Both the position numbers and the translations under genes were made by a program. From positions 1,653 to 65,652 of IMG/VR virus record IMGVR_UViG_3300045912_000129: a stretch of 64,000 bases of DNA; one strand, 5' to 3'. Source of the stretch: a virus. The notes under the pieces were generated by a model, which saw only the letters and a list, made by a program, of their open reading frames with translations, made no database searches and had not been told where the DNA came from. Below, piece after piece: positions 1 to 64,000 of this stretch; positions within the stretch are counted from its first letter, which is position 1; every line of letters begins with the position of its first letter.

Positions 1-2
1 GT

Positions 3-3000
3 AAGAAAGATGGAAAAGTAACTACTAGAGTTATTAAAGACTCTAATACTTTAATAAAGTTACATAATGCTAATTATGATGCTTCTAAAGTTAAAGAAAT
101 AGCATCTATGTTTGATGCAAATGATGAATTATATCTAAGTCCTGGTTATGGATTTAGAATAGATCATCATATGTCTAATAAAAAATATGACGGTAATTTT
201 ACTACTTTGTTAGCTCAGGATGTTAATGTTAAAGCTATACTAGTTAAAGATCAAAATGAAGAACTATTTGCTTCTATTGCTAAAGTAATAATTACAGGTA
301 CTAAAGACAAATATGAAATGAAGTTTATTAATAAAAACGGTAATGAAATAAATAAAGATGAGCTTAGATTAAGTGAATTTGCAGAACATGTTCTTCATGA
401 GTTTTATTTCAAAGATGGTATGAAAGATCCTTTTAAACTTGCTCGTAAAGTTAAAATGTTTTTAAAAGCTTATGAAGATATGACTGAAATGGATGGTGAG
501 TCTTATATGACTTTACCTATGTACAAAGAAACTTTAGTAAGAGCTGGTGATTGGACAGCTGAACAAGAAATGTTATATGGTAAGTTGATGACCAATCAAC
601 CTCTTACTTTACAAGATATGGTGAATATTGATAGTTATTTTAGAAAATTAAAAACATTAGGAACAGGTCATCTTAATCAAGATCAAACTACTTATGATAT
701 ACCAAGTGCTAATGAAATAGATAGAACTTTATCAGTACCTTTAATGTACAAACATTCTATTTTACCTTTAATACCTCAAATGTTAGGAGAAGATAGTGTG
801 CTTTCTAAACTTAATAGCTTTATGCTATCTAAAGGTATTGATATGTTAGTTTATGATTCTGCTAATAAAAAAATTGGAGCTCTTCTTAATAAAGAAGGTA
901 AACAAACTGCTATTTATGATAAGGAAATGAACTTTAATGAAAAGATGGATGATGGCAGACCTCAAACTAGTTCTTTCAGCATGTTTGGTGTTCAAGTAGA
1001 TATGAAACCAGTTCTTAAAGAAGAATCTACAGTAGGTACTCAATTAAGAAAACTTATTTTATCTAACATGTCTGAGTATGGTATTCCATCTGATTATAGA
1101 CTTGCTAATTCTAAGTATAGTATTGAAACTATTAGTCAAATGTGGAATAAACTAACAGAACAACAAAAGCTTAATCAATCAGAGTTTTATAGAATTAGTA
1201 AAGAGTACATTAATATTCAGAATGAGTTATATCAAAAAATGATTGATGACTTAATGAAAGAATTAAGCATTACTTATGATAGTAAAACAGGTACTTATAA
1301 AATGCAAGATGAAGGTTTAGAGAAATTAGCTGAAATTGTTACAGGAATGGCTGTAGATAGAGGTTACAATGAAAATGTTATTAAAACTATTCAAAGATTG
1401 TCTGAACCTGAAATATTACTAGACTTTTTAGCTGATAAAGAAAAAGTAGAAAATGTACTCTTTGCTATTATTCAAAATAGAGTAGTAAGAGAAAAGCGTA
1501 AAGGTATTGGTGCACCTCAAACTGCTGTAACTGGTTGGGAATTAAATAAAAGAGAAATTGGTATATCAAATGAAAAGGTTTTAAAGTTTTATAGAATGAA
1601 TCATGATAAAACCAAAACCTTACCTGCAGAAGTATATTACCAATTACCTAATGATGGTAAACTTTTAAATTGGTTTGCAAAGCATTACGAATTATCTTCT
1701 AAGAATGATGTAGTATTAATTAATGATATATTGGTTAATGTTAATAAAGATCTTGATAATCTTTTTGAGAAACTATATGCTAAAGAAGAAAGAGGTGAAA
1801 ATGTAGAGTTAACTGAATATGAAAACAAACTTCTTGATCTTATTACTATTGTAGGTTTTCGTATTCCTACTCAAGGTTTAAACTCTGCTGATTTCTTAAG
1901 AGTTAGAAAATTTTTACCACCTTATGCTGGTGATACATTAGTAGTACCTAGTGAAATTGTAGCTAAAGCTGGTTCTGACTTTGATATTGATAAAATGACA
2001 CTTTACTTTAAAAATTACAAAGTAGGTAAAGATGGTTTAATATTTTCTAAATACGATTCAGATACTAGTGATGAAGCAACTAAACTTAGATACGATAGAT
2101 ATGTTAATTCTGTTAAGTTAACAAAGGATGATAATTTTGAACTTAAGATTGAGCTTGCAGATAGTAAACTTGACGTTAAAGACATAAAAGATCAAATAAA
2201 AGAATTAAAAACTTTACTTAAAGATAATACTAAACAATTTAGAAGTAAAAAAGAAAAAGCTATTGAGTATGCTACTAATATGAGTAAATCTGTATTCAAA
2301 CAACTACCTGATGAATTACAAACTATTTATAAAGCTATTGAAAACTTTTTTAAAGAAGAAAAACTAAAAGGTTTAGAAAAGGTAAGAGAGTACTCTGAAA
2401 TTACTAAAACATTAATAGCTTATATGAATGACAACTCCTTAGAGTTAAATACAGGTTCTGCTCAAATGGATGAAAAATTAAAAAATATTCTTAATGATAA
2501 AAAGAACGAGAATCTTCTTGAAAAACTAACTTTACTTAACTACACTTATGAAGGTATTCAAATGGTAATGACATCGCCTACTGAAGTTCTATTAAAAGAC
2601 GAAATAGAGTTTATAAAAGAGTTAAGTGAAACTTTAAATAATACATCAGAAACTTTAAAAGAAAAGCTTGATAAATTAAAATCTGAAAAAGTTAAAATAC
2701 TAGTAGATAATAAACTTATACTTTCTTACGAAGACTTTAAAAAACTACCTATTGAACGTCAAAATACTAAAGAGCAATTACAAGATAAAATGATTGATTT
2801 ACACGTAGATATTATGTCTCATAAACTTAACCATAGATTGTTATTATCACCGATTAGTGATGATAATCTTAAATCTGCTGATAATGGTTATGTATGGGAT
2901 GTAAGATTTATGGAAAGTAATTCTCAAGAAATGAAAGCTGCTTATGATGAAATTAATAAGTTACTTACCTCAGATAAGTATAAAAACAAAGTTAAATTAA

Positions 3001-5870
3001 TAAACGGTGCTTATCGCTTTATTGGTAATGAAACTCAAGCTAACGAAACATCTTTACAATTTATAATGGACAGTGCTGTTATTTATGATAAGTATAAACA
3101 ACAATGGGTAGCTAAAAACAGTAAAGCAACTAAAGCATTTAATAATGCTATTAAATCTAGAATTAATATAGATAAGTTTCTATACTTCTTATCTGGTAAA
3201 GCTGGTGTAGGTCAAACAGCAGTACACGTTACACATCATCAGTTAGCAATGGCAGCTAATGTTCATTATAAATTATGGCAAAAAGGTAAATCAAGTTGGG
3301 TTTTTCCTCATAATACTTTTGATGGATGGCCATCATTTGCTGGAAGTACAGATAGTGAAGGTAACTTAATTAGTGAAACATTATCTTCATTAGTTAACTC
3401 TTACGTAGATGTTGCTAAAGATCCTTATATTTTTGATTTAAATGCTGGTTCAGATAATGCAAATGTTCAGTTCTTTTTGATTAGAGCTGGTGCTCCATAC
3501 AGTTGGATTTCTAAGTTTCTTAATCAACCTGTTATCAAAAAATATCAAGAAAATAAACGTAAGTACATGAATAATATTGCTAGACAAAATGGTATTTTTA
3601 AATCTAATGCTTATATTCATGCTATTACGTTACTAGAAATGGGTTATACTTTAAAGAACTCTGAAGGAAAACTTATTGCTATTGAAGATTTAGATAAAAT
3701 GAGTAAAGATGAAATTAATACTGCTTTATCTGGTTTTATATCAATCTCTTTAAAGACTAAAACTGATTTGCTTAATTTATTTATTGCAGAAAAAGCTTTA
3801 AAAGAAAGCAGTGCTCTAAAAGACGTTAGTATTGAACACGATGGTACAGAACCAGAATTAAGTACTGGATATGATCCAAAAGATTTTACAGAAGAAACAT
3901 TAAGATATCATATGTTAAATAAAAACAGTACTAATCCTGCTGATATAGAGTTTCAAGCTAAAATACTTGATTTATACTTAACTTACCAACAAGAGTCTGG
4001 TTTCTTACAAAGACTTATTAGAGCTACAAATCAAGACACTAAAGGTGTACCTAAGAATAGACAAGGTATTACTGAAATAGAAAAAAATAGATTATTCTTA
4101 AAAGAATTAAAAGCATTTGTTAACGGTGATAAAATACTTAAAGATACTATCGTTAATAAACCTAACGAAGCTGTTACTAAGATTTCTAAAGTATATGATG
4201 TAAAAATGAAGTTTCAAACTACAGATAATTTGTACTTTATGAAAACAGCTTTGATCAATAAGATTACAGAATTTACTAAAGATAAAAGTGAAGAAAATGT
4301 AAGTAAACTAGCTACTAAAATAGAACAAGATTTTACAGCAGCTCTTGTTAGTATTAAAAATGATCCTAAATATACTTATGAAGAGTTAATGGTATCTGGA
4401 CCTAAAAGTAAATATGAAATTATTGATAACGGTAATGTAGTAAAAGTATCATTACCTGAGTTTCTAAGTACTATAATGAAAGATCCTAAAGCTGTTGATA
4501 AACTTCCTAATAAGTATAAAAAGTATTATAAATTAAAAAATAATAATTTTATTAAAGAGTTACAGTTTGTATTATCTGATCAACAACTTACTAGTTATGA
4601 ATCTTTTCTTAATAAGAAATATATAAGTAATGACGTAACACCTTTTGATTATATTTCTTATAATAACAGACTAATTGATCCAGTTACAGCTAGTAGTTAT
4701 ATTTCAGATCTTAATGGTATTAAAAAACTATTCCCAGAGTTATATAATGATTTATTAAGACTTTCAATAGTACAAAATGGTTTCAGTAATAATAACAATA
4801 GTTTTGTGAGTCTTATTAATGAAGCAGACATTAATAGTTTGAAAATGGATGCTTGGGATAATTTTGATAATATGCCTCAGCAATTGCAAGATACTATTAT
4901 CAAAAGATTTATGGAAGAGTTTATAGCAAGATCCTATGACGCTATACCAATGGTACCTGAACCTAGAAAATTTACTAAAGTAGATAGAGTAAATGACGAA
5001 CTATACGAAACTATTAGTTATGAAAGAAAAGGAAAATTGGATAAAGAAAAGACTAACTTTACAGGGTTCTATATGGGTAATTTAACTGTAAATATCAATG
5101 GTATTGATAGAAATATTAAAGTAGGTTTTAAACCCAGTATTAACACTGATGAAAAAAATCCTCAAAATGTTGCTTATGATTTTAAAGCTTTTTATGAGTT
5201 GAGAACAGAAGTTAGAAACGCTAAAACTTTTCAAGAAGCTTTAAACTTAATTAATAATTCACCTAATATTGTACCATTAAGAGATAATGGTAATCTTATG
5301 AGATCATATCATAATCTTAAAGATACTAAAACGTTAACTGAAATTCAAAATGAATTAACTGACTATTTTAGTCAAGTATCCGTAGGAGATAAAATTATGT
5401 CATTATCGAAAGGTAATGTAGCTAGTGTTATAGAAAAAGATACAACTAATAACACTATTAAATTGCGTTACAAAGACGGTATAGAAGTAAGAATGTCTTC
5501 TAAAGCTTTTAACAAAACAATGCAAGTAGAAAGATATACACTTAATGATAAACAAAAAACTAATGAAGAACAAAAAACTAACACTAAATATACCTTTAGT
5601 AACATTATGCCTAATACTGTTATTCAATATATAAATGGTCCAAGAAAAGGTAAAAAAGCTACTGTAATAAGTAAAACAAAAACCGATATTAAATTATCAG
5701 TATCAAGTGATACAGGAGTAGCTTTAACTATTACTGTTAAAAAAGAAGATTTTAATAAAGATTTAGAATCTAATATTGAAATACTAGATACACCTATTGA
5801 TCTATCAGCTAGAGAAAATCTTGTAAATAAAAAGATAGATGAATCTAAAAACTCTAAGTGCAATAAATAA
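3..5870 (+). CDS. Giant virion-associated DNA-dependent RNA polymerase, crAss-like type (5'-truncated by the window edge)
   Basis: The frame is open from position 3, upstream of the listed ATG at 108. It contains GFRIPTQG and KAGSDFDIDKM, with the DxDxD metal-binding motif at about 1977-1991, as in crAss-like/phi14:2 virion RNAPs. Length exceeds 1950 codons. Confidence 0.88.
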   Translation, partial: KKDGKVTTRVIKDSNTLIKLHNANYDASKVKEIASMFDANDELYLSPGYGFRIDHHMSNKKYDGNFTTLLAQDVNVKAILVKDQNEELFASIAKVIITGTKDKYEMKFINKNGNEINKDELRLSEFAEHVLHEFYFKDGMKDPFKLARKVKMFLKAYEDMTEMDGESYMTLPMYKETLVRAGDWTAEQEMLYGKLMTNQPLTLQDMVNIDSYFRKLKTLGTGHLNQDQTTYDIPSANEIDRTLSVPLMYKHSILPLIPQMLGEDSVLSKLNSFMLSKGIDMLVYDSANKKIGALLNKEGKQTAIYDKEMNFNEKMDDGRPQTSSFSMFGVQVDMKPVLKEESTVGTQLRKLILSNMSEYGIPSDYRLANSKYSIETISQMWNKLTEQQKLNQSEFYRISKEYINIQNELYQKMIDDLMKELSITYDSKTGTYKMQDEGLEKLAEIVTGMAVDRGYNENVIKTIQRLSEPEILLDFLADKEKVENVLFAIIQNRVVREKRKGIGAPQTAVTGWELNKREIGISNEKVLKFYRMNHDKTKTLPAEVYYQLPNDGKLLNWFAKHYELSSKNDVVLINDILVNVNKDLDNLFEKLYAKEERGENVELTEYENKLLDLITIVGFRIPTQGLNSADFLRVRKFLPPYAGDTLVVPSEIVAKAGSDFDIDKMTLYFKNYKVGKDGLIFSKYDSDTSDEATKLRYDRYVNSVKLTKDDNFELKIELADSKLDVKDIKDQIKELKTLLKDNTKQFRSKKEKAIEYATNMSKSVFKQLPDELQTIYKAIENFFKEEKLKGLEKVREYSEITKTLIAYMNDNSLELNTGSAQMDEKLKNILNDKKNENLLEKLTLLNYTYEGIQMVMTSPTEVLLKDEIEFIKELSETLNNTSETLKEKLDKLKSEKVKILVDNKLILSYEDFKKLPIERQNTKEQLQDKMIDLHVDIMSHKLNHRLLLSPISDDNLKSADNGYVWDVRFMESNSQEMKAAYDEINKLLTSDKYKNKVKLINGAYRFIGNETQANETSLQFIMDSAVIYDKYKQQWVAKNSKATKAFNNAIKSRINIDKFLYFLSGKAGVGQTAVHVTHHQLAMAANVHYKLWQKGKSSWVFPHNTFDGWPSFAGSTDSEGNLISETLSSLVNSYVDVAKDPYIFDLNAGSDNANVQFFLIRAGAPYSWISKFLNQPVIKKYQENKRKYMNNIARQNGIFKSNAYIHAITLLEMGYTLKNSEGKLIAIEDLDKMSKDEINTALSGFISISLKTKTDLLNLFIAEKALKESSALKDVSIEHDGTEPELSTGYDPKDFTEETLRYHMLNKNSTNPADIEFQAKILDLYLTYQQESGFLQRLIRATNQDTKGVPKNRQGITEIEKNRLFLKELKAFVNGDKILKDTIVNKPNEAVTKISKVYDVKMKFQTTDNLYFMKTALINKITEFTKDKSEENVSKLATKIEQDFTAALVSIKNDPKYTYEELMVSGPKSKYEIIDNGNVVKVSLPEFLSTIMKDPKAVDKLPNKYKKYYKLKNNNFIKELQFVLSDQQLTSYESFLNKKYISNDVTPFDYISYNNRLIDPVTASSYISDLNGIKKLFPELYNDLLRLSIVQNGFSNNNNSFVSLINEADINSLKMDAWDNFDNMPQQLQDTIIKRFMEEFIARSYDAIPMVPEPRKFTKVDRVNDELYETISYERKGKLDKEKTNFTGFYMGNLTVNINGIDRNIKVGFKPSINTDEKNPQNVAYDFKAFYELRTEVRNAKTFQEALNLINNSPNIVPLRDNGNLMRSYHNLKDTKTLTEIQNELTDYFSQVSVGDKIMSLSKGNVASVIEKDTTNNTIKLRYKDGIEVRMSSKAFNKTMQVERYTLNDKQKTNEEQKTNTKYTFSNIMPNTVIQYINGPRKGKKATVISKTKTDIKLSVSSDTGVALTITVKKEDFNKDLESNIEILDTPIDLSARENLVNKKIDESKNSKCNK

Positions 5871-5888
5871 CAATTAGTTATAAATATT

Positions 5889-5918
5889 AAAGGGGGAAGG
5901 CGATTGCCAACCCCCTTT
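5889..5918. terminator. Bidirectional intrinsic terminator between the convergent RNAP gene and late arm
   Basis: AAAGGGGG-AAGGCGATTGCCAA-CCCCCTTT inverted repeat with A/T-rich flanks, between two converging stop codons (5870 and 6009). Confidence 0.8.
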
Positions 5919-6008
5919 ATTTATTAAATAATTAGCTTTTAAAGCACTTAAAATACCGAGTAATAGGTATATATTATTTAGTGATTACAGTGTCTTAAAA
6001 CTCAAATA

Positions 6009-9000
6009 TTAGCGTTTTGCAAGCAAATGATCTATTATAGTATCATCTTTATCAGTAGTACCAAATATACCTAACATGTTATTTATTGATTTTAATCCTA
6101 ATAAATTACTAGTGTAATAGAACAATGGTGTATTGTCTTTAATAGGTGATGTATCAATAGTCCAAGCCTTTTTACCTAATCTAGGAGTAGTTGTTTGATC
6201 CCAACCAGCTCCTGTTATTAAATCAATACCTTCTGTAAAAGTATTAGTAATCATATTATAGACAGTAGTAACACCACTAATAACAGGGAAAGGAGCTTTA
6301 GTTAACATTTGTGTAAACTCTCTAATACCTGTTAATGTAGGATCCATTGGTAAGTAAAAACCTATTTCTAATATCGTTCTGTCTAATACACTTAATATAC
6401 CATGTACTATAGGATTGTTTTTACGATCATCATCATCCCAAGCCATTCCAAATAACAGTAATAATAACATTACTGCATATAACATTCTTAACTCACCTAG
6501 TAATGCTTTTACTTGACCTACATGTTCTTTAACGTAATCATCATAAGACACTTTATCTTTAAGTTCAGGATTAGCTAATATAAAATCTTCATACATTTTT
6601 CTAAATTGTTCTTCATTATAATTTAAATTAAACCTACCACCAATTAAAGGTATCATCATTGGTAAAACTTTAGCAGTATTTTTTATTATATCACCTTTAA
6701 CAAAGTTAAGAGCAGCTCTCCACCTACCTATTTCATACTCTTCCATTGTCATATTATAACCTTCTTTTTTTAGTCTTTCATTAATAGTAGCTGGTATCCA
6801 TCCTCTATAATTCATTAACATTCTACCCATAATAGATGTTTTATAACCAGCTATATCTTCATCAGACATTTGACCTTTTACTCTACCAGCTATTTCTTTA
6901 ACCTTTCTTCTTATAGACATTACAGCCATGTCTGAAATATCTTCACCATTATTATCAATAATTTTCATAGTAGTATCATTACCATTAGGTATTTCTTCTA
7001 TACTATCCCATATAGATTTTATTTGAGCATCTGGGTATTTTTCTTTAAGTTTATCTATTCTATCTACTCTACTTGGATCTGTAGGATCAATAGCATAGTT
7101 CATTAACATTGCTGCAAATATTGTTCTTTCAATAGATTCATCAGCCATTTTATGAAGTTTATAATTCCAGTCTTCTCTTAGTGCTTTTCTTAATTTATTA
7201 GCTGACAGTTTGTTAGCTGTTATTGAACTAACATCTTCAGCTGTTATTTGTAACATATCAAATAATTCATTTACATATTTAGCTTTCTTATTGTCTTTAG
7301 CTAAAGGACCCATTACCATTGCTTTTGTAGCAGCATTTAATTGTTCTTCAGTATAATATTTACCTTTTTTTGCCATTGCTTTCATTTGAGCTCTAGAAGC
7401 TAAATAACCAGCAGAAGCAGATAGAGCATTAAATGCCATAGTAGCCCTACTATTAAGAGCTTGTGCAGCCATTATTGTTTTAGCAGCTTGTTGACCTACA
7501 GTACTATTTATTAAGTCTTCTTGTAATTTTTGACCATATACATAGTAATTAATGAATTGATCAAAAGCTTTTACAAGATTAGGATTAGATTTCTTAGTGT
7601 ACTCAGGAACATTAGTATTTGCAATTGTTTTTACACCATACGCTGTTTTAGTAATAAAAGGTGTATCTACAGCTAAACGTCTTAAAGAAAGAATCATGTC
7701 TTCATGTTGTTGTAATAAGCTAGTAGTTTTTGCCATGCTTGCAAATAAAAATAAAGACCTACCTAAATCTAAAGATTTTTCTTTAGGATCTATAGCATCT
7801 TGAAAGTATAATGGAATTTCTTTAACGTCATTTTTACCAGCAATAGTTAAAGATTTATCTTGAGGATCTAATAACTGATCTTTAATAGCAACAAGTTTTT
7901 CTTTTAATTTAGCAGGATTTAAAGCCGAACCCATACTTTCTTCAGCAAGTTTATCAACAAGTGTTTTTCTAACATTAGGTATAAACCATTTTTTTAAGCT
8001 AATACCAGTTTCATCTGATACTCTTTGTATTTCGTTTACAAATAAATTATAAAAGTCTAATAAAGGTTTATTTTCAGGTTTAATAATTTCTAAATACTCT
8101 TTAGAATACCATTTAGATGGTTCTTTAGGAGACATCAAATTCCATATAAAAGTATTATACCAAGCATTATTATTACCGTTATTATAGTAAATGTCATTGT
8201 TATTTAACCAGTTATTCATTTTCTTTTTGTACTCTTCTTCTGTTTTACTATTAGCTTTAAAAAAAGCATCTGCTTCTTTCTTTAAAGCTTGAAAACGATC
8301 TTCATCTGAAAGACCTGTTCTATCTTTTTCTGTAGATCTATGAAAAGTATTCTTAAACCATTCTATTGCTTCTGTGGTTTTATTTTCAGAGTATTGTTTT
8401 CTTAACTTAAATAATGAAACATCATACATTTTAATTAACTCATAATCATTATCATTTTCATTAAAAACAATTAAAGATTTGTAAATATCACTTCCTTTTA
8501 AACCTTTATTTTTACCCCATTCTTGCAAAGCATCAACACTTTCTTTAATTCTTTTTTGTAAATCATTTTCGTACTTTATTCTTTCATAATTAATTTTATC
8601 CATTGTTCTTGAAAAAGTAACAATCAAAGGATGATTTATAGATTTTAAATGAGCAAACCAAGTAGAACCAGCTCCTAAATCTTCTTGTTTTTGATAAGCT
8701 AAAAACTCTTCAGTAGTCATAAACTTATTATCAGTAACAAAATTAGTCAATCTTGTTAACATTAAACTTTCCAAAGCTACTTTATTTTGATTCATCAAAG
8801 TCAAAGCGTTACCTAAAGAAGATTCTAAAATACTAGCTTCTACTGGATCTACTTTTTTTAATTCAGCTACAGAACCACTAATGAAATCTAAAATGTTACT
8901 ATACAAATCAATTTCAGATAATAAAGAATTTATACCTTTAAATGTCAAATATCGAGGATCATTTTGATCATCAATATCAACAGCTACTTTAATTAAAGCA

Positions 9001-11597
9001 TTAAGATCATGTAAATACCTAGTTACACCTTCATAGTTAGTAGTCATTTGTAAATCCATAATATTTTTAGTAAGAGTTTCTAATCTTTCAACATACTCTG
9101 GATTGTTCCAAAGACCTTTCTTTGCCATTTCTTTCTCAAGAGCTTCTTTATTAGCTATTAGTTTTTGAATAAGAACATCTAATTTTTCATTACCAGTAGA
9201 TTCTCGTGAAGCAACAATAGGACTTAATAAATTATTTGCTATAGGATTATCTTCTTCTGTTAATATGAACTGTACTTTGCTATCCGGTTTTAATTGATAA
9301 GATTTAGTACCATCAGGATTAACAACTTCTTCTTTACTATAAAACACATTAAAAGGTAAAATGCGAGCATTTCTTAACGCACCTAAACCATATACTTCTC
9401 TTAACATTTCAGCGTATCTAGTTAACTGTGTATCATAAGCTTTTGTTTTGGTATTAAGTAGTTTCTTATTATCTGGAGAATCATCTAATACCCAGAACCA
9501 ATTATCATTGATTTCCTTATCACCTGTTTTAGTATATTCTGGTACTAGACCTTGTCTTTTTCTAACAGCTTTAATGTACTCTTTAGTTTTTTTATCAGGA
9601 TTTGGAAACTCTTTTTTAACATATTTCAATTCTATAAACTTGTGATCATATAAACTAAAAGTACCGTCTGAAAAAATTACAGTAACATCAGGAGAACCTA
9701 CTTCTTCAGCTTTAGGATCTAATATTACTTGTTCTAGTAAGAACAAAGGTTTTACTTTAGGATCTATTTTTCTTTGAATCTTATTTACTTGATAGTAGAT
9801 TTTTAACATAGATCTAACTTGTTTCATGTAGTTATATATACCATTAACTTGAATATCATCATCTAAATCAGAATTATCACTAACGTATTTAGCTTCTTGT
9901 CTAGTTCTTTTAACTGAAGCTGGTCCTTGAAATTGAGCATCAAACGCTTGTTGATCAAACGTATCAAAACCCATTGCATAATCAAATGGGTCAAATTCTT
10001 CAGAGTCAAAAGGATCTGGTTCTTGATTATTTTTTCTTTCATATTTTTTACGATATTTATGAGCATAAGCTGTTTTATCACTATTAATAAGTTCTACCAT
10101 TTTCATATAAGTAGCTGTTTTCTTAAACCTTTCACTCATAGTTTTAACATACTCTTCTTCTGTCATGTTAGCATGTTCATCCATGAAAGGCATTTCATTT
10201 AAAATAGTATTAAGTATTTCTTCGTTGTAACTGTGCATCTCAGTACCTATAGTTCTACCTAATTGAGACTTTAATTCTTTTGATTTTTTAACAGCTTCTG
10301 AATATGTTTTATTAGATTGAAATAAAGCTTTTTGTCTAGCTGATACACGATTTAACCAATACTTTTTACTAGAACCATCTTTTCTTTCGTAAAGCATTAC
10401 GTGTTCTTCATCCTGATAAATTTTACGAAGTTTAACAGGTAATTCATTGATAGGTACCATAATAGGTTCACCTACTTTAGCAGCACTAGCATTAAGATTT
10501 CTCACAGCAGCTAATTGCTTTTCACTATAACCAGCTTTAGCTAAATTTTCAACATTAATAGGTTCTGTTTTTCTATATTGATCTATTTCATTAAGTACTT
10601 TAATATCAAACTTAGAATCAGTAGCACCTACTAAATAACCTAATTCTAGTAAAGTAGTAGTAGAATCTAGTTTTGATAAGTCTACGCTACGGTTAAATAG
10701 TTTTGAAAACAAAGCACTTAACCATGTCATGAATCTTTTAAATAGAGGTTTAATTCTATCTGCTTGTTCTTTACTAGTATAAGCTTCAGTAGTCATTATT
10801 CCTACTAATTCAGTAATAGCTTCTTTATAACCATGTTCTGATAACTCATTTTTATCATTTAAATACTCACTGTCGTTAAATATTCTAATTAACTTATTAC
10901 GCAATGGACTATTAGAGTTATAGATTCTATCTACTTCTTTTTTGAGATTATTATACAAATCTTTATTAGTAACACTTAAAGTATCTACTAAAGGGTGAAT
11001 AAACTCATGCCACATTGCATCAGGATGATTAGCTAAATAAGCTTCATTCAATATAATTGTACCATCTTTGGAATACTTACCAGCCCATTGTTTATGTATA
11101 TCATTAATAAATACTGCTTTAACTCCAAATCTTTCTTTGAGTTTAGATACTATGTTGTTTACAGTAGAAGCTTGAGCTCCTATAATAGCTTTAGAATAAG
11201 TTTCCATTTTTTCTGTAGGTTCTGTATCTGTAAAACTATCTACAGGAGAATCTAATGAAGAAGTCAAATCTAAATCATATTTAGGATGGGTTAATCTTAC
11301 TTCACCTTTTAATAAATCTAAATAACGAAGTTGATTATTCAATGTGAGATTAACTACGCCATTGTTTAATACAACTTCACCATTCTTATCAACATCATAC
11401 TCGTATTTAGCTAATATTGATTCAAACTCAGGCATACGTGTAGTATAATACGCACGCAAAGCATTACCTTGATGTTTATAATGATTTTTAAGATCTTCAA
11501 ATAAAATACTTGGTTCGTTGTTAGGAGCCATTACAGCTTTAATTTCATTAGTTAGTTTACCATTAGGTTTTCTTTTATAAACTATCTCACACTGCAT
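6009..11597 (-). CDS. Large virion cargo/ejection protein with zincin (HExxH) and PD-(D/E)XK-like domains
   Basis: 1862 aa. N-terminal APNNEPSILF...DKNGEV module, MWHEFIHPL zincin motif, and a GSPDV...LYDHKF...YDTQLTRYAEML nuclease-like motif. Its position beside the vRNAP gene is typical of crAss-like cargo genes. Confidence 0.65.
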   Translation of the reverse strand: MQCEIVYKRKPNGKLTNEIKAVMAPNNEPSILFEDLKNHYKHQGNALRAYYTTRMPEFESILAKYEYDVDKNGEVVLNNGVVNLTLNNQLRYLDLLKGEVRLTHPKYDLDLTSSLDSPVDSFTDTEPTEKMETYSKAIIGAQASTVNNIVSKLKERFGVKAVFINDIHKQWAGKYSKDGTIILNEAYLANHPDAMWHEFIHPLVDTLSVTNKDLYNNLKKEVDRIYNSNSPLRNKLIRIFNDSEYLNDKNELSEHGYKEAITELVGIMTTEAYTSKEQADRIKPLFKRFMTWLSALFSKLFNRSVDLSKLDSTTTLLELGYLVGATDSKFDIKVLNEIDQYRKTEPINVENLAKAGYSEKQLAAVRNLNASAAKVGEPIMVPINELPVKLRKIYQDEEHVMLYERKDGSSKKYWLNRVSARQKALFQSNKTYSEAVKKSKELKSQLGRTIGTEMHSYNEEILNTILNEMPFMDEHANMTEEEYVKTMSERFKKTATYMKMVELINSDKTAYAHKYRKKYERKNNQEPDPFDSEEFDPFDYAMGFDTFDQQAFDAQFQGPASVKRTRQEAKYVSDNSDLDDDIQVNGIYNYMKQVRSMLKIYYQVNKIQRKIDPKVKPLFLLEQVILDPKAEEVGSPDVTVIFSDGTFSLYDHKFIELKYVKKEFPNPDKKTKEYIKAVRKRQGLVPEYTKTGDKEINDNWFWVLDDSPDNKKLLNTKTKAYDTQLTRYAEMLREVYGLGALRNARILPFNVFYSKEEVVNPDGTKSYQLKPDSKVQFILTEEDNPIANNLLSPIVASRESTGNEKLDVLIQKLIANKEALEKEMAKKGLWNNPEYVERLETLTKNIMDLQMTTNYEGVTRYLHDLNALIKVAVDIDDQNDPRYLTFKGINSLLSEIDLYSNILDFISGSVAELKKVDPVEASILESSLGNALTLMNQNKVALESLMLTRLTNFVTDNKFMTTEEFLAYQKQEDLGAGSTWFAHLKSINHPLIVTFSRTMDKINYERIKYENDLQKRIKESVDALQEWGKNKGLKGSDIYKSLIVFNENDNDYELIKMYDVSLFKLRKQYSENKTTEAIEWFKNTFHRSTEKDRTGLSDEDRFQALKKEADAFFKANSKTEEEYKKKMNNWLNNNDIYYNNGNNNAWYNTFIWNLMSPKEPSKWYSKEYLEIIKPENKPLLDFYNLFVNEIQRVSDETGISLKKWFIPNVRKTLVDKLAEESMGSALNPAKLKEKLVAIKDQLLDPQDKSLTIAGKNDVKEIPLYFQDAIDPKEKSLDLGRSLFLFASMAKTTSLLQQHEDMILSLRRLAVDTPFITKTAYGVKTIANTNVPEYTKKSNPNLVKAFDQFINYYVYGQKLQEDLINSTVGQQAAKTIMAAQALNSRATMAFNALSASAGYLASRAQMKAMAKKGKYYTEEQLNAATKAMVMGPLAKDNKKAKYVNELFDMLQITAEDVSSITANKLSANKLRKALREDWNYKLHKMADESIERTIFAAMLMNYAIDPTDPSRVDRIDKLKEKYPDAQIKSIWDSIEEIPNGNDTTMKIIDNNGEDISDMAVMSIRRKVKEIAGRVKGQMSDEDIAGYKTSIMGRMLMNYRGWIPATINERLKKEGYNMTMEEYEIGRWRAALNFVKGDIIKNTAKVLPMMIPLIGGRFNLNYNEEQFRKMYEDFILANPELKDKVSYDDYVKEHVGQVKALLGELRMLYAVMLLLLLFGMAWDDDDRKNNPIVHGILSVLDRTILEIGFYLPMDPTLTGIREFTQMLTKAPFPVISGVTTVYNMITNTFTEGIDLITGAGWDQTTTPRLGKKAWTIDTSPIKDNTPLFYYTSNLLGLKSINNMLGIFGTTDKDDTIIDHLLAKR

Positions 11598-11615
11598 AAA
11601 TAATTAATTATTTAG

Positions 11616-14600
11616 TTAAGAATATAAACTGTTTCTTTTAATGGGTATAGGTTTAAATGCACCACCTAATTTACGACTTTTAGATTTCTCTTGTATTCCT
11701 GCTCTAGTATTAAACATTTTTTTAAAATCTTCTTCAGATAAAACAGTAGGACCATGTTTACCAGTAAATTGTACGTATTTAGTTCCATCTGGTGCTGTCA
11801 TGATTTTATAAGAATCAGTTAAGTTATTTAAGTAAATTTGTTCTTTAATATAATCTTCTAATTCTTTATTATGTAATTGACCTTTATTCAATAATACTTT
11901 TTCTAATCCTTTGATTGTTTCTGCACCATGTTGTTCAAACGTTAATCTATGACCTTGATTACGTCTAACTGTTTCAGTATCTATTACTCTTCTTGCATCA
12001 CCTACTCTATTCAAAGTATCTAAATATTTAACTCTTAAATCAGTATTAGCTTTGTCTATATCAGTAGCTTGTTGTGCTGCTGTAGTAGCTAAATTACTAT
12101 TTAATTGTTGAAGGTTAGATAATAGTTGACCTGTATTTCTAGAGTTTTGTAAAATCATATTTTTCATTATAGCTTCTTTAGAATTTAAAACATTCATGTT
12201 AGGAGCTATTCTTAAGTTTCTTAAGCCTGATAAAGTAGCTTCATCTTGTTTATTATAAATGCTAAATTCTTTTTCTGGTTTATCAAATAAGTATTTACTT
12301 GCATTGTAAGTAGCAGGAAGCATATTAGCGTAATGCTGTAGTTTATTACCGTATATATTGAGATGATAAGGGTCAAAATTACTTTCTTTTGCTCTTGTTT
12401 TTGCATATGTAGAAATAACAGTTGGAATGTTTTTATTAGGACCATATGTATTATCTACAGTATATTCAGGTTCAGGCATAAACTTAATACCTACTTGAGG
12501 ATCTTTAATTACTGTTACTTCTTTGTCTTTAGGTATAATACTATTATCTTGAGCAAATACTTGATCGTCACTAGCTACTAGTTTTTTTCTAAAATAATAA
12601 TCATCTATTTCTTTTTGACTAGGGATTTTACCACCTGTTTGATAAATACCTAATTCATCTTCATAAGCTAATACGTCAGTAGAATCAATTATTTCACCAC
12701 CTTCTTGTTTTTTAGGTCTATTAAGCTCATTTAAACCTTTTATCAATGTTTTAGCAGCTTTTTTAGCTGCCATATATTCAGCTTCAGGATGTTGACTAAC
12801 ATGATTAAAAGGTGGTTTAAATTTCAAAGCTTCTTCAGCATCATCAACAATGTTTAATACATCAGATTCTCTAATCATGTTAGCTGTTTCCTCAGCTTTA
12901 ATTTCTCTATCTGTGCGTGTCTTTTCAGCATTGGGATCAACTAAACCCCAATACTTTTCTCTTTTTTGTTGAGTATAATAAGGATCAACATTAAGAACTT
13001 CGTTAATTCTTTCATTGTATTCAGCATTAGCATTATTAGCTCTTTCTTTTTTATTTTGATAGAATTCTACTTTTTCACCTATATTCAAATCTTCAGCTTT
13101 ATTAGCTAAAGCATGTCTTCTAGCAGCTTCTCTTCTTGCTGCTTTAGCTGAGTACTGAACAGGTAGTACATGTAAATCCTTTTCTTGTTCCATATAAGAA
13201 TCAAGCAAAGTAGCTTGTTCTTGATTAGCATAATCTTCTGAATAATATCTACCTCTCATGTCTTGCTCAATATAATCTTCTTGAGCGTCAGTTAGATTTT
13301 TAGCGCCTCTTACTTTAGCTTTACCTAACCATTTTTCTAATTTATCTTTACGAGTTCCTTGTCTTAATTCTTCTGCTTTTTTATCATAATCTAAAGTAGC
13401 TCTAGCTGCTTCTATGACATCTCTACGACTGTATTTATTAGTTTTAGCAGCTTCTCGTATTTCATCTAAAGTTTTACCCATCAAGGGATTTACTCTTTTA
13501 GTAAATCTATCTTCATTATAGGCTTGCTTAAACTCTTCGTCAGTCATAAATAATCTGTTACCAAACTTATTAAGACCTCTTACTCCTTCTTTAATACGTC
13601 TACCAATAGTATTTAATACACTAGGATCAGAGTCTGAATTTTGTACTACATCTTTTGAATTGATAACTTTAATATTTTTATTAGAAGGTTCATTTATAAC
13701 ATAAACTTGTTGTGGCTGTCCTTCAATGTATTGTACTTGAGTCTTTGGAGGTAATATTCCATATCTATATGGTTTCGGTTTTTCATAATAAAAATAATTA
13801 CCAGAAATAGTAGAGTTTGAAACAGATTCTCTAGGTCTACTTTCAGGATTTTGATAATAATTAGGTGATATATAGCTAGCATCTCTGTAATCTTTAGGTG
13901 TAGCATAAGGTACGTTTTCAGAAGTAGTAGAAGATTGTTGAGGCGTATTAGTAATTACTTGATCTTTTTGAATAACCTTAGGATTTTGAGTATTCTGATT
14001 AGTTTGAGTATTTTCATTAGTTTTGTTATCAGAAGTATTAGGATTTACTTGTGGATTAGTTTTAGGGTTAGTAGTTGTATTAGAATTGTTGTTAGTAGTA
14101 TTAGTATTAGTGTTAGGTTGAGGAGTAGGTGTTTGATTTTTAGGAAATAAAACATTTCTAGGTATTGGATCTTCAGTAGGAGGAACTAAAGGTATAATAG
14201 GAGCCATAGGTTGACCAGTTCTGTTACCTAAACTTGTTTCATACCATCTGTCAGGTTTAAAATATTTTTGGTAATCAGCGCTTTTTCCTCTAGATTCCAT
14301 TGTTGCTTTTTCTATTTCATTAACAGCTCTGTTTAAGTTATGAAAAGCGTTAGGATCATTTTTTAATCTATCTAAAATCTGATCTTTATATTTATTAAAA
14401 GCGTTAAAGTCAGTAGGATTTTTTTGTATATCATTTAATGTTTTTATTCCATAAGCGTACAACAAAGCATCTTCTACAGACCTATTATTATTATAGGCGT
14501 AGTCTACTAATCTATATCTTACATCTACAGGTAATTGATAAAGAAAATCTTTAGTTGATTTATTTAAAGATTCGAGCATTTTATCTCTAGCTTCAATGGG

Positions 14601-15014
14601 AGATTTAACTTTTACATTTAAACCGTAATTAGGTTTACTACTCCTGTAATAAGGGTTTTTATGACTTGTCATTACATCTTCAATACTAACAAGTTTTTTA
14701 TTTTTAGATTCTTGATAAGTAGGATAAGAATACTCATCGGTCATTTGAGGCGGTAAATTACTAAGAATATACTGCTCGCTATCAATATCATTTACTATTT
14801 CAGAAGATAGATCTTGTCCATTTTGTTCAATACGTAACACTTTTCCATCAGGTAAAGTTAGAGCATAACCCCTCGAAACCGAGGGGTCATTTAAATCTCT
14901 AACCATCTTAATAGCATTACCTTTACTAGCTGAACTAGTTATTTGTCTTGCATATTCAGGACTATAGCCAAGGTTAATTAGTTCAGAGTAAATTATATTT
15001 AGTAGTTCATTCAT
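11616..15014 (-). CDS. Putative virion cargo protein; low-complexity N/T/Q linker, xxGG motifs, possible degenerate lysozyme-like N-terminal domain
   Basis: 1132 aa ORF in the late operon with a PNTNTNTTNNN linker and QEGG, QTGG and KLGG motifs. Confidence 0.5.
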   Translation of the reverse strand: MNELLNIIYSELINLGYSPEYARQITSSASKGNAIKMVRDLNDPSVSRGYALTLPDGKVLRIEQNGQDLSSEIVNDIDSEQYILSNLPPQMTDEYSYPTYQESKNKKLVSIEDVMTSHKNPYYRSSKPNYGLNVKVKSPIEARDKMLESLNKSTKDFLYQLPVDVRYRLVDYAYNNNRSVEDALLYAYGIKTLNDIQKNPTDFNAFNKYKDQILDRLKNDPNAFHNLNRAVNEIEKATMESRGKSADYQKYFKPDRWYETSLGNRTGQPMAPIIPLVPPTEDPIPRNVLFPKNQTPTPQPNTNTNTTNNNSNTTTNPKTNPQVNPNTSDNKTNENTQTNQNTQNPKVIQKDQVITNTPQQSSTTSENVPYATPKDYRDASYISPNYYQNPESRPRESVSNSTISGNYFYYEKPKPYRYGILPPKTQVQYIEGQPQQVYVINEPSNKNIKVINSKDVVQNSDSDPSVLNTIGRRIKEGVRGLNKFGNRLFMTDEEFKQAYNEDRFTKRVNPLMGKTLDEIREAAKTNKYSRRDVIEAARATLDYDKKAEELRQGTRKDKLEKWLGKAKVRGAKNLTDAQEDYIEQDMRGRYYSEDYANQEQATLLDSYMEQEKDLHVLPVQYSAKAARREAARRHALANKAEDLNIGEKVEFYQNKKERANNANAEYNERINEVLNVDPYYTQQKREKYWGLVDPNAEKTRTDREIKAEETANMIRESDVLNIVDDAEEALKFKPPFNHVSQHPEAEYMAAKKAAKTLIKGLNELNRPKKQEGGEIIDSTDVLAYEDELGIYQTGGKIPSQKEIDDYYFRKKLVASDDQVFAQDNSIIPKDKEVTVIKDPQVGIKFMPEPEYTVDNTYGPNKNIPTVISTYAKTRAKESNFDPYHLNIYGNKLQHYANMLPATYNASKYLFDKPEKEFSIYNKQDEATLSGLRNLRIAPNMNVLNSKEAIMKNMILQNSRNTGQLLSNLQQLNSNLATTAAQQATDIDKANTDLRVKYLDTLNRVGDARRVIDTETVRRNQGHRLTFEQHGAETIKGLEKVLLNKGQLHNKELEDYIKEQIYLNNLTDSYKIMTAPDGTKYVQFTGKHGPTVLSEEDFKKMFNTRAGIQEKSKSRKLGGAFKPIPIKRNSLYS

Positions 15015-15015
15015 A

Positions 15016-17397
15016 TTAGTACAATTCTATTTGTCCAGTATAAGGATTATAAGATTTAACTACACCTTCTTTAATCATACCTCCTGATTGATATTTAATT
15101 CTTTGACCTTGAGTAAAACCTCCAAACTGTTTTTGTTTTGTATTAAAGTTTGTAGTTTTTGTTACTTTTTTATTAACTGAATCAGGTCCTTTTACTACTT
15201 TAGTTCCAGGTTTATTTGTAAAACTACCTTGACCTAATCCTGTACTATAAGGTAATCCAGAATTTGTTTTTGGCGTAGGTGTATATGTTGTTGTTGTTTT
15301 AGGTGTAGCATATTGAATTTTTTCTGTAATTAATCTACTAGGATCATCTGGATGTGGATAAGTAACAGTGTGAGCTCTTTCATCTTTTGCTAAACGAAGA
15401 GCTTCTTCTCTACTAACAAGTTTACCATCTTTAACTGTTATTGTTAAATGACCATTTTTTAATTCTGAATCATCTGTTATTTCAGTACCTTCTCCTGATG
15501 TTTCTAAAGTATATGCAGTAGATCCTATTCTACCATGTCTTGTAGCTGCCATTTTATCAATAGCGTATCTTAGTCTAGGAGTTTCATTAGCAATGAACTC
15601 AAGAATAGCTCCATTATCCATTTTACTCATTGGTCCTTTTTTTAAGTCACCAAATCTATCAATTACAGCACGTAAATCTCCACGAATTTGGTCTCTTATA
15701 GGTCCTTCAGGATATTGACTTGTTATTTCTCTAACAATATTTCCAGTTTGTGTGAGATCAGAAAGATTAGAATATTGATTATCATAAAAGAGACGTCTAA
15801 CTTGATGTCCTAAAACAGCATCTCCTTGAAGTTTTGCTAATAATAACAACTGCTCTCTTTCTCTTGCGTAATTAGCTCTTTCTTGATCTGTAAGATTAGG
15901 ATCTCTTAAAATTGCATTATAAGTATCTCTGATTTTAGAAGGTTCAAGTAACGTTTGATTCCACATTATACGTCCTGCACTATTTGGAAACATTGCTCTT
16001 GATACTCTAGCATCCATCATTTGGTTTTCATTAACCATATCAAAAACATCTTTATCAACATAGGGTCTAGCATAGTCTTCAAATTCACTAGTGTATCTAT
16101 AACCGCTATTACCTTCACCTTTTTCTTCATTGTATTCTTTTCTACCTCTTAAAACACCTGCATTTTCAAAAAGTAAACGACGATTATCAGTGGTTCTATT
16201 ATCACCATATTCAAGTTTAGCATTATAACTAGCTCTATCATTAGGAGCATTAGCTTTCCAAAGATCAGCGTTATTTTCATTTTCAACAATTTCTACATTT
16301 TTTCCTTTTAATACATACTCTCGATAATCAGGACTAACTCCTTCTGTTATTCTATCATACATTACATCAAACTCACCTCTTTTACCTTGAGGAGTTTGAT
16401 TTAATTCTTCAGCAGTAAGTTGTTTTACATAATCTCTTGGTGGTTCACCCATTAAAATATTTTCTTCATTCATAAGATCTAATTCATTTCTTACTTTTGT
16501 ATTAGCACTTCTAACTAGTTTTTGATATTGAAGAAGTTGTTCATTAGTTAGTTTATTAAGGTCAAGACCAGCAGCTCTAGCAGATTCTTGAACAATAGGA
16601 TCAGTAAGAGCATTAGCTACTCTAGGATCTTCAGGAGTTTCTGTTAATTCTAATGCTTTTTGTTCAGCTAAATCAGAGGGATTTGCAATAGGTTGAAGTT
16701 TGTTAGTTTCAGCAGGAATATTTTGTTGGTTAGGTTCAGAAGCTTCCCAATTTTTAAAAGGACTTTCTTTTCTAGGAACAGCATCACCTTTGTAAATATA
16801 TTTAGGTGAATTAGGGTCGTTATTTTCAGGTTGTGTCATAGGATTCATATTAGGATCTACTTGACCACCATCTTGATAATAAGGAATATTATTGTAATAC
16901 AATTGATCTAATATTCCTCCATCTTGTAAAATCCATCCACCACGTTTCTTAGCATAAGATTCGTAAGCTGCTCTTCTAATTTGAGAAGGAGAAGCATAAC
17001 CTCCATATTTAAGTTTAGCTTTATTAAATTCTTGATTCCACAGTTTAGGATTAGAAGGTTTAAAAGGATTGTTGTACATATTACTTAATTTATATTCAAT
17101 AACAGTATCGCCATTTACAGTAAAATCTTCACCAGGATAAGCAATACCTATATCAGTTAGTTGATTATTAGTATATCCTTTATAAAAAATAGGATAAGGA
17201 ACAGTACCTATTGGTGTATTCATAGTCATATGTTTTAAACCAGGAGTATTGTACTTAAATACATTTTTTCCTTTTAATATTCCTAACTTATAATCTTCAG
17301 GCGTAATAGCTACATTACCTCCTTTTTGATAACTATTAGTTAAGTCATTAAAATTACCAATAGGTTTAATATACTTTTTACTCCATTTATTATACAT
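15016..17397 (-). CDS. Putative virion cargo protein with seven xxGG motifs
   Basis: 793 aa. Motifs YQKGG, LKYGG, KKRGG, LQDGG, YQDGG, KQFGG and YQSGG. Confidence 0.5.
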   Translation of the reverse strand: MYNKWSKKYIKPIGNFNDLTNSYQKGGNVAITPEDYKLGILKGKNVFKYNTPGLKHMTMNTPIGTVPYPIFYKGYTNNQLTDIGIAYPGEDFTVNGDTVIEYKLSNMYNNPFKPSNPKLWNQEFNKAKLKYGGYASPSQIRRAAYESYAKKRGGWILQDGGILDQLYYNNIPYYQDGGQVDPNMNPMTQPENNDPNSPKYIYKGDAVPRKESPFKNWEASEPNQQNIPAETNKLQPIANPSDLAEQKALELTETPEDPRVANALTDPIVQESARAAGLDLNKLTNEQLLQYQKLVRSANTKVRNELDLMNEENILMGEPPRDYVKQLTAEELNQTPQGKRGEFDVMYDRITEGVSPDYREYVLKGKNVEIVENENNADLWKANAPNDRASYNAKLEYGDNRTTDNRRLLFENAGVLRGRKEYNEEKGEGNSGYRYTSEFEDYARPYVDKDVFDMVNENQMMDARVSRAMFPNSAGRIMWNQTLLEPSKIRDTYNAILRDPNLTDQERANYAREREQLLLLAKLQGDAVLGHQVRRLFYDNQYSNLSDLTQTGNIVREITSQYPEGPIRDQIRGDLRAVIDRFGDLKKGPMSKMDNGAILEFIANETPRLRYAIDKMAATRHGRIGSTAYTLETSGEGTEITDDSELKNGHLTITVKDGKLVSREEALRLAKDERAHTVTYPHPDDPSRLITEKIQYATPKTTTTYTPTPKTNSGLPYSTGLGQGSFTNKPGTKVVKGPDSVNKKVTKTTNFNTKQKQFGGFTQGQRIKYQSGGMIKEGVVKSYNPYTGQIELY

Positions 17398-17408
17398 ATT
17401 ATAATCTA

Positions 17409-19409
17409 CTATATTAAATCAAAATCACCAGTACGACTATCATAATTAGTAACAGTACCTGTATACACTTTACCGCCTAGTTTAAATTTAATTTTAGCTC
17501 CGTTACATAATTTACCTCCTGATCTAAAACGATCAAGATCTAAATAAGTCTGAGGTACTACATGACTATTTCTAATAGGATTAAAGGTATCTCTCAATTG
17601 TCTAGGTATATGTTCATTAATATCACCTCCCATTTTCATTATAGCTTGTTGTTCTGCCATAGCTGCTGGATCCATTTGTTCTTGCATTTGCATATCATTC
17701 ATTTCATTAGGATTCTGAGGCATAGGTTGTTCTCCTTGTGCTTCAGGCATTTGATTTTGTTGATTAGGATCTGCTTGAACCATCATTTGATCCATAAAGT
17801 TCATAATAGCAATTTCTTGTTGTTCTGGAGGTAACTGCATTATTTGTTGTTGAACTTCAGGTGGTAATTGATTAAATAATTCTTGTAATTCAGGAGATAA
17901 ACCTGAAGCTTGACCTGCAACATTTGGATCCATTTGTTCCATTTGATTTTGAGCTCTAGGATTTTGTTGCATTTGTCCCATATTCATTGATTGTTTAACT
18001 AATTGATCCATTCTCATTTGTGATGGATTACCACCTTCTTGCATTCTTGGTCCCATTTCTTTATTTATTTGTTTAATAGCTTCTTCCATGATTAATTGTT
18101 CATCAGACATCTGATTAGTTTGAGGCATTTCATTTTGTATAATTTCTAAAACCTCTTCAAAATTTCTATCTTTCTTTTTAGTTGCTTGATACAACTTTTC
18201 AATAAACTTATTCTTTTCAGCTTGATCAATAAGTTTATTAATTTGTTTTCTATGATGAGCAATAGCTATAGGATTATTAGTGTATTTGTCTTCCGGATTC
18301 ATTTCTGCTCTGTGTAATTGTTTAACATAAGGTTCTATAGCTTTAGCTACTGTTTTACCATTTTTAGCAACTTTTCCATCTAATCCTAAGTAATCAGATG
18401 CTACATATGCTTCATCTTCTGATGTTAAAGGAATACCTTCCATACCATCTTTATCTGTATCTTCTCCATGTTTATCTCCATGATATTTAGCAGCATATCT
18501 TGATTCTAAACTAGTATCAGCATTACCATGTAATACTATCTGTTCCGGATTAGCTAGTACTATTTCACCGTCTTCTATTTCAACATTAGGATCAACATCT
18601 TTTCTTTTAGGTGTAATTCTTTTACCTTCTTTAGCATATATAGAATCATTTCTGTATTTACCTTGTGTAGATCCTAGTCTTAAACCCATATCTACTTCGT
18701 TTTCTCTTCTTTTAGCAGCATTAACTTTTTCTTTTAAAACATTATTACCATATACACCAAAAGTAGCAAAATCTTTTAAAGCTCCTGTAAAGCCTTTTTC
18801 TTTACCTGTATTAATTATTTGCTGTATTCTACCTAAAGGATCTAGTATATTACTAGCTACTTCCTGAGCTGCTGAACCAGATATTCCATATTGATCTCTT
18901 CCAGCTACAGCATTACCTAATCCTTTACCTATTTTTAACCCAGCAGATACTATTTGAGAAGTACCTGTAGGGTCTAACACTGCAGCAGCATCTACAGCTC
19001 TATTAGCAATTGATTCAAAACCTGTGCTTTGATAAGGTTTAACTGCGTTTTGAACATATTTACCACTTGGTTTACTGAAAGTATTTTTACCTAGAGAGTT
19101 AGCTAAAGTACCTAATGCTTGACCTGCTATGTTTACATTTTCTTTATTACTCATGAATTTTGAAAAATCACTTTGAGGTAATTTTGTATTTTTTAAACTT
19201 TCGTATTGACTAGCTAGCATGCCTGACATACCACTAATTCCAGTTGAAGACGGTACACTAGTTACACTAGGAGTTTGATTAGATAAAGCATTTGCAGCAG
19301 AAATAGCAAGATTAGTAGGATCAAACCATAATCCTCCTTGTGCTACAGGTATATATTTACCGCCTACTTTATAAAAAGCTTTACCACCTATATAATGTAT
19401 TCTATTCAT
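17409..19409 (-). CDS. Putative virion cargo protein, Q/M-rich, with xxGG motifs
   Basis: 666 aa. Contains a NVEIEDGEIV motif, a Q/M-rich tract and seven GG motifs. Confidence 0.5.
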   Translation of the reverse strand: MNRIHYIGGKAFYKVGGKYIPVAQGGLWFDPTNLAISAANALSNQTPSVTSVPSSTGISGMSGMLASQYESLKNTKLPQSDFSKFMSNKENVNIAGQALGTLANSLGKNTFSKPSGKYVQNAVKPYQSTGFESIANRAVDAAAVLDPTGTSQIVSAGLKIGKGLGNAVAGRDQYGISGSAAQEVASNILDPLGRIQQIINTGKEKGFTGALKDFATFGVYGNNVLKEKVNAAKRRENEVDMGLRLGSTQGKYRNDSIYAKEGKRITPKRKDVDPNVEIEDGEIVLANPEQIVLHGNADTSLESRYAAKYHGDKHGEDTDKDGMEGIPLTSEDEAYVASDYLGLDGKVAKNGKTVAKAIEPYVKQLHRAEMNPEDKYTNNPIAIAHHRKQINKLIDQAEKNKFIEKLYQATKKKDRNFEEVLEIIQNEMPQTNQMSDEQLIMEEAIKQINKEMGPRMQEGGNPSQMRMDQLVKQSMNMGQMQQNPRAQNQMEQMDPNVAGQASGLSPELQELFNQLPPEVQQQIMQLPPEQQEIAIMNFMDQMMVQADPNQQNQMPEAQGEQPMPQNPNEMNDMQMQEQMDPAAMAEQQAIMKMGGDINEHIPRQLRDTFNPIRNSHVVPQTYLDLDRFRSGGKLCNGAKIKFKLGGKVYTGTVTNYDSRTGDFDLI

Positions 19410-19439
19410 ATCATAATCTTAACTAATTTAATTAATTGA

Positions 19440-22400
19440 TTATACTCTATTTCTTCTTAATGTAGAAACTATGTTAGTTACAATTTTATAGTTCTCTTCT
19501 GGTTTATAAAATAATCTTACTGCTAGAAACTTATCTGTAAATCTTTCTAAAGAATACACAGGTTTATTTAAATCTATATACGAGCTATTAATTAATTTAT
19601 CTATATAGCCAACACCTTGATTAAAGTATGTACCAATATTGCTAGTTAACCAGTTATTAGTAAACATTGAGTTATTATTATTATTTCTATCTACAGCATA
19701 GTCTCTAAAACGAGATATTCTCCATATATTTCTCATTTTATAAGCTTGAGAGATATTAGGATCATATGAAATTCTAGAGTAAGGATTTAAATTACCAGGT
19801 TGAATAGTTCTGAGATTGCTAATTTGATTGTTATTATAAACATAAAATCTATCATAAGTACTTTCTTGTATTTCAGCATACGAATTATTTTCAGGAATAT
19901 ACTTAAATACATTACTTACATATTCAAATTGATCATAAGTAAATTCAGGGTAAACAGATCTATAAACATACTCTATAATGTGATCATATTTATTACCATA
20001 GTAAGTAGTATAATTATAAGTGTTATGTAGCCATATGTTTTTATTAGATATAATATAACTATAAAAATTATTATCAGTATAATACATCATATTAGGTCTA
20101 TAACTATGGAAACTTATCCACCCTTGTCTTTGTAAGCTAAAAGATATAGTCCAGCTTTTATTACTAAAAAAAGTAGAATGTTCTGGATCCATGTATTGTA
20201 ACTTATCAGGAGCAATTGCTAAATAATAACCATCTTCTAATAAGTACACTTGATTTTCAGGATATGGCATGACAGGATTAATATCTAGATTAGATCTAAA
20301 ATCGCTAAGCAATTCATAATCTTTTTTATGTAAAATATATCTTTTAAATACAGGGTCGTAAGTAGCGTTATATCCTACAGATTTAGAACAAGTAGTTCCT
20401 AAGTAAGGATATTCTTTAAATTCTCCATAAAGACTATAATAGTCTTCTTCAAATTGTTTCTTTAAGACTAAATCCATATTGTTATAAAAAAATCTATTCA
20501 TACCAGCAAGAGTAAGATCTCTAGGAGAATCACTTATTCCAAACACCTTTTTACTATACATATCAACCCATATGTAAGCATCTTCACAATAAACACTAGC
20601 AGCTTTAAATTGACATCCTCCACGTCTAATACCTAAAGCATTGTCAAATACTTTTTGTATTCTAGCGCTACCTAAACTATTTGCTCCTACACTAATAGTA
20701 TCTGTAGTTGTTTGTATTTCTTGAGTTCCAGTTAATACCCTATATAAATTACTAGATGTATGAATAAACAAATTATCTTGTTTAACAAACATGTTAGTTA
20801 TAGTGCCAGATACTTCTAATTGATCATTAGCATTAAACACTCTATAATTATCAAATACTTGTTCTGGTAATGATACATTAGAATAGTAAACTGTTCCAGG
20901 AAATTCTTCTTTACATGAAGAACAATACTCATAAAAATCAGGTAATGATCTATACAATCTATCTTTATTATCAGTTGAAAAATCAAGATTATAGTGATAT
21001 AATTGTTCTAATCTTTCTCTAGTTTCATCACAAAACTCTTGCAATTGATCTTTAACTACTCTATAAGTACTGTCAAAAGGATGCGCATAGTAATCATCTC
21101 CTGCTACTTTGTGTCTATAATTACAGTTTATTTCACTTTCTACAAAACCAATTAATAAAGTACCTACATATTTATCATAATTAAAATTATCTACTTTTTT
21201 AGATTTTAAATAAGTTTTAAGAACTCTAAAAGGAGAAATGAAACAATCTCCTCCAACGACTACATAACTATTATGATAAGATTCTATATTATAATTAGTC
21301 AATCTAACATACTTAATATTTTCAAGCTTTCTATAAGGTATTATGCTTTGTTTTAAAGCTACATAATAAGCATAAGGAGAATGCTTATTTACAAAGTAAA
21401 CAGCATCTGTATAAGTATTTATATTAGAGCTTGGAATACCACCACCTATTAGACCTTCAGAGTTATTTTTTAAATTAACTAACAATTGGTCTATTACTGT
21501 GTTATTTGTACCAAATTCGTATTGTTGACCTGAACCTATTGTTCCTGATGTTAAAGGTATTAAATCAGCACTACCAGAATTAATAACACCAGTTGTAGCA
21601 TCTCCACCAGGATTTATATTATCATAAGGTTTAGTAAACCAACTGATATTATTAGCATCTAACAATTTAGGATCTTGATTAAATAACTTAGCAATGGGTA
21701 TGTTTTGTCTACGCCAATCGTTATAAATTTGAAAACCAGGTATTACAATGCTAAAATTATTTTGATCATATATTGCAAATTCTGTATTGTTAACAGGAAT
21801 ATTTACTGCCATGTAAAAATTATTTCTACTAACATAACTGTGAGTTTTAGGACTTAAAAACTGATTAAAATAAACACTGGCACTAAATCTCCAATCAACA
21901 TTAGAACCTATATTAGAAAATAATATTCTATATCTATCTGAACAAACTGTATTTTCTAACTTAAAATGATCAAAGCCTAATTTTACATTTTGATTATAAA
22001 TGCTTTTAGGAGAAACATATTCTACTACATCAAACATAAAATGATGTTTAGTACCAATAGTAGCAAGATCAGTATATCCATATTTTTTAGTAGGACACAT
22101 AAAAAAGTAATTAGCTTCTACATTTCTATTGCCAGTTACTAATTCACCTGGAGGAAAAGCAGAGATAGTAGTATCACAAACATTCATCCAACCTTTATCT
22201 AATACTGTTTTATTACCTGCTCTATCAGATCTAACAAAGAAATAATGACTAATTTCAGATAAAAGATGAGGAGGAATATTAATATTACTAAAAGCTACTC
22301 CCATTGGATAAATATTACCTGTTTGTTTATCTAAATCTGAAGGTTCATATATAGGTGCTCTTCTTGAGTCAGGTACTCTATGATGTCTAATATTGTGCAT

Positions 22401-24278
22401 TCTAAATGTACCATCAGGTAGTTCATCATGAGGAAATATAGGTTTTTTATCACAACCTAAAACTTCAGGATATTTAGTATCAGTCTCAAAATAACCAGGT
22501 AAATAATAAGCATGTATAATATACTTATGTTTTCCTGAATTAGCTATAGAACCGTATTTAGAAGGATCGTATGGACCCATGCAAGTATTAACATGTTTCC
22601 ATCTAGGTATTTGTGGATCTTCACAGCTATATACAGAACCAGTCTGATTTGTATAAATATTTTCATTTCTTGGTATTGTAGTTAGTTCATATGCAGACAA
22701 AGGAGATGTTCTAGTGAATTGGTGCATAGGATGTGTTCCAGAATTACTAGGTCCAATATTGTACATCAAAGTATCCCATTCAGTATCACTATTAGTGTTA
22801 TAAACTTCAAAACTCCAATTAGATCTACCTCTTGTAGCATCATAAATATCAGTATAACCAGGTATTGACATGTCTAATTGTAATGTAGTAGATGTATCAT
22901 TTGGTTGAGGAGTACCTATCTTCTTTCTACCAGGAATGTGAAATACTGGAGATTCAAATCCGTTTTTAAATACAAATACTATCCCTAAAGCATATACTTC
23001 ATCTCTCATGAAAGTTTTATTATCAAATGATAGTATTTGAGAACCATAGTTATAGCTTTTATCAGTACCTAATATTTCTTTATCTGTTATTTCATAATTA
23101 CATACTTTACCATTAGCTAATTCTCCTGATATTTCTACAAATTCAACTTTAATTTCATTAGCTACTTTTTGTAAAGTTTCCCAATCATAATCAGGGTTAG
23201 AGATATTACCTAATAATAATCTATCTTGATGTTGGGTATGAGCTTGTACTACGTTTATTTTAGTACTTATACCAGTTACTTCTTGATAAGAAATAGAAGC
23301 CATTTTTTCAATATCAGAAATACTGTAAGAAATACTAGAGCTACTTATTGTTACAAATTCTGATTGACGTGAATCTGTAACGACATCTAAACCTTGCAAA
23401 TAAGCTATTACAGCTACTTGTAAGTACTTATATCTTATATCTATGTTTTCAATTCTAATATTAATTCTTTTGTTAGTGTAATCATAAGCATCTCCATTTC
23501 TATTTTGAACACCACCTGTTATAACATCAATATTAGTACTGACATTAATATCTACAATATAAATAGGATTAGTAATAAATAACCAATCTGTAGGGTTGTA
23601 CTTATCATCTAAATATCTAACAGCAATCTTATAAGCACCAACAGCTAATCTTCCACCAGAGGTAATACTTTCTAAGTATATATCAGGTTTGCTATAATCA
23701 GGTGATAAATAAAATTGAGAACAATCCCAACCATAAACTCCTAATATAGGTATGTTAGGATTTAATAAATTAGGATTAGTAGTACTGTAGTTCTGCTTAC
23801 AATATCTATCTAAATCAGACAAGTTTATGCTATGGTACTTATTAAAACCATCTGTAAAATATATTATAATATCACAACCATTATGTAATTTGTATTGAAT
23901 ATCAACATGTCTACATGTACTTAGGTTTAAGCATTCTGTTTTTATAAGTACTTTATAGTTACATTTATCTTGAATACCAATATGAGTAATAGAACCATTA
24001 GTACTTATCAATACTACTCTACCAGAATTAATATTACCAGTACCTACTAAAACAAAACCTTCTTCTAATTCTATACACGGTGAATTGCCCATTTCGTTAC
24101 TAATAGAACCTTGCTCACCAATATCTGTTTCTAATACAGTATTTAGAGCAAATGTATAAGTACCTTCAGGTTGAAACTCTTGATTAGTATCAGTACTTAA
24201 TCCTTTTACTAAACTAAGTGTTTCTTTATCTTGAGTAGAAGGTAAATTAAAACTTCTTTCTTTTCTTTCTTCAGCCAT
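19440..24278 (-). CDS. Tail muzzle / stabilisation protein (P22 gp10-like, crAss-like)
   Basis: 1612 aa, beta-rich. N-terminal GLSTDTNQEFQPEGTYTFALN...ISNEMGN and C-terminal WTISFS...GWISFHSY motifs. Directly follows the ring protein gene. Confidence 0.75.
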   Translation of the reverse strand: MAEERKERSFNLPSTQDKETLSLVKGLSTDTNQEFQPEGTYTFALNTVLETDIGEQGSISNEMGNSPCIELEEGFVLVGTGNINSGRVVLISTNGSITHIGIQDKCNYKVLIKTECLNLSTCRHVDIQYKLHNGCDIIIYFTDGFNKYHSINLSDLDRYCKQNYSTTNPNLLNPNIPILGVYGWDCSQFYLSPDYSKPDIYLESITSGGRLAVGAYKIAVRYLDDKYNPTDWLFITNPIYIVDINVSTNIDVITGGVQNRNGDAYDYTNKRINIRIENIDIRYKYLQVAVIAYLQGLDVVTDSRQSEFVTISSSSISYSISDIEKMASISYQEVTGISTKINVVQAHTQHQDRLLLGNISNPDYDWETLQKVANEIKVEFVEISGELANGKVCNYEITDKEILGTDKSYNYGSQILSFDNKTFMRDEVYALGIVFVFKNGFESPVFHIPGRKKIGTPQPNDTSTTLQLDMSIPGYTDIYDATRGRSNWSFEVYNTNSDTEWDTLMYNIGPSNSGTHPMHQFTRTSPLSAYELTTIPRNENIYTNQTGSVYSCEDPQIPRWKHVNTCMGPYDPSKYGSIANSGKHKYIIHAYYLPGYFETDTKYPEVLGCDKKPIFPHDELPDGTFRMHNIRHHRVPDSRRAPIYEPSDLDKQTGNIYPMGVAFSNINIPPHLLSEISHYFFVRSDRAGNKTVLDKGWMNVCDTTISAFPPGELVTGNRNVEANYFFMCPTKKYGYTDLATIGTKHHFMFDVVEYVSPKSIYNQNVKLGFDHFKLENTVCSDRYRILFSNIGSNVDWRFSASVYFNQFLSPKTHSYVSRNNFYMAVNIPVNNTEFAIYDQNNFSIVIPGFQIYNDWRRQNIPIAKLFNQDPKLLDANNISWFTKPYDNINPGGDATTGVINSGSADLIPLTSGTIGSGQQYEFGTNNTVIDQLLVNLKNNSEGLIGGGIPSSNINTYTDAVYFVNKHSPYAYYVALKQSIIPYRKLENIKYVRLTNYNIESYHNSYVVVGGDCFISPFRVLKTYLKSKKVDNFNYDKYVGTLLIGFVESEINCNYRHKVAGDDYYAHPFDSTYRVVKDQLQEFCDETRERLEQLYHYNLDFSTDNKDRLYRSLPDFYEYCSSCKEEFPGTVYYSNVSLPEQVFDNYRVFNANDQLEVSGTITNMFVKQDNLFIHTSSNLYRVLTGTQEIQTTTDTISVGANSLGSARIQKVFDNALGIRRGGCQFKAASVYCEDAYIWVDMYSKKVFGISDSPRDLTLAGMNRFFYNNMDLVLKKQFEEDYYSLYGEFKEYPYLGTTCSKSVGYNATYDPVFKRYILHKKDYELLSDFRSNLDINPVMPYPENQVYLLEDGYYLAIAPDKLQYMDPEHSTFFSNKSWTISFSLQRQGWISFHSYRPNMMYYTDNNFYSYIISNKNIWLHNTYNYTTYYGNKYDHIIEYVYRSVYPEFTYDQFEYVSNVFKYIPENNSYAEIQESTYDRFYVYNNNQISNLRTIQPGNLNPYSRISYDPNISQAYKMRNIWRISRFRDYAVDRNNNNNSMFTNNWLTSNIGTYFNQGVGYIDKLINSSYIDLNKPVYSLERFTDKFLAVRLFYKPEENYKIVTNIVSTLRRNRV

Positions 24279-25171
24279 TAGAAAGCCCTCCCTATTCTAC
24301 CAGATCTTTCTGCTCCACCGAAATTCACATTTTCTCTACCCCATCCTCCAAAGAATTTACCAGGAGGATCGTCTCTAAACATTTTATTTTGTTTAGAAAG
24401 ATTAATGTATTCGGGAATTGAAAGATTCATTAAATCACCTTTAGCAGCAGCAGCAAGTTGTTGCCACTTTTCTAAATAGTGTTTATATTTGGTTTCAGCA
24501 CCTTGTTTAGAACTATGCCATAATCTTTGGTATATTTTATGTAAAACATAAGTTTCTAACGCTTCATGAAAAATAGCTAAATCAGGTATAATAAATTCAC
24601 CATTTTCATTTTGTGGAAATCTATAATAAGCAACTGCTAAATAACCTTGAGGAAAAGAAGTAATAAATCTATTATTACTATTATCAGGTATAAACCAATT
24701 TCCACAACTAGTACTTACACTATCAGGATGACATAATATACTTCTATCAAAAGTATTATTAGATATTGGTAGTATTCTCCATCCTGTGTTTCCTAGTATA
24801 TTTATTTGTCTAAAATCAGTTAGTTTTATAGTACTATAACTTCTATTAATAGCGTTAGTAATAAGTCCGTTTTCTACATTAGATGGTATATGTAAATCAG
24901 CTGTTAAAATAACTTCTATTTCTTTTGGAAAATCATCAGTTATTTTATACAACACACCTTCAATCCCATAAATACCATGAGGATAAGGTGCTTGATTATT
25001 TTCTACTCTAAGAAAACAAACTGCTTTTTCATACATTCTATACACCATTAATTGTTCCATACCTCGTATAGCAAATTCCATTACAAGGTCTTCAGATACT
25101 TCATGTTCTCTTAATAACATGTAAATATCTTTTAATATAGATTTAAGTGGTATAAAAGCTGTTTCTATCAT
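24278..25171 (-). CDS. Tail ring / tubular protein
   Basis: 297 aa. The YYRFPQNENGEFIIPD...EALETYV pattern is typical of crAss-like ring proteins, and synteny agrees. Confidence 0.7.
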   Translation of the reverse strand: MIETAFIPLKSILKDIYMLLREHEVSEDLVMEFAIRGMEQLMVYRMYEKAVCFLRVENNQAPYPHGIYGIEGVLYKITDDFPKEIEVILTADLHIPSNVENGLITNAINRSYSTIKLTDFRQINILGNTGWRILPISNNTFDRSILCHPDSVSTSCGNWFIPDNSNNRFITSFPQGYLAVAYYRFPQNENGEFIIPDLAIFHEALETYVLHKIYQRLWHSSKQGAETKYKHYLEKWQQLAAAAKGDLMNLSIPEYINLSKQNKMFRDDPPGKFFGGWGRENVNFGGAERSGRIGRAF

Positions 25172-25674
25172 AGTTTATGTAGATAAATTTTATAAGCTGG
25201 TAATTCAGTATATAACTGCCATCCTTTATCTCTAAAGAAATCAGTTACACATAAATGTCTCTTCCTATCTCCATAAGACGTTGAACGTCTTACTGATCTA
25301 ACTAAATCACATGACCATAACTCTTTAGATCCTAGAAAAATTTTTGAATTTGTCTTATACCATTTAAATTTCCACCAGTAACCCATTGTTGAAGTATTTA
25401 ATATTTTAATTTGTTTATTTAAACCTTCTTTTTTAAATTTAGACATCAACTTATAATCAAGTATTTTATTATTATGAACTTTTTCTACTTTTTGAGTGTT
25501 ATATTTAAATAGTCTAAATGTTCCTAATCTGTTGTATAAAGTAACTGGTTCTCCTGTTGTGATTAGGAAATCAACAAGTAATTCTATAAAACATTTCAAA
25601 ACTTTCTTAGCGATATCTCTTTCTTTCTTTTCTAGCTTAGAGCAATAGTCATTAACTGTATTAATAATCTTCAT
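25168..25674 (-). CDS. HU/IHF-like DNA-binding protein
   Basis: 168 aa, basic. Contains GEPVTLYNRLGTFRL and GYWWKFKW. Its position between ring genes matches crAss-like phages. Confidence 0.55.
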   Translation of the reverse strand: MKIINTVNDYCSKLEKKERDIAKKVLKCFIELLVDFLITTGEPVTLYNRLGTFRLFKYNTQKVEKVHNNKILDYKLMSKFKKEGLNKQIKILNTSTMGYWWKFKWYKTNSKIFLGSKELWSCDLVRSVRRSTSYGDRKRHLCVTDFFRDKGWQLYTELPAYKIYLHKL

Positions 25675-25676
25675 TG

Positions 25677-26366
25677 TTAAATCTTTTGTTGAAGTATTGT
25701 AGAATCACTATTATTACTTTTATCTTCTGGCATTTTTAAAGTAATACCCATTAATTCTGTTGCTAGTTTAAATAAATCATTTATCCTAGATATGTCAAGA
25801 TTAAAAGCTGCTCCTTGCGGTCTAGGACATTCTTCATCTTGACATGCACTGTGTAAAACTTGAGTAGGGTCTTCAAATATCCCTTCTAGTTTAATATATC
25901 TAGGAGGTGTTTGATTACTCATTATGAATAAGTATTTTTCATTACGAACATCACCTATAAGATAATACATTTTGTTCTTATACTTTCTATATTTTACGTA
26001 GCGATAAGCTGTTTCTCTAATAGAAGGAATATCCTCACCCCATAATTCGCTTACTTTTAATACTGAGGTAATATTATCCCAAATAGGTTTAGGTATTGGC
26101 TTTTCAGATCTATACACTACACATCCAAAATCAAAAGGTTCGCAATTGCATTCTATAAATGTACTCGGGCATAGTTTTACACAAAATCTTTGGTATAACC
26201 ATGGACTAAATTCTCTGTTATCATCCATGTAATTTTTGATAATAGTAGCCCTAGCAGTAGTTAACACAAAGTATAAATACTCATCAGTGAAAACACTATC
26301 ATCAGAAATTTGTCTTAAGTATTCTCTAAAAGCATCTATAACTCTTTCTATACTAAACTCATTCAT
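25677..26366 (-). CDS. Tail ring protein (crAss-like)
   Basis: 229 aa with a YIKLEGIFEDP motif; synteny. Confidence 0.6.
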   Translation of the reverse strand: MNEFSIERVIDAFREYLRQISDDSVFTDEYLYFVLTTARATIIKNYMDDNREFSPWLYQRFCVKLCPSTFIECNCEPFDFGCVVYRSEKPIPKPIWDNITSVLKVSELWGEDIPSIRETAYRYVKYRKYKNKMYYLIGDVRNEKYLFIMSNQTPPRYIKLEGIFEDPTQVLHSACQDEECPRPQGAAFNLDISRINDLFKLATELMGITLKMPEDKSNNSDSTILQQKI

Positions 26367-27196
26367 TTATTAATTACTAGTTTACTTAAGCCTTTAGCTT
26401 TATTTTGATTATTAAAATGATTAAGTAAAGGTTTAATGAGATTTTTTGCTTTGTACACTTTACAATATTTTCCTTCCCATAATGGTTTTACTTTAGATAC
26501 TTTTTTATCATTATACACTTCGTTATTTAACCATACAATTAAACCGTGAGAAACTTTATACTTAGTTTTTTGTTCTAACATGTATTTATAATGAGATAAT
26601 TGTATAGAATATAAATTATAACTAGTATCTTTAAGATTAGACATAGTACCTAAAAGATTTTTTTCATACTTAAATAAGTTTTTATTATTAGTTTTAAAAT
26701 CAAACAATATAAGATGGTTTTTATCAGAATCATATAGTATACCATCAGTGGTACCTGCTAATAACATTTTTTCATCATACATTCTAAATTCTTGAAGAAC
26801 TAAATGATAATTCTTAGGTAAAAATTCATTAAAAAATTCTAAAACACCTTTTTCTTTATCACAATAAGGTTCATCAAAATTTGGATAACATTCAGCGTAC
26901 ATATGAACTCTTGAACCTTTGTTAGTAGCTTCATCTCTTATATAATTCCATCTTTTTTTGTAATACTCAGCTGTTCTGTAATCATTAGGATTCTTTTCAA
27001 GTATTTTTTTAGCTTTATTTTCAGCTGCTTTATGAGTATCAAAATGTTCCTTAAAAGAATCTACAATAGATGTAGTACTTTTTAGTCTTTTACCATTATA
27101 TGTATATATATGATTGTCTTCATCAAAGACTAATCCATCAAATGAATTAGTAAGATCTTCTTTAATTGTTGTTGTTATATTGTCTAGTTTATTCAT
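26363..27196 (-). CDS. PD-(D/E)XK (Cas4/lambda-exonuclease-like) nuclease
   Basis: Motifs FDEDNHIY, KGSRVH, LAGTTDGILY, FDFKT and YSIQLSHY. ATG at 27196 is preferred to the upstream near-cognate start. Confidence 0.8.
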   Translation of the reverse strand: MNKLDNITTTIKEDLTNSFDGLVFDEDNHIYTYNGKRLKSTTSIVDSFKEHFDTHKAAENKAKKILEKNPNDYRTAEYYKKRWNYIRDEATNKGSRVHMYAECYPNFDEPYCDKEKGVLEFFNEFLPKNYHLVLQEFRMYDEKMLLAGTTDGILYDSDKNHLILFDFKTNNKNLFKYEKNLLGTMSNLKDTSYNLYSIQLSHYKYMLEQKTKYKVSHGLIVWLNNEVYNDKKVSKVKPLWEGKYCKVYKAKNLIKPLLNHFNNQNKAKGLSKLVINK

Positions 27197-27258
27197 AATG
27201 TTAAAGTTTATTAGTAAATATAATCTAGATACTTTTAACATTATGCAAATAGTTATAC

Positions 27259-27298
27259 AAAAAAAATATGGCTAGAAGGACACAAACCCTCTAGCCAT
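27259..27298 (-). terminator. Intrinsic terminator
   Basis: On the minus strand: ATGGCTAGAGGG-TTTGTGT-CCTTCTAGCCAT followed by a T-tract. Confidence 0.8.
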
Positions 27299-27331
27299 TC
27301 GACAATATAACTAACTAACTAATTACTTTTC

Positions 27332-27964
27332 TTAAGATTTCTTCTTGAGTATATCATCGACTTTAATTTCATCAAATGCGCCATTCATTTGATTAAAAGT
27401 AATTGCTCCTGTACTAAGAGCAATGTTAACAAAACCACAAACTTGATCTAGTACTCTATACTTTTTAAAGTAATCAGATTCAACAATATCATCGGAAAGT
27501 ATTTGTTCTGTAGATTTCTTTAAAGATTCTATTAACATCATTCTCCATTGTTGAAACTGTTTTTGTATTGATTGAGGAATATTTAATTGCTCTTCTAGTT
27601 GAGCATCAAACTTATCTAAATGAGAATTTAATTGATCTAGAATATAAGTTTCAACATTAACACCTTTGATGTTTATAATACTATTTAACCACTCAGATAA
27701 GTGATTAAATAGCAACCTAATAAAAGTCTGATAGAATAATGACTTACTATCTGAATTAAATACAAAGAAACCAAAGTTAGATTTGTATGTCTTTAGATAA
27801 AGAAAAACTTTATGATCATTAAGAGCTATTTTTTTAATAGATTCTTTATTCAATCTTTTAAGTAAAGAATTTGTAATACCTTCTCTTAACGTTTTATTCT
27901 GAACAATCCATGTAGTTAAGAACGCGCTAAAGCCTCCTATAATTATAAATACTACCTCAGTCAT
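27332..27964 (-). CDS. Hypothetical protein with N-terminal transmembrane helix
   Basis: 210 aa with hydrophobic VVFIIIGGFSAFLTTWIV at the N-terminus. Confidence 0.45.
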   Translation of the reverse strand: MTEVVFIIIGGFSAFLTTWIVQNKTLREGITNSLLKRLNKESIKKIALNDHKVFLYLKTYKSNFGFFVFNSDSKSLFYQTFIRLLFNHLSEWLNSIINIKGVNVETYILDQLNSHLDKFDAQLEEQLNIPQSIQKQFQQWRMMLIESLKKSTEQILSDDIVESDYFKKYRVLDQVCGFVNIALSTGAITFNQMNGAFDEIKVDDILKKKS

Positions 27965-28259
27965 TGAAACAACCTGCTATACTATTAAATACAGATACTA
28001 CTGTATATTCAATATCGTCATCTGTAGATGTTTCATTAATTGCCGGATTAGCAGCTACTGCAAAACAAAAATTAGTAATATCTTCTCCTCTAAGAATTGA
28101 AACTGCTAAATTATGTCTTTTTAAATACTTATCATTACTCATACTTCCCTGATCTTCATTAGTTATAGCTATTGATGTTTTAATAGCTGCCATTTTAACT
28201 TTTTTTTGAAAATCTAAATCAATAGCTAAATTATACTGATTTAAAAAGTTACTAACCAT
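27957..28259 (-). CDS. Small hypothetical protein (possible fibre assembly/accessory)
   Basis: 100 aa ORF tightly packed downstream of the fibre genes. Confidence 0.4.
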   Translation of the reverse strand: MVSNFLNQYNLAIDLDFQKKVKMAAIKTSIAITNEDQGSMSNDKYLKRHNLAVSILRGEDITNFCFAVAANPAINETSTDDDIEYTVVSVFNSIAGCFND

Positions 28260-28286
28260 TGATATTATTTATTTAAATTAAGTATA

Positions 28287-29021
28287 TTAAGCGATTGAAA
28301 ATGTTTGCTTAGTAACCCAAGTACCTCCTTGTCTAACTTGAATTATAAAGTTTGTTCCAGATATTCCCATTCTTACGGAATTGTTTGTATTAGGATCTCC
28401 GAAATAATAATAATTTGTAATTCCAATTTCTATATCACCAATAACATCTAATCTACTAGATGGAGATGTAGTACCTATTCCTGTATTACCAGAGGAATCA
28501 ATTGTTAATCTAGCACTTGATCCAGTTTGATCATTGATTAAAAATTTACCACCTCCTGCGCTAGATGTGTTATTAGTAGATATTAATTGATAATTTCTTC
28601 CTCCTACACCACTACTATTAAGATTAATAGTACAATTATTATAATTAATTATTAGAGGTACTCTAATTCTTACTTCAGTACTATTACCTGTTATAAAATG
28701 TGTACTACCAGTATTATCATAAATAGAATACCAACCTCCACCTATTGATGCTGTAGAATCAGTACTAAAAACTGTAAATCTCCTCCCATTTACACCAGTA
28801 GATTCTATATCAAAACTAGTACTATTTGATGATAATAAGTGTAAATTACTTTGAGGATTATTAGTACCAACACCCAATCTGTTTAAAGATTGATTCCATA
28901 CTAAATTATTTTGAGAAATTAATTGACCCGAACCTACAGTAGTCAAACTTCCTAAAAAAGCAGGAGTACTTAAAGTAATACCAGCTTCTATATTATATTT
29001 TAACAAAGGATTATAAATCAT
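28287..29021 (-). CDS. Tail fibre-like protein
   Basis: Repeated LGVGTNNPQSNLHL / TGIGTTSPSSRLDV motifs typical of trimeric fibres. Confidence 0.65.
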   Translation of the reverse strand: MIYNPLLKYNIEAGITLSTPAFLGSLTTVGSGQLISQNNLVWNQSLNRLGVGTNNPQSNLHLLSSNSTSFDIESTGVNGRRFTVFSTDSTASIGGGWYSIYDNTGSTHFITGNSTEVRIRVPLIINYNNCTINLNSSGVGGRNYQLISTNNTSSAGGGKFLINDQTGSSARLTIDSSGNTGIGTTSPSSRLDVIGDIEIGITNYYYFGDPNTNNSVRMGISGTNFIIQVRQGGTWVTKQTFSIA

Positions 29022-29025
29022 AATT

Positions 29026-30261
29026 TTAATTTAAAGCTTCAATAATAACATTCATTCTTTTCACTAAAACATTTGCAGTAGAAGAATTATTAGATACAAA
29101 TATTTCTATATAATCATTAGTATTTAATTCTACTATTGTTTGTACACCCATTCCTTGTAATCTACCAGCAGCATCGGTTCCATCTTCAGTTATAGAAGAA
29201 TTGATTACTGTATTATTTTTAGTAATAGCTACTGCAATATTTTGAGCATTAGTTGAACTTAATGATAATTGTGCTGTTACTTTAAACTTTCTAGTTAAAG
29301 CTCCTGTATAAGTAGCTCTGTTATTTGTTAAAGTAAATTTTTCTACATATACTCCAGGAAAAGTAATACCTTCTACTTTTCTAAATACTCCAGTATTACC
29401 TGTTCCAATAACAGTATTAATAGTATTATTTGTCATATAATACTCAGCTATTGCAGTACTGTTTTGAACTCCTCTACATTCTAAAAAGAAAGATTTATTA
29501 TTGCTAGGTAATACTCCTGATAAAGGTGTACCAGGTCCTTCAAAACTTACACATTGAAACTGATAACCTTCTACCGGTATAATAGCACTTGGACCTAAAT
29601 GGATACCAGTCATTCCATTAGAAACGTTAAAAGGAGTAAATGTAAATCGTATTCTACTGTTTATTGTTAAACTATTAGAAAAATGAATAATCCTACCTGA
29701 AGTACTATTATTATTTACGTAACATGCTTGAAATATTATATTATCAAAAGTACCTTCAAAAAATAATTCACCACCTTGTCCAACTATTTTACAAAACTCA
29801 AGTACGACATTTGAATAGTTTCTAATAGAACCTAATTTAACATTTCCTGTAAAGTTCACACAAAGCCAATCAATATTTGCACCAGGTGAACTTATACCGT
29901 TTAAATCCATAAAAGAAGGTAATGCTCCTATTCCATTATAATTACATTCTAAAGTGATATCTTGCATAGGTAAACTACCTTCAGCTGTTATCATAGCTTC
30001 TCCATTACCAAGAGAACATGTTATTTTAGAAGTTGCTGATGATGTTCCTAGTAAACAAGAATCTTTTTCAAAATATAATCTGTTACCACCAATATTTACA
30101 TTAGGAGATACTACAATATAAGTATGACCTGTAGGTATAGTAATTACATTTCCAATAGGAGTAGGTAAATCTGATAATTGTTCTACATAATGAACATAAG
30201 TATGATTTATAGGTACAAGATCTTCTGCAAAACAGTATTTAATTAAAGGATTATAAATCAT
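29026..30261 (-). CDS. Tail spike/fibre protein, beta-helix-like body and C1q/TNF-like C-terminus
   Basis: 411 aa, beta-rich, with C-terminal VQTIVELNTNDYIEIFV. Confidence 0.55.
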   Translation of the reverse strand: MIYNPLIKYCFAEDLVPINHTYVHYVEQLSDLPTPIGNVITIPTGHTYIVVSPNVNIGGNRLYFEKDSCLLGTSSATSKITCSLGNGEAMITAEGSLPMQDITLECNYNGIGALPSFMDLNGISSPGANIDWLCVNFTGNVKLGSIRNYSNVVLEFCKIVGQGGELFFEGTFDNIIFQACYVNNNSTSGRIIHFSNSLTINSRIRFTFTPFNVSNGMTGIHLGPSAIIPVEGYQFQCVSFEGPGTPLSGVLPSNNKSFFLECRGVQNSTAIAEYYMTNNTINTVIGTGNTGVFRKVEGITFPGVYVEKFTLTNNRATYTGALTRKFKVTAQLSLSSTNAQNIAVAITKNNTVINSSITEDGTDAAGRLQGMGVQTIVELNTNDYIEIFVSNNSSTANVLVKRMNVIIEALN

Positions 30262-30269
30262 ATTACCTC

Positions 30270-30701
30270 CTATATTGCTACTATAGAAATCACTTTATCA
30301 TTAGAATTATAAGCTAATGTTTTAGTTAATTCAGTAACTGTTCCTTTTTTATAAATAATATGCTTAACATTATTAGTAGAACCACTAGGATTACCAGGTT
30401 CTACACCAGTATAATAAACAAATTCTAAACTATTACCTGTAATATTATCCCAATTTTGAAATTCTAAGTAGTTTTTTATATTGTTTATTTCAGAACTAAG
30501 TATATTATCTAAAGTTACTCTAAGAGTATTAGAAGTAACAGAACCAGATCCTTTATCTACTGGAGCAATACTATTAGTAGTAGTAATATTTGTAAATTTA
30601 GATTCCCATTGTGAAAAGAATACTTTTAATTCTCTATAGATATTATTCAAAGCTTCAATAGGTACTTGTTGTGTACCTCCCATTCTACCAGGAATATTCA
30701 T
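30270..30701 (-). CDS. Small structural protein of the fibre cluster
   Basis: 143 aa ORF in the fibre operon. Confidence 0.4.
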   Translation of the reverse strand: MNIPGRMGGTQQVPIEALNNIYRELKVFFSQWESKFTNITTTNSIAPVDKGSGSVTSNTLRVTLDNILSSEINNIKNYLEFQNWDNITGNSLEFVYYTGVEPGNPSGSTNNVKHIIYKKGTVTELTKTLAYNSNDKVISIVAI

Positions 30702-30703
30702 AA

Positions 30704-31189
30704 TTATATAGTTTCAGAAAATTCAATAGTAAGAGTTAATCCATAAGGTGGTTCTACAGAATCTACTGTAATAACTTCTACACTAATTTGTTCGTTGTTA
30801 TTTACTATAAATGGAGTAAAAATAGAATAACCAACTAATTGTCCAACAGGAATTATAACTTCTAATGAAGAAGAACCAATTAAGACTTGACATTCAGTAT
30901 CTTGAGTAGCAGAAGAATCCTGAGATTTAATATTAAGTTTTATATTAGTTAAATAGTAACCATGTAGACTATCAGGAACAACTGCAAAACGATAATTATT
31001 ACCAGGAAATACACTATAATTACTTTCTAACAAAGGTATTTGTAAAATAACTGTATTATTTGAAGATTGAGAATTAAGGTAAGATTCTACTACTTCTTGT
31101 ATATGTTTATCAAGATTAAAATGATTATCTAATGATAATACTGAAGATTGACCGTTCACTGTAAAACGTTTATCAATAAAAATTGCCAT
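30704..31189 (-). CDS. Fibre-cluster protein with DKRF-NG-LDN N-terminal module
   Basis: Start revised to MAIFIDKRF at 31189. The N-terminal module is shared with two neighbouring genes. Confidence 0.5.
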   Translation of the reverse strand: MAIFIDKRFTVNGQSSVLSLDNHFNLDKHIQEVVESYLNSQSSNNTVILQIPLLESNYSVFPGNNYRFAVVPDSLHGYYLTNIKLNIKSQDSSATQDTECQVLIGSSSLEVIIPVGQLVGYSIFTPFIVNNNEQISVEVITVDSVEPPYGLTLTIEFSETI

Positions 31190-31209
31190 AATTCTTAATT
31201 TATTTATAA

Positions 31210-31872
31210 TTAACTCCAATATAAGTTTCCTGCTCCATCAGTTGTAAGAACTTGTCCAGGACTACCGTCAGTAGTAGGTAAATAATATGTAGCAGATCCT
31301 GTGTCTATTCTAAGTCTATTAGTAGTTTGATCAATAGAAATACCATGATATACTCCATTTTTAGCACCATGAACTATTATTTGACCTTCTGATAAATAAA
31401 TTCCAGCACTACCATTTAAACCTATATAGGAAATATGAATATTATTCTCATTAAAAACCAATTTTAAATCGTCATTTCCATAACTAGAAACTATATAAGG
31501 ATAAGAAACAGACGCTTTTTCATAAATACCAATTTTTGCAGAATTAAAATTACCAGTCATTCCTACACCAGGGTTTCCAATAAGAGAAACATTACTACTA
31601 ATAGTACCATATCCATTATTTAAAATAGTATTTCCAACTATGTTTAAAGTAAACGAACCATTATTTATACTAGTATTTTGAGTTAAATTTCCTCCTAATC
31701 GTACAACACCAGACGTTTCATTTAAACCATTAGAGAAAGTATATGATCCTGAACCAGATCCTGAGTAAAGATTAATTAAATCTCTAATATACTCAGTCAG
31801 ATTAAATCTGTTATCTAGGCTTATACGAGAATCTAAACCGTTAACAAAAAATCTCTTATCTAAGTATATCAT
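31210..31872 (-). CDS. Fibre-like protein with DKRF-NG-LDN N-terminal module
   Basis: Start revised to MIYLDKRF at 31872 (ATGA overlap). Gly-rich, with C-terminal LPTTDGSPGQVLTTDGAGNLYW. Confidence 0.55.
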   Translation of the reverse strand: MIYLDKRFFVNGLDSRISLDNRFNLTEYIRDLINLYSGSGSGSYTFSNGLNETSGVVRLGGNLTQNTSINNGSFTLNIVGNTILNNGYGTISSNVSLIGNPGVGMTGNFNSAKIGIYEKASVSYPYIVSSYGNDDLKLVFNENNIHISYIGLNGSAGIYLSEGQIIVHGAKNGVYHGISIDQTTNRLRIDTGSATYYLPTTDGSPGQVLTTDGAGNLYWS

Positions 31873-32165
31873 GATATTAAACTTAATAAGTAATTCCACA
31901 TAATAGGAGATGGTTTAATTGTACTAGTATTTCTTAATGGTAAATAAAGAATACCAGGTTCATCAGGAATTAAAGGACTAGCTATAATTACTTTATCATA
32001 AGGGCTAGCTTCTTTAATAACATACTCTACATTATTATCATAATTATCTAACATGTATTCAATAAAAGCGTCTAGTTCTGCTTCATTAAATGGAAGTTCA
32101 GAAGGCACATTTCCTACATATCTTGTAATAGATCTATTACCATCTTTAACAAAAGAAAGTTGCAT
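31869..32165 (-). CDS. Hypothetical protein
   Basis: 98 aa, translationally coupled to its neighbours. Confidence 0.45.
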   Translation of the reverse strand: MQLSFVKDGNRSITRYVGNVPSELPFNEAELDAFIEYMLDNYDNNVEYVIKEASPYDKVIIASPLIPDEPGILYLPLRNTSTIKPSPIMWNYLLSLIS

Positions 32166-32166
32166 A

Positions 32167-33681
32167 TTATATAATTATAGAGTTTATAGTAATAGATGGT
32201 TGAATTAAATAGTTTATTGTTCCAGATGTTCCTGTTGTAGCTTTAACATTATAAACAAGTATATTACCAGAATACAACGTAGTATTGTTTTTAATAGAAG
32301 GTTGTGTCTCAGCAATGATTGTAAAATTATCAAACATAGCTCCATCGTCATTTGCTATAATATTATCATACATACCAATTTCTATTACTCCTCTGTTTAA
32401 ACTATAACCAAAATGATTTTTAACTCTACCAGTAATAACAGTTTGTTTTCCATTTAAATTATTTATAACTACTGGTTGATTACTATTGTAATTATTAATA
32501 TTTAAATCAAATCTTACATTCATTTTCTTAGCTAGTAAAACAATAGTAGAAGGAGCAATGCTAGTTTGAGATCCATTTGGTAAAAGATTAGCATTTATCT
32601 TAATATTACCTTGTATTTCACAATCTGTATCTAGGTTTTTATAAATCAAATTAGGAATGTTAGCATTGTTAATTGTAATATTAACTCTTGCATTAGATTC
32701 TTCACACGTAATCATTGCGTGAGTGTAAAACTGGTTAGTTTTTTTGTTTACATAATTATCAATAGTGCCAGTTATAGTATAATAAAGAGCTTCTGATGAT
32801 ATATGAACTCCTCCAAAAAAAGAATCAGCAGCTTCCATGTCAAGATTACCAATTTTAAATAAAACAGTGCTGGTATTAAAACTGGTATTATTTAAAGTAT
32901 CAAAGTACAGAAAATAACTAGGTTTAGATGCTAAAGCTTTAGCTGGTCTGTGTATCCAATTTTTAACATCTATAATTAAAGTTTTATTGCTGTTAGGAGA
33001 AGTATTTTTTAATACATGAATATAACTTCCAATAAAAGTTGATAGCTGTTCATCAATAATGATAGATTGACATTCTTTAGTTTGTAATCTAACATTATTT
33101 AAAAGTAAAGATCTACATTTAATATTATTAAGACCTATTGGTACATTACATATATTGTTACCAGTATTTCCAATAATCTTTAAGTCACCTTGTCCTAATA
33201 TTCTACCAGGGCCTTGTAATACATTACAACTAGGATTAGTACTAATTACTGTAACTACAGTACCAGGCATTAAATATAGATCTACATCATTAGCTACTAA
33301 CCTTTCATTTAACGTATAATTAATAGTATATTCTCCAGGCCATACTACAACTGTTTGACCAATTGATCCGGCGTTAACAGCTGCTTCTATAGTTTCCCAA
33401 GGTTGATGCAAGTGTCCTACAACAGCTGTAGAATCATCACCATTTGTCATTACAAACAGTGTATTATCTATATTAATAGGATTAATAATGCTATTAATAA
33501 GAGTGTTTACATCTTCCCAATAAACATCATAATCAGCATCGGTAAGCTTTGTTAAAACTTGTCCTTGATTACCTCCAGGAGGTAATAATCCTAATCGTGT
33601 AGAATTATCTAAATGTATATGAGAAGTTTTACCATTAGTAGTAAATCTTCTATCTAAAAATATCTTTGGTGGTCTTGTCAT
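32167..33681 (-). CDS. Tail spike with parallel beta-helix (depolymerase-like)
   Basis: 504 aa. GDDSTAVVGHLHQPWETIEAAVNA...VVVWPGEY is a typical beta-helix cap, and LPPGGNQGQVLTK is a fibre-like linker. Confidence 0.6.
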   Translation of the reverse strand: MTRPPKIFLDRRFTTNGKTSHIHLDNSTRLGLLPPGGNQGQVLTKLTDADYDVYWEDVNTLINSIINPINIDNTLFVMTNGDDSTAVVGHLHQPWETIEAAVNAGSIGQTVVVWPGEYTINYTLNERLVANDVDLYLMPGTVVTVISTNPSCNVLQGPGRILGQGDLKIIGNTGNNICNVPIGLNNIKCRSLLLNNVRLQTKECQSIIIDEQLSTFIGSYIHVLKNTSPNSNKTLIIDVKNWIHRPAKALASKPSYFLYFDTLNNTSFNTSTVLFKIGNLDMEAADSFFGGVHISSEALYYTITGTIDNYVNKKTNQFYTHAMITCEESNARVNITINNANIPNLIYKNLDTDCEIQGNIKINANLLPNGSQTSIAPSTIVLLAKKMNVRFDLNINNYNSNQPVVINNLNGKQTVITGRVKNHFGYSLNRGVIEIGMYDNIIANDDGAMFDNFTIIAETQPSIKNNTTLYSGNILVYNVKATTGTSGTINYLIQPSITINSIII

Positions 33682-33908
33682 GTGCAGTCTCTACATATAT
33701 TGTTATAAGTACTAATTAGCTTTCTTAAAAACTTATTACGGTCATCAATAAATGTCCCATGAACATCGCATTCGTTGATATAATCTTCTACTAAAGAAAA
33801 TACATAAGCATCCTCAATGTCTTTTCTTAACTGTTCAATATCACACTTATAACCGTAAATAATTCTTTTAGCGTATATAGCTAATAGTTTTACATAATAG
33901 CATTTCAT
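33678..33908 (-). CDS. Small Cys-containing structural protein (tail hub-associated?)
   Basis: 76 aa from the ATG at 33908, which overlaps the upstream TGA. Confidence 0.45.
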   Translation of the reverse strand: MKCYYVKLLAIYAKRIIYGYKCDIEQLRKDIEDAYVFSLVEDYINECDVHGTFIDDRNKFLRKLISTYNNICRDCT

Positions 33909-34891
33909 CCACAACCACAATTCTTAGTACCCATTCGATTATTATTTGGTTTTATTCTATTTTGAAATAACGGAGCTGTTGTTTCTCCATTACAATTACA
34001 ATCCTCATAAGGGTCAATACAAGCTTGATTACTTAATTTCATGTACATTAGTTCGTATAAAGCACATTTATCTTCATAAGTAATATTTTCACACTCATTA
34101 GAATATTTAAGAGCGTCATAATAGTTAAATATATCAGAGTTTCTACACTGTACTAACTTATCTATAATATCACATCTTATTGAGCATTCTACAAAATATG
34201 ATCTTTGTAAGCAATTAGTAGAATTGTTTCTTACCTCACAAATTATAATATTGTACACACCTGCTTCTAAAATTGGTTTATTAAATAAACTATTTAATGA
34301 TAACTCATCATTAGTTAAATCAGTTATTACAATATTAGAAGGTAGTGGTGGATAGTTTACACTTACTAAAGTAGATGTCATTGGACAGTAATTAAACGGC
34401 ATAGTGATAGTTGTATTTAAAGTATAAATAAAACCATCAACATGTGTTATTTTAATTTGTAAAGTATGTGTTGTAAAAATAGGATTATTAATATTTGGAG
34501 TTGGAACATTTTGCTCTACAAATGTAATTTTAAAACCATTTGGAATAGCAGTTTTTGTTATAGGATTATACCCACCATTATTATAATTGACATGAGTTTG
34601 AGAAACAAAACTATTATTAATACCTGTTATGTCTAAAGAATATGTTAAAGTATTATTTAAAGTGTCATATAAACAGTTTGAAATGCTTACTTGAAAAACA
34701 TATCTAACAGGTAGTAATACAGTTTGAGGTGTACAACAGTTTATAGAATACTCAATTGAATAATGCCTAATATTACTAACTGGATAAGGTGTAGGTAAAC
34801 TCTTAACATAATCAATATACTGGTTGTTTTGTACAGGTGTTGTTATTACAGCGTTTTCACAGTCAGTAGTATTATAATTTATATAAAACAT
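33905..34891 (-). CDS. Tail hub / fibre-docking-like protein, Cys-rich C-terminus
   Basis: Start revised to MFYINY at 34891. Ends CNCNG...KNCGCG. Its position after the capsid genes matches crAss-like phages. Confidence 0.5.
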   Translation of the reverse strand: MFYINYNTTDCENAVITTPVQNNQYIDYVKSLPTPYPVSNIRHYSIEYSINCCTPQTVLLPVRYVFQVSISNCLYDTLNNTLTYSLDITGINNSFVSQTHVNYNNGGYNPITKTAIPNGFKITFVEQNVPTPNINNPIFTTHTLQIKITHVDGFIYTLNTTITMPFNYCPMTSTLVSVNYPPLPSNIVITDLTNDELSLNSLFNKPILEAGVYNIIICEVRNNSTNCLQRSYFVECSIRCDIIDKLVQCRNSDIFNYYDALKYSNECENITYEDKCALYELMYMKLSNQACIDPYEDCNCNGETTAPLFQNRIKPNNNRMGTKNCGCG

Positions 34892-34907
34892 AAGCAATAT
34901 TTTAAAT

Positions 34908-34948
34908 AAAAAAAGGAGAGCTAGTAGCAATTTGCCACTGCCCTCCTT
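34908..34948 (-). terminator. Intrinsic terminator after the capsid genes
   Basis: Minus strand AAGGAGGGCAGTGGC-AAATT-GCTACTAGCTCTCCTT followed by a T-tract. Confidence 0.75.
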
Positions 34949-34952
34949 AATA

Positions 34953-36293
34953 TTAAATGCTTAATGTAGGATTACCTAAATTATTGTTAGTATTGAAAGC
35001 ATTCAAGATAGATTGAATGTAAGTTTTTTGAGGATTAGGCGCACCAGTAAAATAAGGTGTAGTAGGATCTTGGAATGAAACAACTGCAATAACCGTAGTA
35101 TGAGGTGTATAGCTAGGCATACCAGAAGTAGCTACTCTATGATGGCAATGTTCAATGAAAAAACAATCATAAGTTGCGTCAGGTAAAAGTTCATTAGGAT
35201 AACGAACACTATAAGACATATAAGGTCTAGGACGCTTAACAGAATTGTAATCTTCATTGTTTTCATACATAATACGTACTTGATGATATTGACCAGCTCC
35301 TTCATCAGCAGGTTGTACTTCTATATTACGAGCATTACCAAATCCTTTTAAAAGACCTACAGTAATTCTAGTTTTAGTGTTTATACGATAATCATAAAAA
35401 CCTTTAACTTCATCAAGAGACATTACTGCAAAATGATCAGCACCACCTGCTACAGTACCTGCTATTTGAACAGTAAGAGGAATGTTAACTGAACCTGGAA
35501 GAGCATAAGGACGGAGTTCAGCTGTAGCTGGTAAAGTAGTTGCTAATGTTGCAATTGCTTTTAGCATATCCTTATCTAAAGTGATACGAATCACATCGCC
35601 TTTAAGAGTATAACCAATAACAATTGTTGAACCTGCAGGAAGAGATGCAATAGATGAAATTGTTGGACCTGTAGTACCAGCACCTGTAGAATTTATAGCA
35701 AAAGCTACTGCTTTAAAATTAGATTGAGCATTAAAATCACTTACTAAAGAGCATACTGTAATATCAAGTTGCTGAATAGGAGTATAAGTAGTAGTAGTCC
35801 AATCAGGAGCCGTATAATGAGCAAAGCTTGTTGGATGATTGTAAACTGAATTATACCAATCTACTCTATCTCCGTGAGCTGTTACTTGAAAACGATAAGT
35901 TTGCTCAGGTACAATAGGAATTTGAGTAGCAGAGGATAAAGGACCACCTACTAAATGTAAATTATTAGCAGGAGTACGTGCAGCTCTACCTGAAATAGTA
36001 ACGCCTTGTAAACAATTAGCATTAATAACTTGAGACTCTTCAAAAATTCTTTCAGCTAAAGGAGAACGATCATTAGCAGTATTACGACGCATAATGACTT
36101 TAAGAGTCTTAGTATTAAGACCAGTAGCTTCAATAGGGTCACCAGAGTTGGCTACAGGAACATAAAAACCAAAAGAAGAAACAGGAAGATTAATTGCGTC
36201 TGTAGTTAAGTTATACAAAAGACTGGAAGGTGTTACTGGCGTAGCATTAGGCTTAGGCACAATAACCTTTAACATTGAGTGTTTATCAAACAT
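34953..36293 (-). CDS. Auxiliary capsid protein (crAss-like)
   Basis: 446 aa with an EGAGQYHQV...ATYDCFFIEH pattern. Lies three genes downstream of the MCP. Confidence 0.6.
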   Translation of the reverse strand: MFDKHSMLKVIVPKPNATPVTPSSLLYNLTTDAINLPVSSFGFYVPVANSGDPIEATGLNTKTLKVIMRRNTANDRSPLAERIFEESQVINANCLQGVTISGRAARTPANNLHLVGGPLSSATQIPIVPEQTYRFQVTAHGDRVDWYNSVYNHPTSFAHYTAPDWTTTTYTPIQQLDITVCSLVSDFNAQSNFKAVAFAINSTGAGTTGPTISSIASLPAGSTIVIGYTLKGDVIRITLDKDMLKAIATLATTLPATAELRPYALPGSVNIPLTVQIAGTVAGGADHFAVMSLDEVKGFYDYRINTKTRITVGLLKGFGNARNIEVQPADEGAGQYHQVRIMYENNEDYNSVKRPRPYMSYSVRYPNELLPDATYDCFFIEHCHHRVATSGMPSYTPHTTVIAVVSFQDPTTPYFTGAPNPQKTYIQSILNAFNTNNNLGNPTLSI

Positions 36294-36304
36294 AATAAAT
36301 AAAT

Positions 36305-37174
36305 TTAAAGTGTGTAATCATCTAAGACTTTCTTTCCATTTATTTGTACTCCAAACTGATCTTGTATATCTTGACTAGCTAAATTAACAGCTATTTTAAT
36401 TATTTCATCATGAAAAGCATCATCAAGATCACAATGTATAGGTTCTGAAAGACTTGTAGAATGTTTATCAATGTGATTATAACCACCTATAAACACTCTA
36501 TTAGGTCTTTTAATATAGTTTACGAGTACTTCGACTATTTCATACTCTTGAACACCCAATTTATTTGTGGTGTCGAAATAAATTGACTTTAAATCATCAT
36601 TTATATACTTTTCATTATTACCACTACCTGTAGTTAAATCAAGAGTATAATCTCTACTATCTTGATTTAAGCCATTAATTAAAGTAGTAGTTGGTATTGT
36701 AGATTTACCTAAATTAGCGTGTATTCTATTCCAAGTCCAACTAGGACAATTGTACCAAGTTTTATTATCATCTATTTGCCAAGTAATAGTGTCAATAGTT
36801 TTAGTACAATTACCTTTTCTAATTCGTACTTTGATAGATGTATAAAACATGTATCTAAAGTATTGACCGTTAATATTGTTACCTAAATCATTAAGTCTTA
36901 ATTCGTATAAACCATTACCTAGATTTAGAGGTATCACAGGAGGTTGTAATTCTGGGCATTTAATATGTAAATTAGCTAATTCTTCAATTCGCTTAGTATC
37001 ACTTTCAAAACCTTTTTTTATTTGATCATTCCAATTATAACGTTGTTTAACAAACTGACTAATAGCTTTATTCAGATATTCATCAACTTCCCATGGCATT
37101 AAATCAGGTCTATCATTAGAAGCAACTCTATCTAATTCTAAGTAAAAGTTATAGTGCATTTGGTCAATACGCAT
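36305..37174 (-). CDS. Head-tail ring protein (crAss-like)
   Basis: MRIDQMHYNFYLELDRVASNDRPDLMPWEVDEYLNKA N-terminus and YIKRP motif, characteristic of the family. Confidence 0.7.
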   Translation of the reverse strand: MRIDQMHYNFYLELDRVASNDRPDLMPWEVDEYLNKAISQFVKQRYNWNDQIKKGFESDTKRIEELANLHIKCPELQPPVIPLNLGNGLYELRLNDLGNNINGQYFRYMFYTSIKVRIRKGNCTKTIDTITWQIDDNKTWYNCPSWTWNRIHANLGKSTIPTTTLINGLNQDSRDYTLDLTTGSGNNEKYINDDLKSIYFDTTNKLGVQEYEIVEVLVNYIKRPNRVFIGGYNHIDKHSTSLSEPIHCDLDDAFHDEIIKIAVNLASQDIQDQFGVQINGKKVLDDYTL

Positions 37175-37181
37175 ATACTAT

Positions 37182-38288
37182 TTACTTTTTAACTTTATCA
37201 TAGTAAACGCTTTTTAATGATTCTACAGCATCTTGATAATAAGGAGATAATAAGAAATCATTAATAAAGCTTGTTTTACTATTAAAAGCAAAGGTTTGAC
37301 TAACTTGACCAGCTACAGAAGGAGATATATAATTGTAACGTCCGTTTCTATAAAATACAATACCTGCTTTCATATAATCATACAAATCAGCAGAAGCAAT
37401 TACTTCAGCTCGTTCAGCTGGATTTTTCCATTTTTCATAAGTAAAAATAAAAGCATTATAACAATCTTCATTTGTCTTATAATAATTAGATAAGACGTTA
37501 ACAAGTTTATTAATTAAGCGTTTTTTATTAATATCAGTCACTTGTTCATTAGCTTCGTCTAATTCAAGAGATTTAGCTACCATAATAACAGCATCTGTAT
37601 AATTCTCTTTAAGATCATGTAGAGCAGCTGCTGCTTTAAGCTCACGCTCATTACGAGTAAGCTTGATAGTTTCTTTTTCATCTTCATCCACAATGTACCA
37701 TTCAGCGTCAATGTTACCACCATCTTCTAATTCAGCTAAAGAATTAGCTACTTGAGGATGAGCGCGTAATATATAGTACCATAGTTCATGTAGAGGATTA
37801 TTCAAATCCAGAAAAGTAGTGCCATCTCCTAAAACCGGTTTAGATTCTGCTTTTTCAAAAAACAATTTATCTTCTTTATTAGAAGCAATTGGTTCCATAG
37901 GTATTTTACTAGTATAATAATCAAAAGGTACACCGTGTTTGTACTCAAGAATATGCTGTCTTTTAACAAAAGGTTTACCAGCTAAAATTCGATGTGCCCA
38001 TTCTACTTTATAATTACCTTGACCGTCATCACCATCTTTGTAAGGATTAGGAACAATTTCATCTAATCCTGTTTCGATAAGACCACTAGGTAATCTTCTA
38101 GGACAAATTGTAGTTTTAGTACCAGGTACTCTTGTTAAAAATTCTACATCATCTAGTGTAGTAACCACTTTACCTGTAGCAGGATTAATAACAGGTTTAC
38201 CATTTGCAATTTTAGGAGTTTTAAGTTTAAACTTTTGCTTTGCTTTCTTATAAGGATTCGTTTCAATTTTAATATATCTTTGTTCCAT
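37182..38288 (-). CDS. Conserved crAss-like capsid/portal-vertex accessory protein
   Basis: FLDLNNPLHELWYYIL...VANS...AEWYIVDED motif, immediately downstream of the MCP. Confidence 0.6.
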   Translation of the reverse strand: MEQRYIKIETNPYKKAKQKFKLKTPKIANGKPVINPATGKVVTTLDDVEFLTRVPGTKTTICPRRLPSGLIETGLDEIVPNPYKDGDDGQGNYKVEWAHRILAGKPFVKRQHILEYKHGVPFDYYTSKIPMEPIASNKEDKLFFEKAESKPVLGDGTTFLDLNNPLHELWYYILRAHPQVANSLAELEDGGNIDAEWYIVDEDEKETIKLTRNERELKAAAALHDLKENYTDAVIMVAKSLELDEANEQVTDINKKRLINKLVNVLSNYYKTNEDCYNAFIFTYEKWKNPAERAEVIASADLYDYMKAGIVFYRNGRYNYISPSVAGQVSQTFAFNSKTSFINDFLLSPYYQDAVESLKSVYYDKVKK

Positions 38289-38321
38289 AGTTAGTTAAGT
38301 TAGTTTATTTAGTTTAAAAGA

Positions 38322-39941
38322 TTATTGATACAATGAACGAGATAAGAATATAGAACCACAACGAGTTACGTCAACTACCATCAAACCGGCATTTTTTTCA
38401 ATTAAACGAGTGTAACCAGAAATACCTCCAGCAACACCTAAACCACCATCAGTAATGGGAAGACCTGATTTACCATCATGAGCATAATATTTACCATTGT
38501 AGGTAATATTATAGTCACAATAAGTTTCAGCAACCATACAAATATTATCTGTAGTAGAACCAGTACCTTGTTGTTTAGAATAACCAAAATCTAGAATATC
38601 AGCTCTCCATGAATCAATAGGTACGTTAGTTTTGACAGGGTGCATTTGAGGACAGAAATTAGCATTGTCATAAGCAGGATTTTCCATTACAGAAATATCA
38701 ACAGAAAAACCTTTATAGTGAGCAAAATATGAACCATAATCTAAGTGACGGAAATCTTCACCTTTACGGATAAATAAAGTATCAAGAGTGACAAATGAAC
38801 GTGAATCAAGTTTAATCATTCTATCAAACATTTTGCGGAACTCACGACCAGCTGCTAATACAATTTTTTGTTCACCTTCAGAAATTTTATCTTTCATAAT
38901 GCTATCAAACCAATCTTCTAGTTCTTCTAGTGTTAAGTTACCATTGTGCTGTAAAGTCCAACCAGATTCTAGTTGTTCACGCAAACCAGAAGAAGTAAGC
39001 ATTTGATGACCTTCAGGTGAATACAATGAACTTGATTGTTTACCAAACATCAAGGTGTTTTCAACATTACTATAAAGAGTATTCATTGCTTCAGCATCAA
39101 GCAATGCCATAAAACGAGAAAGAGGCTTACCTTCAACTTGATCTTCATAACGTACCCATAATTGACGTAAATATTTACCATATTCATCGTCAGAAAAATC
39201 ACCACGATCAGCTGCTTGTTTAGCACGACGAGCAGCTTTATCACTAACTTCTATTTTAACAGAGTGTTGTTGGGTTTGACCTTCAGATTCAAAAATAGAA
39301 TAAAATTGAAAACCACCACCATCTACGTTGTCTTCAGTTGCAACCAAAGATGATACCTTCATCCATTCACGATTTAATTGAATAAATTGAGCTGGTAAAT
39401 AAGCATTAGGATTATCAGTAATCATTCTCAACGTATAACGATAAGCGTTAGGACCAATTTGACGATTAGTACGAGAGAATGCACCGTTTGAACCAGAGTG
39501 GGGTTCTACGCGGAAACGATATTCATTAGATTGAGGTTGAATAATATCAGATACAGAAAACCAAGGTTTGTCTACAACGATATCAAAAGTTTGTAAGTTA
39601 AGACCAGGTTTAGGATCAGTACATACTACTTGAGTAATACGAGCACGTTGATCATTACCACCGGATAATTCCCAACGAAAACCTTGCCGATCAATTAATT
39701 TAAGTTTACCTTTAGCTTCGGTCATACCTACTAAAGGTTTACCATAATATTTGTTTGTAGCTGCGAAAATTTGAGCATAACCCATATTAAGTGTAGCTAA
39801 ATTCTCTGTACCAAAAGCTTCATGAATATGTTTACCTTTTACTTCACCGCTTACTAACAAACCGTCTGTAACAACAGTTTGACGTGGGCCACGGTTATAA
39901 TTAGCATAAGCTTTAGCATTATCAAATGTAACAGAAGCCAT
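38322..39941 (-). CDS. Major capsid protein (HK97 fold, crAss-like)
   Basis: 539 aa with VENTLMFGK...SSGLREQL. Position after portal/scaffold, and C/T-ending codon usage suggesting high expression. Confidence 0.85.
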   Translation of the reverse strand: MASVTFDNAKAYANYNRGPRQTVVTDGLLVSGEVKGKHIHEAFGTENLATLNMGYAQIFAATNKYYGKPLVGMTEAKGKLKLIDRQGFRWELSGGNDQRARITQVVCTDPKPGLNLQTFDIVVDKPWFSVSDIIQPQSNEYRFRVEPHSGSNGAFSRTNRQIGPNAYRYTLRMITDNPNAYLPAQFIQLNREWMKVSSLVATEDNVDGGGFQFYSIFESEGQTQQHSVKIEVSDKAARRAKQAADRGDFSDDEYGKYLRQLWVRYEDQVEGKPLSRFMALLDAEAMNTLYSNVENTLMFGKQSSSLYSPEGHQMLTSSGLREQLESGWTLQHNGNLTLEELEDWFDSIMKDKISEGEQKIVLAAGREFRKMFDRMIKLDSRSFVTLDTLFIRKGEDFRHLDYGSYFAHYKGFSVDISVMENPAYDNANFCPQMHPVKTNVPIDSWRADILDFGYSKQQGTGSTTDNICMVAETYCDYNITYNGKYYAHDGKSGLPITDGGLGVAGGISGYTRLIEKNAGLMVVDVTRCGSIFLSRSLYQ

Positions 39942-39975
39942 AATATAAATTAATTAATTTTAAAGTATTATTAGT

Positions 39976-41163
39976 TTACCATTTATTTAAATCAATACTA
40001 GGATTATTTTGTTTAGGTTTAAAACTAGTATATGTTGAATTACCTCTAGATGCTCCCTTACTTGCTGCAATTTGCATAATCTTTTGAGTAGCAATCTTAG
40101 AAGGTGTTTCTGATCTTTTAACAAATTCTAATGTATATTCATCAAAATCAGATAAAAAGTCCATAAGTTCTTGAGTATGTCTAGGAGATTCCCAAATTTT
40201 TTGCCACTTGTATTTCCAAAGTTCTATTTCAGTATTATCATCTAATTTAACAATATCAAACTGTCTAATAATTTTTTTGCGTTTCTCTTCAGATATATTT
40301 CTAGTATAAAGTATTTCTTTAAATTCTTGATTCCATTCATGTTGTTGACGAAGCTGTTCTAACTCTAAACGTTTAGCTTCTTCTTGTTTTTGTTTAATAT
40401 AAGCTGCTTGTTGTCTTTTAAATTCTCTAGCTTTTTCTATATAAAACTCTTTAGCTTTACTAGCTAATTCTAAATCTTCCATTTTATCAACAAGTTGTTG
40501 AATCTCTTCATCAATCTTGTCAAGTCTAACTTTATGAGCAGGATTATCAGGATCTAATCCTTCAGCAAGAAACATTCTAAGTAAATAAGTTCTTTGATCG
40601 GGATCTTCAAGATTGATATTTTCAAAAGATATTTCATCATCTATAGCTTGTTTAGCAAGTTGAACATCTTCGATAGTACCACCATTTAAAGCTAAATCTA
40701 ATAAATAAGCAACATGTTCATCACCTGCTGAAGCTCTAATATCATCTAAAGCTTTTTCATAAAGAATTTGTCTAGTATTAGATATTGCTTCTTGTAAACC
40801 TTCTTCACTTAATTCTACATTTTCTGGGAAATATAAAAGTTCTTGTTCTTTAATAAAATTGAAAGCTGCTTCATAAACCTTAGTCTCAAACTCTTCAGGT
40901 CTAATTGTGATAGGTTGTTCATTAATATTGACTTGTTCTCTATTAACTTCTACTTGTTGAGGAGAATTTACTTGAGTTTTTGTTACATTATTTTCTTCAA
41001 GTATTTTATTAATATTAAACTTAGAAACATTTACTGATTCATTAGGTGTTTCTTGAACTGAATTATTATTATTAGAAACAACAGCAGATTGAATCTCAGA
41101 TTTAAGCTCATCAATATCAATACTCTGATATGTAACTTCTGGAATTATATTATCGTTTGTCAT
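39976..41163 (-). CDS. Acidic scaffolding-like protein
   Basis: 395 aa, E/Q-rich coiled coil, directly upstream of the MCP. Confidence 0.55.
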   Translation of the reverse strand: MTNDNIIPEVTYQSIDIDELKSEIQSAVVSNNNNSVQETPNESVNVSKFNINKILEENNVTKTQVNSPQQVEVNREQVNINEQPITIRPEEFETKVYEAAFNFIKEQELLYFPENVELSEEGLQEAISNTRQILYEKALDDIRASAGDEHVAYLLDLALNGGTIEDVQLAKQAIDDEISFENINLEDPDQRTYLLRMFLAEGLDPDNPAHKVRLDKIDEEIQQLVDKMEDLELASKAKEFYIEKAREFKRQQAAYIKQKQEEAKRLELEQLRQQHEWNQEFKEILYTRNISEEKRKKIIRQFDIVKLDDNTEIELWKYKWQKIWESPRHTQELMDFLSDFDEYTLEFVKRSETPSKIATQKIMQIAASKGASRGNSTYTSFKPKQNNPSIDLNKW

Positions 41164-41234
41164 GCAAATCTATATTTTGTTTAAATAAAAAATAATATAT
41201 AATTAATTAGTAGTTAGTTACTTTATGTAAGTTA

Positions 41235-42782
41235 TTAGCCTTTGTAACAAATACCGTCATAAACTAATTGTTTAACTGAAAGTAGCGATTTAGCTACAGC
41301 TATTGCATTGATTAATGAATCGCAAAGTACAGAACAAGGGTCATATACTTTATAATTATTAATTTTTTCTAGTTTATTGTTTCTTAAATCTAAAGCCTGT
41401 CCTTTAGATATTTTAGATCTATACTCTTCGTAATGATTAATCAAATCACTATTAATAAGTAATTGTTTAAAAGGTTCTTCGATCGCATCTAATACAGTAT
41501 TGTAAGCTTTGTTATTTGAAGGACTGTATAAATCGTTTTTAACATTAATAAAAGTATAACCACCTCCTACGCATACTCCTTCTTTTATTGCTGAATAAAC
41601 AGCAAGAACAGCATCATCTAATCTATCTTTTATTTCTTTCATTTCTAATTCTGTACGACCTCCTGCGTATATAACAGCTACTCCTCCTGTTAAGTTAGCT
41701 AACCGTTTACGTAACCATTTTCTTTCCATATTTGATAGACTCAATTCATCGTTATCAGCATCTTCTTGTAACTTATACTTTATTTCTTCTATAATTTGTT
41801 CAACTAACTCTGTATCTTGTCTTCCGTCAAGAATAGAAGTATATAATTCTTCTACAATAACTTCACCAGCAAAACCTAAATTATTAACATCTTTAGCAGT
41901 ACCATTATCTACAACCCATGCTCCTGTTAAAGCTGCTAAATCATTCATTAAAGCTATTTTTCTATCACCAAATCCGTCATTTTCTACAACACAAACAGAC
42001 GCTCTACTTAATTCTAAGTATTGCTTAAGAGCTTTAGTAGCCATTGTTGACATGTCATTACAGAATATTAAAAGGTTAGAACCTAAACAAGCTTTTAAAT
42101 AATACTCGATATCTGATAGAGCGTGAATTTCATCATTTAGAATTAGAATATTTACATTAGTAGCTCTGTAAACCATTTCTTTAGCGTCATTAACCATAAA
42201 ACCTTCTAACCAACCTCTATGTAATTTCATACCTGCAGTTTTAACTACTACAGTTTCATTTCTTGGTGAAGTTTTTACTTCTATATCTCCATATATACCA
42301 ATTTCTTTTATAATGTCATAAATGAACTCACCAATCTTTTCATCGTTAGCTGAAATAGAAGCTACTTCTTTTAATAGTTCAGTATTAGATTCAATACTTT
42401 TAGTATACTTAGTTTTAATAGTAGTAATAATATCATTAAGAGCTTTATCAAATTCTTTAGCTAATTGATAAAAAGAATAACCTTCAGCTAACAAATCAAA
42501 ACCTTTATTAATTAAGTATTGAGCCAAAATCATAGTTGTTGTAGTACCATCTCCTGAAGAAAGCATTGTTTTAACAGCTGCTTCTTTAAGAACTGTCATT
42601 ACCATTGCTTCATAGCTATCATTACTAGAAACATGTCTAGCTACAGAAACACCATCCTTAGTAATATGAGGTTTATTTTCTTCAGTATTATAAAGTACTG
42701 TTCTACCTTTAGCACCAAGAGTTAATTTAACTGTATTAGCTAGTTGATTAACAGCTTTTAAAATCAATTCAGTAGTTGTCAT
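41235..42782 (-). CDS. groEL: Phage-encoded group I chaperonin (GroEL-like)
   Basis: Motifs VKLTLGAKGR, ITKDGVSVA, GDGTTT, GFGDRK, RLANLTGGVAVI and KDRLDDAV...EGVCVGGG. No GGM tail. Confidence 0.92.
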   Translation of the reverse strand: MTTTELILKAVNQLANTVKLTLGAKGRTVLYNTEENKPHITKDGVSVARHVSSNDSYEAMVMTVLKEAAVKTMLSSGDGTTTTMILAQYLINKGFDLLAEGYSFYQLAKEFDKALNDIITTIKTKYTKSIESNTELLKEVASISANDEKIGEFIYDIIKEIGIYGDIEVKTSPRNETVVVKTAGMKLHRGWLEGFMVNDAKEMVYRATNVNILILNDEIHALSDIEYYLKACLGSNLLIFCNDMSTMATKALKQYLELSRASVCVVENDGFGDRKIALMNDLAALTGAWVVDNGTAKDVNNLGFAGEVIVEELYTSILDGRQDTELVEQIIEEIKYKLQEDADNDELSLSNMERKWLRKRLANLTGGVAVIYAGGRTELEMKEIKDRLDDAVLAVYSAIKEGVCVGGGYTFINVKNDLYSPSNNKAYNTVLDAIEEPFKQLLINSDLINHYEEYRSKISKGQALDLRNNKLEKINNYKVYDPCSVLCDSLINAIAVAKSLLSVKQLVYDGICYKG

Positions 42783-42815
42783 AGTTTAGTTAGTTTAGTT
42801 AGTTTAGTTAATTAA

Positions 42816-45509
42816 CTATTTGCGTCTAGTTTGTTTCTCTTTAATTTCTTTTTTCATTTTTTCAATTCTTGACTTTAATAGATAATCCATTTCTTTATGT
42901 TTATCTTTTAAAGCTAATTCTTCTTTTTTATACTTTGCTTTTAATTCCATTTCTTCTTTTTTGTGTTCAAGTTCTTTAGACTTTAAAACGTTTTTAGCAG
43001 TTTCATTTTCAATTCTTTGTTGTAATTGAGCTAATTGGTAATAATCCGGAATACCATCTTTATTATAATCTTTTTCATTATCAAAAGATATATTCTGATA
43101 TTGAGCTCTCATTTCTTCTGTTTTAAATTTCATAAATCCTTTCAAGAAGCTTTCATCAAGTCTAGAAATTTGCTCATCTTCTTTAGCTTGTAATTGCATT
43201 TGTAACATCTGTTGTTCATGTTCTTGTTGAGATTGTTGTTGTCTTTCAATTCTTTTCTGGAAATCTTCTTCAACTTTTTTAACCATTTGTTTTAATTCAG
43301 TTAAACTTTCAACACTCATCATATCTAATAAAGTAGCAAAATCAGCTTTATCATTTTGTATTAAAGCATGTGTTAATTGTTGTGATTGTTCTAATATTTT
43401 ATAAGCTTTAGAATTATCAGCTACTTTAAGTACAAAATTATCTTCTAATGTTACCATGCCTAAATCTACAATAGTTTTTTCGTCATCATTTAACAAACCC
43501 CTAATAAGATTACTGTTACCAGAAAGAACATTTAAAGTCATTTCCATTAATGTTTGTAATATTTCTTGCCATAGCAAATCATGAGTAGCGTGCATTGATT
43601 CACTCATGTTAATAGAGTGGACTGTTTCTCTATAATTATCACTAGCTGTTAATCTAGGATTAGTTTGTGCTAATCTCTGAGGATTCATACCAACAGCTTT
43701 TTGAATATTACTTTCAACAAACTGAAGAATTTGTACATAATATTGTATAAGATTTGCGTTACTTAAATTTAAAGTTTCAGCGACTTTCATTGTGTTTGTT
43801 AAACCTATTTGTCCAGCTCCTTTAGAATTACTAAAAGGATTGTAAGTTAATACAGAATTATCTTCAGCAATTTGCATAGTTTTTTCTACACCTAATTTAG
43901 CATCAAAAAGATGAGTATTTAAAAATGTCCAAACACCTCTATCTTGAGCTAAAAGCTTCAACATTCGAGCCATAATGATATAATAGATTTTTTGCCAAGG
44001 TTTCATTCTATCCATAGGTGATACTGGAAAACTATTTCTATTGTTATAAATAACACCATGAATAGGAAGTTTTACCTCATAAGGGTTTAGTAAACTTTGA
44101 TAAGCATGAGAAACAGGACCTATTTCTACATAAATATCAGAACCTATTCTAATACCTTTCCATACTTCAGGTATCCATATCCATTCAAGAGACATTTTTC
44201 TATCATCATCCCACCACTCATATTTAGTACGTTTTTTAGTTAAATTATCACTATCTACAGTTATTTTTTTAGCATCTTTAGGTATAATAAAATATTCATC
44301 AACTAATGTAGTTTCTAATTCTCCATCTTGATTAATAAAATCCAAAGCACCTAGTTTACGATAGCTTTTCCAATAAACAGTATATACATCTACATAGTCA
44401 GCATAGTTTCTTCTATTTTCACTAGCATGTAATCCTAAAGAACTAAAATACTTACTTGATATATAACCATTAGTTGGTCCACCATATTTTTGATCTAAAA
44501 TGAAATAATCTTCAGCTTCTATTAATCTACCGCTAGGAAATCTACCTAATTTTTGTACTTCTTTCCATTCACTAGGAGCTTGTCTATTAGTTTGAAAAGG
44601 ATGATTTAAACCAGTTATACCGTGATGATACCCTGTACTTGTTAATTTGATATAATCTTCTTCACTTAATTTTTCACCATATCTATCAAGAGCTTGACCT
44701 AAAGTAATATATTCTTTATAACCTACATAATCACTTTTGTGTAAAAATTGAACATCAGGACTCTTTTCATAAAAGAGATTAAGAGGATTAATCTCTTTAA
44801 TCTTAGGCAATTCGCCTTCTCTTTCTTGATATACTTCTACAACTTCAATTCCAGCAAGTAAAGCATCTTCAAAAGTTTTATTTTTAACATACTTTATATT
44901 AAGCTTTTGAACCATCATTCTCATTATTTTACGCATAGTTATTTCTTCAATTGTACTAATGTTTTCATATTTATCATAAATATCTTGTATAGTAGGTAAA
45001 TCGTTATATAATTTATTGTAGTTTTCTATTACTTGTTGTTGTAATTGCTGAGCTTCTTTAGGATTAATTCTACTTAATTTATGCTCTAGTTCTATATATG
45101 TAAGGAGTTCATGTCTTTTTAATTCTATTGAGAATATAGTTTCTATTAATTCTTCAATGTCTCTTCTTTTATTACGCTCTATTCGATTAGCAACGTGAGG
45201 AGACATATTAGTAATGTCAAAAGCAAATGGTCTAGATAACTCTTCACCTTTGTATGCTTCAATAACATTATGAGTTTGATTATAAGCATTAATATAGTAA
45301 TCTACTTTTTCAGCAGAACCTAAACCTTTACATATAGCTCTGTATTCTTCTTTATTTAATTGATTGTTTTTAAGAGCATAATTCTCTTCCATCCTATACC
45401 AATCAATATAAAAATCGTCAGCTAAATTACAGAAATAATCCATAACTCTCTTACGCCATTCTTCATCTTTCTCTGCCGTAGAAAGTTTTTGATTATGGTG
45501 TAATATCAT
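42816..45509 (-). CDS. Portal protein (crAss-like)
   Basis: 897 aa, directly after TerL, with WIWIPEVWKGIRIG and SPMDRMKPWQKIYYI motifs and a C-terminal coiled coil. Confidence 0.85.
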   Translation of the reverse strand: MILHHNQKLSTAEKDEEWRKRVMDYFCNLADDFYIDWYRMEENYALKNNQLNKEEYRAICKGLGSAEKVDYYINAYNQTHNVIEAYKGEELSRPFAFDITNMSPHVANRIERNKRRDIEELIETIFSIELKRHELLTYIELEHKLSRINPKEAQQLQQQVIENYNKLYNDLPTIQDIYDKYENISTIEEITMRKIMRMMVQKLNIKYVKNKTFEDALLAGIEVVEVYQEREGELPKIKEINPLNLFYEKSPDVQFLHKSDYVGYKEYITLGQALDRYGEKLSEEDYIKLTSTGYHHGITGLNHPFQTNRQAPSEWKEVQKLGRFPSGRLIEAEDYFILDQKYGGPTNGYISSKYFSSLGLHASENRRNYADYVDVYTVYWKSYRKLGALDFINQDGELETTLVDEYFIIPKDAKKITVDSDNLTKKRTKYEWWDDDRKMSLEWIWIPEVWKGIRIGSDIYVEIGPVSHAYQSLLNPYEVKLPIHGVIYNNRNSFPVSPMDRMKPWQKIYYIIMARMLKLLAQDRGVWTFLNTHLFDAKLGVEKTMQIAEDNSVLTYNPFSNSKGAGQIGLTNTMKVAETLNLSNANLIQYYVQILQFVESNIQKAVGMNPQRLAQTNPRLTASDNYRETVHSINMSESMHATHDLLWQEILQTLMEMTLNVLSGNSNLIRGLLNDDEKTIVDLGMVTLEDNFVLKVADNSKAYKILEQSQQLTHALIQNDKADFATLLDMMSVESLTELKQMVKKVEEDFQKRIERQQQSQQEHEQQMLQMQLQAKEDEQISRLDESFLKGFMKFKTEEMRAQYQNISFDNEKDYNKDGIPDYYQLAQLQQRIENETAKNVLKSKELEHKKEEMELKAKYKKEELALKDKHKEMDYLLKSRIEKMKKEIKEKQTRRK

Positions 45510-47980
45510 AATTCATCATTATCGTCATTATATTCAAAAATTGACTTATGGTTAGTTGATTGCTTTCCATAGATTGACGCATAAAATTGCATTAATTCTA
45601 ATGAAGTATTATAACTAATTTCTTCTTCTTCCTCAGTATATAATTCTTGTAATTGAAACATTATACCCATTAAAGTAGAAACAGCATCATAATTACCATC
45701 TCTATCGTAATTTATTAATTGTTCTATTAATAATTGATCTTCAAGTCTATCTAAATTAGTAGATCCTTCTTCTACTATTTTTTCACCAGTTTCATCGTCA
45801 AAATAGTTTTTTCTTGATCCTCTTTTACTTAACCATTCATATATTAAATTCTCTCCTAGTTCTTTATGTTTAATTGTAGAACAAGAATGACCATATTGTC
45901 TTAAAGTACTTTTAGCACCAGGTATAAACTTATTCATACTTAAAACAGGAGTAGGCATTAATCTATTTAAAGCGTTAATCTTTAAAAAATATTGAAATAT
46001 ACCACCATCTCTATCGTTTTCAAATGTTATCCTAGCATTGTAATACTTAGATAATTTGTATAATAAAGAGTGCATATAATCTTGTGGATTAATTTGTTTT
46101 CTACCCCAATAAGTAGCAACTATTTTTTCTTCACCCATATAATGACTATACTTGTTGGTTTTATACACTATAATACCAATTAAAGATTTACCGCTATTAG
46201 TATTAATACCAATAGGGTCTACTGAAATAATATAAGCATCATCAGGTATTGCACCTTTTATTTTAATAGGTGCTTCATAACGTAATAAACATCCTTCTCT
46301 ATTGGTAATATCTACAGTTGTTGTAGTTATTGGTTGTAAATCAGGTTTAGGAATAAATTCAACAACTCCATTAATTTCAACTAATTCTCCAGGTATTCTT
46401 AAACCTTCAAAACCAGATTTAGAACTAGAAATAGTAATACTTCTTTGTATTAATTCTTCAGTTTGAAATCTTGAACCTTTAGTTATTAAGAAAGCTTCAT
46501 TGGGTGTTTTACATCGTTGTGTAAGAAACATTTCATAATTCTGCTTAGTATCTTTAGGAGGTTTTTTACTATTTCTTTCTTGATCTAAAGCAGCTTCTGC
46601 TACCCAAAAGAAAGCATTACCTTTATTATCTAAACCTTTATATTTAACTCCATCTAAAACTATATAAGAACCAAAATTAGACCACATATCTGATACAAAA
46701 TATCCACAAGGATTTTCTGTTTCTCTATATTCATAAATATTTCTATAAGCAGCAAAACCATTTGCTTCAGGTCTGTTAAATAACATACTAAAATCTTGTG
46801 AAGAACCTTTTTTACCACTAGAAGCTACCATTTCACCTCCTGTACCAAACACTACAGCTATACCGTCACGATATACAGAACCTACTCTTAATGATTCTTT
46901 AGTAATAGTCCAAGCAGGCATTAAATTAGTTATTTTACCAGCTTCTTCAATATAAACTCTAGCTAGACCATGACCAGCTATTCCATCATTATTATTATAC
47001 AATGATACAGTTTGAATAAAAGATCCTCTACCTCTTCTTTCACCAGTTCTTGTATTAATTAAACTTAATTCTAAATAACCAGAATCTGTTGTTCTACTTA
47101 AAGGATAATGTTTCCAACCTCCATTATTTTTAGCTAGACCTATCTCTTCTCTTCCAAAAGGAGTATATCTACTTAAATGATCTATTACATCAGCAGCTTT
47201 ATCAAAACAAAGAGCAGCATCTTCACCAGTAGCAGAAGCAATTATAACACCCGCATTATTCCTAAATGCTGCAATCCATGCAGCACCTGCTCCTGCTTTA
47301 TATGAAAAACCTTTACGTCTTGATTTAGCTACAATCATTGATTGTTTAAATTCTCTAGGTAAACCATAACGTTTAGGATTTTCTCTAGCTTCTAGCTCTT
47401 TAAAAAAATAATAATCCATTGCTAAAAACTCAGGAATACCTGATCTATCTATTGTTTCGTTTTCAGTTATTTCTACTTTTTTTATCCAACCGTAATTTAA
47501 ATAAAAGTAAAACTCACCACTAATACGTAATCCACAAGGTTTACCATCTACTATTGGTTCATATCCTTCTATAATACGCCTACCTTCTTCCATCCAAAAG
47601 TCTTTATACGCTTTTGTTCCTTTTAAGAAGTTAGTATAAGAAGGAGGAGTATTAGTACCTTTTACTTCTTTCATGCTTTTTTCAAAAGCTAAACCTGCTG
47701 GTCTAAATACATCTACATTTACAAAATGTAAATAATCCCACATCAAATTATCAACAGGACTCATCATACTAAACCTGTTAATAGTAATACCAGCTTTAGA
47801 TAATTTATCAAAAGGAATAGATTTTAATATATCTTCAGTAGTTACTTCATAAGCGACTTTAGGGTTTATAATAAGACCTTCTTTAGTCGTTGGTTTAAGT
47901 GTACCATTTTCATAGTCTTTAATCATTTGCTGATATTCTTCTTCAGTTTTATAAGCATGCGTTGTATCATAAGTAATCAT
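45506..47980 (-). CDS. terL: Terminase large subunit
   Basis: Walker A-like AKSRRKGFSY, Walker B YIEEAG, coupling motif FGTGG, and RNase H-like IISVDP and NYDAVS. Confidence 0.92.
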   Translation of the reverse strand: MITYDTTHAYKTEEEYQQMIKDYENGTLKPTTKEGLIINPKVAYEVTTEDILKSIPFDKLSKAGITINRFSMMSPVDNLMWDYLHFVNVDVFRPAGLAFEKSMKEVKGTNTPPSYTNFLKGTKAYKDFWMEEGRRIIEGYEPIVDGKPCGLRISGEFYFYLNYGWIKKVEITENETIDRSGIPEFLAMDYYFFKELEARENPKRYGLPREFKQSMIVAKSRRKGFSYKAGAGAAWIAAFRNNAGVIIASATGEDAALCFDKAADVIDHLSRYTPFGREEIGLAKNNGGWKHYPLSRTTDSGYLELSLINTRTGERRGRGSFIQTVSLYNNNDGIAGHGLARVYIEEAGKITNLMPAWTITKESLRVGSVYRDGIAVVFGTGGEMVASSGKKGSSQDFSMLFNRPEANGFAAYRNIYEYRETENPCGYFVSDMWSNFGSYIVLDGVKYKGLDNKGNAFFWVAEAALDQERNSKKPPKDTKQNYEMFLTQRCKTPNEAFLITKGSRFQTEELIQRSITISSSKSGFEGLRIPGELVEINGVVEFIPKPDLQPITTTTVDITNREGCLLRYEAPIKIKGAIPDDAYIISVDPIGINTNSGKSLIGIIVYKTNKYSHYMGEEKIVATYWGRKQINPQDYMHSLLYKLSKYYNARITFENDRDGGIFQYFLKINALNRLMPTPVLSMNKFIPGAKSTLRQYGHSCSTIKHKELGENLIYEWLSKRGSRKNYFDDETGEKIVEEGSTNLDRLEDQLLIEQLINYDRDGNYDAVSTLMGIMFQLQELYTEEEEEISYNTSLELMQFYASIYGKQSTNHKSIFEYNDDNDEL

Positions 47981-47981
47981 A

Positions 47982-48647
47982 CTACTTGTATTTAAAAGTG
48001 GAAATTACATCGTAAATTATATAGTTTTCAATTCTTTCAGTGTTAGTATCTGTATCAAGATCTTGTTCTACAGTTTTAATCTTTTTACGTAAGTCAAGAA
48101 GAGACTCTACAAGTTTATTTAGTTTAGGTATTAAATCAGCACTTTCTTTAATCTTTTTATTAATAGCATCTTCTATTTCTAGTTTTTGTTTTGCTAAAGA
48201 AAATCTTTCATCTATATCCTCTTCTTCCCTTAGTTTAGCTTCAATGTCATTAATTAATCTGTAGTATTCACTATTATTCTCTTCATTAGTTTGAAGAGAT
48301 TTTATCATATTATCACAAATTTTAAGAGATGAATCTAAACTTCTAGTTTCAGCTGTAGATTGTCTTTTAATGTATTCATCAATACAATCTTGTAATTCTT
48401 TAGTAATAGTAACATTACGTTTACCATAAGCAGCAAAAGCAGAATCACCAAGTCTATTTTCACTGTCTCTATAAGGAGATCTAGGATCACAATAAAACCA
48501 TATAAAAGCTAAATGTTGAGCATATACTCGTTTAGTTTCGGATTTGTCTTTTTTATATAAAGCTTTAAATTGTGGTAAATTAATAAGTAATGGTGTGTAT
48601 CTAGGTTCATCATCTACAACCTCAAAAAGTTTATTAGCTAGTCCCAT
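47982..48647 (-). CDS. Conserved pre-TerL protein, putative terminase small subunit
   Basis: FIWFYCDPRSPY motif, helical, immediately upstream of terL. Confidence 0.5.
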   Translation of the reverse strand: MGLANKLFEVVDDEPRYTPLLINLPQFKALYKKDKSETKRVYAQHLAFIWFYCDPRSPYRDSENRLGDSAFAAYGKRNVTITKELQDCIDEYIKRQSTAETRSLDSSLKICDNMIKSLQTNEENNSEYYRLINDIEAKLREEEDIDERFSLAKQKLEIEDAINKKIKESADLIPKLNKLVESLLDLRKKIKTVEQDLDTDTNTERIENYIIYDVISTFKYK

Positions 48648-48648
48648 C

Positions 48649-49065
48649 TTAAGCTAAGTTAGTTAGTTTATAAATTAAAGTATTCATTTGTGTTAGAAAA
48701 TTATCTAATTCATTATGTAATTCTGTGTATTCTTGAGGTATATAATAGTAGCGATTAGCTACTATCATATCTTTTTTTGTTTTGATGTAATTAAGATAAT
48801 TATCTGTTTTACAACAAATATCAGAGCAAGTATTAAAGGGAAGTATAGCATTTGTTCTACCTTGATAAGATTCAACTAAACCATCTAAAAAGTCTGGAAT
48901 AAATTGATAAAAAGAACCTAATGCTGTATGAGCGGCATAAGAACCAGGTCCTTTTACTTTCCAGTGTTCTATTTGAGTAATTATAAAACATTCATGTAAG
49001 CAATTAACTAATTCTAAAAAAGGATTAATTGCCTTTTTGCTTTTCATCAGTTTCGTTATGTCCAT
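48649..49065 (-). CDS. Ferritin/Dps-like four-helix protein
   Basis: HWKVKGPGSYAAHTALGSFY...DGLVESYQG resembles phage Dps-like proteins. Confidence 0.6.
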   Translation of the reverse strand: MDITKLMKSKKAINPFLELVNCLHECFIITQIEHWKVKGPGSYAAHTALGSFYQFIPDFLDGLVESYQGRTNAILPFNTCSDICCKTDNYLNYIKTKKDMIVANRYYYIPQEYTELHNELDNFLTQMNTLIYKLTNLA

Positions 49066-49711
49066 CTTTCAAATTGTAACCGTAAAATTCAATATAAGAT
49101 ATTTGATTATTAGACCATGTAATGCTAATTGAAACATGTAATTGAGCATTTGGTCTTTTTTTAAGAGTATCAATTTCTACGTAGATTACACCGTTTTTAG
49201 AACTAAAAGGTTCGTCATAATAAACTTTAGTACAACCACAAGAAGTACTAATTGATTTAATTGTATAATCTTCATTAGAAGTTACTTTAATAACTTTATT
49301 AATAAGTGTACCGTATTCTACAACACCTAAATCAGATTCAAATTCTAGTTTAACCATATTGTTAATATTTTTTAACCAAAATTTATATAAGTTCTCATCT
49401 AAAGTAAGTTCTAGTCTATTTAATTTATCTTTAAATTCTTCCCATTCTTTTTTATTTAGCATTGGAGGATAACATTGATCTTCACATGTTTTATCAGCAT
49501 AAAACATATCAGGTAAAATACAATTACATTTACAGTAACCATTTTTTAAACATTCTTTATTAGCTACTGATTCTCTGAATGTAATTTGTTCTTGTATGTG
49601 AGGATCTAATCCTATAAAATCTAAACCATGTTTTTCAACAAACATTCTGATGTTAGCTTGTATAAAAGACTTAATGTTTTTTAAGTTATAATCATATTTC
49701 CCTATCTTCAT
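49025..49711 (-). CDS. Cys-rich N-domain fused to a DUF1573-like Ig domain
   Basis: N-terminal CLKNGYCKCNC...C...CYPPM and C-terminal DLGVV...ISTSCGCT. Confidence 0.5.
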   Translation of the reverse strand: MKIGKYDYNLKNIKSFIQANIRMFVEKHGLDFIGLDPHIQEQITFRESVANKECLKNGYCKCNCILPDMFYADKTCEDQCYPPMLNKKEWEEFKDKLNRLELTLDENLYKFWLKNINNMVKLEFESDLGVVEYGTLINKVIKVTSNEDYTIKSISTSCGCTKVYYDEPFSSKNGVIYVEIDTLKKRPNAQLHVSISITWSNNQISYIEFYGYNLKDGHNETDEKQKGN

Positions 49712-49716
49712 ATAAA

Positions 49717-50268
49717 CTATTTTATATACTTATAGATTAAGTACAAGATTATTAAAAAGAGAAGTAAATAAATAAACAGTATTATTAAAGCTTTAAGATT
49801 ACTAGTTAACCAATAAGAAAAAGAAGTAGTAGTGTTAATAACTTCTTTAACATTAGTAACTATCTTCTCCCTATAAAGAGTATCTTTAATGTTAATAGTA
49901 TCTGTTCTATAAATTACTTCTGGATACTTAGTAATGTTAACTTTAACAGCGTCTTGCTTAATATCTATAACGCCTTTAATTATATTAAACTTATCAGAAA
50001 AAGTAAATACAGTGTCTTTATAAAGCGTATTAAACACAGTATCAATTGTTATTGTATTAGTAACTATAGTGTCATTTATTACTACTTGCTTATCTCTAAC
50101 TATAGTATCTTTAACTATAATAATCGTATCTTTTACTAGTTTTAATTCAGGAAAAGTGTTTACTATACTTTCTATTTTACGCTTAGCACGTTCTTTTCTT
50201 TTATTATACTTTTCTAAAGGTGTTAAACAAGAAGCAAGAACAAAAAGAATTGTTAGTATATATTTCAT
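49717..50268 (-). CDS. Putative unimolecular spanin (lipoprotein with C-terminal TM helix)
   Basis: Signal peptide with lipobox LASC, beta-rich DT-repeat periplasmic part, and C-terminal hydrophobic helix LIILFIYLLLFLIILYLIY. Confidence 0.6.
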   Translation of the reverse strand: MKYILTILFVLASCLTPLEKYNKRKERAKRKIESIVNTFPELKLVKDTIIIVKDTIVRDKQVVINDTIVTNTITIDTVFNTLYKDTVFTFSDKFNIIKGVIDIKQDAVKVNITKYPEVIYRTDTINIKDTLYREKIVTNVKEVINTTTSFSYWLTSNLKALIILFIYLLLFLIILYLIYKYIK

Positions 50269-51005
50269 GACTGTTTATTTGCTAATAGAAGACTTTTAAT
50301 CTTATCTGTTATAGAAACATGAGAGTCCATCATTTTATCATGACAATCTCTTTTAACTATACTTTCAATTTCATAAGTAGTCACTTTAAAAAGAAAGTCA
50401 AAATTAGATAGATTAATATCTTCTTGATTTCTGACAAAATCACCTGTCTTAGCTTGTTTATCAGGGTAATATCTTGAATCTTTAAATAAGAAATGATTAG
50501 TATAAACAATATCACCTACTTCCGGAATAATTACAGCATCTGCTTTTTCTTTATCATATTTAGCAAGTTTTTCTTTTAACTCATAGTAATATAATTGAAC
50601 GTAAGGACTAATTGCCATAATTACTCCTTTATCTATTAAAGGAAAAGGAGTATCAATATAATGAGGTACATCAGTAGTTCTTTTACGTCCATCAATTTGA
50701 CTAATACCTGGTATAATCATAGTTTGTCCTTGTTCATTAGTGTAAACGTCTTTAATAACATTTTCCATAAACATGTGAATAATTAAGTGTTGACCATCTA
50801 GTTGTATCTTTTTAAAATGTTCAATTAAGTCTTTATCATGTAAACCTTTTTTACCAACATACTCAAGATTCCAACGATCTACATAAGCTTGTCTTTCTAT
50901 CCATGATTCAATAGGATTAGTATTAGATTGATTTCTAAAAGCATTATCTACTACACTTGTTTTATTACGCATTGTAGTTGTCGTAGGTCTATTTAATTTA
51001 CTCAT
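50265..51005 (-). CDS. Divergent GroES-like protein with extensions
   Basis: TMIIPG...KGVIMAIS...PEVGDIVY matches the GroES strand pattern (IxLP, GxVxAV, VGDxV). Motif-level match only. Confidence 0.4.
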   Translation of the reverse strand: MSKLNRPTTTTMRNKTSVVDNAFRNQSNTNPIESWIERQAYVDRWNLEYVGKKGLHDKDLIEHFKKIQLDGQHLIIHMFMENVIKDVYTNEQGQTMIIPGISQIDGRKRTTDVPHYIDTPFPLIDKGVIMAISPYVQLYYYELKEKLAKYDKEKADAVIIPEVGDIVYTNHFLFKDSRYYPDKQAKTGDFVRNQEDINLSNFDFLFKVTTYEIESIVKRDCHDKMMDSHVSITDKIKSLLLANKQS

Positions 51006-51022
51006 AGTTAATTAGTTATTAG

Positions 51023-51400
51023 TTAGCAGTTATTAAATCTATTTGGTTTATCAAATTTAAAATTAGTAATATGACCAATTTTTTGATTCATATCTTCAAT
51101 ATACTCTTTAATAATAGGATTATCATCAAATAAGTACCAGTCTTCTTTAGCTCTGTTTTTATTAAGTTTTTTAATAATTCTTGCTCCAGTTGGATTTCCT
51201 TTTTCAAAAGCCATATTTAAACGTCTTATGCGCAATCTAAATACACAAAATTTAGGTATTCTAATATCAGCATAAGGGAGCTTATTAAGAAGATCTCCTA
51301 AATTATCAAAATGTCCATTAACTATTTTTTTTACTTTATTGAAATTAATATTTAGTTTTTCAGAAGTTTGTTTTATCAATGCTTCATAATTCTCTTTCAT
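51023..51400 (-). CDS. HU/IHF-like DNA-binding protein
   Basis: LIKQTSEKLNINFNKVKKIV...IRIPKFCVF. ATG at 51400 overlaps the upstream TGA. Confidence 0.55.
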   Translation of the reverse strand: MKENYEALIKQTSEKLNINFNKVKKIVNGHFDNLGDLLNKLPYADIRIPKFCVFRLRIRRLNMAFEKGNPTGARIIKKLNKNRAKEDWYLFDDNPIIKEYIEDMNQKIGHITNFKFDKPNRFNNC

Positions 51401-51915
51401 TTTACACAAAATTTAAATAAGAAATCAAAAGCTAAATGTCCTTTCTCTTTGATGGCTTTTTTAGTCTTAATCATTAAATCTTTACATTCTTGATTAGGTG
51501 TACAAAAACCATCTTCAGTAGTAATTAAATATTCACTTTTTCTAAGTTTAGTCATACTATTATAAATACTAGTATGTGTTTTATTAAGTTTATTTGCAAT
51601 GTCAATTAATTTAGAATCTTTGTTTCTATAAATCAAAGTAAAATCTAAATCAAGAGTCATCATATATGCCATTAGTTCTAATGGAGCGGGTGATATTTTC
51701 ATATCAACAATTCTGTTATCTACTTTTTTCCATCTTATAATGTTATTTAATTCTAAATAAATTTTATAAAAAGTAAATTCATCTATGCTTGTTAAAGGTT
51801 CTGTTTCTATGATTAGATTGTCAATAATTTCTGTTGGTTTATATTTACCAAACCTAGCTATTTTACAATCTTTAACCATAGATTCTCTTTTATCAAACTT
51901 AATTCCTTTTTCCAT
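51397..51915 (-). CDS. Winged-helix/HTH DNA-binding protein
   Basis: LIDIANKLNKTHTSIYNSMTKLRKSEYL. First gene of the late arm. Confidence 0.5.
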   Translation of the reverse strand: MEKGIKFDKRESMVKDCKIARFGKYKPTEIIDNLIIETEPLTSIDEFTFYKIYLELNNIIRWKKVDNRIVDMKISPAPLELMAYMMTLDLDFTLIYRNKDSKLIDIANKLNKTHTSIYNSMTKLRKSEYLITTEDGFCTPNQECKDLMIKTKKAIKEKGHLAFDFLFKFCVK

Positions 51916-52187
51916 ATTAGTTAATTTAAATAATTAGTTAGTTACTCTGGTTAATTATAACTACAAAGTTATGTTAAACTCTTTCCAAAAAATTATATAA
52001 AAATTTTAAATAGTCAAAACCTACCCCCTCCTGTTATTCAAAATTATTTTATCCCCCCCTACCCTTATCTATATGGGTTTATTTCTTTAAAAAACAGGCC
52101 TAATTTCAATTTTAAATTCAAAGTAATATAAATATACTACTCAATGATTAGAGTGTCTTAAATCGAAAGCTAGAGGGTTTAAAAGGC

Positions 52188-52253
52188 AAATTGAATTTTA
52201 GTTTAAGGGGAGTGATATTTAAAATTGAATTTTAGTTTAAAAGGAGTGATATT
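52188..52253 (+). repeat. Tandem 32-bp direct repeat (2 copies, 30/32 identical)
   Basis: AAATTGAATTTTAGTTTAAGGGGAGTGATATT (52188-52219) and AAATTGAATTTTAGTTTAAAAGGAGTGATATT (52222-52253). Confidence 0.85.
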
Positions 52254-52339
52254 ACCTCCTATAACCACCCCCCTTTAGTTTTGGGAGGATTCCTCCCCCG
52301 GTAGGCATATTGCCTATCGGAAACTTTAAAAACTAAAAA

Positions 52340-52804
52340 ATGAAAATCAATTATTCAAAAGTCCTGGCGGAGCTCCGCCAGGCAGTCCAGACCGGCTCAG
52401 GGAGCGGATGGATTTTATTGACAGAGGACTCACTAAAGGTCCTCATGAATAGCCTCGGCGTGACCTCCGCCGCCGAGCTATTAAGCAAACAAGCGGAGTT
52501 CGTCACGGTACCATGCTATTTCGTACTTGAAACCCCTCCTTCAGAAGGCAAGGGGGCAAAGTACACCAGCCTTGCAAACCCTTTCCAAGGGGTCGAGGGT
52601 GGGCTAACCACCATCGACTGGAGCAATAAGATCTCTACTCCATACGCCTCCGGAGTAATCCGGAAGTGTACCAGAGAGGGTATTGTTTTTTGGTTAGCAG
52701 AAAAGCCGACCGGAAAATACGAAACTGGCTTTTACTACCGTGTCGCCCGCAAGGGCGAATCCAAGGCCTCTGTTAAACAGGGCCTCACGAAAAAACCTGT
52801 ATAA
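52340..52804 (+). CDS. Hypothetical early protein
   Basis: 154 aa with an A-rich leader; first gene on the + arm. Confidence 0.6.
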   Translation: MKINYSKVLAELRQAVQTGSGSGWILLTEDSLKVLMNSLGVTSAAELLSKQAEFVTVPCYFVLETPPSEGKGAKYTSLANPFQGVEGGLTTIDWSNKISTPYASGVIRKCTREGIVFWLAEKPTGKYETGFYYRVARKGESKASVKQGLTKKPV

Positions 52805-52961
52805 GGTTTCCCTAGTTAAATAGGGTTTTTACGCCTATATATACTGACCAAATATAGGCAATATACAGGTCCCCGCGCTATGGGTTAATAGCACGAAGAT
52901 CAACCCCATTATTATAATGGGGTTTCTTTTTATAAACCATTTTGCAACGTAGTTAGCATTT

Positions 52962-53596
52962 GGGGGCAGAGAAAAGGTATAGCTTAGGCTATATTCGCGC
53001 ATCTGTCCCGGCAAGAAGACCTGTCGAGCGCGAACAGGCTATCCTACTCTAGTCGGGAAGTAGGACGAACAGAACCGACCTCCACTTCGGTGTGGAGAAA
53101 TTTCCCTTCGGGGAGCCCTTGTACAGTGGGTGAGGTCAACCTCAACTGTACGATGAACCGCCATGGTGACATGGTACTTAACTCGGTAGTGGGAGTTAAG
53201 CTAAGGGTTGCAAGAAGTTACTCTACGGAGTAATGAGCACTCACTACGGCAGTACCCTACGGGGTGAGGTGTCCTAACAGGCCCTCTCATGAACTGCCCA
53301 CACAGACCCAGTGACGACTGGTAATCTGTGGGATGACACACCGCTGACGAGCGGGAATCGCCTAGTTGACTAGGCGTGGGTTGATCACCCTAACAATCCG
53401 TTCCTACACGTTATGTAGGTTGGTATATCTCGTCGTTGGGAGTATACCGTAAAAAGAAAGAAGCCTGTGGCACGCAGGTGAGCACTCAACGATGACCTCA
53501 CGTCTTACTAAAAATCAAGTAAGAGTGTAGGAAAAAGGAGGAGCGGAGTGGCTTTTCCTAGGATCAATGTGGTTACCACATAAACGATCCAGTGCA
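52962..53596 (+). ncRNA. Candidate large structured ncRNA 1 (about 640 nt), upstream of tRNA-Glu
   Basis: No ORF in the track. More than 15 consecutive hairpins, including C(UUCG)G at 53085 and 53106 and C(UACG)G at 53223 and 53257. Confidence 0.6.
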
Positions 53597-53606
53597 AAAA
53601 TTTTAA

Positions 53607-53678
53607 AGCCCATTCGTCTATCGGTTAGGACGTCAGATTTTCATTCTGAAAAGAGGAGTTCGATTCTCCTATGGGCTG
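53607..53678 (+). tRNA. trnE: tRNA-Glu(UUC), no encoded CCA
   Basis: Acceptor AGCCCAT/ATGGGCT, anticodon arm TCAGA-TT TTC AT-TCTGA, T-arm AGGAG-TTCGATT-CTCCT. Confidence 0.92.
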
Positions 53679-53706
53679 CAAAGCTACTTGCATTTGCAGT
53701 AGCCTA

Positions 53707-53895
53707 ACCTCCCCTACAGCTGCTATGCCGTGTATTGGCTCTAAAGCACTTAGGGGAGGGATTTAATTTTATTCTCTCTTATACTGCAATGCCCTGGCCA
53801 TTTGGAGCAGCGGCAAGACAGGTAAGGAGAATAAAATATCAACAAACCTCCCCTACAGTTGCTTGGGTTCAAGCCGTGAAGCACTTAGGGGAGGA
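53707..53895 (+). repeat. Two copies of a CCTCCCCTA...TAGGGGAGG irregular hairpin
   Basis: Copies at about 53707-53760 and 53847-53895 share ACCTCCCCTACAGYTGCT...AAGCACTTAGGGGAGG. Confidence 0.75.
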
Positions 53896-54152
53896 TTTTA
53901 ATATTAAAACTCCGTTGGTCTATCGGAGTATAAAACATAGACTCCCGCGTTATTCCTGCGGGTATCCCCTCTGGGGATAATAGCTCCCTCATAGAGGGTA
54001 TATCTGACATTTTGCCGTGGTGTCAGATGAATTAGAATGCGGCACCTCGCTAGCATACCGAGGTATATAAATAGTATGCTTATTTTTTAATTCCCCTTAC
54101 GGGGCGTTACCCTTGACGAGACAAGGCGTGACCCTGGAAGGGGTTTTGAATC

Positions 54153-54296
54153 ATGACGATTAAAGAAATATTTAATCTTCTGGTCGACATGTACGACCAG
54201 GAGCTCTACTCCCTCGAGCGTCACCACGTAGGTGATGCTCAATTGTTGGTAGCCTTGGAAAAGGCTATCAACATCTTGAGACCTTTCGTTAAGTAG
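54153..54296 (+). CDS. 47-aa protein (paralogue A, HVGD motif); not in the ORF track
   Basis: MTIKEIFNLLVDMYDQELYSLERHHVGDAQLLVALEKAINILRPFVK. Similar to the next ORF and preceded by the same leader. Confidence 0.65.
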   Translation: MTIKEIFNLLVDMYDQELYSLERHHVGDAQLLVALEKAINILRPFVK

Positions 54297-54495
54297 TGAA
54301 AGGTCTCAAACTCCGTGTCATTCCGGAGTCTAAACATAGAATGACAAACCGCGTTACCTTCCGCGGTATATAAGTAGAAGGCAGTAATATTGACCGCCTA
54401 CACCTGGCGGTATATAAATAAGGTGTATTATTTAATCCCCATTAGGGGCGTTACCCTTGACGAGACAAGGCATAGCCCTGGAAGGGGTTTTCGAT

Positions 54496-54666
54496 ATGGT
54501 GATTACTGAAATGAGCCCAAAGGGCTTAATCAATTTAATATTCAACCTTTATCAGGTTGAATATTATAAAATGCGGGGTCACGTAGGTGATCCCGCCTAC
54601 ATGGCCCTGCTCGAAAAATTAATCGAGCAGCTCGAGGCTTATGTAGGGGAAGACTGGTTCCTCTAA
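54496..54666 (+). CDS. 56-aa protein (paralogue B, HVGD motif)
   Basis: MVITEMSPKGLINLIFNLYQVEYYKMRGHVGDPAYMALLEKLIEQL. Start revised to the ATG at 54496. Confidence 0.65.
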   Translation: MVITEMSPKGLINLIFNLYQVEYYKMRGHVGDPAYMALLEKLIEQLEAYVGEDWFL

Positions 54667-54892
54667 CATAAGCCTCAACTCCGCGTCATTCCGGAGTATA
54701 AATATAGAATGACAACCACGCAACCTCCCGTGGTATACAAATAGGAGGCAGAAGAAATGACCTCGCTGACATACCGAGGTATATAAATAGTATGTTATTT
54801 TTTGCAGTGTAGTTGCACTGCCACCATAAAGTAGTAAACGGGGTGTAAGCCGTTATAACTACATATTGTTCACCTTCCATCCCCGAACTATT

Positions 54893-55507
54893 ATGGAAGG
54901 GAAGAAAAAGGATCGCGAGATCCGTCACTCAGCCCGTAAAATACACGGGTTGAAGAGTCTTCCTTGTCCGCCGATAGTTCGGTGGATGGGAGCATTTGGC
55001 ACTTTTAATGGGGAAGAAAGTGCCAAATGGGAGGCCTCCGACACACGAATGAAGTGTGCGGAGGTACTACTGCCCAATGGCAATGGGTCTTTTATGTCCA
55101 AATGCGGACAGAGATCCATTGGTATTGGTCTCTTAGTAGATCAAGCCAGAACACCATTGTTCAGAGCGTACAACTACGACGCTTGGACGAACAATGGTAA
55201 AAAGGGTTCTGTACCCTTTGGCGACTCTACTAAGTTGTACAGCATGTACAAAACCCACGAAAACTTAGTTTATGTAACTAAGTATCGTGAGGTGGCGGCC
55301 ATGCTACAACTCCACCATAACTACAACAGTTATTTGTGGACAGAGGCCACCATTGGAGACGGGAAGCGAGCACCCGTCTACAAGGCAGTAGTTTGCGATA
55401 CTGCTCGCAGCTGGGCAGTGCGCCAGCAAGCCATAAAAATGGCTGCAGCACTGAACGTTGAGGTCATCTGGGTAAACGACCTCAAGGCTATGAACTTCCC
55501 CACATAG
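54893..55507 (+). CDS. Hypothetical early protein (204 aa)
   Basis: ATG at 54893, followed by a terminator. Confidence 0.65.
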   Translation: MEGKKKDREIRHSARKIHGLKSLPCPPIVRWMGAFGTFNGEESAKWEASDTRMKCAEVLLPNGNGSFMSKCGQRSIGIGLLVDQARTPLFRAYNYDAWTNNGKKGSVPFGDSTKLYSMYKTHENLVYVTKYREVAAMLQLHHNYNSYLWTEATIGDGKRAPVYKAVVCDTARSWAVRQQAIKMAAALNVEVIWVNDLKAMNFPT

Positions 55508-55567
55508 CTCCTAGCAGACGGCACCTCTCTGGTTTTGCAGAAGCTGCCGGAAAAGAAACAAAAAAAA

Positions 55568-55597
55568 AGGAGGTAGACCAGACTACCTCCTATTTTT
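55568..55597 (+). terminator. Intrinsic terminator (possibly bidirectional)
   Basis: A-run, AGGAGGTAG-ACCAGA-CTACCTCCT, then ATTTTT. Confidence 0.8.
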
Positions 55598-55638
55598 CAA
55601 CTAAAATTTTCTTTGAAAGAGAGAAGAAAATTTTTTAA

Positions 55639-56175
55639 CGGGTGAGGGGTGAAATTCCCTGTGGCTAACGACCCGGCTACTATATACATGTTGACATGTA
55701 ATTATAGTTAGCGAACAATGTAGCCTATGGTACTCTCCCAATAAAAGGGTAGTCTTATAAGACTATAGGGAAACCGAGAGTACGTTTACAATAATGACGA
55801 TGATGCAGCTTTACCTGCTAGAAACATCTAGTTATATGTAAACGAGGTGAGTCCTCCAAGTGCGGCACCAGGCTGAGTGAGGGGATGCTGGTGCATTGTT
55901 ACTATTTCCTGCGTAGTAACAATTATTAAAGGTGATAGTGGTACAATCACCTTGCAGTGTTACAAAGAGAGATACTAGGGAGTGGCGTCCCGAAAAGATA
56001 CCTGGCAAGTATCAGTATCGAGAGTAACAAACGGGAATATCGTACCAACGAGGAACACAGGTTCCATAGTCTGCCCGTCCGATAAAGTCCCAATCCCAAA
56101 GGTAATGGGGATACTTATTGGAGAAAGAAGAGCCGTGCCACGCGGTAAAGTATGTGGGAGAGTAAACTCTAAATC
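55639..56175 (+). ncRNA. Candidate large structured ncRNA 2 (about 540 nt)
   Basis: Nested stems (GGCTAC/GTAGCC, GTACTCTC/GAGAGTAC, CGTTTACA/TGTAAACG, GCACCAG/CTGGTGC, TTGTTACTA/TAGTAACAA, AAGGTGAT/ATCACCTT). No credible ORF. Confidence 0.6.
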
Positions 56176-56627
56176 ATAACCAGCTGAAGATAGATACTTT
56201 ATATTTATCTCCAGCTGGTTATATTAAACCATTTGCAGTGTAGTTAGCATTGAAACATAAAAAGTAAAGGCGTTGATCTTACGCCTTAATTGATGCCTTA
56301 ATTGGCTAGAGAAGAGATCAAACCCCTGGTTATACTGTTCGCCTCCGAAAGCGCTGCTTCTGACTTGGCAACATGTATAAAGAATCCGACAGGGCATATC
56401 ACCGTTCTTAGTAGAGCTTCTTGGGTGATAACGATTCTAATATTAATTTAACTCCCGAAATGAAACCAAGCGTTCCTTTTTGAAAGAAAAAGAAAACGCT
56501 TGGTTTCTATCAAACCCTTTGCAGTGTAGTTAGCATTAACCGCGAGAGGCTATCCGCGGTATACAAATAGATGAGCCATTAATTGTTAATAAACCCTCCC
56601 GCTAGCATATCGGGAGTAATAAATAAT

Positions 56628-56828
56628 ATGCTTGTTATGACTCCAATCTTTATTCAGGTGGGGACTACCGTCTACGTGGGCGGTGGTCTCCACCTTGCCC
56701 AGTTTGCCATAGACTGGGCAACAAGAATAGGGAAGGAGTATACTGTACTCCCTTTCGGAGTACAATTCTCCTTCTCATCAGTAGACATGGCCTCACAGGC
56801 CTATGATCTACTGAGATCTATGGCTTAA
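56628..56828 (+). CDS. Small hypothetical protein (66 aa)
   Basis: ATG at 56628 or 56638. The listed TTG start runs through a pseudoknot element. Confidence 0.5.
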   Translation: MLVMTPIFIQVGTTVYVGGGLHLAQFAIDWATRIGKEYTVLPFGVQFSFSSVDMASQAYDLLRSMA

Positions 56829-57036
56829 TTTTATCCCGCTGGCATACCGGGATTAATAAATAGTATGCTTATTTTTAACCATTTGCAGTGTAGTTAGCAT
56901 TGAAACAACTCTTGACGAGGAGTATAAACTACGTATCAGTTCAATCGTCATACGAACTGATTAGCCCATGACGAAATCGGAGTGTGGGACCTCCAACTGT
57001 TTTTTTTACTTCATTAATTAATATATATATTAAATA

Positions 57037-57942
57037 ATGAAGTTTCTAGTTCTCGCCAAACCACTCGCGGTAGAGTTTGGCAGAGAATCCCTTATAGAGG
57101 AATTTATCTCCTCTATGGGGGCGCGTGTGCTTGCGAAAAAGCACATGGTGTGCGATTCGTCCAGGATCGCACGCCATTACCAGCAATTTGCTGGCAAGCC
57201 TTTTTTCCAGGGGCTTGTAAAATATTATACTGGAAAAAATATTGTCGCATATATGTGCGAGTGCGACAATATTGAAGTTCTCATGGCTATCCGCGAAGCC
57301 ATGGGGACAGCTAAAGTTTCTCCCAATTCATTTCGGGAGAAACTTATTGGAGACGTCTATGCAGAACGTTTCCAATCAGTGGGTGTCATTGACAATGGCA
57401 TCCATTGTAGCGATTCTGCTGAGGAAGGACTGCGAGAAATTGCAGTATGGTTTGGTGTGCCACCGACTTCCTCTCGCACAGAAATGGCACACAAGGCGGT
57501 ATGGAAGATTCTTTCTTCCGTATCCAAAGTAGACTCTCTGCAATACGCAGGGGGCGAACACGATGGCACTGCTATCGAGGGTAGTGTCATTGATTTGGAT
57601 TACCGCCTATTGACTAACGACATGCCCTTTGTCGTTAGCCAACTCGAAAAAAAAGGGCTAGTCATTGACAAGCGTAGTGTTGATGACGAAAGTGGGGCTG
57701 AATATGTTAAATTTGAAATCCGTTTTACGGGTGGCAAATGCGACATTGCAGTAGTTCCCACTGCAGCCTACGCAAACCAAGTAAGTAAATCTCATCTGAT
57801 TTACTTGGTTTCTGATACTCTCAAAGATGAGGTAAGAGCTATTAAAGCTAGTGCGAAAGCTACTGGTGATAAACAGCTCTACAAAGACGTAAAGCGGCAA
57901 TGTCGCAAACGTCTACTTGAGAGTATCAACTGGGTGGACTAA
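57037..57942 (+). CDS. ndk: Nucleoside diphosphate kinase fused to a Pol-beta-type nucleotidyltransferase domain
   Basis: N-terminal NDK: KP, HY...GKPFF..LV.Y and NGIHCSDS (phospho-His), ending EIAVWF. C-terminal: YAGG...GTAIEGSVIDLDY and KCDIAVVP. Confidence 0.8.
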   Translation: MKFLVLAKPLAVEFGRESLIEEFISSMGARVLAKKHMVCDSSRIARHYQQFAGKPFFQGLVKYYTGKNIVAYMCECDNIEVLMAIREAMGTAKVSPNSFREKLIGDVYAERFQSVGVIDNGIHCSDSAEEGLREIAVWFGVPPTSSRTEMAHKAVWKILSSVSKVDSLQYAGGEHDGTAIEGSVIDLDYRLLTNDMPFVVSQLEKKGLVIDKRSVDDESGAEYVKFEIRFTGGKCDIAVVPTAAYANQVSKSHLIYLVSDTLKDEVRAIKASAKATGDKQLYKDVKRQCRKRLLESINWVD

Positions 57943-58165
57943 ATAAAGAGAATGTGACGTCCACTCTTGCGTACCACGAGCGCATACTCGTGTAGCTTTT
58001 TTCTAATACGTTTTGTAGTTACCCAACAAAACGTATATACCTATGCCGTGATTCTATTTACTAGATAGCGTAGGTGCAAAGGATACTGGACACCTTTGAA
58101 CAGGAGCATTGGCAGAGTATAGATGTACTCCCCTCAGCCATTAACCACTCAATAAATAAATAAGA

Positions 58166-58720
58166 GTGGATAAAAAAATCTTCTTGTCTATCTACCAGCA
58201 GATAGACACAGATTTTCAGAGCTACGCAGCCAGCGTATGCTCTGTTTTAGGAGGAAACTTCCTCCCTGGTCCCATGAAAACATGGGAATCTTGCAGCCGT
58301 AAAGCAAAAGCAGACGGCTGCGAGATTAGTGACTTGAAAGACATCATCAGATGTTCTTTCATCTTCACTACCGAGGAGGAAGTTATGTATGCGATGAATC
58401 GCATACAATCCCTTGCTGAAGTTGTACGAGTAAAAAATCGTATGACTTCTAAAGGATACAGAGATGTGCTCATCAATGTATCCTTCATGGGAATTGTATG
58501 TGAAATACAATTGCATACAGCTCTTGGTTTAGCAGCCAAAGACGGAAAGGTGATCAATCACCCGACCGTTAATACTTGGTCTGCTAAACTTGGCCCCTTT
58601 GCTGGATGGGGTCACAAGCTCTATGAGCTTGAAAGAGCAGCCTCCCATCCGACTGTTGCAGCTATCATTGCTGTAATGGGTGTATGGTATTACGGATTAG
58701 TCCGTAAACTACTTTCGTAG
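58166..58720 (+). CDS. RelA/SpoT synthetase-like (small alarmone synthetase-fold) protein
   Basis: PMKTWES..RK, DLKDIIRCS, KGYRDVLINV, CEIQLHT and GHKLYE match SYNTH-domain motifs. GTG start. Confidence 0.7.
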   Translation: MDKKIFLSIYQQIDTDFQSYAASVCSVLGGNFLPGPMKTWESCSRKAKADGCEISDLKDIIRCSFIFTTEEEVMYAMNRIQSLAEVVRVKNRMTSKGYRDVLINVSFMGIVCEIQLHTALGLAAKDGKVINHPTVNTWSAKLGPFAGWGHKLYELERAASHPTVAAIIAVMGVWYYGLVRKLLS

Positions 58721-58781
58721 TACCATACAAAAAACTCAGCTATCCAAGTTTCTCGGTTTAGAGGATAGCGAACTACTGTTT

Positions 58782-58900
58782 ATAAGTTACAAGCAGCGTG
58801 TAGTTAATCTACAGGTTAAGAAGATGTGTTATCTTCTCAGGCTGTCTCTGCCAGGGCACAAAAGTGCGTCTAGTAAAGAGGTTCGCAGCTTGTAACTTAT
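58782..58900 (+). ncRNA. Multibranch RNA-like element closed by a perfect 13-bp stem
   Basis: ATAAGTTACAAGC (58782-94) pairs with GCTTGTAACTTAT (58888-900). Inner hairpins TGTAG/CTACA, GAAGAT/ATCTTC and GCAC/GTGC. Confidence 0.5.
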
Positions 58901-58912
58901 AAAATAACTTAT

Positions 58913-59287
58913 ATGACAAAAGTATTCAATTTTGGACACCCACTGTCCCAAAGTGCTATCACTAAGATCGAACAATACTTCGGTCAAGTACAGCACATCA
59001 AAGTGGGTGTCCAATTAAATGTTTTCGATGCGGACGCACCAGGCATCGAACAACAAGTATTAGACGTGGTGCGACCATACGCTACCGATTTTAACGGAGC
59101 GGAGCGTATGGTAATCATTAGTCCAGGAATGAGCAATGCTGCATGGGTATTAGCAGCAATCATTCATGGATTATCGGGGAGATTCCCCGAACTTGTTGAG
59201 CTTCGTCTCAACTCCGATAAAGTCTTTGACTTTTATAGAGTCATCGACTTGCAGGAGTTTAGAAACGAAGTCCGCAAGATCCGTTAG
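58913..59287 (+). CDS. csx15: Csx15-like protein (type III CRISPR accessory, candidate ring nuclease family)
   Basis: FNFGHPL, IEQYFG, PG...AAWVLAAIIHGLSGRFPELVELR and IDLQEFR match the Csx15 pattern as recalled. Confidence 0.78.
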   Translation: MTKVFNFGHPLSQSAITKIEQYFGQVQHIKVGVQLNVFDADAPGIEQQVLDVVRPYATDFNGAERMVIISPGMSNAAWVLAAIIHGLSGRFPELVELRLNSDKVFDFYRVIDLQEFRNEVRKIR

Positions 59288-59349
59288 CAAATATACCCTG
59301 ATTAACAGCTTATGGCACAGGGTATTTAATAACTATAAATCTAAACACT

Positions 59350-59703
59350 ATGATAAAAATAACTAGTGTTTCACAAATATTAAAAGAGGGTTTTACCCTC
59401 GACTTCCTAGTAGGTAAATACATCGCCTACAAAGGATGTATTATCCCCATAATTAACACTCCAACTCTGGAGGTTAATCAATGGGGATTACTACCAGACG
59501 AGATAGAACATCTCGTCAATTTGGATGAGGGGCAAATAGAGTATGAAACTACGTTTGTAGTTTCAGATAATCAAAAAGATTTAGTTCCTTTTCTTGGACT
59601 AAATCCATGCGCTCTCTTCTCACTGGAGGTTAAAAAATACTCCCCTCATACAAACATGAGTGAGGAGGATTTTAAGTACCTCCTTAATTTATTAACAATT
59701 TAA
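59350..59703 (+). CDS. Hypothetical protein
   Basis: 117 aa with ATG and an A-rich leader. Confidence 0.55.
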   Translation: MIKITSVSQILKEGFTLDFLVGKYIAYKGCIIPIINTPTLEVNQWGLLPDEIEHLVNLDEGQIEYETTFVVSDNQKDLVPFLGLNPCALFSLEVKKYSPHTNMSEEDFKYLLNLLTI

Positions 59704-59934
59704 AAATAGCCAAATCAAACCATCTTTGCAGTGTAGTTAGCACTAAAACATATCCCGCTAGCATACCGGGATCAATAAATAGCATGCTTCTACTACTAAG
59801 CAGACGTTTCGATACGTCGTGTTAAATAAGGGCTTAGTAGTAAGGGAGCGTGTCCCGTAGATTAAAACGCTGACTGACAGGAAAGACTGTCTTACCTAGC
59901 TGTGAACTCGTATGAGGTGAGGCTAGGGACATCC

Positions 59935-59995
59935 GGGGTAGAAAATGGCGATTGCTGTAACAACAGCAAAGTGGGTTCGATTCCCACCTATCCTT
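59935..59995 (+). ncRNA. D-armless tRNA-like element (61 nt)
   Basis: Acceptor GGGGTAG/CTATCCT, canonical T-arm GTGGG-TTCGATT-CCCAC, a 10-nt linker in place of the D-arm, and a 7-bp hairpin with a 4-nt loop in place of the anticodon arm. Confidence 0.6.
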
Positions 59996-60082
59996 GCAAA
60001 TTCCCGCTGGCATAACGGGTAAAGTATGCTATATTATTAACCAAACCCGCCGTGCCGGGGTATAATAGCACGATTTAAACGT

Positions 60083-60304
60083 ATGAAATTTAATTTTCAA
60101 ACCATCTTCATTCCCTCCTTGAATTTGGAGGTGAATGAGTTCCAATTTTTGAGCCTTCGGGCTCAAGTTAAACAAGGAGTACTCCCTCCCTTTGATTTTA
60201 CCGATACCAACGGTAAAGTCATTGGAAGCGTAGACTCCAACGGTCGTGTAGAAGGAGAATACCCCTTCACCGACCTTAACGACATGTTAACTACTCTTTT
60301 GTAG
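60083..60304 (+). CDS. Hypothetical protein
   Basis: 73 aa, flanked by pseudoknot elements. Confidence 0.55.
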   Translation: MKFNFQTIFIPSLNLEVNEFQFLSLRAQVKQGVLPPFDFTDTNGKVIGSVDSNGRVEGEYPFTDLNDMLTTLL

Positions 60305-60464
60305 TTAGCATGTCCCCGCTGGCATACCGGGTAAAGTATGCTACCGTAACACCTCGGTTATAATAAGGTGCAGTAATGACTCTGCTGGTATACCGGAGTA
60401 TAAACTAGTATACTGAAACTTCGTTTCTTTGAAAGAAAAAGGAAACGATTAAAAAATTAAACTT

Positions 60465-60737
60465 ATGATGAACAAAGAAATTTTAGATCTCCTTGAGATG
60501 ATTCTCAAAGGAGATCAAGAGGCAATTGCCTCTATTATAAATACCCAAATCAATCGGTTGCAAATTGCAGCCGACGATTGGGACAACAACCATCACGGTA
60601 GCAATAGCTCCATCTACCGTGAGTATCTAGAGATGGAGCTTAGTACAGCAACTGGTATGATTGCTGTACTGAAAAAACATAATCATACCACACTTGCAGA
60701 TAAACTCAGCATTGCTGTAGCTTATTCTGCAGTGTAA
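60465..60737 (+). CDS. Hypothetical helical protein
   Basis: 90 aa with an A-rich leader. Confidence 0.55.
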   Translation: MMNKEILDLLEMILKGDQEAIASIINTQINRLQIAADDWDNNHHGSNSSIYREYLEMELSTATGMIAVLKKHNHTTLADKLSIAVAYSAV

Positions 60738-60856
60738 TTTTTTCCGCTAGCATACCGGGTAAAGTATGCTATCAAACCCTTTGCAGTGTAGTTAGCTATA
60801 CCGCTTGCATACCGGTTATAATAGTATGCTATTCATTAACCAAAAACAATCAGACC

Positions 60857-61102
60857 ATGAAAATAAAAATTAAATCCACCAGTGCATTAGCACGGTGGAT
60901 CAAAGCCATCGAAAACAGTCTCAATATTGCTCGTTCTGAGCAGTATGAGGCAGCTTATATGGGGGAAGATTCTCTTTTCTACGACGAAATCGTAGAAAAA
61001 GGAGAGTCAACTCTTCGTCTCATTGAGAGAAGAGTTAAAAAACTCTCCCCCAAAAAACAAGCAATTCTTAAGCCTCTCATTGAGAGAGCTTGGAATGCTT
61101 AA
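60857..61102 (+). CDS. Small helical protein, paralogue of 63557-end
   Basis: STSALARWIK...LRLIERRVKKLSP...ILKPLIERAWNA aligns with the last ORF. Confidence 0.65.
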   Translation: MKIKIKSTSALARWIKAIENSLNIARSEQYEAAYMGEDSLFYDEIVEKGESTLRLIERRVKKLSPKKQAILKPLIERAWNA

Positions 61103-61221
61103 AACAAATCGCGTAACCTCCCGCGGTATATAAGTAGGAGGCGTTTATAGTTAACACTAGCCCTTTGACAGCTGGGGCTATATAAATGAGCTGTTAATTC
61201 TTTTGAAAAACCAATAAAACT

Positions 61222-61638
61222 ATGAATATGACACACAAAAAAGAAGAAGTAGTTGTAAAACCCTACTTACTAAACATCAGTAACCACCCCTCCTCTGGAT
61301 GGACTGATAAACAAATCATGGCTGCCCGAAGAGATTATCGGGCAATAATTGACTTCTCTTTTCCAAACGTCGACCCTGAGCTCGACGAGGAAGGAGTTCG
61401 TCAACTAGCAGAGAAAACCATTTTTGACATTCTTTGGCATTTGCCAGAGAGAAGTGAGGCATTAGTAGCCCACGTCATGGGCGAAATGTCCTTGGTATAT
61501 CAAATGGTCAATCTGCTGGAGTCTAAAAACATCACTTGTATTTGCAGCACCACCAAGAGGATTGTGGAGGTGCTTCCAAACGGACAAAAACTCAGCAAGT
61601 TTGAGTTTGTCCGTTTTAGACCATATGTAGCTAAATAG
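61222..61638 (+). CDS. csx20: Csx20-like protein (type III CRISPR ring nuclease family)
   Basis: LLNISNHPSSGW...Q..AA, DFSFPNVDP, HVMGEMSL, CSTTKR and FEFVRFRPY match the Csx20 pattern as recalled. Confidence 0.82.
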   Translation: MNMTHKKEEVVVKPYLLNISNHPSSGWTDKQIMAARRDYRAIIDFSFPNVDPELDEEGVRQLAEKTIFDILWHLPERSEALVAHVMGEMSLVYQMVNLLESKNITCICSTTKRIVEVLPNGQKLSKFEFVRFRPYVAK

Positions 61639-62169
61639 CACATATGGTTTAACCGCTAGCATACCGGTTATAATAGTACGCTAACCGTGTAATCTCTCAC
61701 GGTATATAAATAAGAGTAGTATTGACCCTGCTTGCATATCAGGGTATATAAATAGTATGCTTAACTAAACATAAAGGAGTAGAGTACTCGCACCTCTATT
61801 TTCTTTTATGTTTATTTTAATTTATCAACTTTACTTCTTATGGTTTTTAATTTAATTACTTTTCTTTTTTTTCTTTAAGACTTCCCAGGAGTATCTTGTA
61901 GTGCGAGCAAGAGAAACTGGGTGTATCCTATTCTTTTGAGGACAAGAATAGGAAAAATAAAGTCCTCCACTGCTTTAGTGTCATTTTGATACTAAGGCAG
62001 TGTTTTAACCAGATGTTCTTGAAACAAAGAGAACACTGGTTATTAAACTTTTTGCAGTGTAATTAGCTGCAAACCTCTTTAGCATATAGAGGTTATAAAG
62101 AATATGCTGTTTTATGCTTGAAAGAAATTAAAAAGTCTTTCAAGTTTTATTAACATAAAATTTATCACT

Positions 62170-62529
62170 ATGAATCTTCTCTCTTCACTCGACAGTGTAA
62201 ACTTGTTACTGGCAGCAAGTTTACCCTTTGAAGCTTTCTATGAGCAATTCATGGAGAGCTTAACTTTTTGCCGTGAATTTCATGGTAAAGGTTTTGACAA
62301 AGTTGACTTTACCAACTTTGACAATGCCAGCCTTAAAAGACCTGATCTTCTCTTGGGTGTATGTTTTACACCCAAGTATGTGTTCCTATATGCTTACCAT
62401 GGCAAATGGGAGCACTCAAGTCGAGTCAAACTCTCTGCTGAAACGTCTCTTTCAGACTACTTGTCAGCAGTAGAGTCTGTTACCAAAACCTTTGCAGAAA
62501 TAGTTTACAACTACCTCAAAGGTTTGTAA
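62170..62529 (+). CDS. Hypothetical protein
   Basis: 119 aa with ATG. Confidence 0.55.
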   Translation: MNLLSSLDSVNLLLAASLPFEAFYEQFMESLTFCREFHGKGFDKVDFTNFDNASLKRPDLLLGVCFTPKYVFLYAYHGKWEHSSRVKLSAETSLSDYLSAVESVTKTFAEIVYNYLKGL

Positions 62530-62566
62530 AAAACCCCGCTAGCATACCGGGTAAAGTATGCTAATT

Positions 62567-62728
62567 ATTGAGTAAGCTAACGGCTTACAAGTGCAGCAAG
62601 GAGAAATGCCTTGTGATGCAGCCAGCTAGTCATATGACTAACGGTATATGTTATGCAGACATCTGAGAGATGATGCTCCACATATAGCCCGGAGATGGTG
62701 TTTAGTTAGTCCACTAAGCTTACTCAAT
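62567..62728 (+). ncRNA. Multibranch RNA-like element closed by a perfect 12-bp stem
   Basis: ATTGAGTAAGCT pairs with AGCTTACTCAAT. Inner hairpins CAAGG/CCTTG, TAGTCA/TGACTA and CATC/GATG. Confidence 0.5.
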
Positions 62729-62832
62729 TTTTAATGAGTGATCTTGAAAGAAATGACAAGATTGCTTATTACTAACAGCGTAACTTCTCAAGTTTAAAAG
62801 GAAAGTTAATCTTGTGAATTACGCTATAATAT

Positions 62833-62903
62833 ACTTCATTCGTCTAATGGTAAGACGCTAGATTGTCTATCTAGAGATAAGAGTTCGATTCTCTTATGAA
62901 GTG
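62833..62903 (+). tRNA. trnD: tRNA-Asp(GUC), no encoded CCA
   Basis: Acceptor ACTTCAT/ATGAAGT, anticodon arm CTAGA-TT GTC TA-TCTAG, T-arm AAGAG-TTCGATT-CTCTT. Confidence 0.92.
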
Positions 62904-63047
62904 CAACCGTGTAACTTTCACGTTAAAAAAGTACTCTGTAACACTCAGAGTTTAAATATAAAGTGTTTTCACTATTTATTTTTTCACCACCCCGCAAGGG
63001 CGTTACCCTTAACGAGATAAGGCCATGCTCTGGAAGGAGATTAAACC

Positions 63048-63377
63048 ATGGTAAAAGTACAGTCAATCAGTGTAGTGTGCCAGCTAAAAGGCTTGAAAAG
63101 CCTTGTTAACAAGTACTGTCTTCTTCCTAGTGGAGAGATAGTGTTTGTTAATAAATGTCCAAAGATAAAAATGGACCATACAGGGAAAACTATGGTAGAG
63201 TTTAATGGGGATCAATGCGTCCCCATTGAGAGAACCATAGCGTTTTCCAAACACCAAGAACCATTAACTAATTTTCAAACCCTAGCTAACAAGCTATGGT
63301 GTTTGAAGATTAGGAAAAGACCCTCAGACGTACCACTTGGTGTTTACCGGGTGTGTAAAACGTTGATGGGGGTATGA
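63048..63377 (+). CDS. Hypothetical protein behind the third structured leader
   Basis: 109 aa. Confidence 0.55.
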   Translation: MVKVQSISVVCQLKGLKSLVNKYCLLPSGEIVFVNKCPKIKMDHTGKTMVEFNGDQCVPIERTIAFSKHQEPLTNFQTLANKLWCLKIRKRPSDVPLGVYRVCKTLMGV

Positions 63378-63556
63378 TCTTGGTAAAACCGCGTAACTCC
63401 CGCGGTATACAAATAGGAGCAGCATTAATCCGCTAGCATACCGGTTATAATAGTGTGCTATATTAAACCTTTTGCACTGTAGTTAGCAACAAACCTCGTA
63501 AGCACACCGAGGTATATAAGTAGTGTGCTATTCATTAACCATAAAAACATCAAACC

Positions 63557-64000
63557 ATGAAAAGAACTTTTCAGACGAACCAAGAGTTCGTCGCAGCAAT
63601 GTACCAAATGAGAGCCATCAGCACCCTCACTAAATGGATCAAACAGATCCAATCCATTCGCAGCATTGCTCGTTATGAAGAGCATGATGCGGTTATGGGA
63701 GGAGCCGACTCCTCTCTGTACGAGGTTCTCGTTCCTTCAACCGATGCTTCTCTTCGCATCATTGAAAGGGAAGTTGCAGAACTCTCCCCTGAAGACCAAA
63801 CCATCTTCAAGCCTCTTATTGATAGTGCTTGGGGTGCTTATTCCCCAACCGAAAAAGCTGCACACTTAGAGGAGGACCAAGAGTTCTCTGAAACAGTGTG
63901 CAAAAAAGCGGTCAGCACACTCAGCAAATGGCTGAAAAATCTCCAAGAAATCCGTATCATTGTTCGTCATGAAAAACATGATGCGATTATTGGAGGAGGA
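63557..64000 (+). CDS. Internally repeated helical protein (3'-truncated; not in the ORF track)
   Basis: ATG at 63557, open to the window end. AISTLTKWIKQIQSIRSIARYEEHDAVMGG is repeated as AVSTLSKWLKNLQEIRIIVRHEKHDAIIGG. Confidence 0.7.
   Translation, partial: MKRTFQTNQEFVAAMYQMRAISTLTKWIKQIQSIRSIARYEEHDAVMGGADSSLYEVLVPSTDASLRIIEREVAELSPEDQTIFKPLIDSAWGAYSPTEKAAHLEEDQEFSETVCKKAVSTLSKWLKNLQEIRIIVRHEKHDAIIGGG

Follow-up and report, generated by a model that had tools for sequence, protein, structure and literature searches.

What does a phage gain from an NDK gene whose reading frame runs on into a second, unfamiliar domain? A gene of this kind lies in the 64,000-nucleotide stretch of DNA analysed here (the window), which makes up most of a 66-kb virus record estimated to be ~43% complete. 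Judging from its crAss-type major capsid protein, encoded at 38322..39941 (PF23898 Crass_capsid, E 6e-37), the source genome is that of a crAss-like phage (Crassvirales). A sequence-only reading of the locus had taken the gene for a fusion of NDK to a minimal nucleotidyltransferase (NTase). We found that this reading was partly supported, being right on the domains, imprecise on the family of the second one and incomplete on the context, where a RelA/SpoT-homologue (RSH) partner had been missed. The features of the locus are collected in the table.

Table. Features of the NDK–NTase–RSH locus, in window positions.
Feature	Position	Strand	Basis or remark
Upstream intergenic elements: hairpin/pseudoknot-like repeat (56833-56876) and promoter-like motif	56833..56907	+	Repeat families D1, D2 and D5
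NDK–NTase fusion gene (P0001)	57037..57942	+	Open ORF, 301 aa
NDK domain, residues 4-140	57046..57456	+	Pfam PF00334
Predicted GrpB-like minimal Pol-beta NTase domain, residues 145-301	57469..57939	+	Structure model; no sequence-family match
Terminator-like hairpin (57975-57992) and T-tract	57975..58002	+	33 nt past the fusion stop codon
Predicted Tas1-like RSH pyrophosphokinase, 184 aa	58166..58720	+	Family profile
Csx15-like CARF protein, 124 aa	58913..59287	+	NCBIfam CAS_Csx15, PADLOC Csx15
117-aa ORF	59350..59703	+	Last gene before the next promoter-like motif

The N-terminal domain was examined with family models. The complete NDK domain that had been claimed was borne out, as PF00334 covered it from profile position 4 to 131 of 135 (E 4.7e-18, 65.8 bits against a cut-off of 27) with the catalytic residues present, and the family profile found solved NDKs at E ~1e-14. 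The catalytic His123 lies inside N-G-I-H-C-S-D, which fits N-x-x-H-x-S-D, and the NDK set K8, Y48, R86, R100, N120, H123, S125 and E134 was located at canonical positions and kept in 29–30 of 30 relatives, suggesting that the domain is catalytically intact-looking. Like housekeeping Ndk it has the full NDK fold and every catalytic residue, but it is viral, has an enzyme domain attached at its C-terminus and scores far under the equivalog cut-off (NCBIfam NF001908, 69.9 bits against 155), so that it would be a divergent viral NDK and not a cellular orthologue. The AlphaFold model of the full-length fusion consisted of two domains (pLDDT 93.8, pTM 0.88), and a word-index search returned 15 full-length homologues with 37–96% identity.

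We then considered the C-terminal domain, in which GG-x3-GT...DLD and CDIAVVP had been read as NTase motifs. Both are present, at residues 172-188 (nt 57550-57600) and 235-241 (nt 57739-57759), respectively, and the superfamily signature hG[GS]-x9-13-Dh[DE]h is satisfied by A-G172-G173-x12-D186-L-D188-Y. The features of the domain run from G172-G173 through T178, D186-x-D188, D216, K225-x-E227 and G233-K234-x-D236 to two basic C-terminal helices. Conservation was counted in 30 family members, down to about 25–35% identity. D216, G233, K234 and Y245 were kept in all 30, K225, E227, K270 and Y282 in 29, D236 likewise in 29, and D186 and D188 in 28, while four members carry the canonical GS instead of GG. 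Because they are kept across 30 members at such divergence, the quoted motifs are not there by chance. In the predicted structure there are two candidates for the third carboxylate, D236 on strand 233-241 and D216 in the preceding loop. Many polar residues of the domain are invariant and appear to line it, as expected for a small-ligand pocket.

The fold of this domain was determined from models. When the C-terminal domain was modelled alone with AlphaFold (pLDDT 92.9), Foldseek against the PDB gave probability 1.00 to Cid1, TUT7, GLD-2, Pol mu and Pol lambda (TMq 0.5–0.57). VIA structural alignment, performed all-against-all versus 48,161 chains, ranked GrpB first (2nrk_A, Z 10.5, 149/165 residues aligned), followed by residues 215-401 of 6n39_A, the GrpB/UPF0157 domain of mycobacterial CoaE (Z 10.4). 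The Pol-beta fold on which the sequence-only reading depended was therefore found, and the predicted structure confirmed the domain as a Pol-beta-fold NTase. Lower in the VIA ranking came CdnE (8.4 and 8.2), SpoT (8.2), Pol X (8.0), SAS2 (7.9) and ANT(6) (7.9), and lower still a class I CCA enzyme (7.5), CapRel (7.5) and OAS1 (7.3). Searches of the ESM-Atlas by features and by shape led to GrpB, DUF4269, NTP_transf_2 and ANT(2'') clusters, with GrpB at TM ~0.7 (0.71); the best match among BFVD viral structures was a Tupanvirus ORFan at TMq 0.66, and none was close. The closest structural relatives (GrpB, DUF4269 and ANT(2'')) are NTases of ~170 aa for small nucleotides or small molecules.

Sequence models placed the domain in no described family. 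Residues 141-301 were matched by no Pfam, PHROG, PADLOC or NCBIfam model, and none of the 28 aligned family members matched an NTase family model at E<=10. The GrpB/UPF0157 model PF04229 in particular matched 0/28 members at E<=10 and gave nothing in a six-frame search of the record, so the likeness to GrpB is one of structure and does not extend to hmmscan. It covers size and architecture, a minimal Pol-beta core with two C-terminal helices, and is the best match over the whole domain (149–155 residues aligned in the two top comparisons), whereas sequence-level membership is missing and the present family is phage-borne. CoaE also resembles the fusion in that its GrpB/UPF0157 domain is likewise fused behind a nucleotide kinase, but the kinase of CoaE is a P-loop enzyme and that of the fusion an NDK, with a ferredoxin-like fold and a phospho-His. 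We know of no catalytic function of GrpB, and the closest fold therefore gives no substrate for the domain. The most fitting description of the C-terminal domain is that of a GrpB-like minimal NTase belonging to a new sequence family.

The proposed class I/CD-NTase-like identity thus stood as far as the Pol-beta fold with G[GS]...DxD...D is concerned and failed at the level of family, where GrpB is closer than class I CCA enzymes, CD-NTases or OAS. CD-NTases, OAS and cGAS (CdnE 6e0m and 6wt9; OAS1 4rwn) share the core and the signature, at Z 7.2–8.4 over ~145 residues, a range that the alignment tool rates as common, and they may share with the fusion an immune-signal context, by way of a Csx15-like neighbour. 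CD-NTases are, however, two-lobed, cGAS-like proteins of ~300 aa, about twice the size of the 160-aa domain; no PADLOC or Pfam model for CD-NTase/SMODS matched it, and the fusion belongs to a phage element and not to a defence island, with neither a Cap effector nor a CBASS context. Class I CCA enzymes and terminal transferases (AfCCA 4x4n, Cid1 4e7x, TUT7 and GLD-2) match it in fold and signature, but their identity to it is 15–22%, no family model matches, their Z of 7.2–7.5 is below that of GrpB, and their neck, body, tail or PAP-associated domains are missing; in the model the domain comprises a head-like part and two helices only. A CD-NTase or class I CCA identity was accordingly rejected and an OAS identity found no specific support, the resemblance being one of fold (Z 7–8.4) with the extra domains missing and no family model matching.

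To which partners is this NTase coupled? An exhaustive HMMER search with the C-terminal domain only yielded 21 cluster representatives, and NDK was found directly N-terminal of the NTase domain in every relative tested (~30 metagenomic relatives). The pair also occurs inside proteins of 1423, 1464, 1920, 3252 and 6293 aa. These large proteins are polyvalent proteins like those surveyed in PMC5512222, a survey with no mention of NDK; one of them (P0030) carries ddrB-ParB, ART-PolyVal and a Sno/SNF2 helicase, and another (P0024) a RecD/PIF1-type helicase together with class II CCA-enzyme parts and an AAA_33 kinase.

The conserved partner of the pair was an RSH domain. With HMMs built from the RSH family we found it fused to NDK–NTase in seven architectures, including giant polyvalent proteins, at the C-terminus in five (P0019, P0021, P0023, P0024 and P0028) and at the N-terminus in two (P0020 and P0027). 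In seven further loci RSH is the adjacent gene (the window, L002, L005, L007, L009, L010 and L013), lying upstream with an 11-nt overlap in L005 and downstream with a 4-nt overlap in L009. This brings to 14 the number of lineages in which RSH is linked to NDK–NTase by fusion or adjacency. Standalone NDK–NTase genes without RSH were seen only on two very short contigs (L006 and L011), and P0030 is the only fusion protein with no detectable RSH. Collectively, the NDK–NTase pairing is obligate and the RSH linkage near-constant, so that NDK, NTase and RSH almost always occur as one conserved cassette; since RSH is fused or adjacent in nearly all contexts, it is the cassette that forms the unit of selection.

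In the reaction of RSH enzymes, a purine nucleotide receives a pyrophosphate group from ATP on its 3'-OH, and enzymes of the Tas1 type produce (p)ppApp. The RSH protein of the window alone reached only a sub-threshold 16.5 bits with Pfam RelA_SpoT, but the RSH family profile matched Tas1 in the PDB over the entire catalytic domain (6ox6, E 1.1e-11) and SAS2 at 1.5e-5; the solved CapRel was not among its PDB matches at E<=1. Invariant in the family are K38, K46, D59, R62, Y98, E113 and Q115, arranged as D59-x2-R62, G-Y98 and E113-x-Q115. The gene is thus predicted to encode an RSH synthetase, closest to the (p)ppApp synthetase Tas1, and the cassette joins this Tas1/Apk-type likeness to the NDK–NTase pair by adjacency or fusion. 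Phage-type polyvalent proteins and MuF fusions contain RSH domains that have been described as host-manipulating weapons (PMC5512222). Unlike those effectors, RSH is here one of three linked nucleotide enzymes, and among the RSH effectors described in the literature searched none was reported with an NDK–NTase pair.

The neighbourhood of the fusion gene was also analysed. The gene next to RSH encodes a protein matched over its full length by CAS_Csx15 (E 1.4e-16, 60.9 bits against a cut-off of 35) and by the PADLOC model (2e-11), a Csx15-like, predicted ring nuclease or cyclic-nucleotide binder; an orthologue (55 bits) occupies the same position in L002. As a constant partner of the cassette this protein was rejected, since outside the window it was seen in L002 only, and L005, L006, L007, L009, L010 and L013 lack it. 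The 117-aa ORF had no family match and is not conserved in other cassette loci. Ahead of the fusion, a promoter-like motif, TTTGCAGTGTAGTTAGCA, lies inside 56866-56907, ~130 nt 5' of the ATG. The motif with TTTGCAGTGTAGTTAGCA has eight intergenic copies in this arm of small ORFs, often with a hairpin/pseudoknot-like repeat ahead, and repeats D1, D2 and D5 have 7–8 copies each between genes from 52.9 to 63.5 kb, the next D1 copy being at 59709. The promoter-like copies at 56866 and 59709 enclose four genes: the fusion, RSH, the Csx15-like gene and the 117-aa ORF. Co-transcription of the fusion and the RSH gene in the window is plausible; the reading as a single operon is weakened by the terminator-like hairpin that separates the two.

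What has been established above (which domains are present, that their active-site residues are intact, the Pol-beta fold, the NDK–NTase pairing and the RSH linkage) is the basis from which we infer the substrate, product and biological role of the cassette. The reading that we prefer, tentatively and at a little under an even chance, is that NDK–NTase–RSH forms a phage nucleotide-conversion cassette for host takeover or counter-defence, in which an active NDK and an active GrpB-like NTase act together with RSH. The three activities would work in series on purine nucleotide polyphosphates. The NDK domain would convert NDP to NTP through phospho-His123, recharging ADP and GDP to the NTP that RSH requires as donor and acceptor; RSH would add pyrophosphate to the 3'-OH to make a product resembling (p)ppApp/(p)ppGpp; and the NTase would move NMP onto the 3'-phosphorylated nucleotide, or use that nucleotide as donor, yielding a modified nucleotide or a dinucleotide. 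The phage might deploy the product early in infection for host shut-off or for interference with nucleotide-based immunity. In the alarmone cycle, Ndk is accepted as the enzyme that recharges GDP to GTP (10.1101/350843; PMC7552824). A suggestive parallel is offered by CoaE, the partner of the GrpB fold in actinobacteria, which likewise places a phosphate on the 3'-OH of a nucleotide that contains ADP. The position of the cassette in the small-ORF arm, beside a Csx15-like cyclic-nucleotide binder, is in favour of the nucleotide-conversion reading. Against it are the terminator-like hairpin between the fusion and the RSH gene in the window, a link to CCA enzymes in four lineages, which would favour tRNA 3' ends over free nucleotides as the target, and RNA 3'-terminal transferases as the best Foldseek matches, together with basic C-terminal helices.

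The main rival, which we regard as unlikely, builds on these last observations. It holds that the cassette repairs tRNA 3' ends, the NTase extending damaged or blocked ends together with a CCA enzyme while NDK supplies CTP and ATP and the RSH-like enzyme acts on the CCA end. FaRel2 and CapRel are examples of toxSAS enzymes that act on the tRNA CCA end. Pyrophosphorylation of tRNA CCA ends by toxSAS enzymes is on record (PMC11782079, PMC11245113) and fits such a role, as do the basic helices, the Foldseek matches to Cid1, TUT7 and GLD-2, the Z of 7.5 to AfCCA and an AAA_33 (PNK-type) kinase in P0024 and L007. Furthermore, parts of a class II CCA-adding enzyme (PolyA_pol, HD and tRNA_NucTran2_2) are fused in P0023, P0024 and P0028, and such an enzyme is adjacent in L005. 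The CCA link is nevertheless confined to those 4 of ~16 lineages and is absent from the window, and the C-terminal domain is devoid of the parts with which RNA is positioned (neck, body, tail or PAP-associated). Tas1, which the RSH partner matches at E 1e-11, is a pyrophosphokinase of nucleotides, the solved CapRel was unmatched at E<=1, and the by-product of an NTase is PPi and not NDP, so that recycling would need no NDK.

Two further explanations were judged less likely. The first treats the locus as a toxin with its neutraliser: the Tas1-like RSH would be toxic, and NDK–NTase would serve as an immunity protein or regulator, either nucleotidylylating RSH or consuming the toxic product and restoring ATP. 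MntA, for instance, nucleotidylylates HepT. Minimal NTases serve as antitoxins in MNT–HEPN systems (PMC5512222), the gene pairs here are tight and sometimes overlapping like toxSAS TA modules (PMC7229694), and the RSH partner is Tas1-like, all of which agrees with neutralisation. The three domains are, however, often found in a single chain, arranged in either order; in P0030, NDK–NTase is present and RSH was not detected; the module resides in lytic-type phage and polyvalent proteins and not in addiction loci; and nucleotidylylation of a protein needs no NDK domain. Taken together, this makes a toxin–neutraliser pair improbable.

The second gives enzymatic activity to NDK only, as a supplier of NTP for phage replication, and assigns to the C-terminal domain a non-catalytic part in folding, oligomerisation or nucleotide-sensing regulation. 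The proposals made for the best-matching fold, GrpB/UPF0157, concern a part in folding or regulation only, namely for the UPF0157 domain of M. tuberculosis CoaE (PMC2765170), and two members (P0026 and P0032) have lost DxD and retained the NDK residues. Still, 28 of 30 members retain three carboxylates and ~10 more polar residues over deep divergence, and the constant linkage to RSH would be left unexplained, so that the chance of a non-catalytic domain appears slim.

It might finally be asked whether the locus belongs where it was assembled. Over positions 1–52 kb the window has a GC content of 26–31%, and very large genes occupy the minus strand; a switch of strand at ~52 kb leads into an arm of small plus-strand ORFs and two tRNAs, where GC climbs to 40–45% and where the fusion gene is located. 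The same strand switch, followed by NDK–NTase, RSH and the Csx15-like gene in the same order, was found in L002, a 175-kb contig from a distant relative, where GC also rises, by less than in the window. An artefact, whether a chimeric assembly, suggested by the abrupt GC step (0.28 to 0.45) at ~52 kb and rejected because the layout and GC rise of L002 show that the junction is genuine, or a chance motif in a gene merely running past NDK, is already refuted by that layout and by residue conservation in the fusion family, runs counter to the confidently predicted fold and has next to no chance of being right.

The distribution of the cassette was then surveyed. With a narrower family alignment as query, two loci were detected in ~185,000 species-representative genomes; one is the P0024 contig, from the bin of a Dojkabacteria MAG, and the other a contig of 3.7 kb that was placed in the bin of a Bernardetiaceae MAG. 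A full-length alignment search of IMG/VR viral contigs returned no relatives besides the source record, and in 50,697 deposited phage genomes tblastn matched NDK only, several of the matches being probably host-derived, and never the C-terminal domain. These results indicated that the cassette is phage-restricted and essentially absent from cellular genomes. The literature searched contained no phage NDK coupled to an NTase or to an RSH enzyme, and the earlier remark that the NDK–NTase fusion is undescribed held for that literature and the deposited phage genomes alike. The cassette is previously undescribed; the kinds of enzyme are known, and the NTase sequence family is new.

The preferred reading, a nucleotide-conversion cassette, can be taken one step further, although this is a long shot. 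The cassette might make an undescribed nucleotide, either an NTP that is 3'-pyrophosphorylated and hence 3'-blocked or a dinucleotide polyphosphate made from one, that poisons or decoys the synthases and sensors of host nucleotide signals, and in this phage it could constitute, together with the Csx15-like binder, a two-pronged anti-signalling operon. Cas10, CD-NTases and CARF/SAVED effectors are examples of the targets that such a product might have.

Conflict between phages and their hosts is conducted largely via nucleotides, through alarmones, cyclic oligonucleotides and the depletion of NTP or NAD. In the cassette, RSH is bound to two more nucleotide enzymes over deep divergence, in either order, as separate genes and within giant injected polyvalent proteins, and linkage this strong is usually the mark of enzymes that share a pathway or form a complex. 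At about 300 + 180 aa, the module is small and easily tested. Knowing what it makes might bring to light a phage-made nucleotide not seen before, or a new handling of (p)ppApp-type alarmones. For the GrpB/UPF0157-like NTase fold, widespread among bacteria and linked to an essential gene in mycobacteria (CoaE), there is to our knowledge no known reaction, and work on the cassette could offer a first way in to its function.

In two polyvalent proteins of relatives, P0024 and P0028, a class II CCA-adding enzyme has the NDK–NTase–RSH cassette between its PolyA_pol head domain and its HD/tRNA_NucTran2_2 domains, a placement that looks as if the cassette had been inserted into that enzyme. In a third relative, P0023, the CCA enzyme is uninterrupted and the cassette is found ahead of it. 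On another contig with a relative of the fusion, L011, the gene upstream of NDK–NTase is that of an NAD-dependent DNA ligase; the contig end truncates it to its C-terminal part.

The GC content of the window rises abruptly from 0.25–0.31 to 0.40–0.45, exactly where the strand switches from the structural arm to the small-ORF arm. The 175-kb contig of a distant relative, L002, has the same layout with a milder GC change (0.25 to 0.33). Short repeat families are packed densely between the genes of the small-ORF arm, where we found eight intergenic copies of a promoter-like motif, TTTGCAGTGTAGTTAGCA. Several further intergenic families, with 4–7 copies each, consist of a hairpin, an A-rich linker and a downstream complement in a pseudoknot-like arrangement, and mostly lie immediately 5′ of small ORFs. 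Two small ORFs, which belong to repeat families D11 and D14, are paralogues with ~75% DNA identity across 90 nt, and the 3′ halves of the tRNA-Glu(TTC) and tRNA-Asp(GTC) genes are 73% identical (D13). A lone hairpin, GGGTTCGATTCCCAC, resembles a tRNA T-arm; neither ARAGORN nor Rfam called a tRNA there, and its match to the tmRNA/tRNA clan was weak and partial (12.8 bits). In the structural arm, a phage-encoded chaperonin-like gene is located immediately upstream of the capsid gene block.

Coordinates of the features described
Feature	Contig	Position	Strand	Detail
Chaperonin-like gene	window	41235-42782	-	Cpn60/TCP-1 family; PF00118, E 3.5e-40
GC shift and strand switch	window	~52000
Short repeat families; promoter-like motif	window	52900-63540
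tRNA-Glu(TTC)	window	53607-53679
Csx15-like CARF protein	window	58913-59287	+	second gene past the fusion
T-arm-like hairpin	window	59969-59989	+
Small ORF	window	60857-61102
tRNA-Asp(GTC)	window	62833-62904
Small ORF	window	63557-64000
Csx15-like counterpart	L002	11596-11961
DNA ligase (LigA)	L011	3-626		E 5e-30
P0024	L012	2-9757

The crAss-like phage also encodes a Csx15-like CARF protein, with a counterpart in L002. PMC13148439 reported that no Csx15 had been observed in genomes of phages, and a 2026 preprint (10.64898/2026.10.26.761840) describes ~20 viral homologues from metagenomes and proposes the name AcrIII-3. The protein in this phage would be an additional viral case, in Crassvirales.

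Follow-up and report, generated by a model that had tools for sequence, protein, structure and literature searches.

Synthetases of the Tas1/Apk type, which make (p)ppApp, have so far been known as delivered or tightly neutralised toxins, the known forms comprising T6SS and T7SS, MuF head proteins, Sec-exported enzymes and toxin–antitoxin modules. Both Tas1/Apk1 and the MuF-fused Apk2 of phages yield only (p)ppApp as products (PMC12226406), and known immunity to Tas1-like enzymes is provided by Tis1/IapK or by an HD hydrolase (PMC12226406, PMC11782079). The acceptor nucleotide varies in this part of the superfamily, as the Tas1-like enzyme SaEAS prefers GMP, GDP and GTP, and VpEAS uses GTP (PMC12691689). 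Among the toxic small alarmone synthetases (toxSAS), FaRel makes (pp)pApp (PMC7229694, PMC11782079).

We analysed a window of 64,000 nucleotides (the whole stretch of DNA under study), which makes up most of a 66,227-bp record of an uncultured virus (IMGVR_UViG_3300045912_000129; 43% complete according to CheckV). The terminase is 26–28% identical to terminases of crAss-like phages of Bacteroides, Flavobacterium and Cellulophaga, and the replicon is, judged by sequence, a distant crAss-like phage. It carries a gene whose product has Tas1/Apk1, the (p)ppApp-synthetase toxin domain, as its closest relative by both sequence and structure. The features referred to below are the following, NDK-NT and L032 denoting the kinase fusion protein and a related contig:

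6009-51915, minus strand: late arm (GC 0.29), with the major head protein, portal, large terminase and a GroEL-like chaperonin

~52.2 kb to the window end, plus strand: early arm, where GC jumps to 0.42, with small ORFs, two tRNA genes and long gene-free stretches

57037..57942, plus strand: nucleoside-diphosphate kinase (residues 1-140) with a putative C-terminal nucleotidyltransferase-like domain of ~150 aa (Pfam, NCBIfam, PDB); NDK-NT

57943..58165, plus strand: structured leader running from NDK-NT to the Tas1-like gene, conserved with L032 positions 278-524

58166..58720, plus strand: predicted gene for a stand-alone Tas1/Apk1-like SYNTH-domain pyrophosphokinase (184 aa, GTG start, pI 8.8)

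58913..59287, plus strand: homologue of Csx15, a family of cyclic-oligoadenylate ring nucleases or sponges (124 aa; NCBIfam, PADLOC, PDB)

61222..61638, plus strand: weak Csx20-like ORF, 2.5 kb downstream (NF040559, E 3.9e-7, 30.5 bits against a cut-off of 70, C-terminal half only)

A first-pass annotation made from the sequence had proposed a stand-alone RelA/SpoT-like synthetase at 58166-58720, and the ORF, its homologues, a profile match and a structural model all confirmed it. The GTG start is backed by five homologues of 180–185 aa (55–85% identity) that align from residue 1. An orthologue on L032, a contig binned with a Bernardetiaceae MAG, is 60% identical and has an ATG at the equivalent start position. 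Comparison of the two genes gave a pN of 0.28, a pS of 0.63 and a dN/dS of ~0.25, with dS near saturation, indicating that the protein is under purifying selection. The Pfam model RelA_SpoT (PF04607) matched the ORF at E 0.011 and 16.5 bits, and at 17.3 bits in a six-frame search, in both cases below its gathering score of 27. As several clear relatives also lie at or below this cut-off, the Pfam model appears to be insensitive to this branch. In contrast to these weak scores, a profile built from six close sequences matched Tas1 (PDB 6OX6) at E 8.5e-7; the second-best PDB entry reached 0.25. The ORF also matched PHROG 7625, annotated as ‘head morphogenesis’, in the C-terminal part of that family.

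An AlphaFold2 model of the product, computed with 35 relatives as input, reached a pLDDT of 96.6 and a pTM of 0.89. Tas1 was again the top PDB entry in a Foldseek search (E 4.9e-10, TM 0.77), which returned 70 matches at E≤1e-3; all 23 of the entries listed were RSH or SAS synthetases. Alignment of the model to Tas1 (6ox6_A) with VIA-align gave a Z of 19.0 and an rmsd of 2.6 Å over 179 of the 184 residues, at 25% identity. Scores for other synthetases were 14.6 for RelQ, 14.5 for SaEAS (8vx3), 13.9 for RelP, 12.0 for CapRel (160 residues), 8.6 for FaRel2 and 8.3 for FaRel, and the values for the Tas1, RelQ and RelP entries taken together span 19.0–13.3. A viral structure library pointed to the same family, its matches being a siphovirus protein named Tas1 and, in large polyvalent proteins of phages, domains of the RelA/SpoT type. 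The modelled SYNTH alpha/beta fold and the conserved motifs thus place the protein in the RelA/SpoT synthetase superfamily. We considered whether the hydrophobic C-terminus (residues 163-180) could be a membrane anchor and rejected the idea, since in the model this region is a packed helix that aligns with the last helix of Tas1, and in homologues it is not hydrophobic. At the other end, residues 3-28 form helix 1 of the domain in the model rather than a signal peptide. The domain spans residues 1-182 of the 184 aa, and an N-terminal delivery module (PAAR/Rhs, MuF, LXG, a Sec signal or others) is absent.

The SYNTH motifs that the first-pass annotation had reported are real, being supported by the Tas1 profile match, the confident model and the pattern of conservation. 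In an alignment of 35 relatives, K38, K46, D59, R62, E113, Q115, K125 and R157 were invariant and Y98, G109, G149, H150, Y153 and Y176 nearly so; in the clade of the window protein S42 is also conserved, beside K38, K46, D59, R62, Y98, E113, Q115, H150 and Y153. The replacement of the usual RxK by PMK (P36-M37-K38), which had been pointed out earlier, was likewise correct, as the aligned position in Tas1 reads PIK and none of the 35 relatives has an arginine at the RxK position. PMK is therefore explained by the enzyme being Tas1/Apk-like, PxK being normal for this branch. Residue roles described for FaRel2 (PMC11782079) can be transferred by alignment. On this analogy, K38, S42 and K46 would bind the phosphates of the donor ATP, D59 would be the Mg-binding aspartate, Y98 the tyrosine of the G-loop, stacking on the base of the acceptor, and E113/Q115 the adenine-reading E-x-Q. 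The conserved K125, H150 and R157 probably bind the acceptor phosphates. Loss of active-site geometry in models had been named as a reason to abandon the assignment; instead, the motifs are kept in a model of high confidence.

Acceptor signatures gave a more mixed picture. Adenosine-type signatures defined in Apk2 are RYT in syn2, GxN in syn3 and YH in syn4 (PMC12226406). In the window protein, syn2 reads R62-C-S, which is compatible with R-x-(S/T), and syn4 reads Q115-L-H, with the H present and the Y absent. Syn3 is D100-V-L102 rather than GxN, and the corresponding loop, GYRD-V-L, is invariant in the clade, as compared with GYSGVN in Tas1. This difference suggests that the pocket for the acceptor differs from that of synthetases proven to make (p)ppApp.

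An exhaustive profile search retrieved 1242 relatives at E≤1e-3, many of which are C-terminal or internal domains of larger proteins, including MuF head-protein fusions, ADP-ribosyltransferase polyvalent proteins and giants of >3000 aa. In a quick maximum-likelihood IQ-TREE run on 134 domains, the window protein, P0002-P0009 and the L032 orthologue were monophyletic (SH-aLRT 96, stem 0.67). All members of this clade are stand-alone proteins of 158–185 aa, and the MuF-fused and Tis1-linked members fall on the opposite side of the tree. Scans of IMG/VR with the close-clade alignment and with Csx15 found no close relative of either, and the phage collection held only one homologue of the window protein, a distant one with 27% identity.

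Upstream, the NDK domain of NDK-NT was identified by Pfam (E 4.7e-18), by the NCBIfam NDK model and by matches to NDK entries in the PDB. The first-pass annotation had linked the synthetase to this neighbour, and the link proved to be real. On L032, the same gene order is found, with the last 91 aa of NDK-NT conserved at 74% identity directly upstream of the Tas1-like orthologue. In addition, the only longer form of the fusion that we found, P0156 (572 aa), combines all three domains. The window NDK-NT shares 39% identity with residues 261-572 of this protein, and hhalign matched its residues 47-161 to the Tas1-like profile (95.8%, E 7.5e-9), with the motifs K/S/K, D-x-x-R, GY, CE and HKxYE-x-R retained. 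A confident AlphaFold model of this N-terminal domain shows an equal order of strands and helices, with small alarmone synthetases as the best PDB matches (SAS1 top). The domain is nonetheless divergent: it has I in place of Q115, Foldseek puts it nearer to RelQ than to Tas1, and hmmsearch with the family profile at E 1e-2 missed it. Taken together, the fusion of synthetase and NDK-NT and the synteny seen on two independent contigs give good grounds for believing that the enzymes act jointly. Beyond the close clade, we saw no relatives of the window NDK-NT, Csx15 or Csx20 proteins at 28 distant loci of relatives, and the 155 retrieved proteins include no fusion to any of these neighbours.

The leader between the two genes contains a terminator-like hairpin (57975-57992) followed by a T-run, an 11-bp hairpin (58006-58036) and, just 5′ of the start codon, a candidate pseudoknot (58103-58140). 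When the window and L032 were compared by eye, three stems stayed paired in these two sequences despite changes on both sides (for example, CACGAG/CTCGTG versus CCCAGC/GCTGGG, and TGGC/GCCA versus TGCC/GGCA).

Downstream, the Csx15 homologue matched NCBIfam NF040560 over its full length (E 1.4e-16, 60.9 bits against a cut-off of 35), a PADLOC model (2e-11) and the PDB entry for Csx15 (9tet, E 5.3e-7). Csx15 binds nucleotides and is Rossmann-like (PMC13148439). Its function as a ring nuclease or sponge for cyclic oligoadenylate was established in 2026; copies in viruses have been described as rare and carry the tentative name AcrIII-3. With this homologue immediately downstream, the enzyme sits in an apparent anti-defence island. 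Csx15 homologues P0159, P0160 and P0161 (84%, 73% and 67% identity) lie on contigs of 4052, 2338 and 2678 bp, and three of the five close Tas1-like homologues, P0002, P0004 and P0003, lie on contigs of these same sizes and pairwise the same source. The pairing therefore very probably recurs on three other contigs, as judged from equal contig size and source rather than from reading the DNA. On L032, Csx15 is absent and unrelated ORFs follow the Tas1-like orthologue.

As far as the known classes of antitoxin go, the suggestion that the synthetase lacks an evident one remains valid. Six-frame searches of the 66-kb record with Tis1_ImmP (PF24154), HD_4 (PF13328) and HD (PF01966) gave no match, and the 193-nt gap downstream of the Tas1-like gene contains no plus-strand ORF of at least 40 aa. 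As controls, we turned to relatives outside the close clade that are encoded on metagenome or phage contigs and in which the domain is either C-terminal or the whole protein. An ORF of 50–88 aa was found directly downstream in 12 of 13 cases, beginning no more than ~70 nt past the stop codon or overlapping it, and 10 of these ORFs measured 65–88 aa. Tis1_ImmP matched strongly the downstream ORFs of L005 and L006 (E 3e-36 and 4e-33), which served as positive controls for the six-frame search, and two others weakly; most of the ~75-aa ORFs adjoining relatives had no Pfam match. The Pfam Tis1_ImmP model is thus an insensitive measure of absence (it matched 1 of 17 related records), and because immunity proteins are diverse in sequence, the absence would apply to known classes only. 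As the record is 43% complete, an immunity or hydrolase gene could also lie elsewhere.

With respect to its setting, the gene sits in the plus-strand, high-GC arm, which bears out its assignment to the early region. Its GC content (0.436; GC3 0.42) equals that of the early arm (0.424), indicating that the gene did not arrive by a recent insertion. The phage collection contained no DNA match to this arm. No integrase was found in the 66-kb record, which, at 43% completeness, fits a virulent phage better than prophage-type exclusion; host shut-off or superinfection exclusion had been put forward in the first-pass annotation as candidate roles. An Rfam scan returned only the two tRNAs and a 17-nt tmRNA fragment, the latter probably a chance match.

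Based on these data, the reading that we favour, and to which we give about even confidence, is that of an early (p)ppApp-type pyrophosphokinase acting with NDK-NT on the host nucleotide pool. The ORF product would be a catalytically competent small enzyme of the Apk1/Tas1 branch of the RelA/SpoT synthetase superfamily, transferring the beta-gamma pyrophosphate of ATP to the 3′-OH of an adenine nucleotide and yielding (p)ppApp and AMP. The gene would be transcribed with the early high-GC arm, and its product could form with the adjacent NDK-NT a nucleotide-conversion module that rewires or drains the host ATP/purine pool early in infection, while the neighbouring ring-nuclease homologues may quench cyclic-oligoadenylate defence signalling. 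Here, we infer the acceptor nucleotide, the product, early expression, the cooperation with NDK-NT and the purpose. Because no recognisable immunity gene is present and the gene is linked to NDK-NT and ring-nuclease genes, it looks like a nucleotide-takeover or anti-defence tool rather than one half of a toxin–antitoxin pair. The lack of a ~75-aa immunity gene would then be explained, since a phage with no sign of lysogeny would not need a cognate immunity protein. Three points keep our confidence near the midpoint. As the guanylate-preferring Tas1-like enzymes SaEAS and VpEAS show, the fold does not fix the acceptor; the GYRD-V-L loop is not that of the proven enzymes; and turnover of the Tas1 class would drain ATP that the phage itself needs, so that the enzyme must be slow, be regulated or use another acceptor. 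The non-GxN loop and the problem of self-starvation leave room for a different acceptor or for a pathway product.

On one rival reading, the protein would be a (p)ppGpp or promiscuous purine alarmone synthetase, forcing on the host a state resembling the stringent response with rRNA shut-off and growth arrest. The use of GMP, GDP and GTP by SaEAS and of GTP by VpEAS within the Apk1/Tas1-like radiation (PMC12691689), the respectable Z scores of SaEAS and RelQ (14.5 and 14.6) and a syn3 that is not the GxN of proven adenosine enzymes all speak for it, yet we consider it unlikely, as Tas1 is clearly the best structural match (4.4 Z units ahead of the next) and the guanosine-type signatures, SxH in syn3 and R at D+5 in syn2, are absent. 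The clade instead has R62 at D+3 and S at D+5, where Apk2 has T. A pathway product is, in our view, similarly improbable. In that case the acceptor would be something other than a free housekeeping nucleotide, and the pyrophosphokinase, NDK and nucleotidyltransferase would jointly supply a short route to a new nucleotide, or else make 3′-blocked ATP as a chain terminator or decoy for Cas10 or CD-NTase cyclases. In its most novel form, a 3′-pyrophosphorylated adenylate or a derivative of it would serve as an anti-defence molecule, for example a 3′-blocked ATP analogue that poisons these cyclases; joint deployment with the Csx15 and Csx20 ring nucleases as one early anti-signalling island belongs to the same doubtful proposal. 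The conserved order of NDK-NT and the Tas1-like gene, the three-domain fusion, the recurrent Csx15 neighbour and the clade-specific invariant GYRD acceptor loop are consistent with it. The literature that we searched contained nothing beyond reviews to link (p)ppApp with cyclic-oligoadenylate signalling. However, the argument is one of gene neighbourhood, and phage early regions pack unrelated genes; moreover, a terminator-like hairpin separates NDK-NT from the Tas1-like gene, and Csx15 is missing on L032.

We regard two further explanations as less probable still. A tRNA 3′-CCA pyrophosphokinase resembling CapRel, FaRel2 or PhRel2, which would shut off host translation, shares the fold superfamily (CapRel reached its Z of 12.0 over 160 residues) and would find phage tRNA genes in the same arm. 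Neither of these two tRNA genes encodes a CCA. Phage tRNA genes that lack CCA are commonplace, and a host enzyme can add it. For this reason their lack of CCA is uninformative, and the tRNA takeover that the first-pass annotation had drawn from it is unsupported, the fold being far closer to Tas1 than to CapRel or FaRel2 (Z 19.0 versus 12.0 and 8.6). In addition, PDB searches gave no CapRel or FaRel2 sequence match even at E 10, the conserved basic residues seem to suit a polyphosphate acceptor better than tRNA, and such an enzyme would also attack the tRNAs of the phage itself, all of which makes this explanation quite improbable. Least probable of all, and in our estimation very much so, is that the enzyme is the toxin of a toxin–immunity or abortive/exclusion pair, with the downstream Csx15-like protein as a new immunity factor that binds the enzyme or its product. 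The order of a toxin followed by a small gene, the apparent co-location of Csx15 homologues with three close Tas1-like homologues and the nucleotide-binding, Rossmann-like nature of Csx15 (PMC13148439) would agree with such a pair. Nevertheless, Csx15 lies 193 nt away instead of abutting the synthetase gene, the L032 orthologue does without it, and known Tas1-like immunity takes the form of Tis1/IapK or an HD hydrolase; furthermore, its full-length match above the curated cut-off makes it look like an ordinary family member.

Returning to the favoured reading of an early (p)ppApp-type enzyme, if the protein is active, virulent phages would turn alarmone-type chemistry on their hosts from inside. 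The locus would then offer a tractable three-gene module with which to study the roles of (p)ppApp-class nucleotides in infection, and to ask about interference with nucleotide-based immunity.

Compared with known systems, the toxSAS (FaRel, FaRel2, PhRel, PhRel2 and CapRel; PMC7229694, PMC11782079) are likewise single-domain synthetases of the RelA/SpoT fold, which are toxic and in some cases phage-encoded. They differ from the window protein in their weaker structural match and in the lack of a sequence match, and no adjacent Tis1-like or SAH antitoxin was found here. With regard to their bicistronic layout, no small ORF abuts the window gene, and the gene downstream, 193 nt away, is Csx15. 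SaEAS and VpEAS (PMC12691689) are Tas1-like SYNTH proteins that are small as well and have no immunity gene in their operon, but they are exported by means of Sec signal peptides and exert their activity outside the cell, whereas the window protein has no signal peptide. Apk2 of temperate phages (PMC12226406) is phage-borne as well and belongs to the common domain family, and its architecture was seen among the relatives in the MuF fusions P0018 and P0029. There, the enzyme is the C-terminal extension of a prophage head protein and is followed by the immunity genes iapK and aph1 (PMC12226406); the window protein, in contrast, is stand-alone, lies in the early arm and is without iapK/aph1-type genes.

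The closest described enzyme remains Tas1/Apk1, the T6SS effector of Pseudomonas aeruginosa (PDB 6OX6), which is matched over the whole domain including the C-terminal helices. Both proteins share the PxK of syn1, the R at D+3 in syn2, ExQ and GHKxYE. Unlike Tas1, the window protein has no PAAR or other delivery domain and no Tis1 immunity gene, its gene is located in a phage early region instead of a T6SS locus, and its syn3 reads GYRDVL where that of Tas1 reads GYSGVN. The domain family and its chemistry were already known, and so were its phage members, which occur as MuF fusions and as toxin–antitoxin toxins. The novelty lies in a separate clade of stand-alone proteins, encoded here in the early arm of a crAss-related phage that looks virulent; no immunity gene was found for it, and it is coupled to NDK-NT, often with Csx15 as the next gene.

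The leader between NDK-NT, a nucleoside-diphosphate kinase fused to a small nucleotidyltransferase-like domain, and the Tas1-like gene (window 57943-58165) was read side by side with positions 278-524 of L032, a Bernardetiaceae-MAG contig that carries an orthologue of the Tas1-like gene. In this comparison of two sequences the structure is kept, with three conserved elements:

57975-57992, terminator-like hairpin followed by a T-run
58006-58036, 11-bp hairpin
58103-58140, pseudoknot candidate

Pairing survives two-sided changes in both hairpins and in the pseudoknot candidate, which reads GGAG..TGGC..CTCC..GCCA in the window and GGAG..TGCC..CTCC..GGCA in L032.

Domains of these kinds are also joined in a single polypeptide. 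In P0156, a protein of 572 aa encoded on a 4537-bp contig of a Logan assembly, residues 47-161 form a domain with the alarmone-synthetase fold. A helical stretch of some 100 aa connects it to an NDK domain and a small nucleotidyltransferase domain, the last being the same as that of NDK-NT in the window.

Downstream of the Tas1-like gene, two ORFs resemble Csx families:

58913-59287, full-length homologue of Csx15 (a family of ring nucleases or sponges), immediately 3' of the Tas1-like gene
61222-61638, weakly Csx20-like ORF, whose NCBIfam match is confined to its C-terminal half and scores 30.5 bits where the cut-off is 70

Viral copies of Csx15 have been described as rare (bioRxiv 10.64898/2026.10.26.761840).

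These genes lie in the early plus-strand arm (52200-64000), which has a low coding density and a GC content of 0.42, against 0.29 in the late arm (6009-51915); composition changes abruptly at the boundary between the arms (52100-52500). Other genes of the window include:

41235-42782, minus strand, phage-encoded GroEL-like chaperonin (PHROG 5725, E 1.8e-110), flanked by portal and head genes
53607-53679, tRNA-Glu(UUC)
62833-62904, tRNA-Asp(GUC)

Each tRNA gene is followed directly by CAA instead of CCA, which looks ordinary.

The immunity position, directly after the Tas1-like domain, is occupied in some more distant relatives. MT835636.1, a human-gut phage scaffold without annotation, carries a stand-alone Tas1-like gene, after which comes an 88-aa ORF:

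MT835636.1 5929-6543, Tas1-like gene
MT835636.1 6611-6877, 88-aa ORF

The latter matches the Tis1 immunity protein weakly (E 4e-4; 1.3e-5 in a six-frame search). In six other loci (L003, L004, L008, L009, L010 and L013) the position is occupied by ORFs of 65-76 aa that had no match in Pfam, and these probably represent undescribed immunity families against Tas1-like toxins.

Follow-up and report, generated by a model that had tools for sequence, protein, structure and literature searches.

Genes and features of the Csx15 cassette

The window analyzed in this study is a 64-kb stretch of a 66,227-bp IMG/VR virus record, for which CheckV estimates a completeness of approximately 43%. A gene of the Csx15 family lies in it, between a gene for a Tas1-like enzyme and a small open reading frame (ORF), in an arm of high GC content. 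The features considered here are as follows (positions in the window).

52270 to 64000, continuing to approximately 64,200; all genes on the + strand; high-GC (40-50%) accessory arm, delimited by composition profiles
56866 to 56907; + strand; D1 repeat (core TTTGCAGTGTAGTTAGCA), a promoter-like intergenic motif upstream of the cassette
57037 to 57942; + strand; NDK-fusion gene (301 aa), an N-terminal nucleoside-diphosphate kinase (NDK) domain followed by an unassigned C-terminal domain
58166 to 58720; + strand; gene for a Tas1-like RelA/SpoT-homologue (RSH) pyrophosphokinase (184 aa), directly upstream of Csx15
58777 to 58895; + strand; conserved structured RNA leader of about 117 nt, with about 17 nt between its end and the ATG of Csx15
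58913 to 59287; + strand; Csx15-family gene with an ATG start (124 aa), a predicted cyclic-oligoadenylate ring nuclease
59350 to 59703; + strand; ORF of 117 aa, the last gene before the next D1 motif, in a slot that varies among relatives
59709 to 59750; + strand; next D1 repeat, the downstream limit of the cassette
61222 to 61638; + strand; putative Csx20-family gene (138 aa), located 2 kb downstream of Csx15 and representing a second family of ring nucleases

The protein encoded at 58913-59287 was matched by the NCBIfam model NF040560 (CAS_Csx15) with 60.9 bits (E 1.4e-16) against a curated cut-off of 35 bits, and residues 4-124 were aligned with profile positions 2-125 of 125, that is, with the full single domain. 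This bears out the preliminary description, in which the gene was called a Csx15 homologue. A six-frame search of the whole record found the NF040560 match again (59.9 bits), and none of the 14 control genomes matched the model. The PADLOC Csx15 model PDLC01376 also matched the 124-aa protein (2e-11). Sequence matches to solved Csx15 chains were obtained with 9tet (5e-7) and 9teu (0.01); in the Cash effector (9ylu), the match was to its Csx15 domain (0.11). In Pfam-A, no model matched the ORF, and DUF7854 appeared below threshold only.

Csx15 was for a long time a ring nuclease by prediction only; studies from 2026 have shown that it binds cA4 between dimers stacked head to tail into filaments, and that some members of the family sponge cA4 and others cleave it (10.64898/2026.01.21.700848; 10.64898/2026.10.26.761840). 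For example, H11, H82, and R116 of PfCsx15 are located at the cA4-binding interface between dimers (Chi et al.; 10.64898/2026.01.21.700848). In the alignment with 9tet, H9, H85, and R117 of the phage protein stand opposite chain residues 18, 89, and 123, and a constant offset of 7 on the 9tet chain numbers converts these into PfCsx15 H11, H82, and R116. The C-terminal tail R117-x3-R121-x2-R124 has the same 4+3 spacing as R118/R122/R125 of HaCsx15 and R116/R120/R123 of PfCsx15. H9 takes the place of the N-terminal catalytic His on the head face (H8 in HaCsx15, H11 in PfCsx15), the Arg triad that of the tail face, and H85 that of the conserved His in the H-G-x-x-G-x-F-P motif. An exhaustive HMMER search gave 136 matches, from which an alignment of 52 family members was drawn; N6, H9, R117, and R121 are invariant in it, and R124 is conserved in at least 90% of members. 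In the eight-member viral clade, N6, H9, R117, R121, and R124 are all invariant, and F105 is invariant as well. F105 probably corresponds to F106 of HaCsx15, which stacks on adenine, an assignment made from position only, the alignment containing no HaCsx15 sequence. The phage protein, with a one-residue deletion at this place, has nothing opposite the Ser found before the His in PfCsx15.

The AlphaFold2 model built from the 52-row alignment had a pLDDT of 96.7, with strands at 2-6, 26-30, 66-69, 93-99, and 105-112 and helices flanking them; the beta4-beta5 hairpin at 93-112 agrees with the description of HaCsx15. In the exhaustive VIA structure search, the viral SAVED ring nuclease AcrIII-2 (9r8s) ranked first with a Z of 7.5, followed by SAVED domains (Cap5, Cap14, TIR-SAVED, CalpL, and Cap4) and CARF proteins. 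All Z values were modest (below 8), and the ranking is that which the Csx15 papers report for the family. Foldseek against the PDB returned nothing at E <= 0.001, and the solved Csx15 entries were not among its matches. We counted the modest structural matches (Z below 8) and the absence of a significant Foldseek match against the assignment of the protein as a ring nuclease. Compared with the 84%-identical copy on the contig L003, the dN/dS of Csx15 was 0.07 at a dS of approximately 1.5; therefore, the gene is under strong purifying selection.

The profile of the Tas1-like family, built from seven homologues, matched Tas1 in the PDB (6ox6, the toxin domain that synthesizes (p)ppApp) with an E of 4.3e-7 over residues 14-181; the single sequence matched 6ox6 at 0.002, and the match of Pfam RelA_SpoT was weak (0.011). 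Invariant in the family are K38-x3-S42-x3-K46, D59-x2-R62, G97-Y-R-D, and E113-x-Q-x-H-T, which we take to be the RSH synthetase motifs. Because these motifs are kept in the sequence, the enzyme is probably active and potentially toxic. In the NDK fusion, Pfam NDK was matched at 4.7e-18 on residues 4-140 of 301. The 117-aa ORF matched nothing in Pfam, NCBIfam, PHROGs, or PADLOC.

The D1 repeat is present in the arm in eight intergenic copies on the + strand. Between two consecutive copies, at 56866 and 59709, lie four genes: the NDK fusion, the Tas1-like gene, Csx15, and the 117-aa ORF. D1 is promoter-like and may serve as a promoter, and the bracketing suggests that the four genes form one transcription unit; a scan of the cassette for sigma-70 promoters and terminators gave nothing decisive.

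The putative Csx20 homologue was matched over its full length by PADLOC PDLC01397 (3.2e-32), and NCBIfam NF040559 gave 30.5 bits against a cut-off of 70, on the C-terminal half only. Experiments have confirmed Csx20 as a cA4 ring nuclease, and it has been reported in 5 of 28,114 phage genomes, with Csx15 in 0 of those genomes. The presence of this second ring-nuclease family in the same arm was counted in favor of a ring-nuclease function of Csx15. It was also counted on the other side: Csx20 would already handle cA4, and Csx15 would thus be partly redundant for this ring.

The high-GC arm and the phage that carries it

The terminase large subunit, portal, major head protein, virion structural protein, and phage GroEL are all encoded on the Csx15 record, and the phage hallmark genes are carried by positions 1-52.2 kb, at 28% GC. 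Among deposited sequences, those closest to the terminase (27-28% identity) come from crAss-like phages of Bacteroides, Flavobacterium, and Cellulophaga. Judged by its sequence, the phage is a distant crAss-like phage, and its host probably belongs to the Bacteroidota. The low completeness of the record (about 43%) was counted against a ring-nuclease function.

At approximately 52,270, the GC content rises from 28% to 40-50% inside 200 bases, as the composition profiles show. The arm that follows is approximately 12 kb long and contains two tRNAs, many dispersed repeats, and small unnamed ORFs, all its genes being on the + strand; PHROGs matched none of these genes except for a weak match to the Tas1-like gene. 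Such a jump raises the question of a chimera, in which the high-GC arm would come from another organism or element and the join at approximately 52.27 kb would be an assembly artefact. In favor of a chimera are the abruptness of the shift (about 17 points over 200 bases), the lack of both arm and Csx15 in G001, a complete relative of 178 kb, and the contigs of two relatives, which stop 1.3 kb past the last backbone gene. Against this, a 9.8-kb Logan contig (L002), which comes from a different run and sample and belongs to a diverged phage, repeats the arrangement: the last backbone gene corresponds to bases 1-387 of the contig (80% identity), the sequence of the GC junction itself to bases 845-899, and the Csx15 region to bases 3477-4711 (93%). 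In addition, the GC content falls back to 10-18% in the last 430 bases of the record, no cellular housekeeping genes were found in the arm, and representative genomes of 185,579 prokaryote species contain no member of the Csx15 clade. We therefore consider the chimera hardly credible, and the occurrence of backbone gene, junction, and Csx15 region together on L002 led us to reject it as a reading of the GC jump.

Because L002 shares the join and the end of the record returns to low GC, the arm is a segment inside the phage, and because G001 is without arm and Csx15, it is accessory. Csx15 was not found in any of five larger relatives of the phage backbone. The Cas10 models TIGR02578 and TIGR02577 had no match on the 66-kb record and did match the control genomes, and no CRISPR-like tandem array was found on the record. 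Two earlier statements on this DNA thus hold, namely that the gene is phage-borne, given the terminase, portal, major head, and virion proteins on the record and the junction that recurs in L002, and that neither cas genes nor an array accompany it, given the two Cas10 models and the array search.

The Tas1-like/Csx15 pair and the RNA between its genes

In all seven readable contexts, the Tas1-like gene is located immediately before Csx15. These contexts are the window, L002, L003/L004, the contig of P0004, L035, L044, and L036. The identity of Csx15 to the window copy is 94% in L002, 84% in L003/L004, 73% on the contig of P0004, 67% in L035, and 55% in L044; in L036, Csx15 is 44% and the Tas1-like protein 41% identical, with a gap of 24 nt between the two genes. 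In L045, the Tas1-like gene is followed by a fragment of 26 aa, which reads N-L-S-G-Y where Csx15 has N-F-G-H-P; this fragment is short and stands outside the count of seven. The NDK fusion is upstream of the Tas1-like gene in six loci (the window, L003, the contig of P0004, L035, L044, and L045), and an unrelated, unnamed gene of 331 aa occupies its slot in L002, which rules out an obligate trio of NDK fusion, Tas1-like gene, and Csx15. The slot 3' of Csx15 holds the 117-aa ORF in the window, a tRNA-Glu in L002, and an enzyme of the PolyA_pol/CCA-adding type in L003. Both outer slots vary, and the only constant unit is the Tas1-like/Csx15 pair. The preliminary description had treated Csx15 as a lone orphan, and this has to be revised: Csx15 comes second in a conserved gene pair and has an RNA leader.

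Both families are small. Among 5.8 billion proteins, the Csx15 clade has seven clusters and the Tas1-like family six, and the two have diverged in step. A profile search for additional Tas1-like relatives returned the same six clusters only. No further members came from IMG/VR, where Csx15, the 154-aa ORF, and the NDK fusion were queried along with the Tas1-like profile, and the search of JGI metagenomes gave two distant matches only. When 50,697 deposited phages were searched by tblastn, neither Csx15 nor Csx20 had a match. The nearest outgroup, P0012 (41% identity), is encoded on a phage-like contig of 35-38 kb with an endolysin and without any Tas1-like gene. The occurrence of this outgroup alone on another phage-like contig was counted in favor of a ring-nuclease function.

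The spacer between the Tas1-like gene and Csx15 is approximately 190 nt, a length kept in six loci, and it contains the structured RNA, in which an outer closing helix encloses three inner hairpins. RNAalifold on six diverged copies gave 41 pairs, 17 of which hold their pairing through changes on both sides. When the partners were slid, the share of paired cells was 34-44% (95% observed) and the number of covarying pairs 2-4 (17 observed), and the observed values were reached in 0 of 500 shuffles. The MFE z-scores of single copies were -3.1 to -6.2. The closing helix is present in all six copies, where it is built from differing sequences, and 12-20 nt separate the end of the element from the ATG. 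A covariance model of the RNA (R1) found exactly one copy per locus, always in the Tas1-like/Csx15 spacer, and none elsewhere in the 64-kb window. No Rfam family matched the leader, and its invariant core was found nowhere else in the viral and genome collections. The RNA belongs either to Csx15, as its dedicated leader, or to the Tas1-like gene, as a trailer. The fixed place of Csx15 after the Tas1-like enzyme and the private RNA suggest a function that may be tied to that enzyme rather than to signalling in the host, which we counted against a ring-nuclease function.

Such a tie can be imagined in the following way. Csx15 would be an immunity, antitoxin-type, or regulatory partner of the upstream Tas1-like pyrophosphokinase, and not primarily an anti-CRISPR protein; it would restrain the enzyme either through direct contact or by acting on the adenine nucleotide that the enzyme makes, e.g., (p)ppApp, which Csx15 would bind or hydrolyse. 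The proportion of the two proteins would be set by the RNA leader. The constant order in seven of seven contexts, kept down to the 44% and 41% identity of the two proteins while both flanking slots vary, is consistent with this, and so are the equally small families that diverged in step and the kept synthetase motifs of a probably active, potentially toxic enzyme. The Csx15 site recognizes adenines and phosphates. The genes for toxSAS enzymes have been shown to be accompanied by antitoxin genes, whose products either bind the enzyme or hydrolyse what it makes, and the antitoxin gene is normally directly downstream (PMC12691689). However, the full set of cA4-binding and cleaving residues of CRISPR-linked Csx15 is unchanged in the phage protein, which is not expected after a change of ligand, and the outgroup P0012 does without a Tas1-like gene. 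A lytic phage also needs an immunity gene less than a toxin-antitoxin or T6SS locus does, and co-inheritance in one phage lineage fits shared ancestry and shared early expression as well. We consider it unlikely that Csx15 is primarily a partner of the Tas1-like enzyme.

Predicted function and comparison with known systems

Studies of cellular Csx15 have shown that the main-cluster enzymes HaCsx15 and CsCsx15 cleave at nanomolar concentrations, that the substrates of the family include cA3-cA6 and CBASS trinucleotides, that the composite His/Arg site is formed only in filaments, and that Csx15 neutralises type III signalling in vivo (10.64898/2026.10.26.761840). In HaCsx15, H8A and R125A abolished cleavage and kept binding, and R118A abolished both (10.64898/2026.10.26.761840). 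PfCsx15, which the published papers regard as a divergent outlier, sponges cA4 and has almost no nuclease activity despite the same His/Arg residues, and CliCsx15 is very slow (10.64898/2026.01.21.700848). Both papers hold that slow turnover fits viral use poorly (10.64898/2026.01.21.700848; 10.64898/2026.10.26.761840). The slow turnover of the characterized Csx15 enzymes was counted against a ring-nuclease function here. An association with type III systems is typical of Csx15 and not strictly defining, as 25% of cellular copies are without it; for a viral copy, its absence is to be expected.

In this study, we lean towards the phage Csx15 being a viral ring nuclease, which we regard as fairly probable by analogy with the characterized members. 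It would act against cyclic oligoadenylates, possibly also against CBASS signals, would be expressed from the accessory arm, and would be complemented by Csx20. In the mechanism we propose, a distant crAss-like phage would make a catalytically competent Csx15 from an accessory, probably early, arm. The protein would be transcribed in one cassette with the Tas1-like pyrophosphokinase, behind the dedicated RNA leader. Its dimers would stack head to tail around a cyclic oligoadenylate, as in the characterized Csx15 proteins, and the composite site that holds and then cleaves the ring would arise between neighboring dimers, with H9 contributed by one and the R117/R121/R124 tail by the other. Cleavage would remove the second messenger needed by type III CRISPR effectors, and possibly by CBASS effectors too, and the putative Csx20 ring nuclease 2 kb away would probably complement it. 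The ligand, cleavage, filament formation, early expression, and anti-defence role of the phage Csx15 are thus what we infer. A ring nuclease or a cOA sponge had been proposed for this gene before; that proposal is partly supported. In the two preprints the family binds cA4 and cleaves or sponges it, and the anti-CRISPR role proposed along with it still stands as a prediction.

Sponging without useful cleavage is the other half of that proposal: the phage protein would sequester cA4 in filaments like PfCsx15. PfCsx15 barely cleaves although it has the same His/Arg residues, so that intact residues are no guarantee of turnover, and CliCsx15 is also very slow. However, type III systems produce much cOA, against which sponging alone is thought to be ineffective; the main-cluster enzymes with the same residue set, HaCsx15 and CsCsx15, cleave at nanomolar concentrations; and PfCsx15 is the outlier. 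Because the phage sequence retains both the catalytic His and the Arg triad, a ring nuclease appears better supported than a sponge, and we consider it quite improbable that the protein only sponges.

We also speculated that the Tas1-like enzyme, the structured RNA, and Csx15 may form one undescribed functional module, a tentative idea to which we assign a low probability in either of two versions. In the first, the phage may hit cyclic-nucleotide immunity at both ends: the RSH enzyme may turn ATP into 3'-blocked nucleotides of the (p)ppApp type, which may starve or poison the Cas10 and CD-NTase cyclases, and any rings produced nonetheless may be destroyed by Csx15. In the other version, Csx15 may have been recruited as a regulator or antidote of the RSH enzyme. 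The RNA leader could in either version be a nucleotide-sensing switch that times the synthesis of Csx15.

Phage Csx15 was reported absent in 2024 and in January 2026. In the preprint of October 2026, a homologue from the Lokiarchaeota virus Skoll and more than 20 metagenomic viral Csx15 proteins, mostly in prophage regions, were described, and vCsx15 was proposed as an anti-CRISPR, 'AcrIII-3', with the statement that no activity was shown (10.64898/2026.10.26.761840). The anti-CRISPR idea for viral Csx15 is therefore already published. That preprint makes no mention of an alarmone synthetase, an NDK, an RNA element, a gene pairing, or a co-resident Csx20 (10.64898/2026.10.26.761840). What is new in this study is the constant Tas1-like/Csx15 pairing, the private covarying RNA leader, and the co-resident Csx20 homologue. 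Slow turnover had been an argument that viruses would not use Csx15, and the locus provides a clean test case, with an intact, strongly conserved Csx15 on a contig with crAss-like virion genes, beside a putative member of a second ring-nuclease family. The pairing and the RNA suggest that counter-defence against cyclic-nucleotide signalling may be wired to the manipulation of nucleotide pools or, alternatively, that a CRISPR accessory fold may be reused to control a toxic enzyme. Either, if true, would newly connect two nucleotide systems that are each well studied, the alarmone-type enzymes and cyclic-oligonucleotide counter-defence.

With cellular Csx15, the phage protein shares the single domain of about 125 aa, the Rossmann-like fold, the N-F-x-H and H-G-x-x-G-x-F-P motifs, and the R-x3-R-x2-R tail. 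It differs in having no Cas10 nearby, in being 30-40% identical, in lacking the Ser before the His of PfCsx15, and in the Tas1-like gene and the structured RNA that always lie in front of it. Like vCsx15/AcrIII-3, it is a stand-alone viral Csx15 homologue and a hypothesised anti-CRISPR ring nuclease; the published copies are mostly in prophages, whereas the copy described here is on a contig with crAss-like virion genes and belongs to a clade absent from cellular genomes.

Among the known viral ring nucleases, AcrIII-1 (DUF1874/Crn2) and AcrIII-2 (viral SAVED, 9r8s) are virus-encoded and destroy cA4 against type III systems, which the phage Csx15 is predicted to do as well. AcrIII-2 also forms a composite His/Arg site by head-to-tail stacking, as Csx15 does. 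In contrast, Csx15 is a symmetric dimer of single domains, AcrIII-2 is a pseudo-dimeric SAVED chain, and the fold of DUF1874 is unrelated. With Tas1/Apk1-Tis1 and the toxSAS-antitoxin pairs (6ox6; PMC12691689; PMC11782079), the locus shares an RSH-fold pyrophosphokinase with a conserved small gene directly behind it as candidate partner. Csx15 is not among the known immunity proteins and antitoxins, and the phage pair differs from these systems in its location in the arm of a lytic-type phage and in the RNA element between its two genes.

High-GC segment and its junction with the phage backbone

The GC content was 40-50% across approximately 12 kb, from window position 52,270 to about 64,200, which lies past the window end, compared with 28% in the rest of the phage. 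All genes of this segment were on the + strand, with low-GC DNA on either side, and the complete 178-kb relative G001 lacked the segment. The contigs of two large relatives (G002 C1, 111542-113381, and G003 C1, 1-1840) each ended about 1.3 kb past the homologue of the last backbone gene, at a site corresponding to the start of the accessory arm in the window phage. This shared end point may reflect either the terminus of a genome or an assembly break that recurs. Within the backbone, the following gene was flanked by portal and capsid genes:

41235-42782, - strand, GroEL-type chaperonin (PHROG 5725, 1.8e-110)

Cassette shuffling and repeats in the arm

In the window, the tRNA-Glu gene (53607-53679) preceded Csx15 by 5 kb, and in the relative L002 it was located directly downstream of Csx15. 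The two copies were 97% identical (window 53604-53677 against L002 4929-5002). Therefore, the cassettes of the arm are shuffled between close relatives. Directly before the tRNA-Glu of the window lay a GC-rich, hairpin-dense tract without an ORF (53000-53600), for which Rfam gave no match at or above the gathering threshold.

Several repeat families were found in the arm. A TTTGCAGTGTAGTTAGCA-type motif (D1) had 8 intergenic copies, all on the + strand, between 52925 and 63496, and several families of 36-46-nt hairpin-plus-A-rich repeats (D2, D5-D8), whose loop is able to pair downstream in a pseudoknot-like manner, were scattered among the arm genes (54044-63536). Close to the distal end of the arm, a 260-bp segment was duplicated with 75% identity (window 63579-63840 and record 65528-65787), and shorter repeats were common to it and to 60743-60866 and 61004-61137.

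RNA element and gene variants beside Csx15

Each locus had a single copy of an approximately 117-nt multi-helix RNA with covarying base pairs, confined to the spacer between the Tas1-like gene and Csx15, with its 3' end just upstream of the Csx15 start codon. The copies were as follows:

window 58777-58895, + strand, multi-helix RNA
L002 4159-4276, multi-helix RNA
L003 1882-1995, multi-helix RNA
L035 1856-1973, multi-helix RNA
L044 1785-1897, multi-helix RNA
L045 1001-1118, multi-helix RNA

No Rfam family matched this RNA, which may act in the manner of a riboswitch or in RNA processing.

In L045, the ORF after a 55%-identical Tas1-like gene (1134-1211) begins N-L-S-G-Y, compared with N-F-G-H-P in Csx15. 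Judging from the 26 codons visible before the contig end, it may be a Csx15 variant in which the catalytic His is replaced. In L003, the relative with 84% identity, the next gene after Csx15 (2668-3999) encodes a 443-aa PolyA_pol head-domain protein of the CCA-adding or poly(A)-polymerase type. This gene adjoins the RSH-type enzyme of the locus, relatives of which can pyrophosphorylate tRNA 3' ends.
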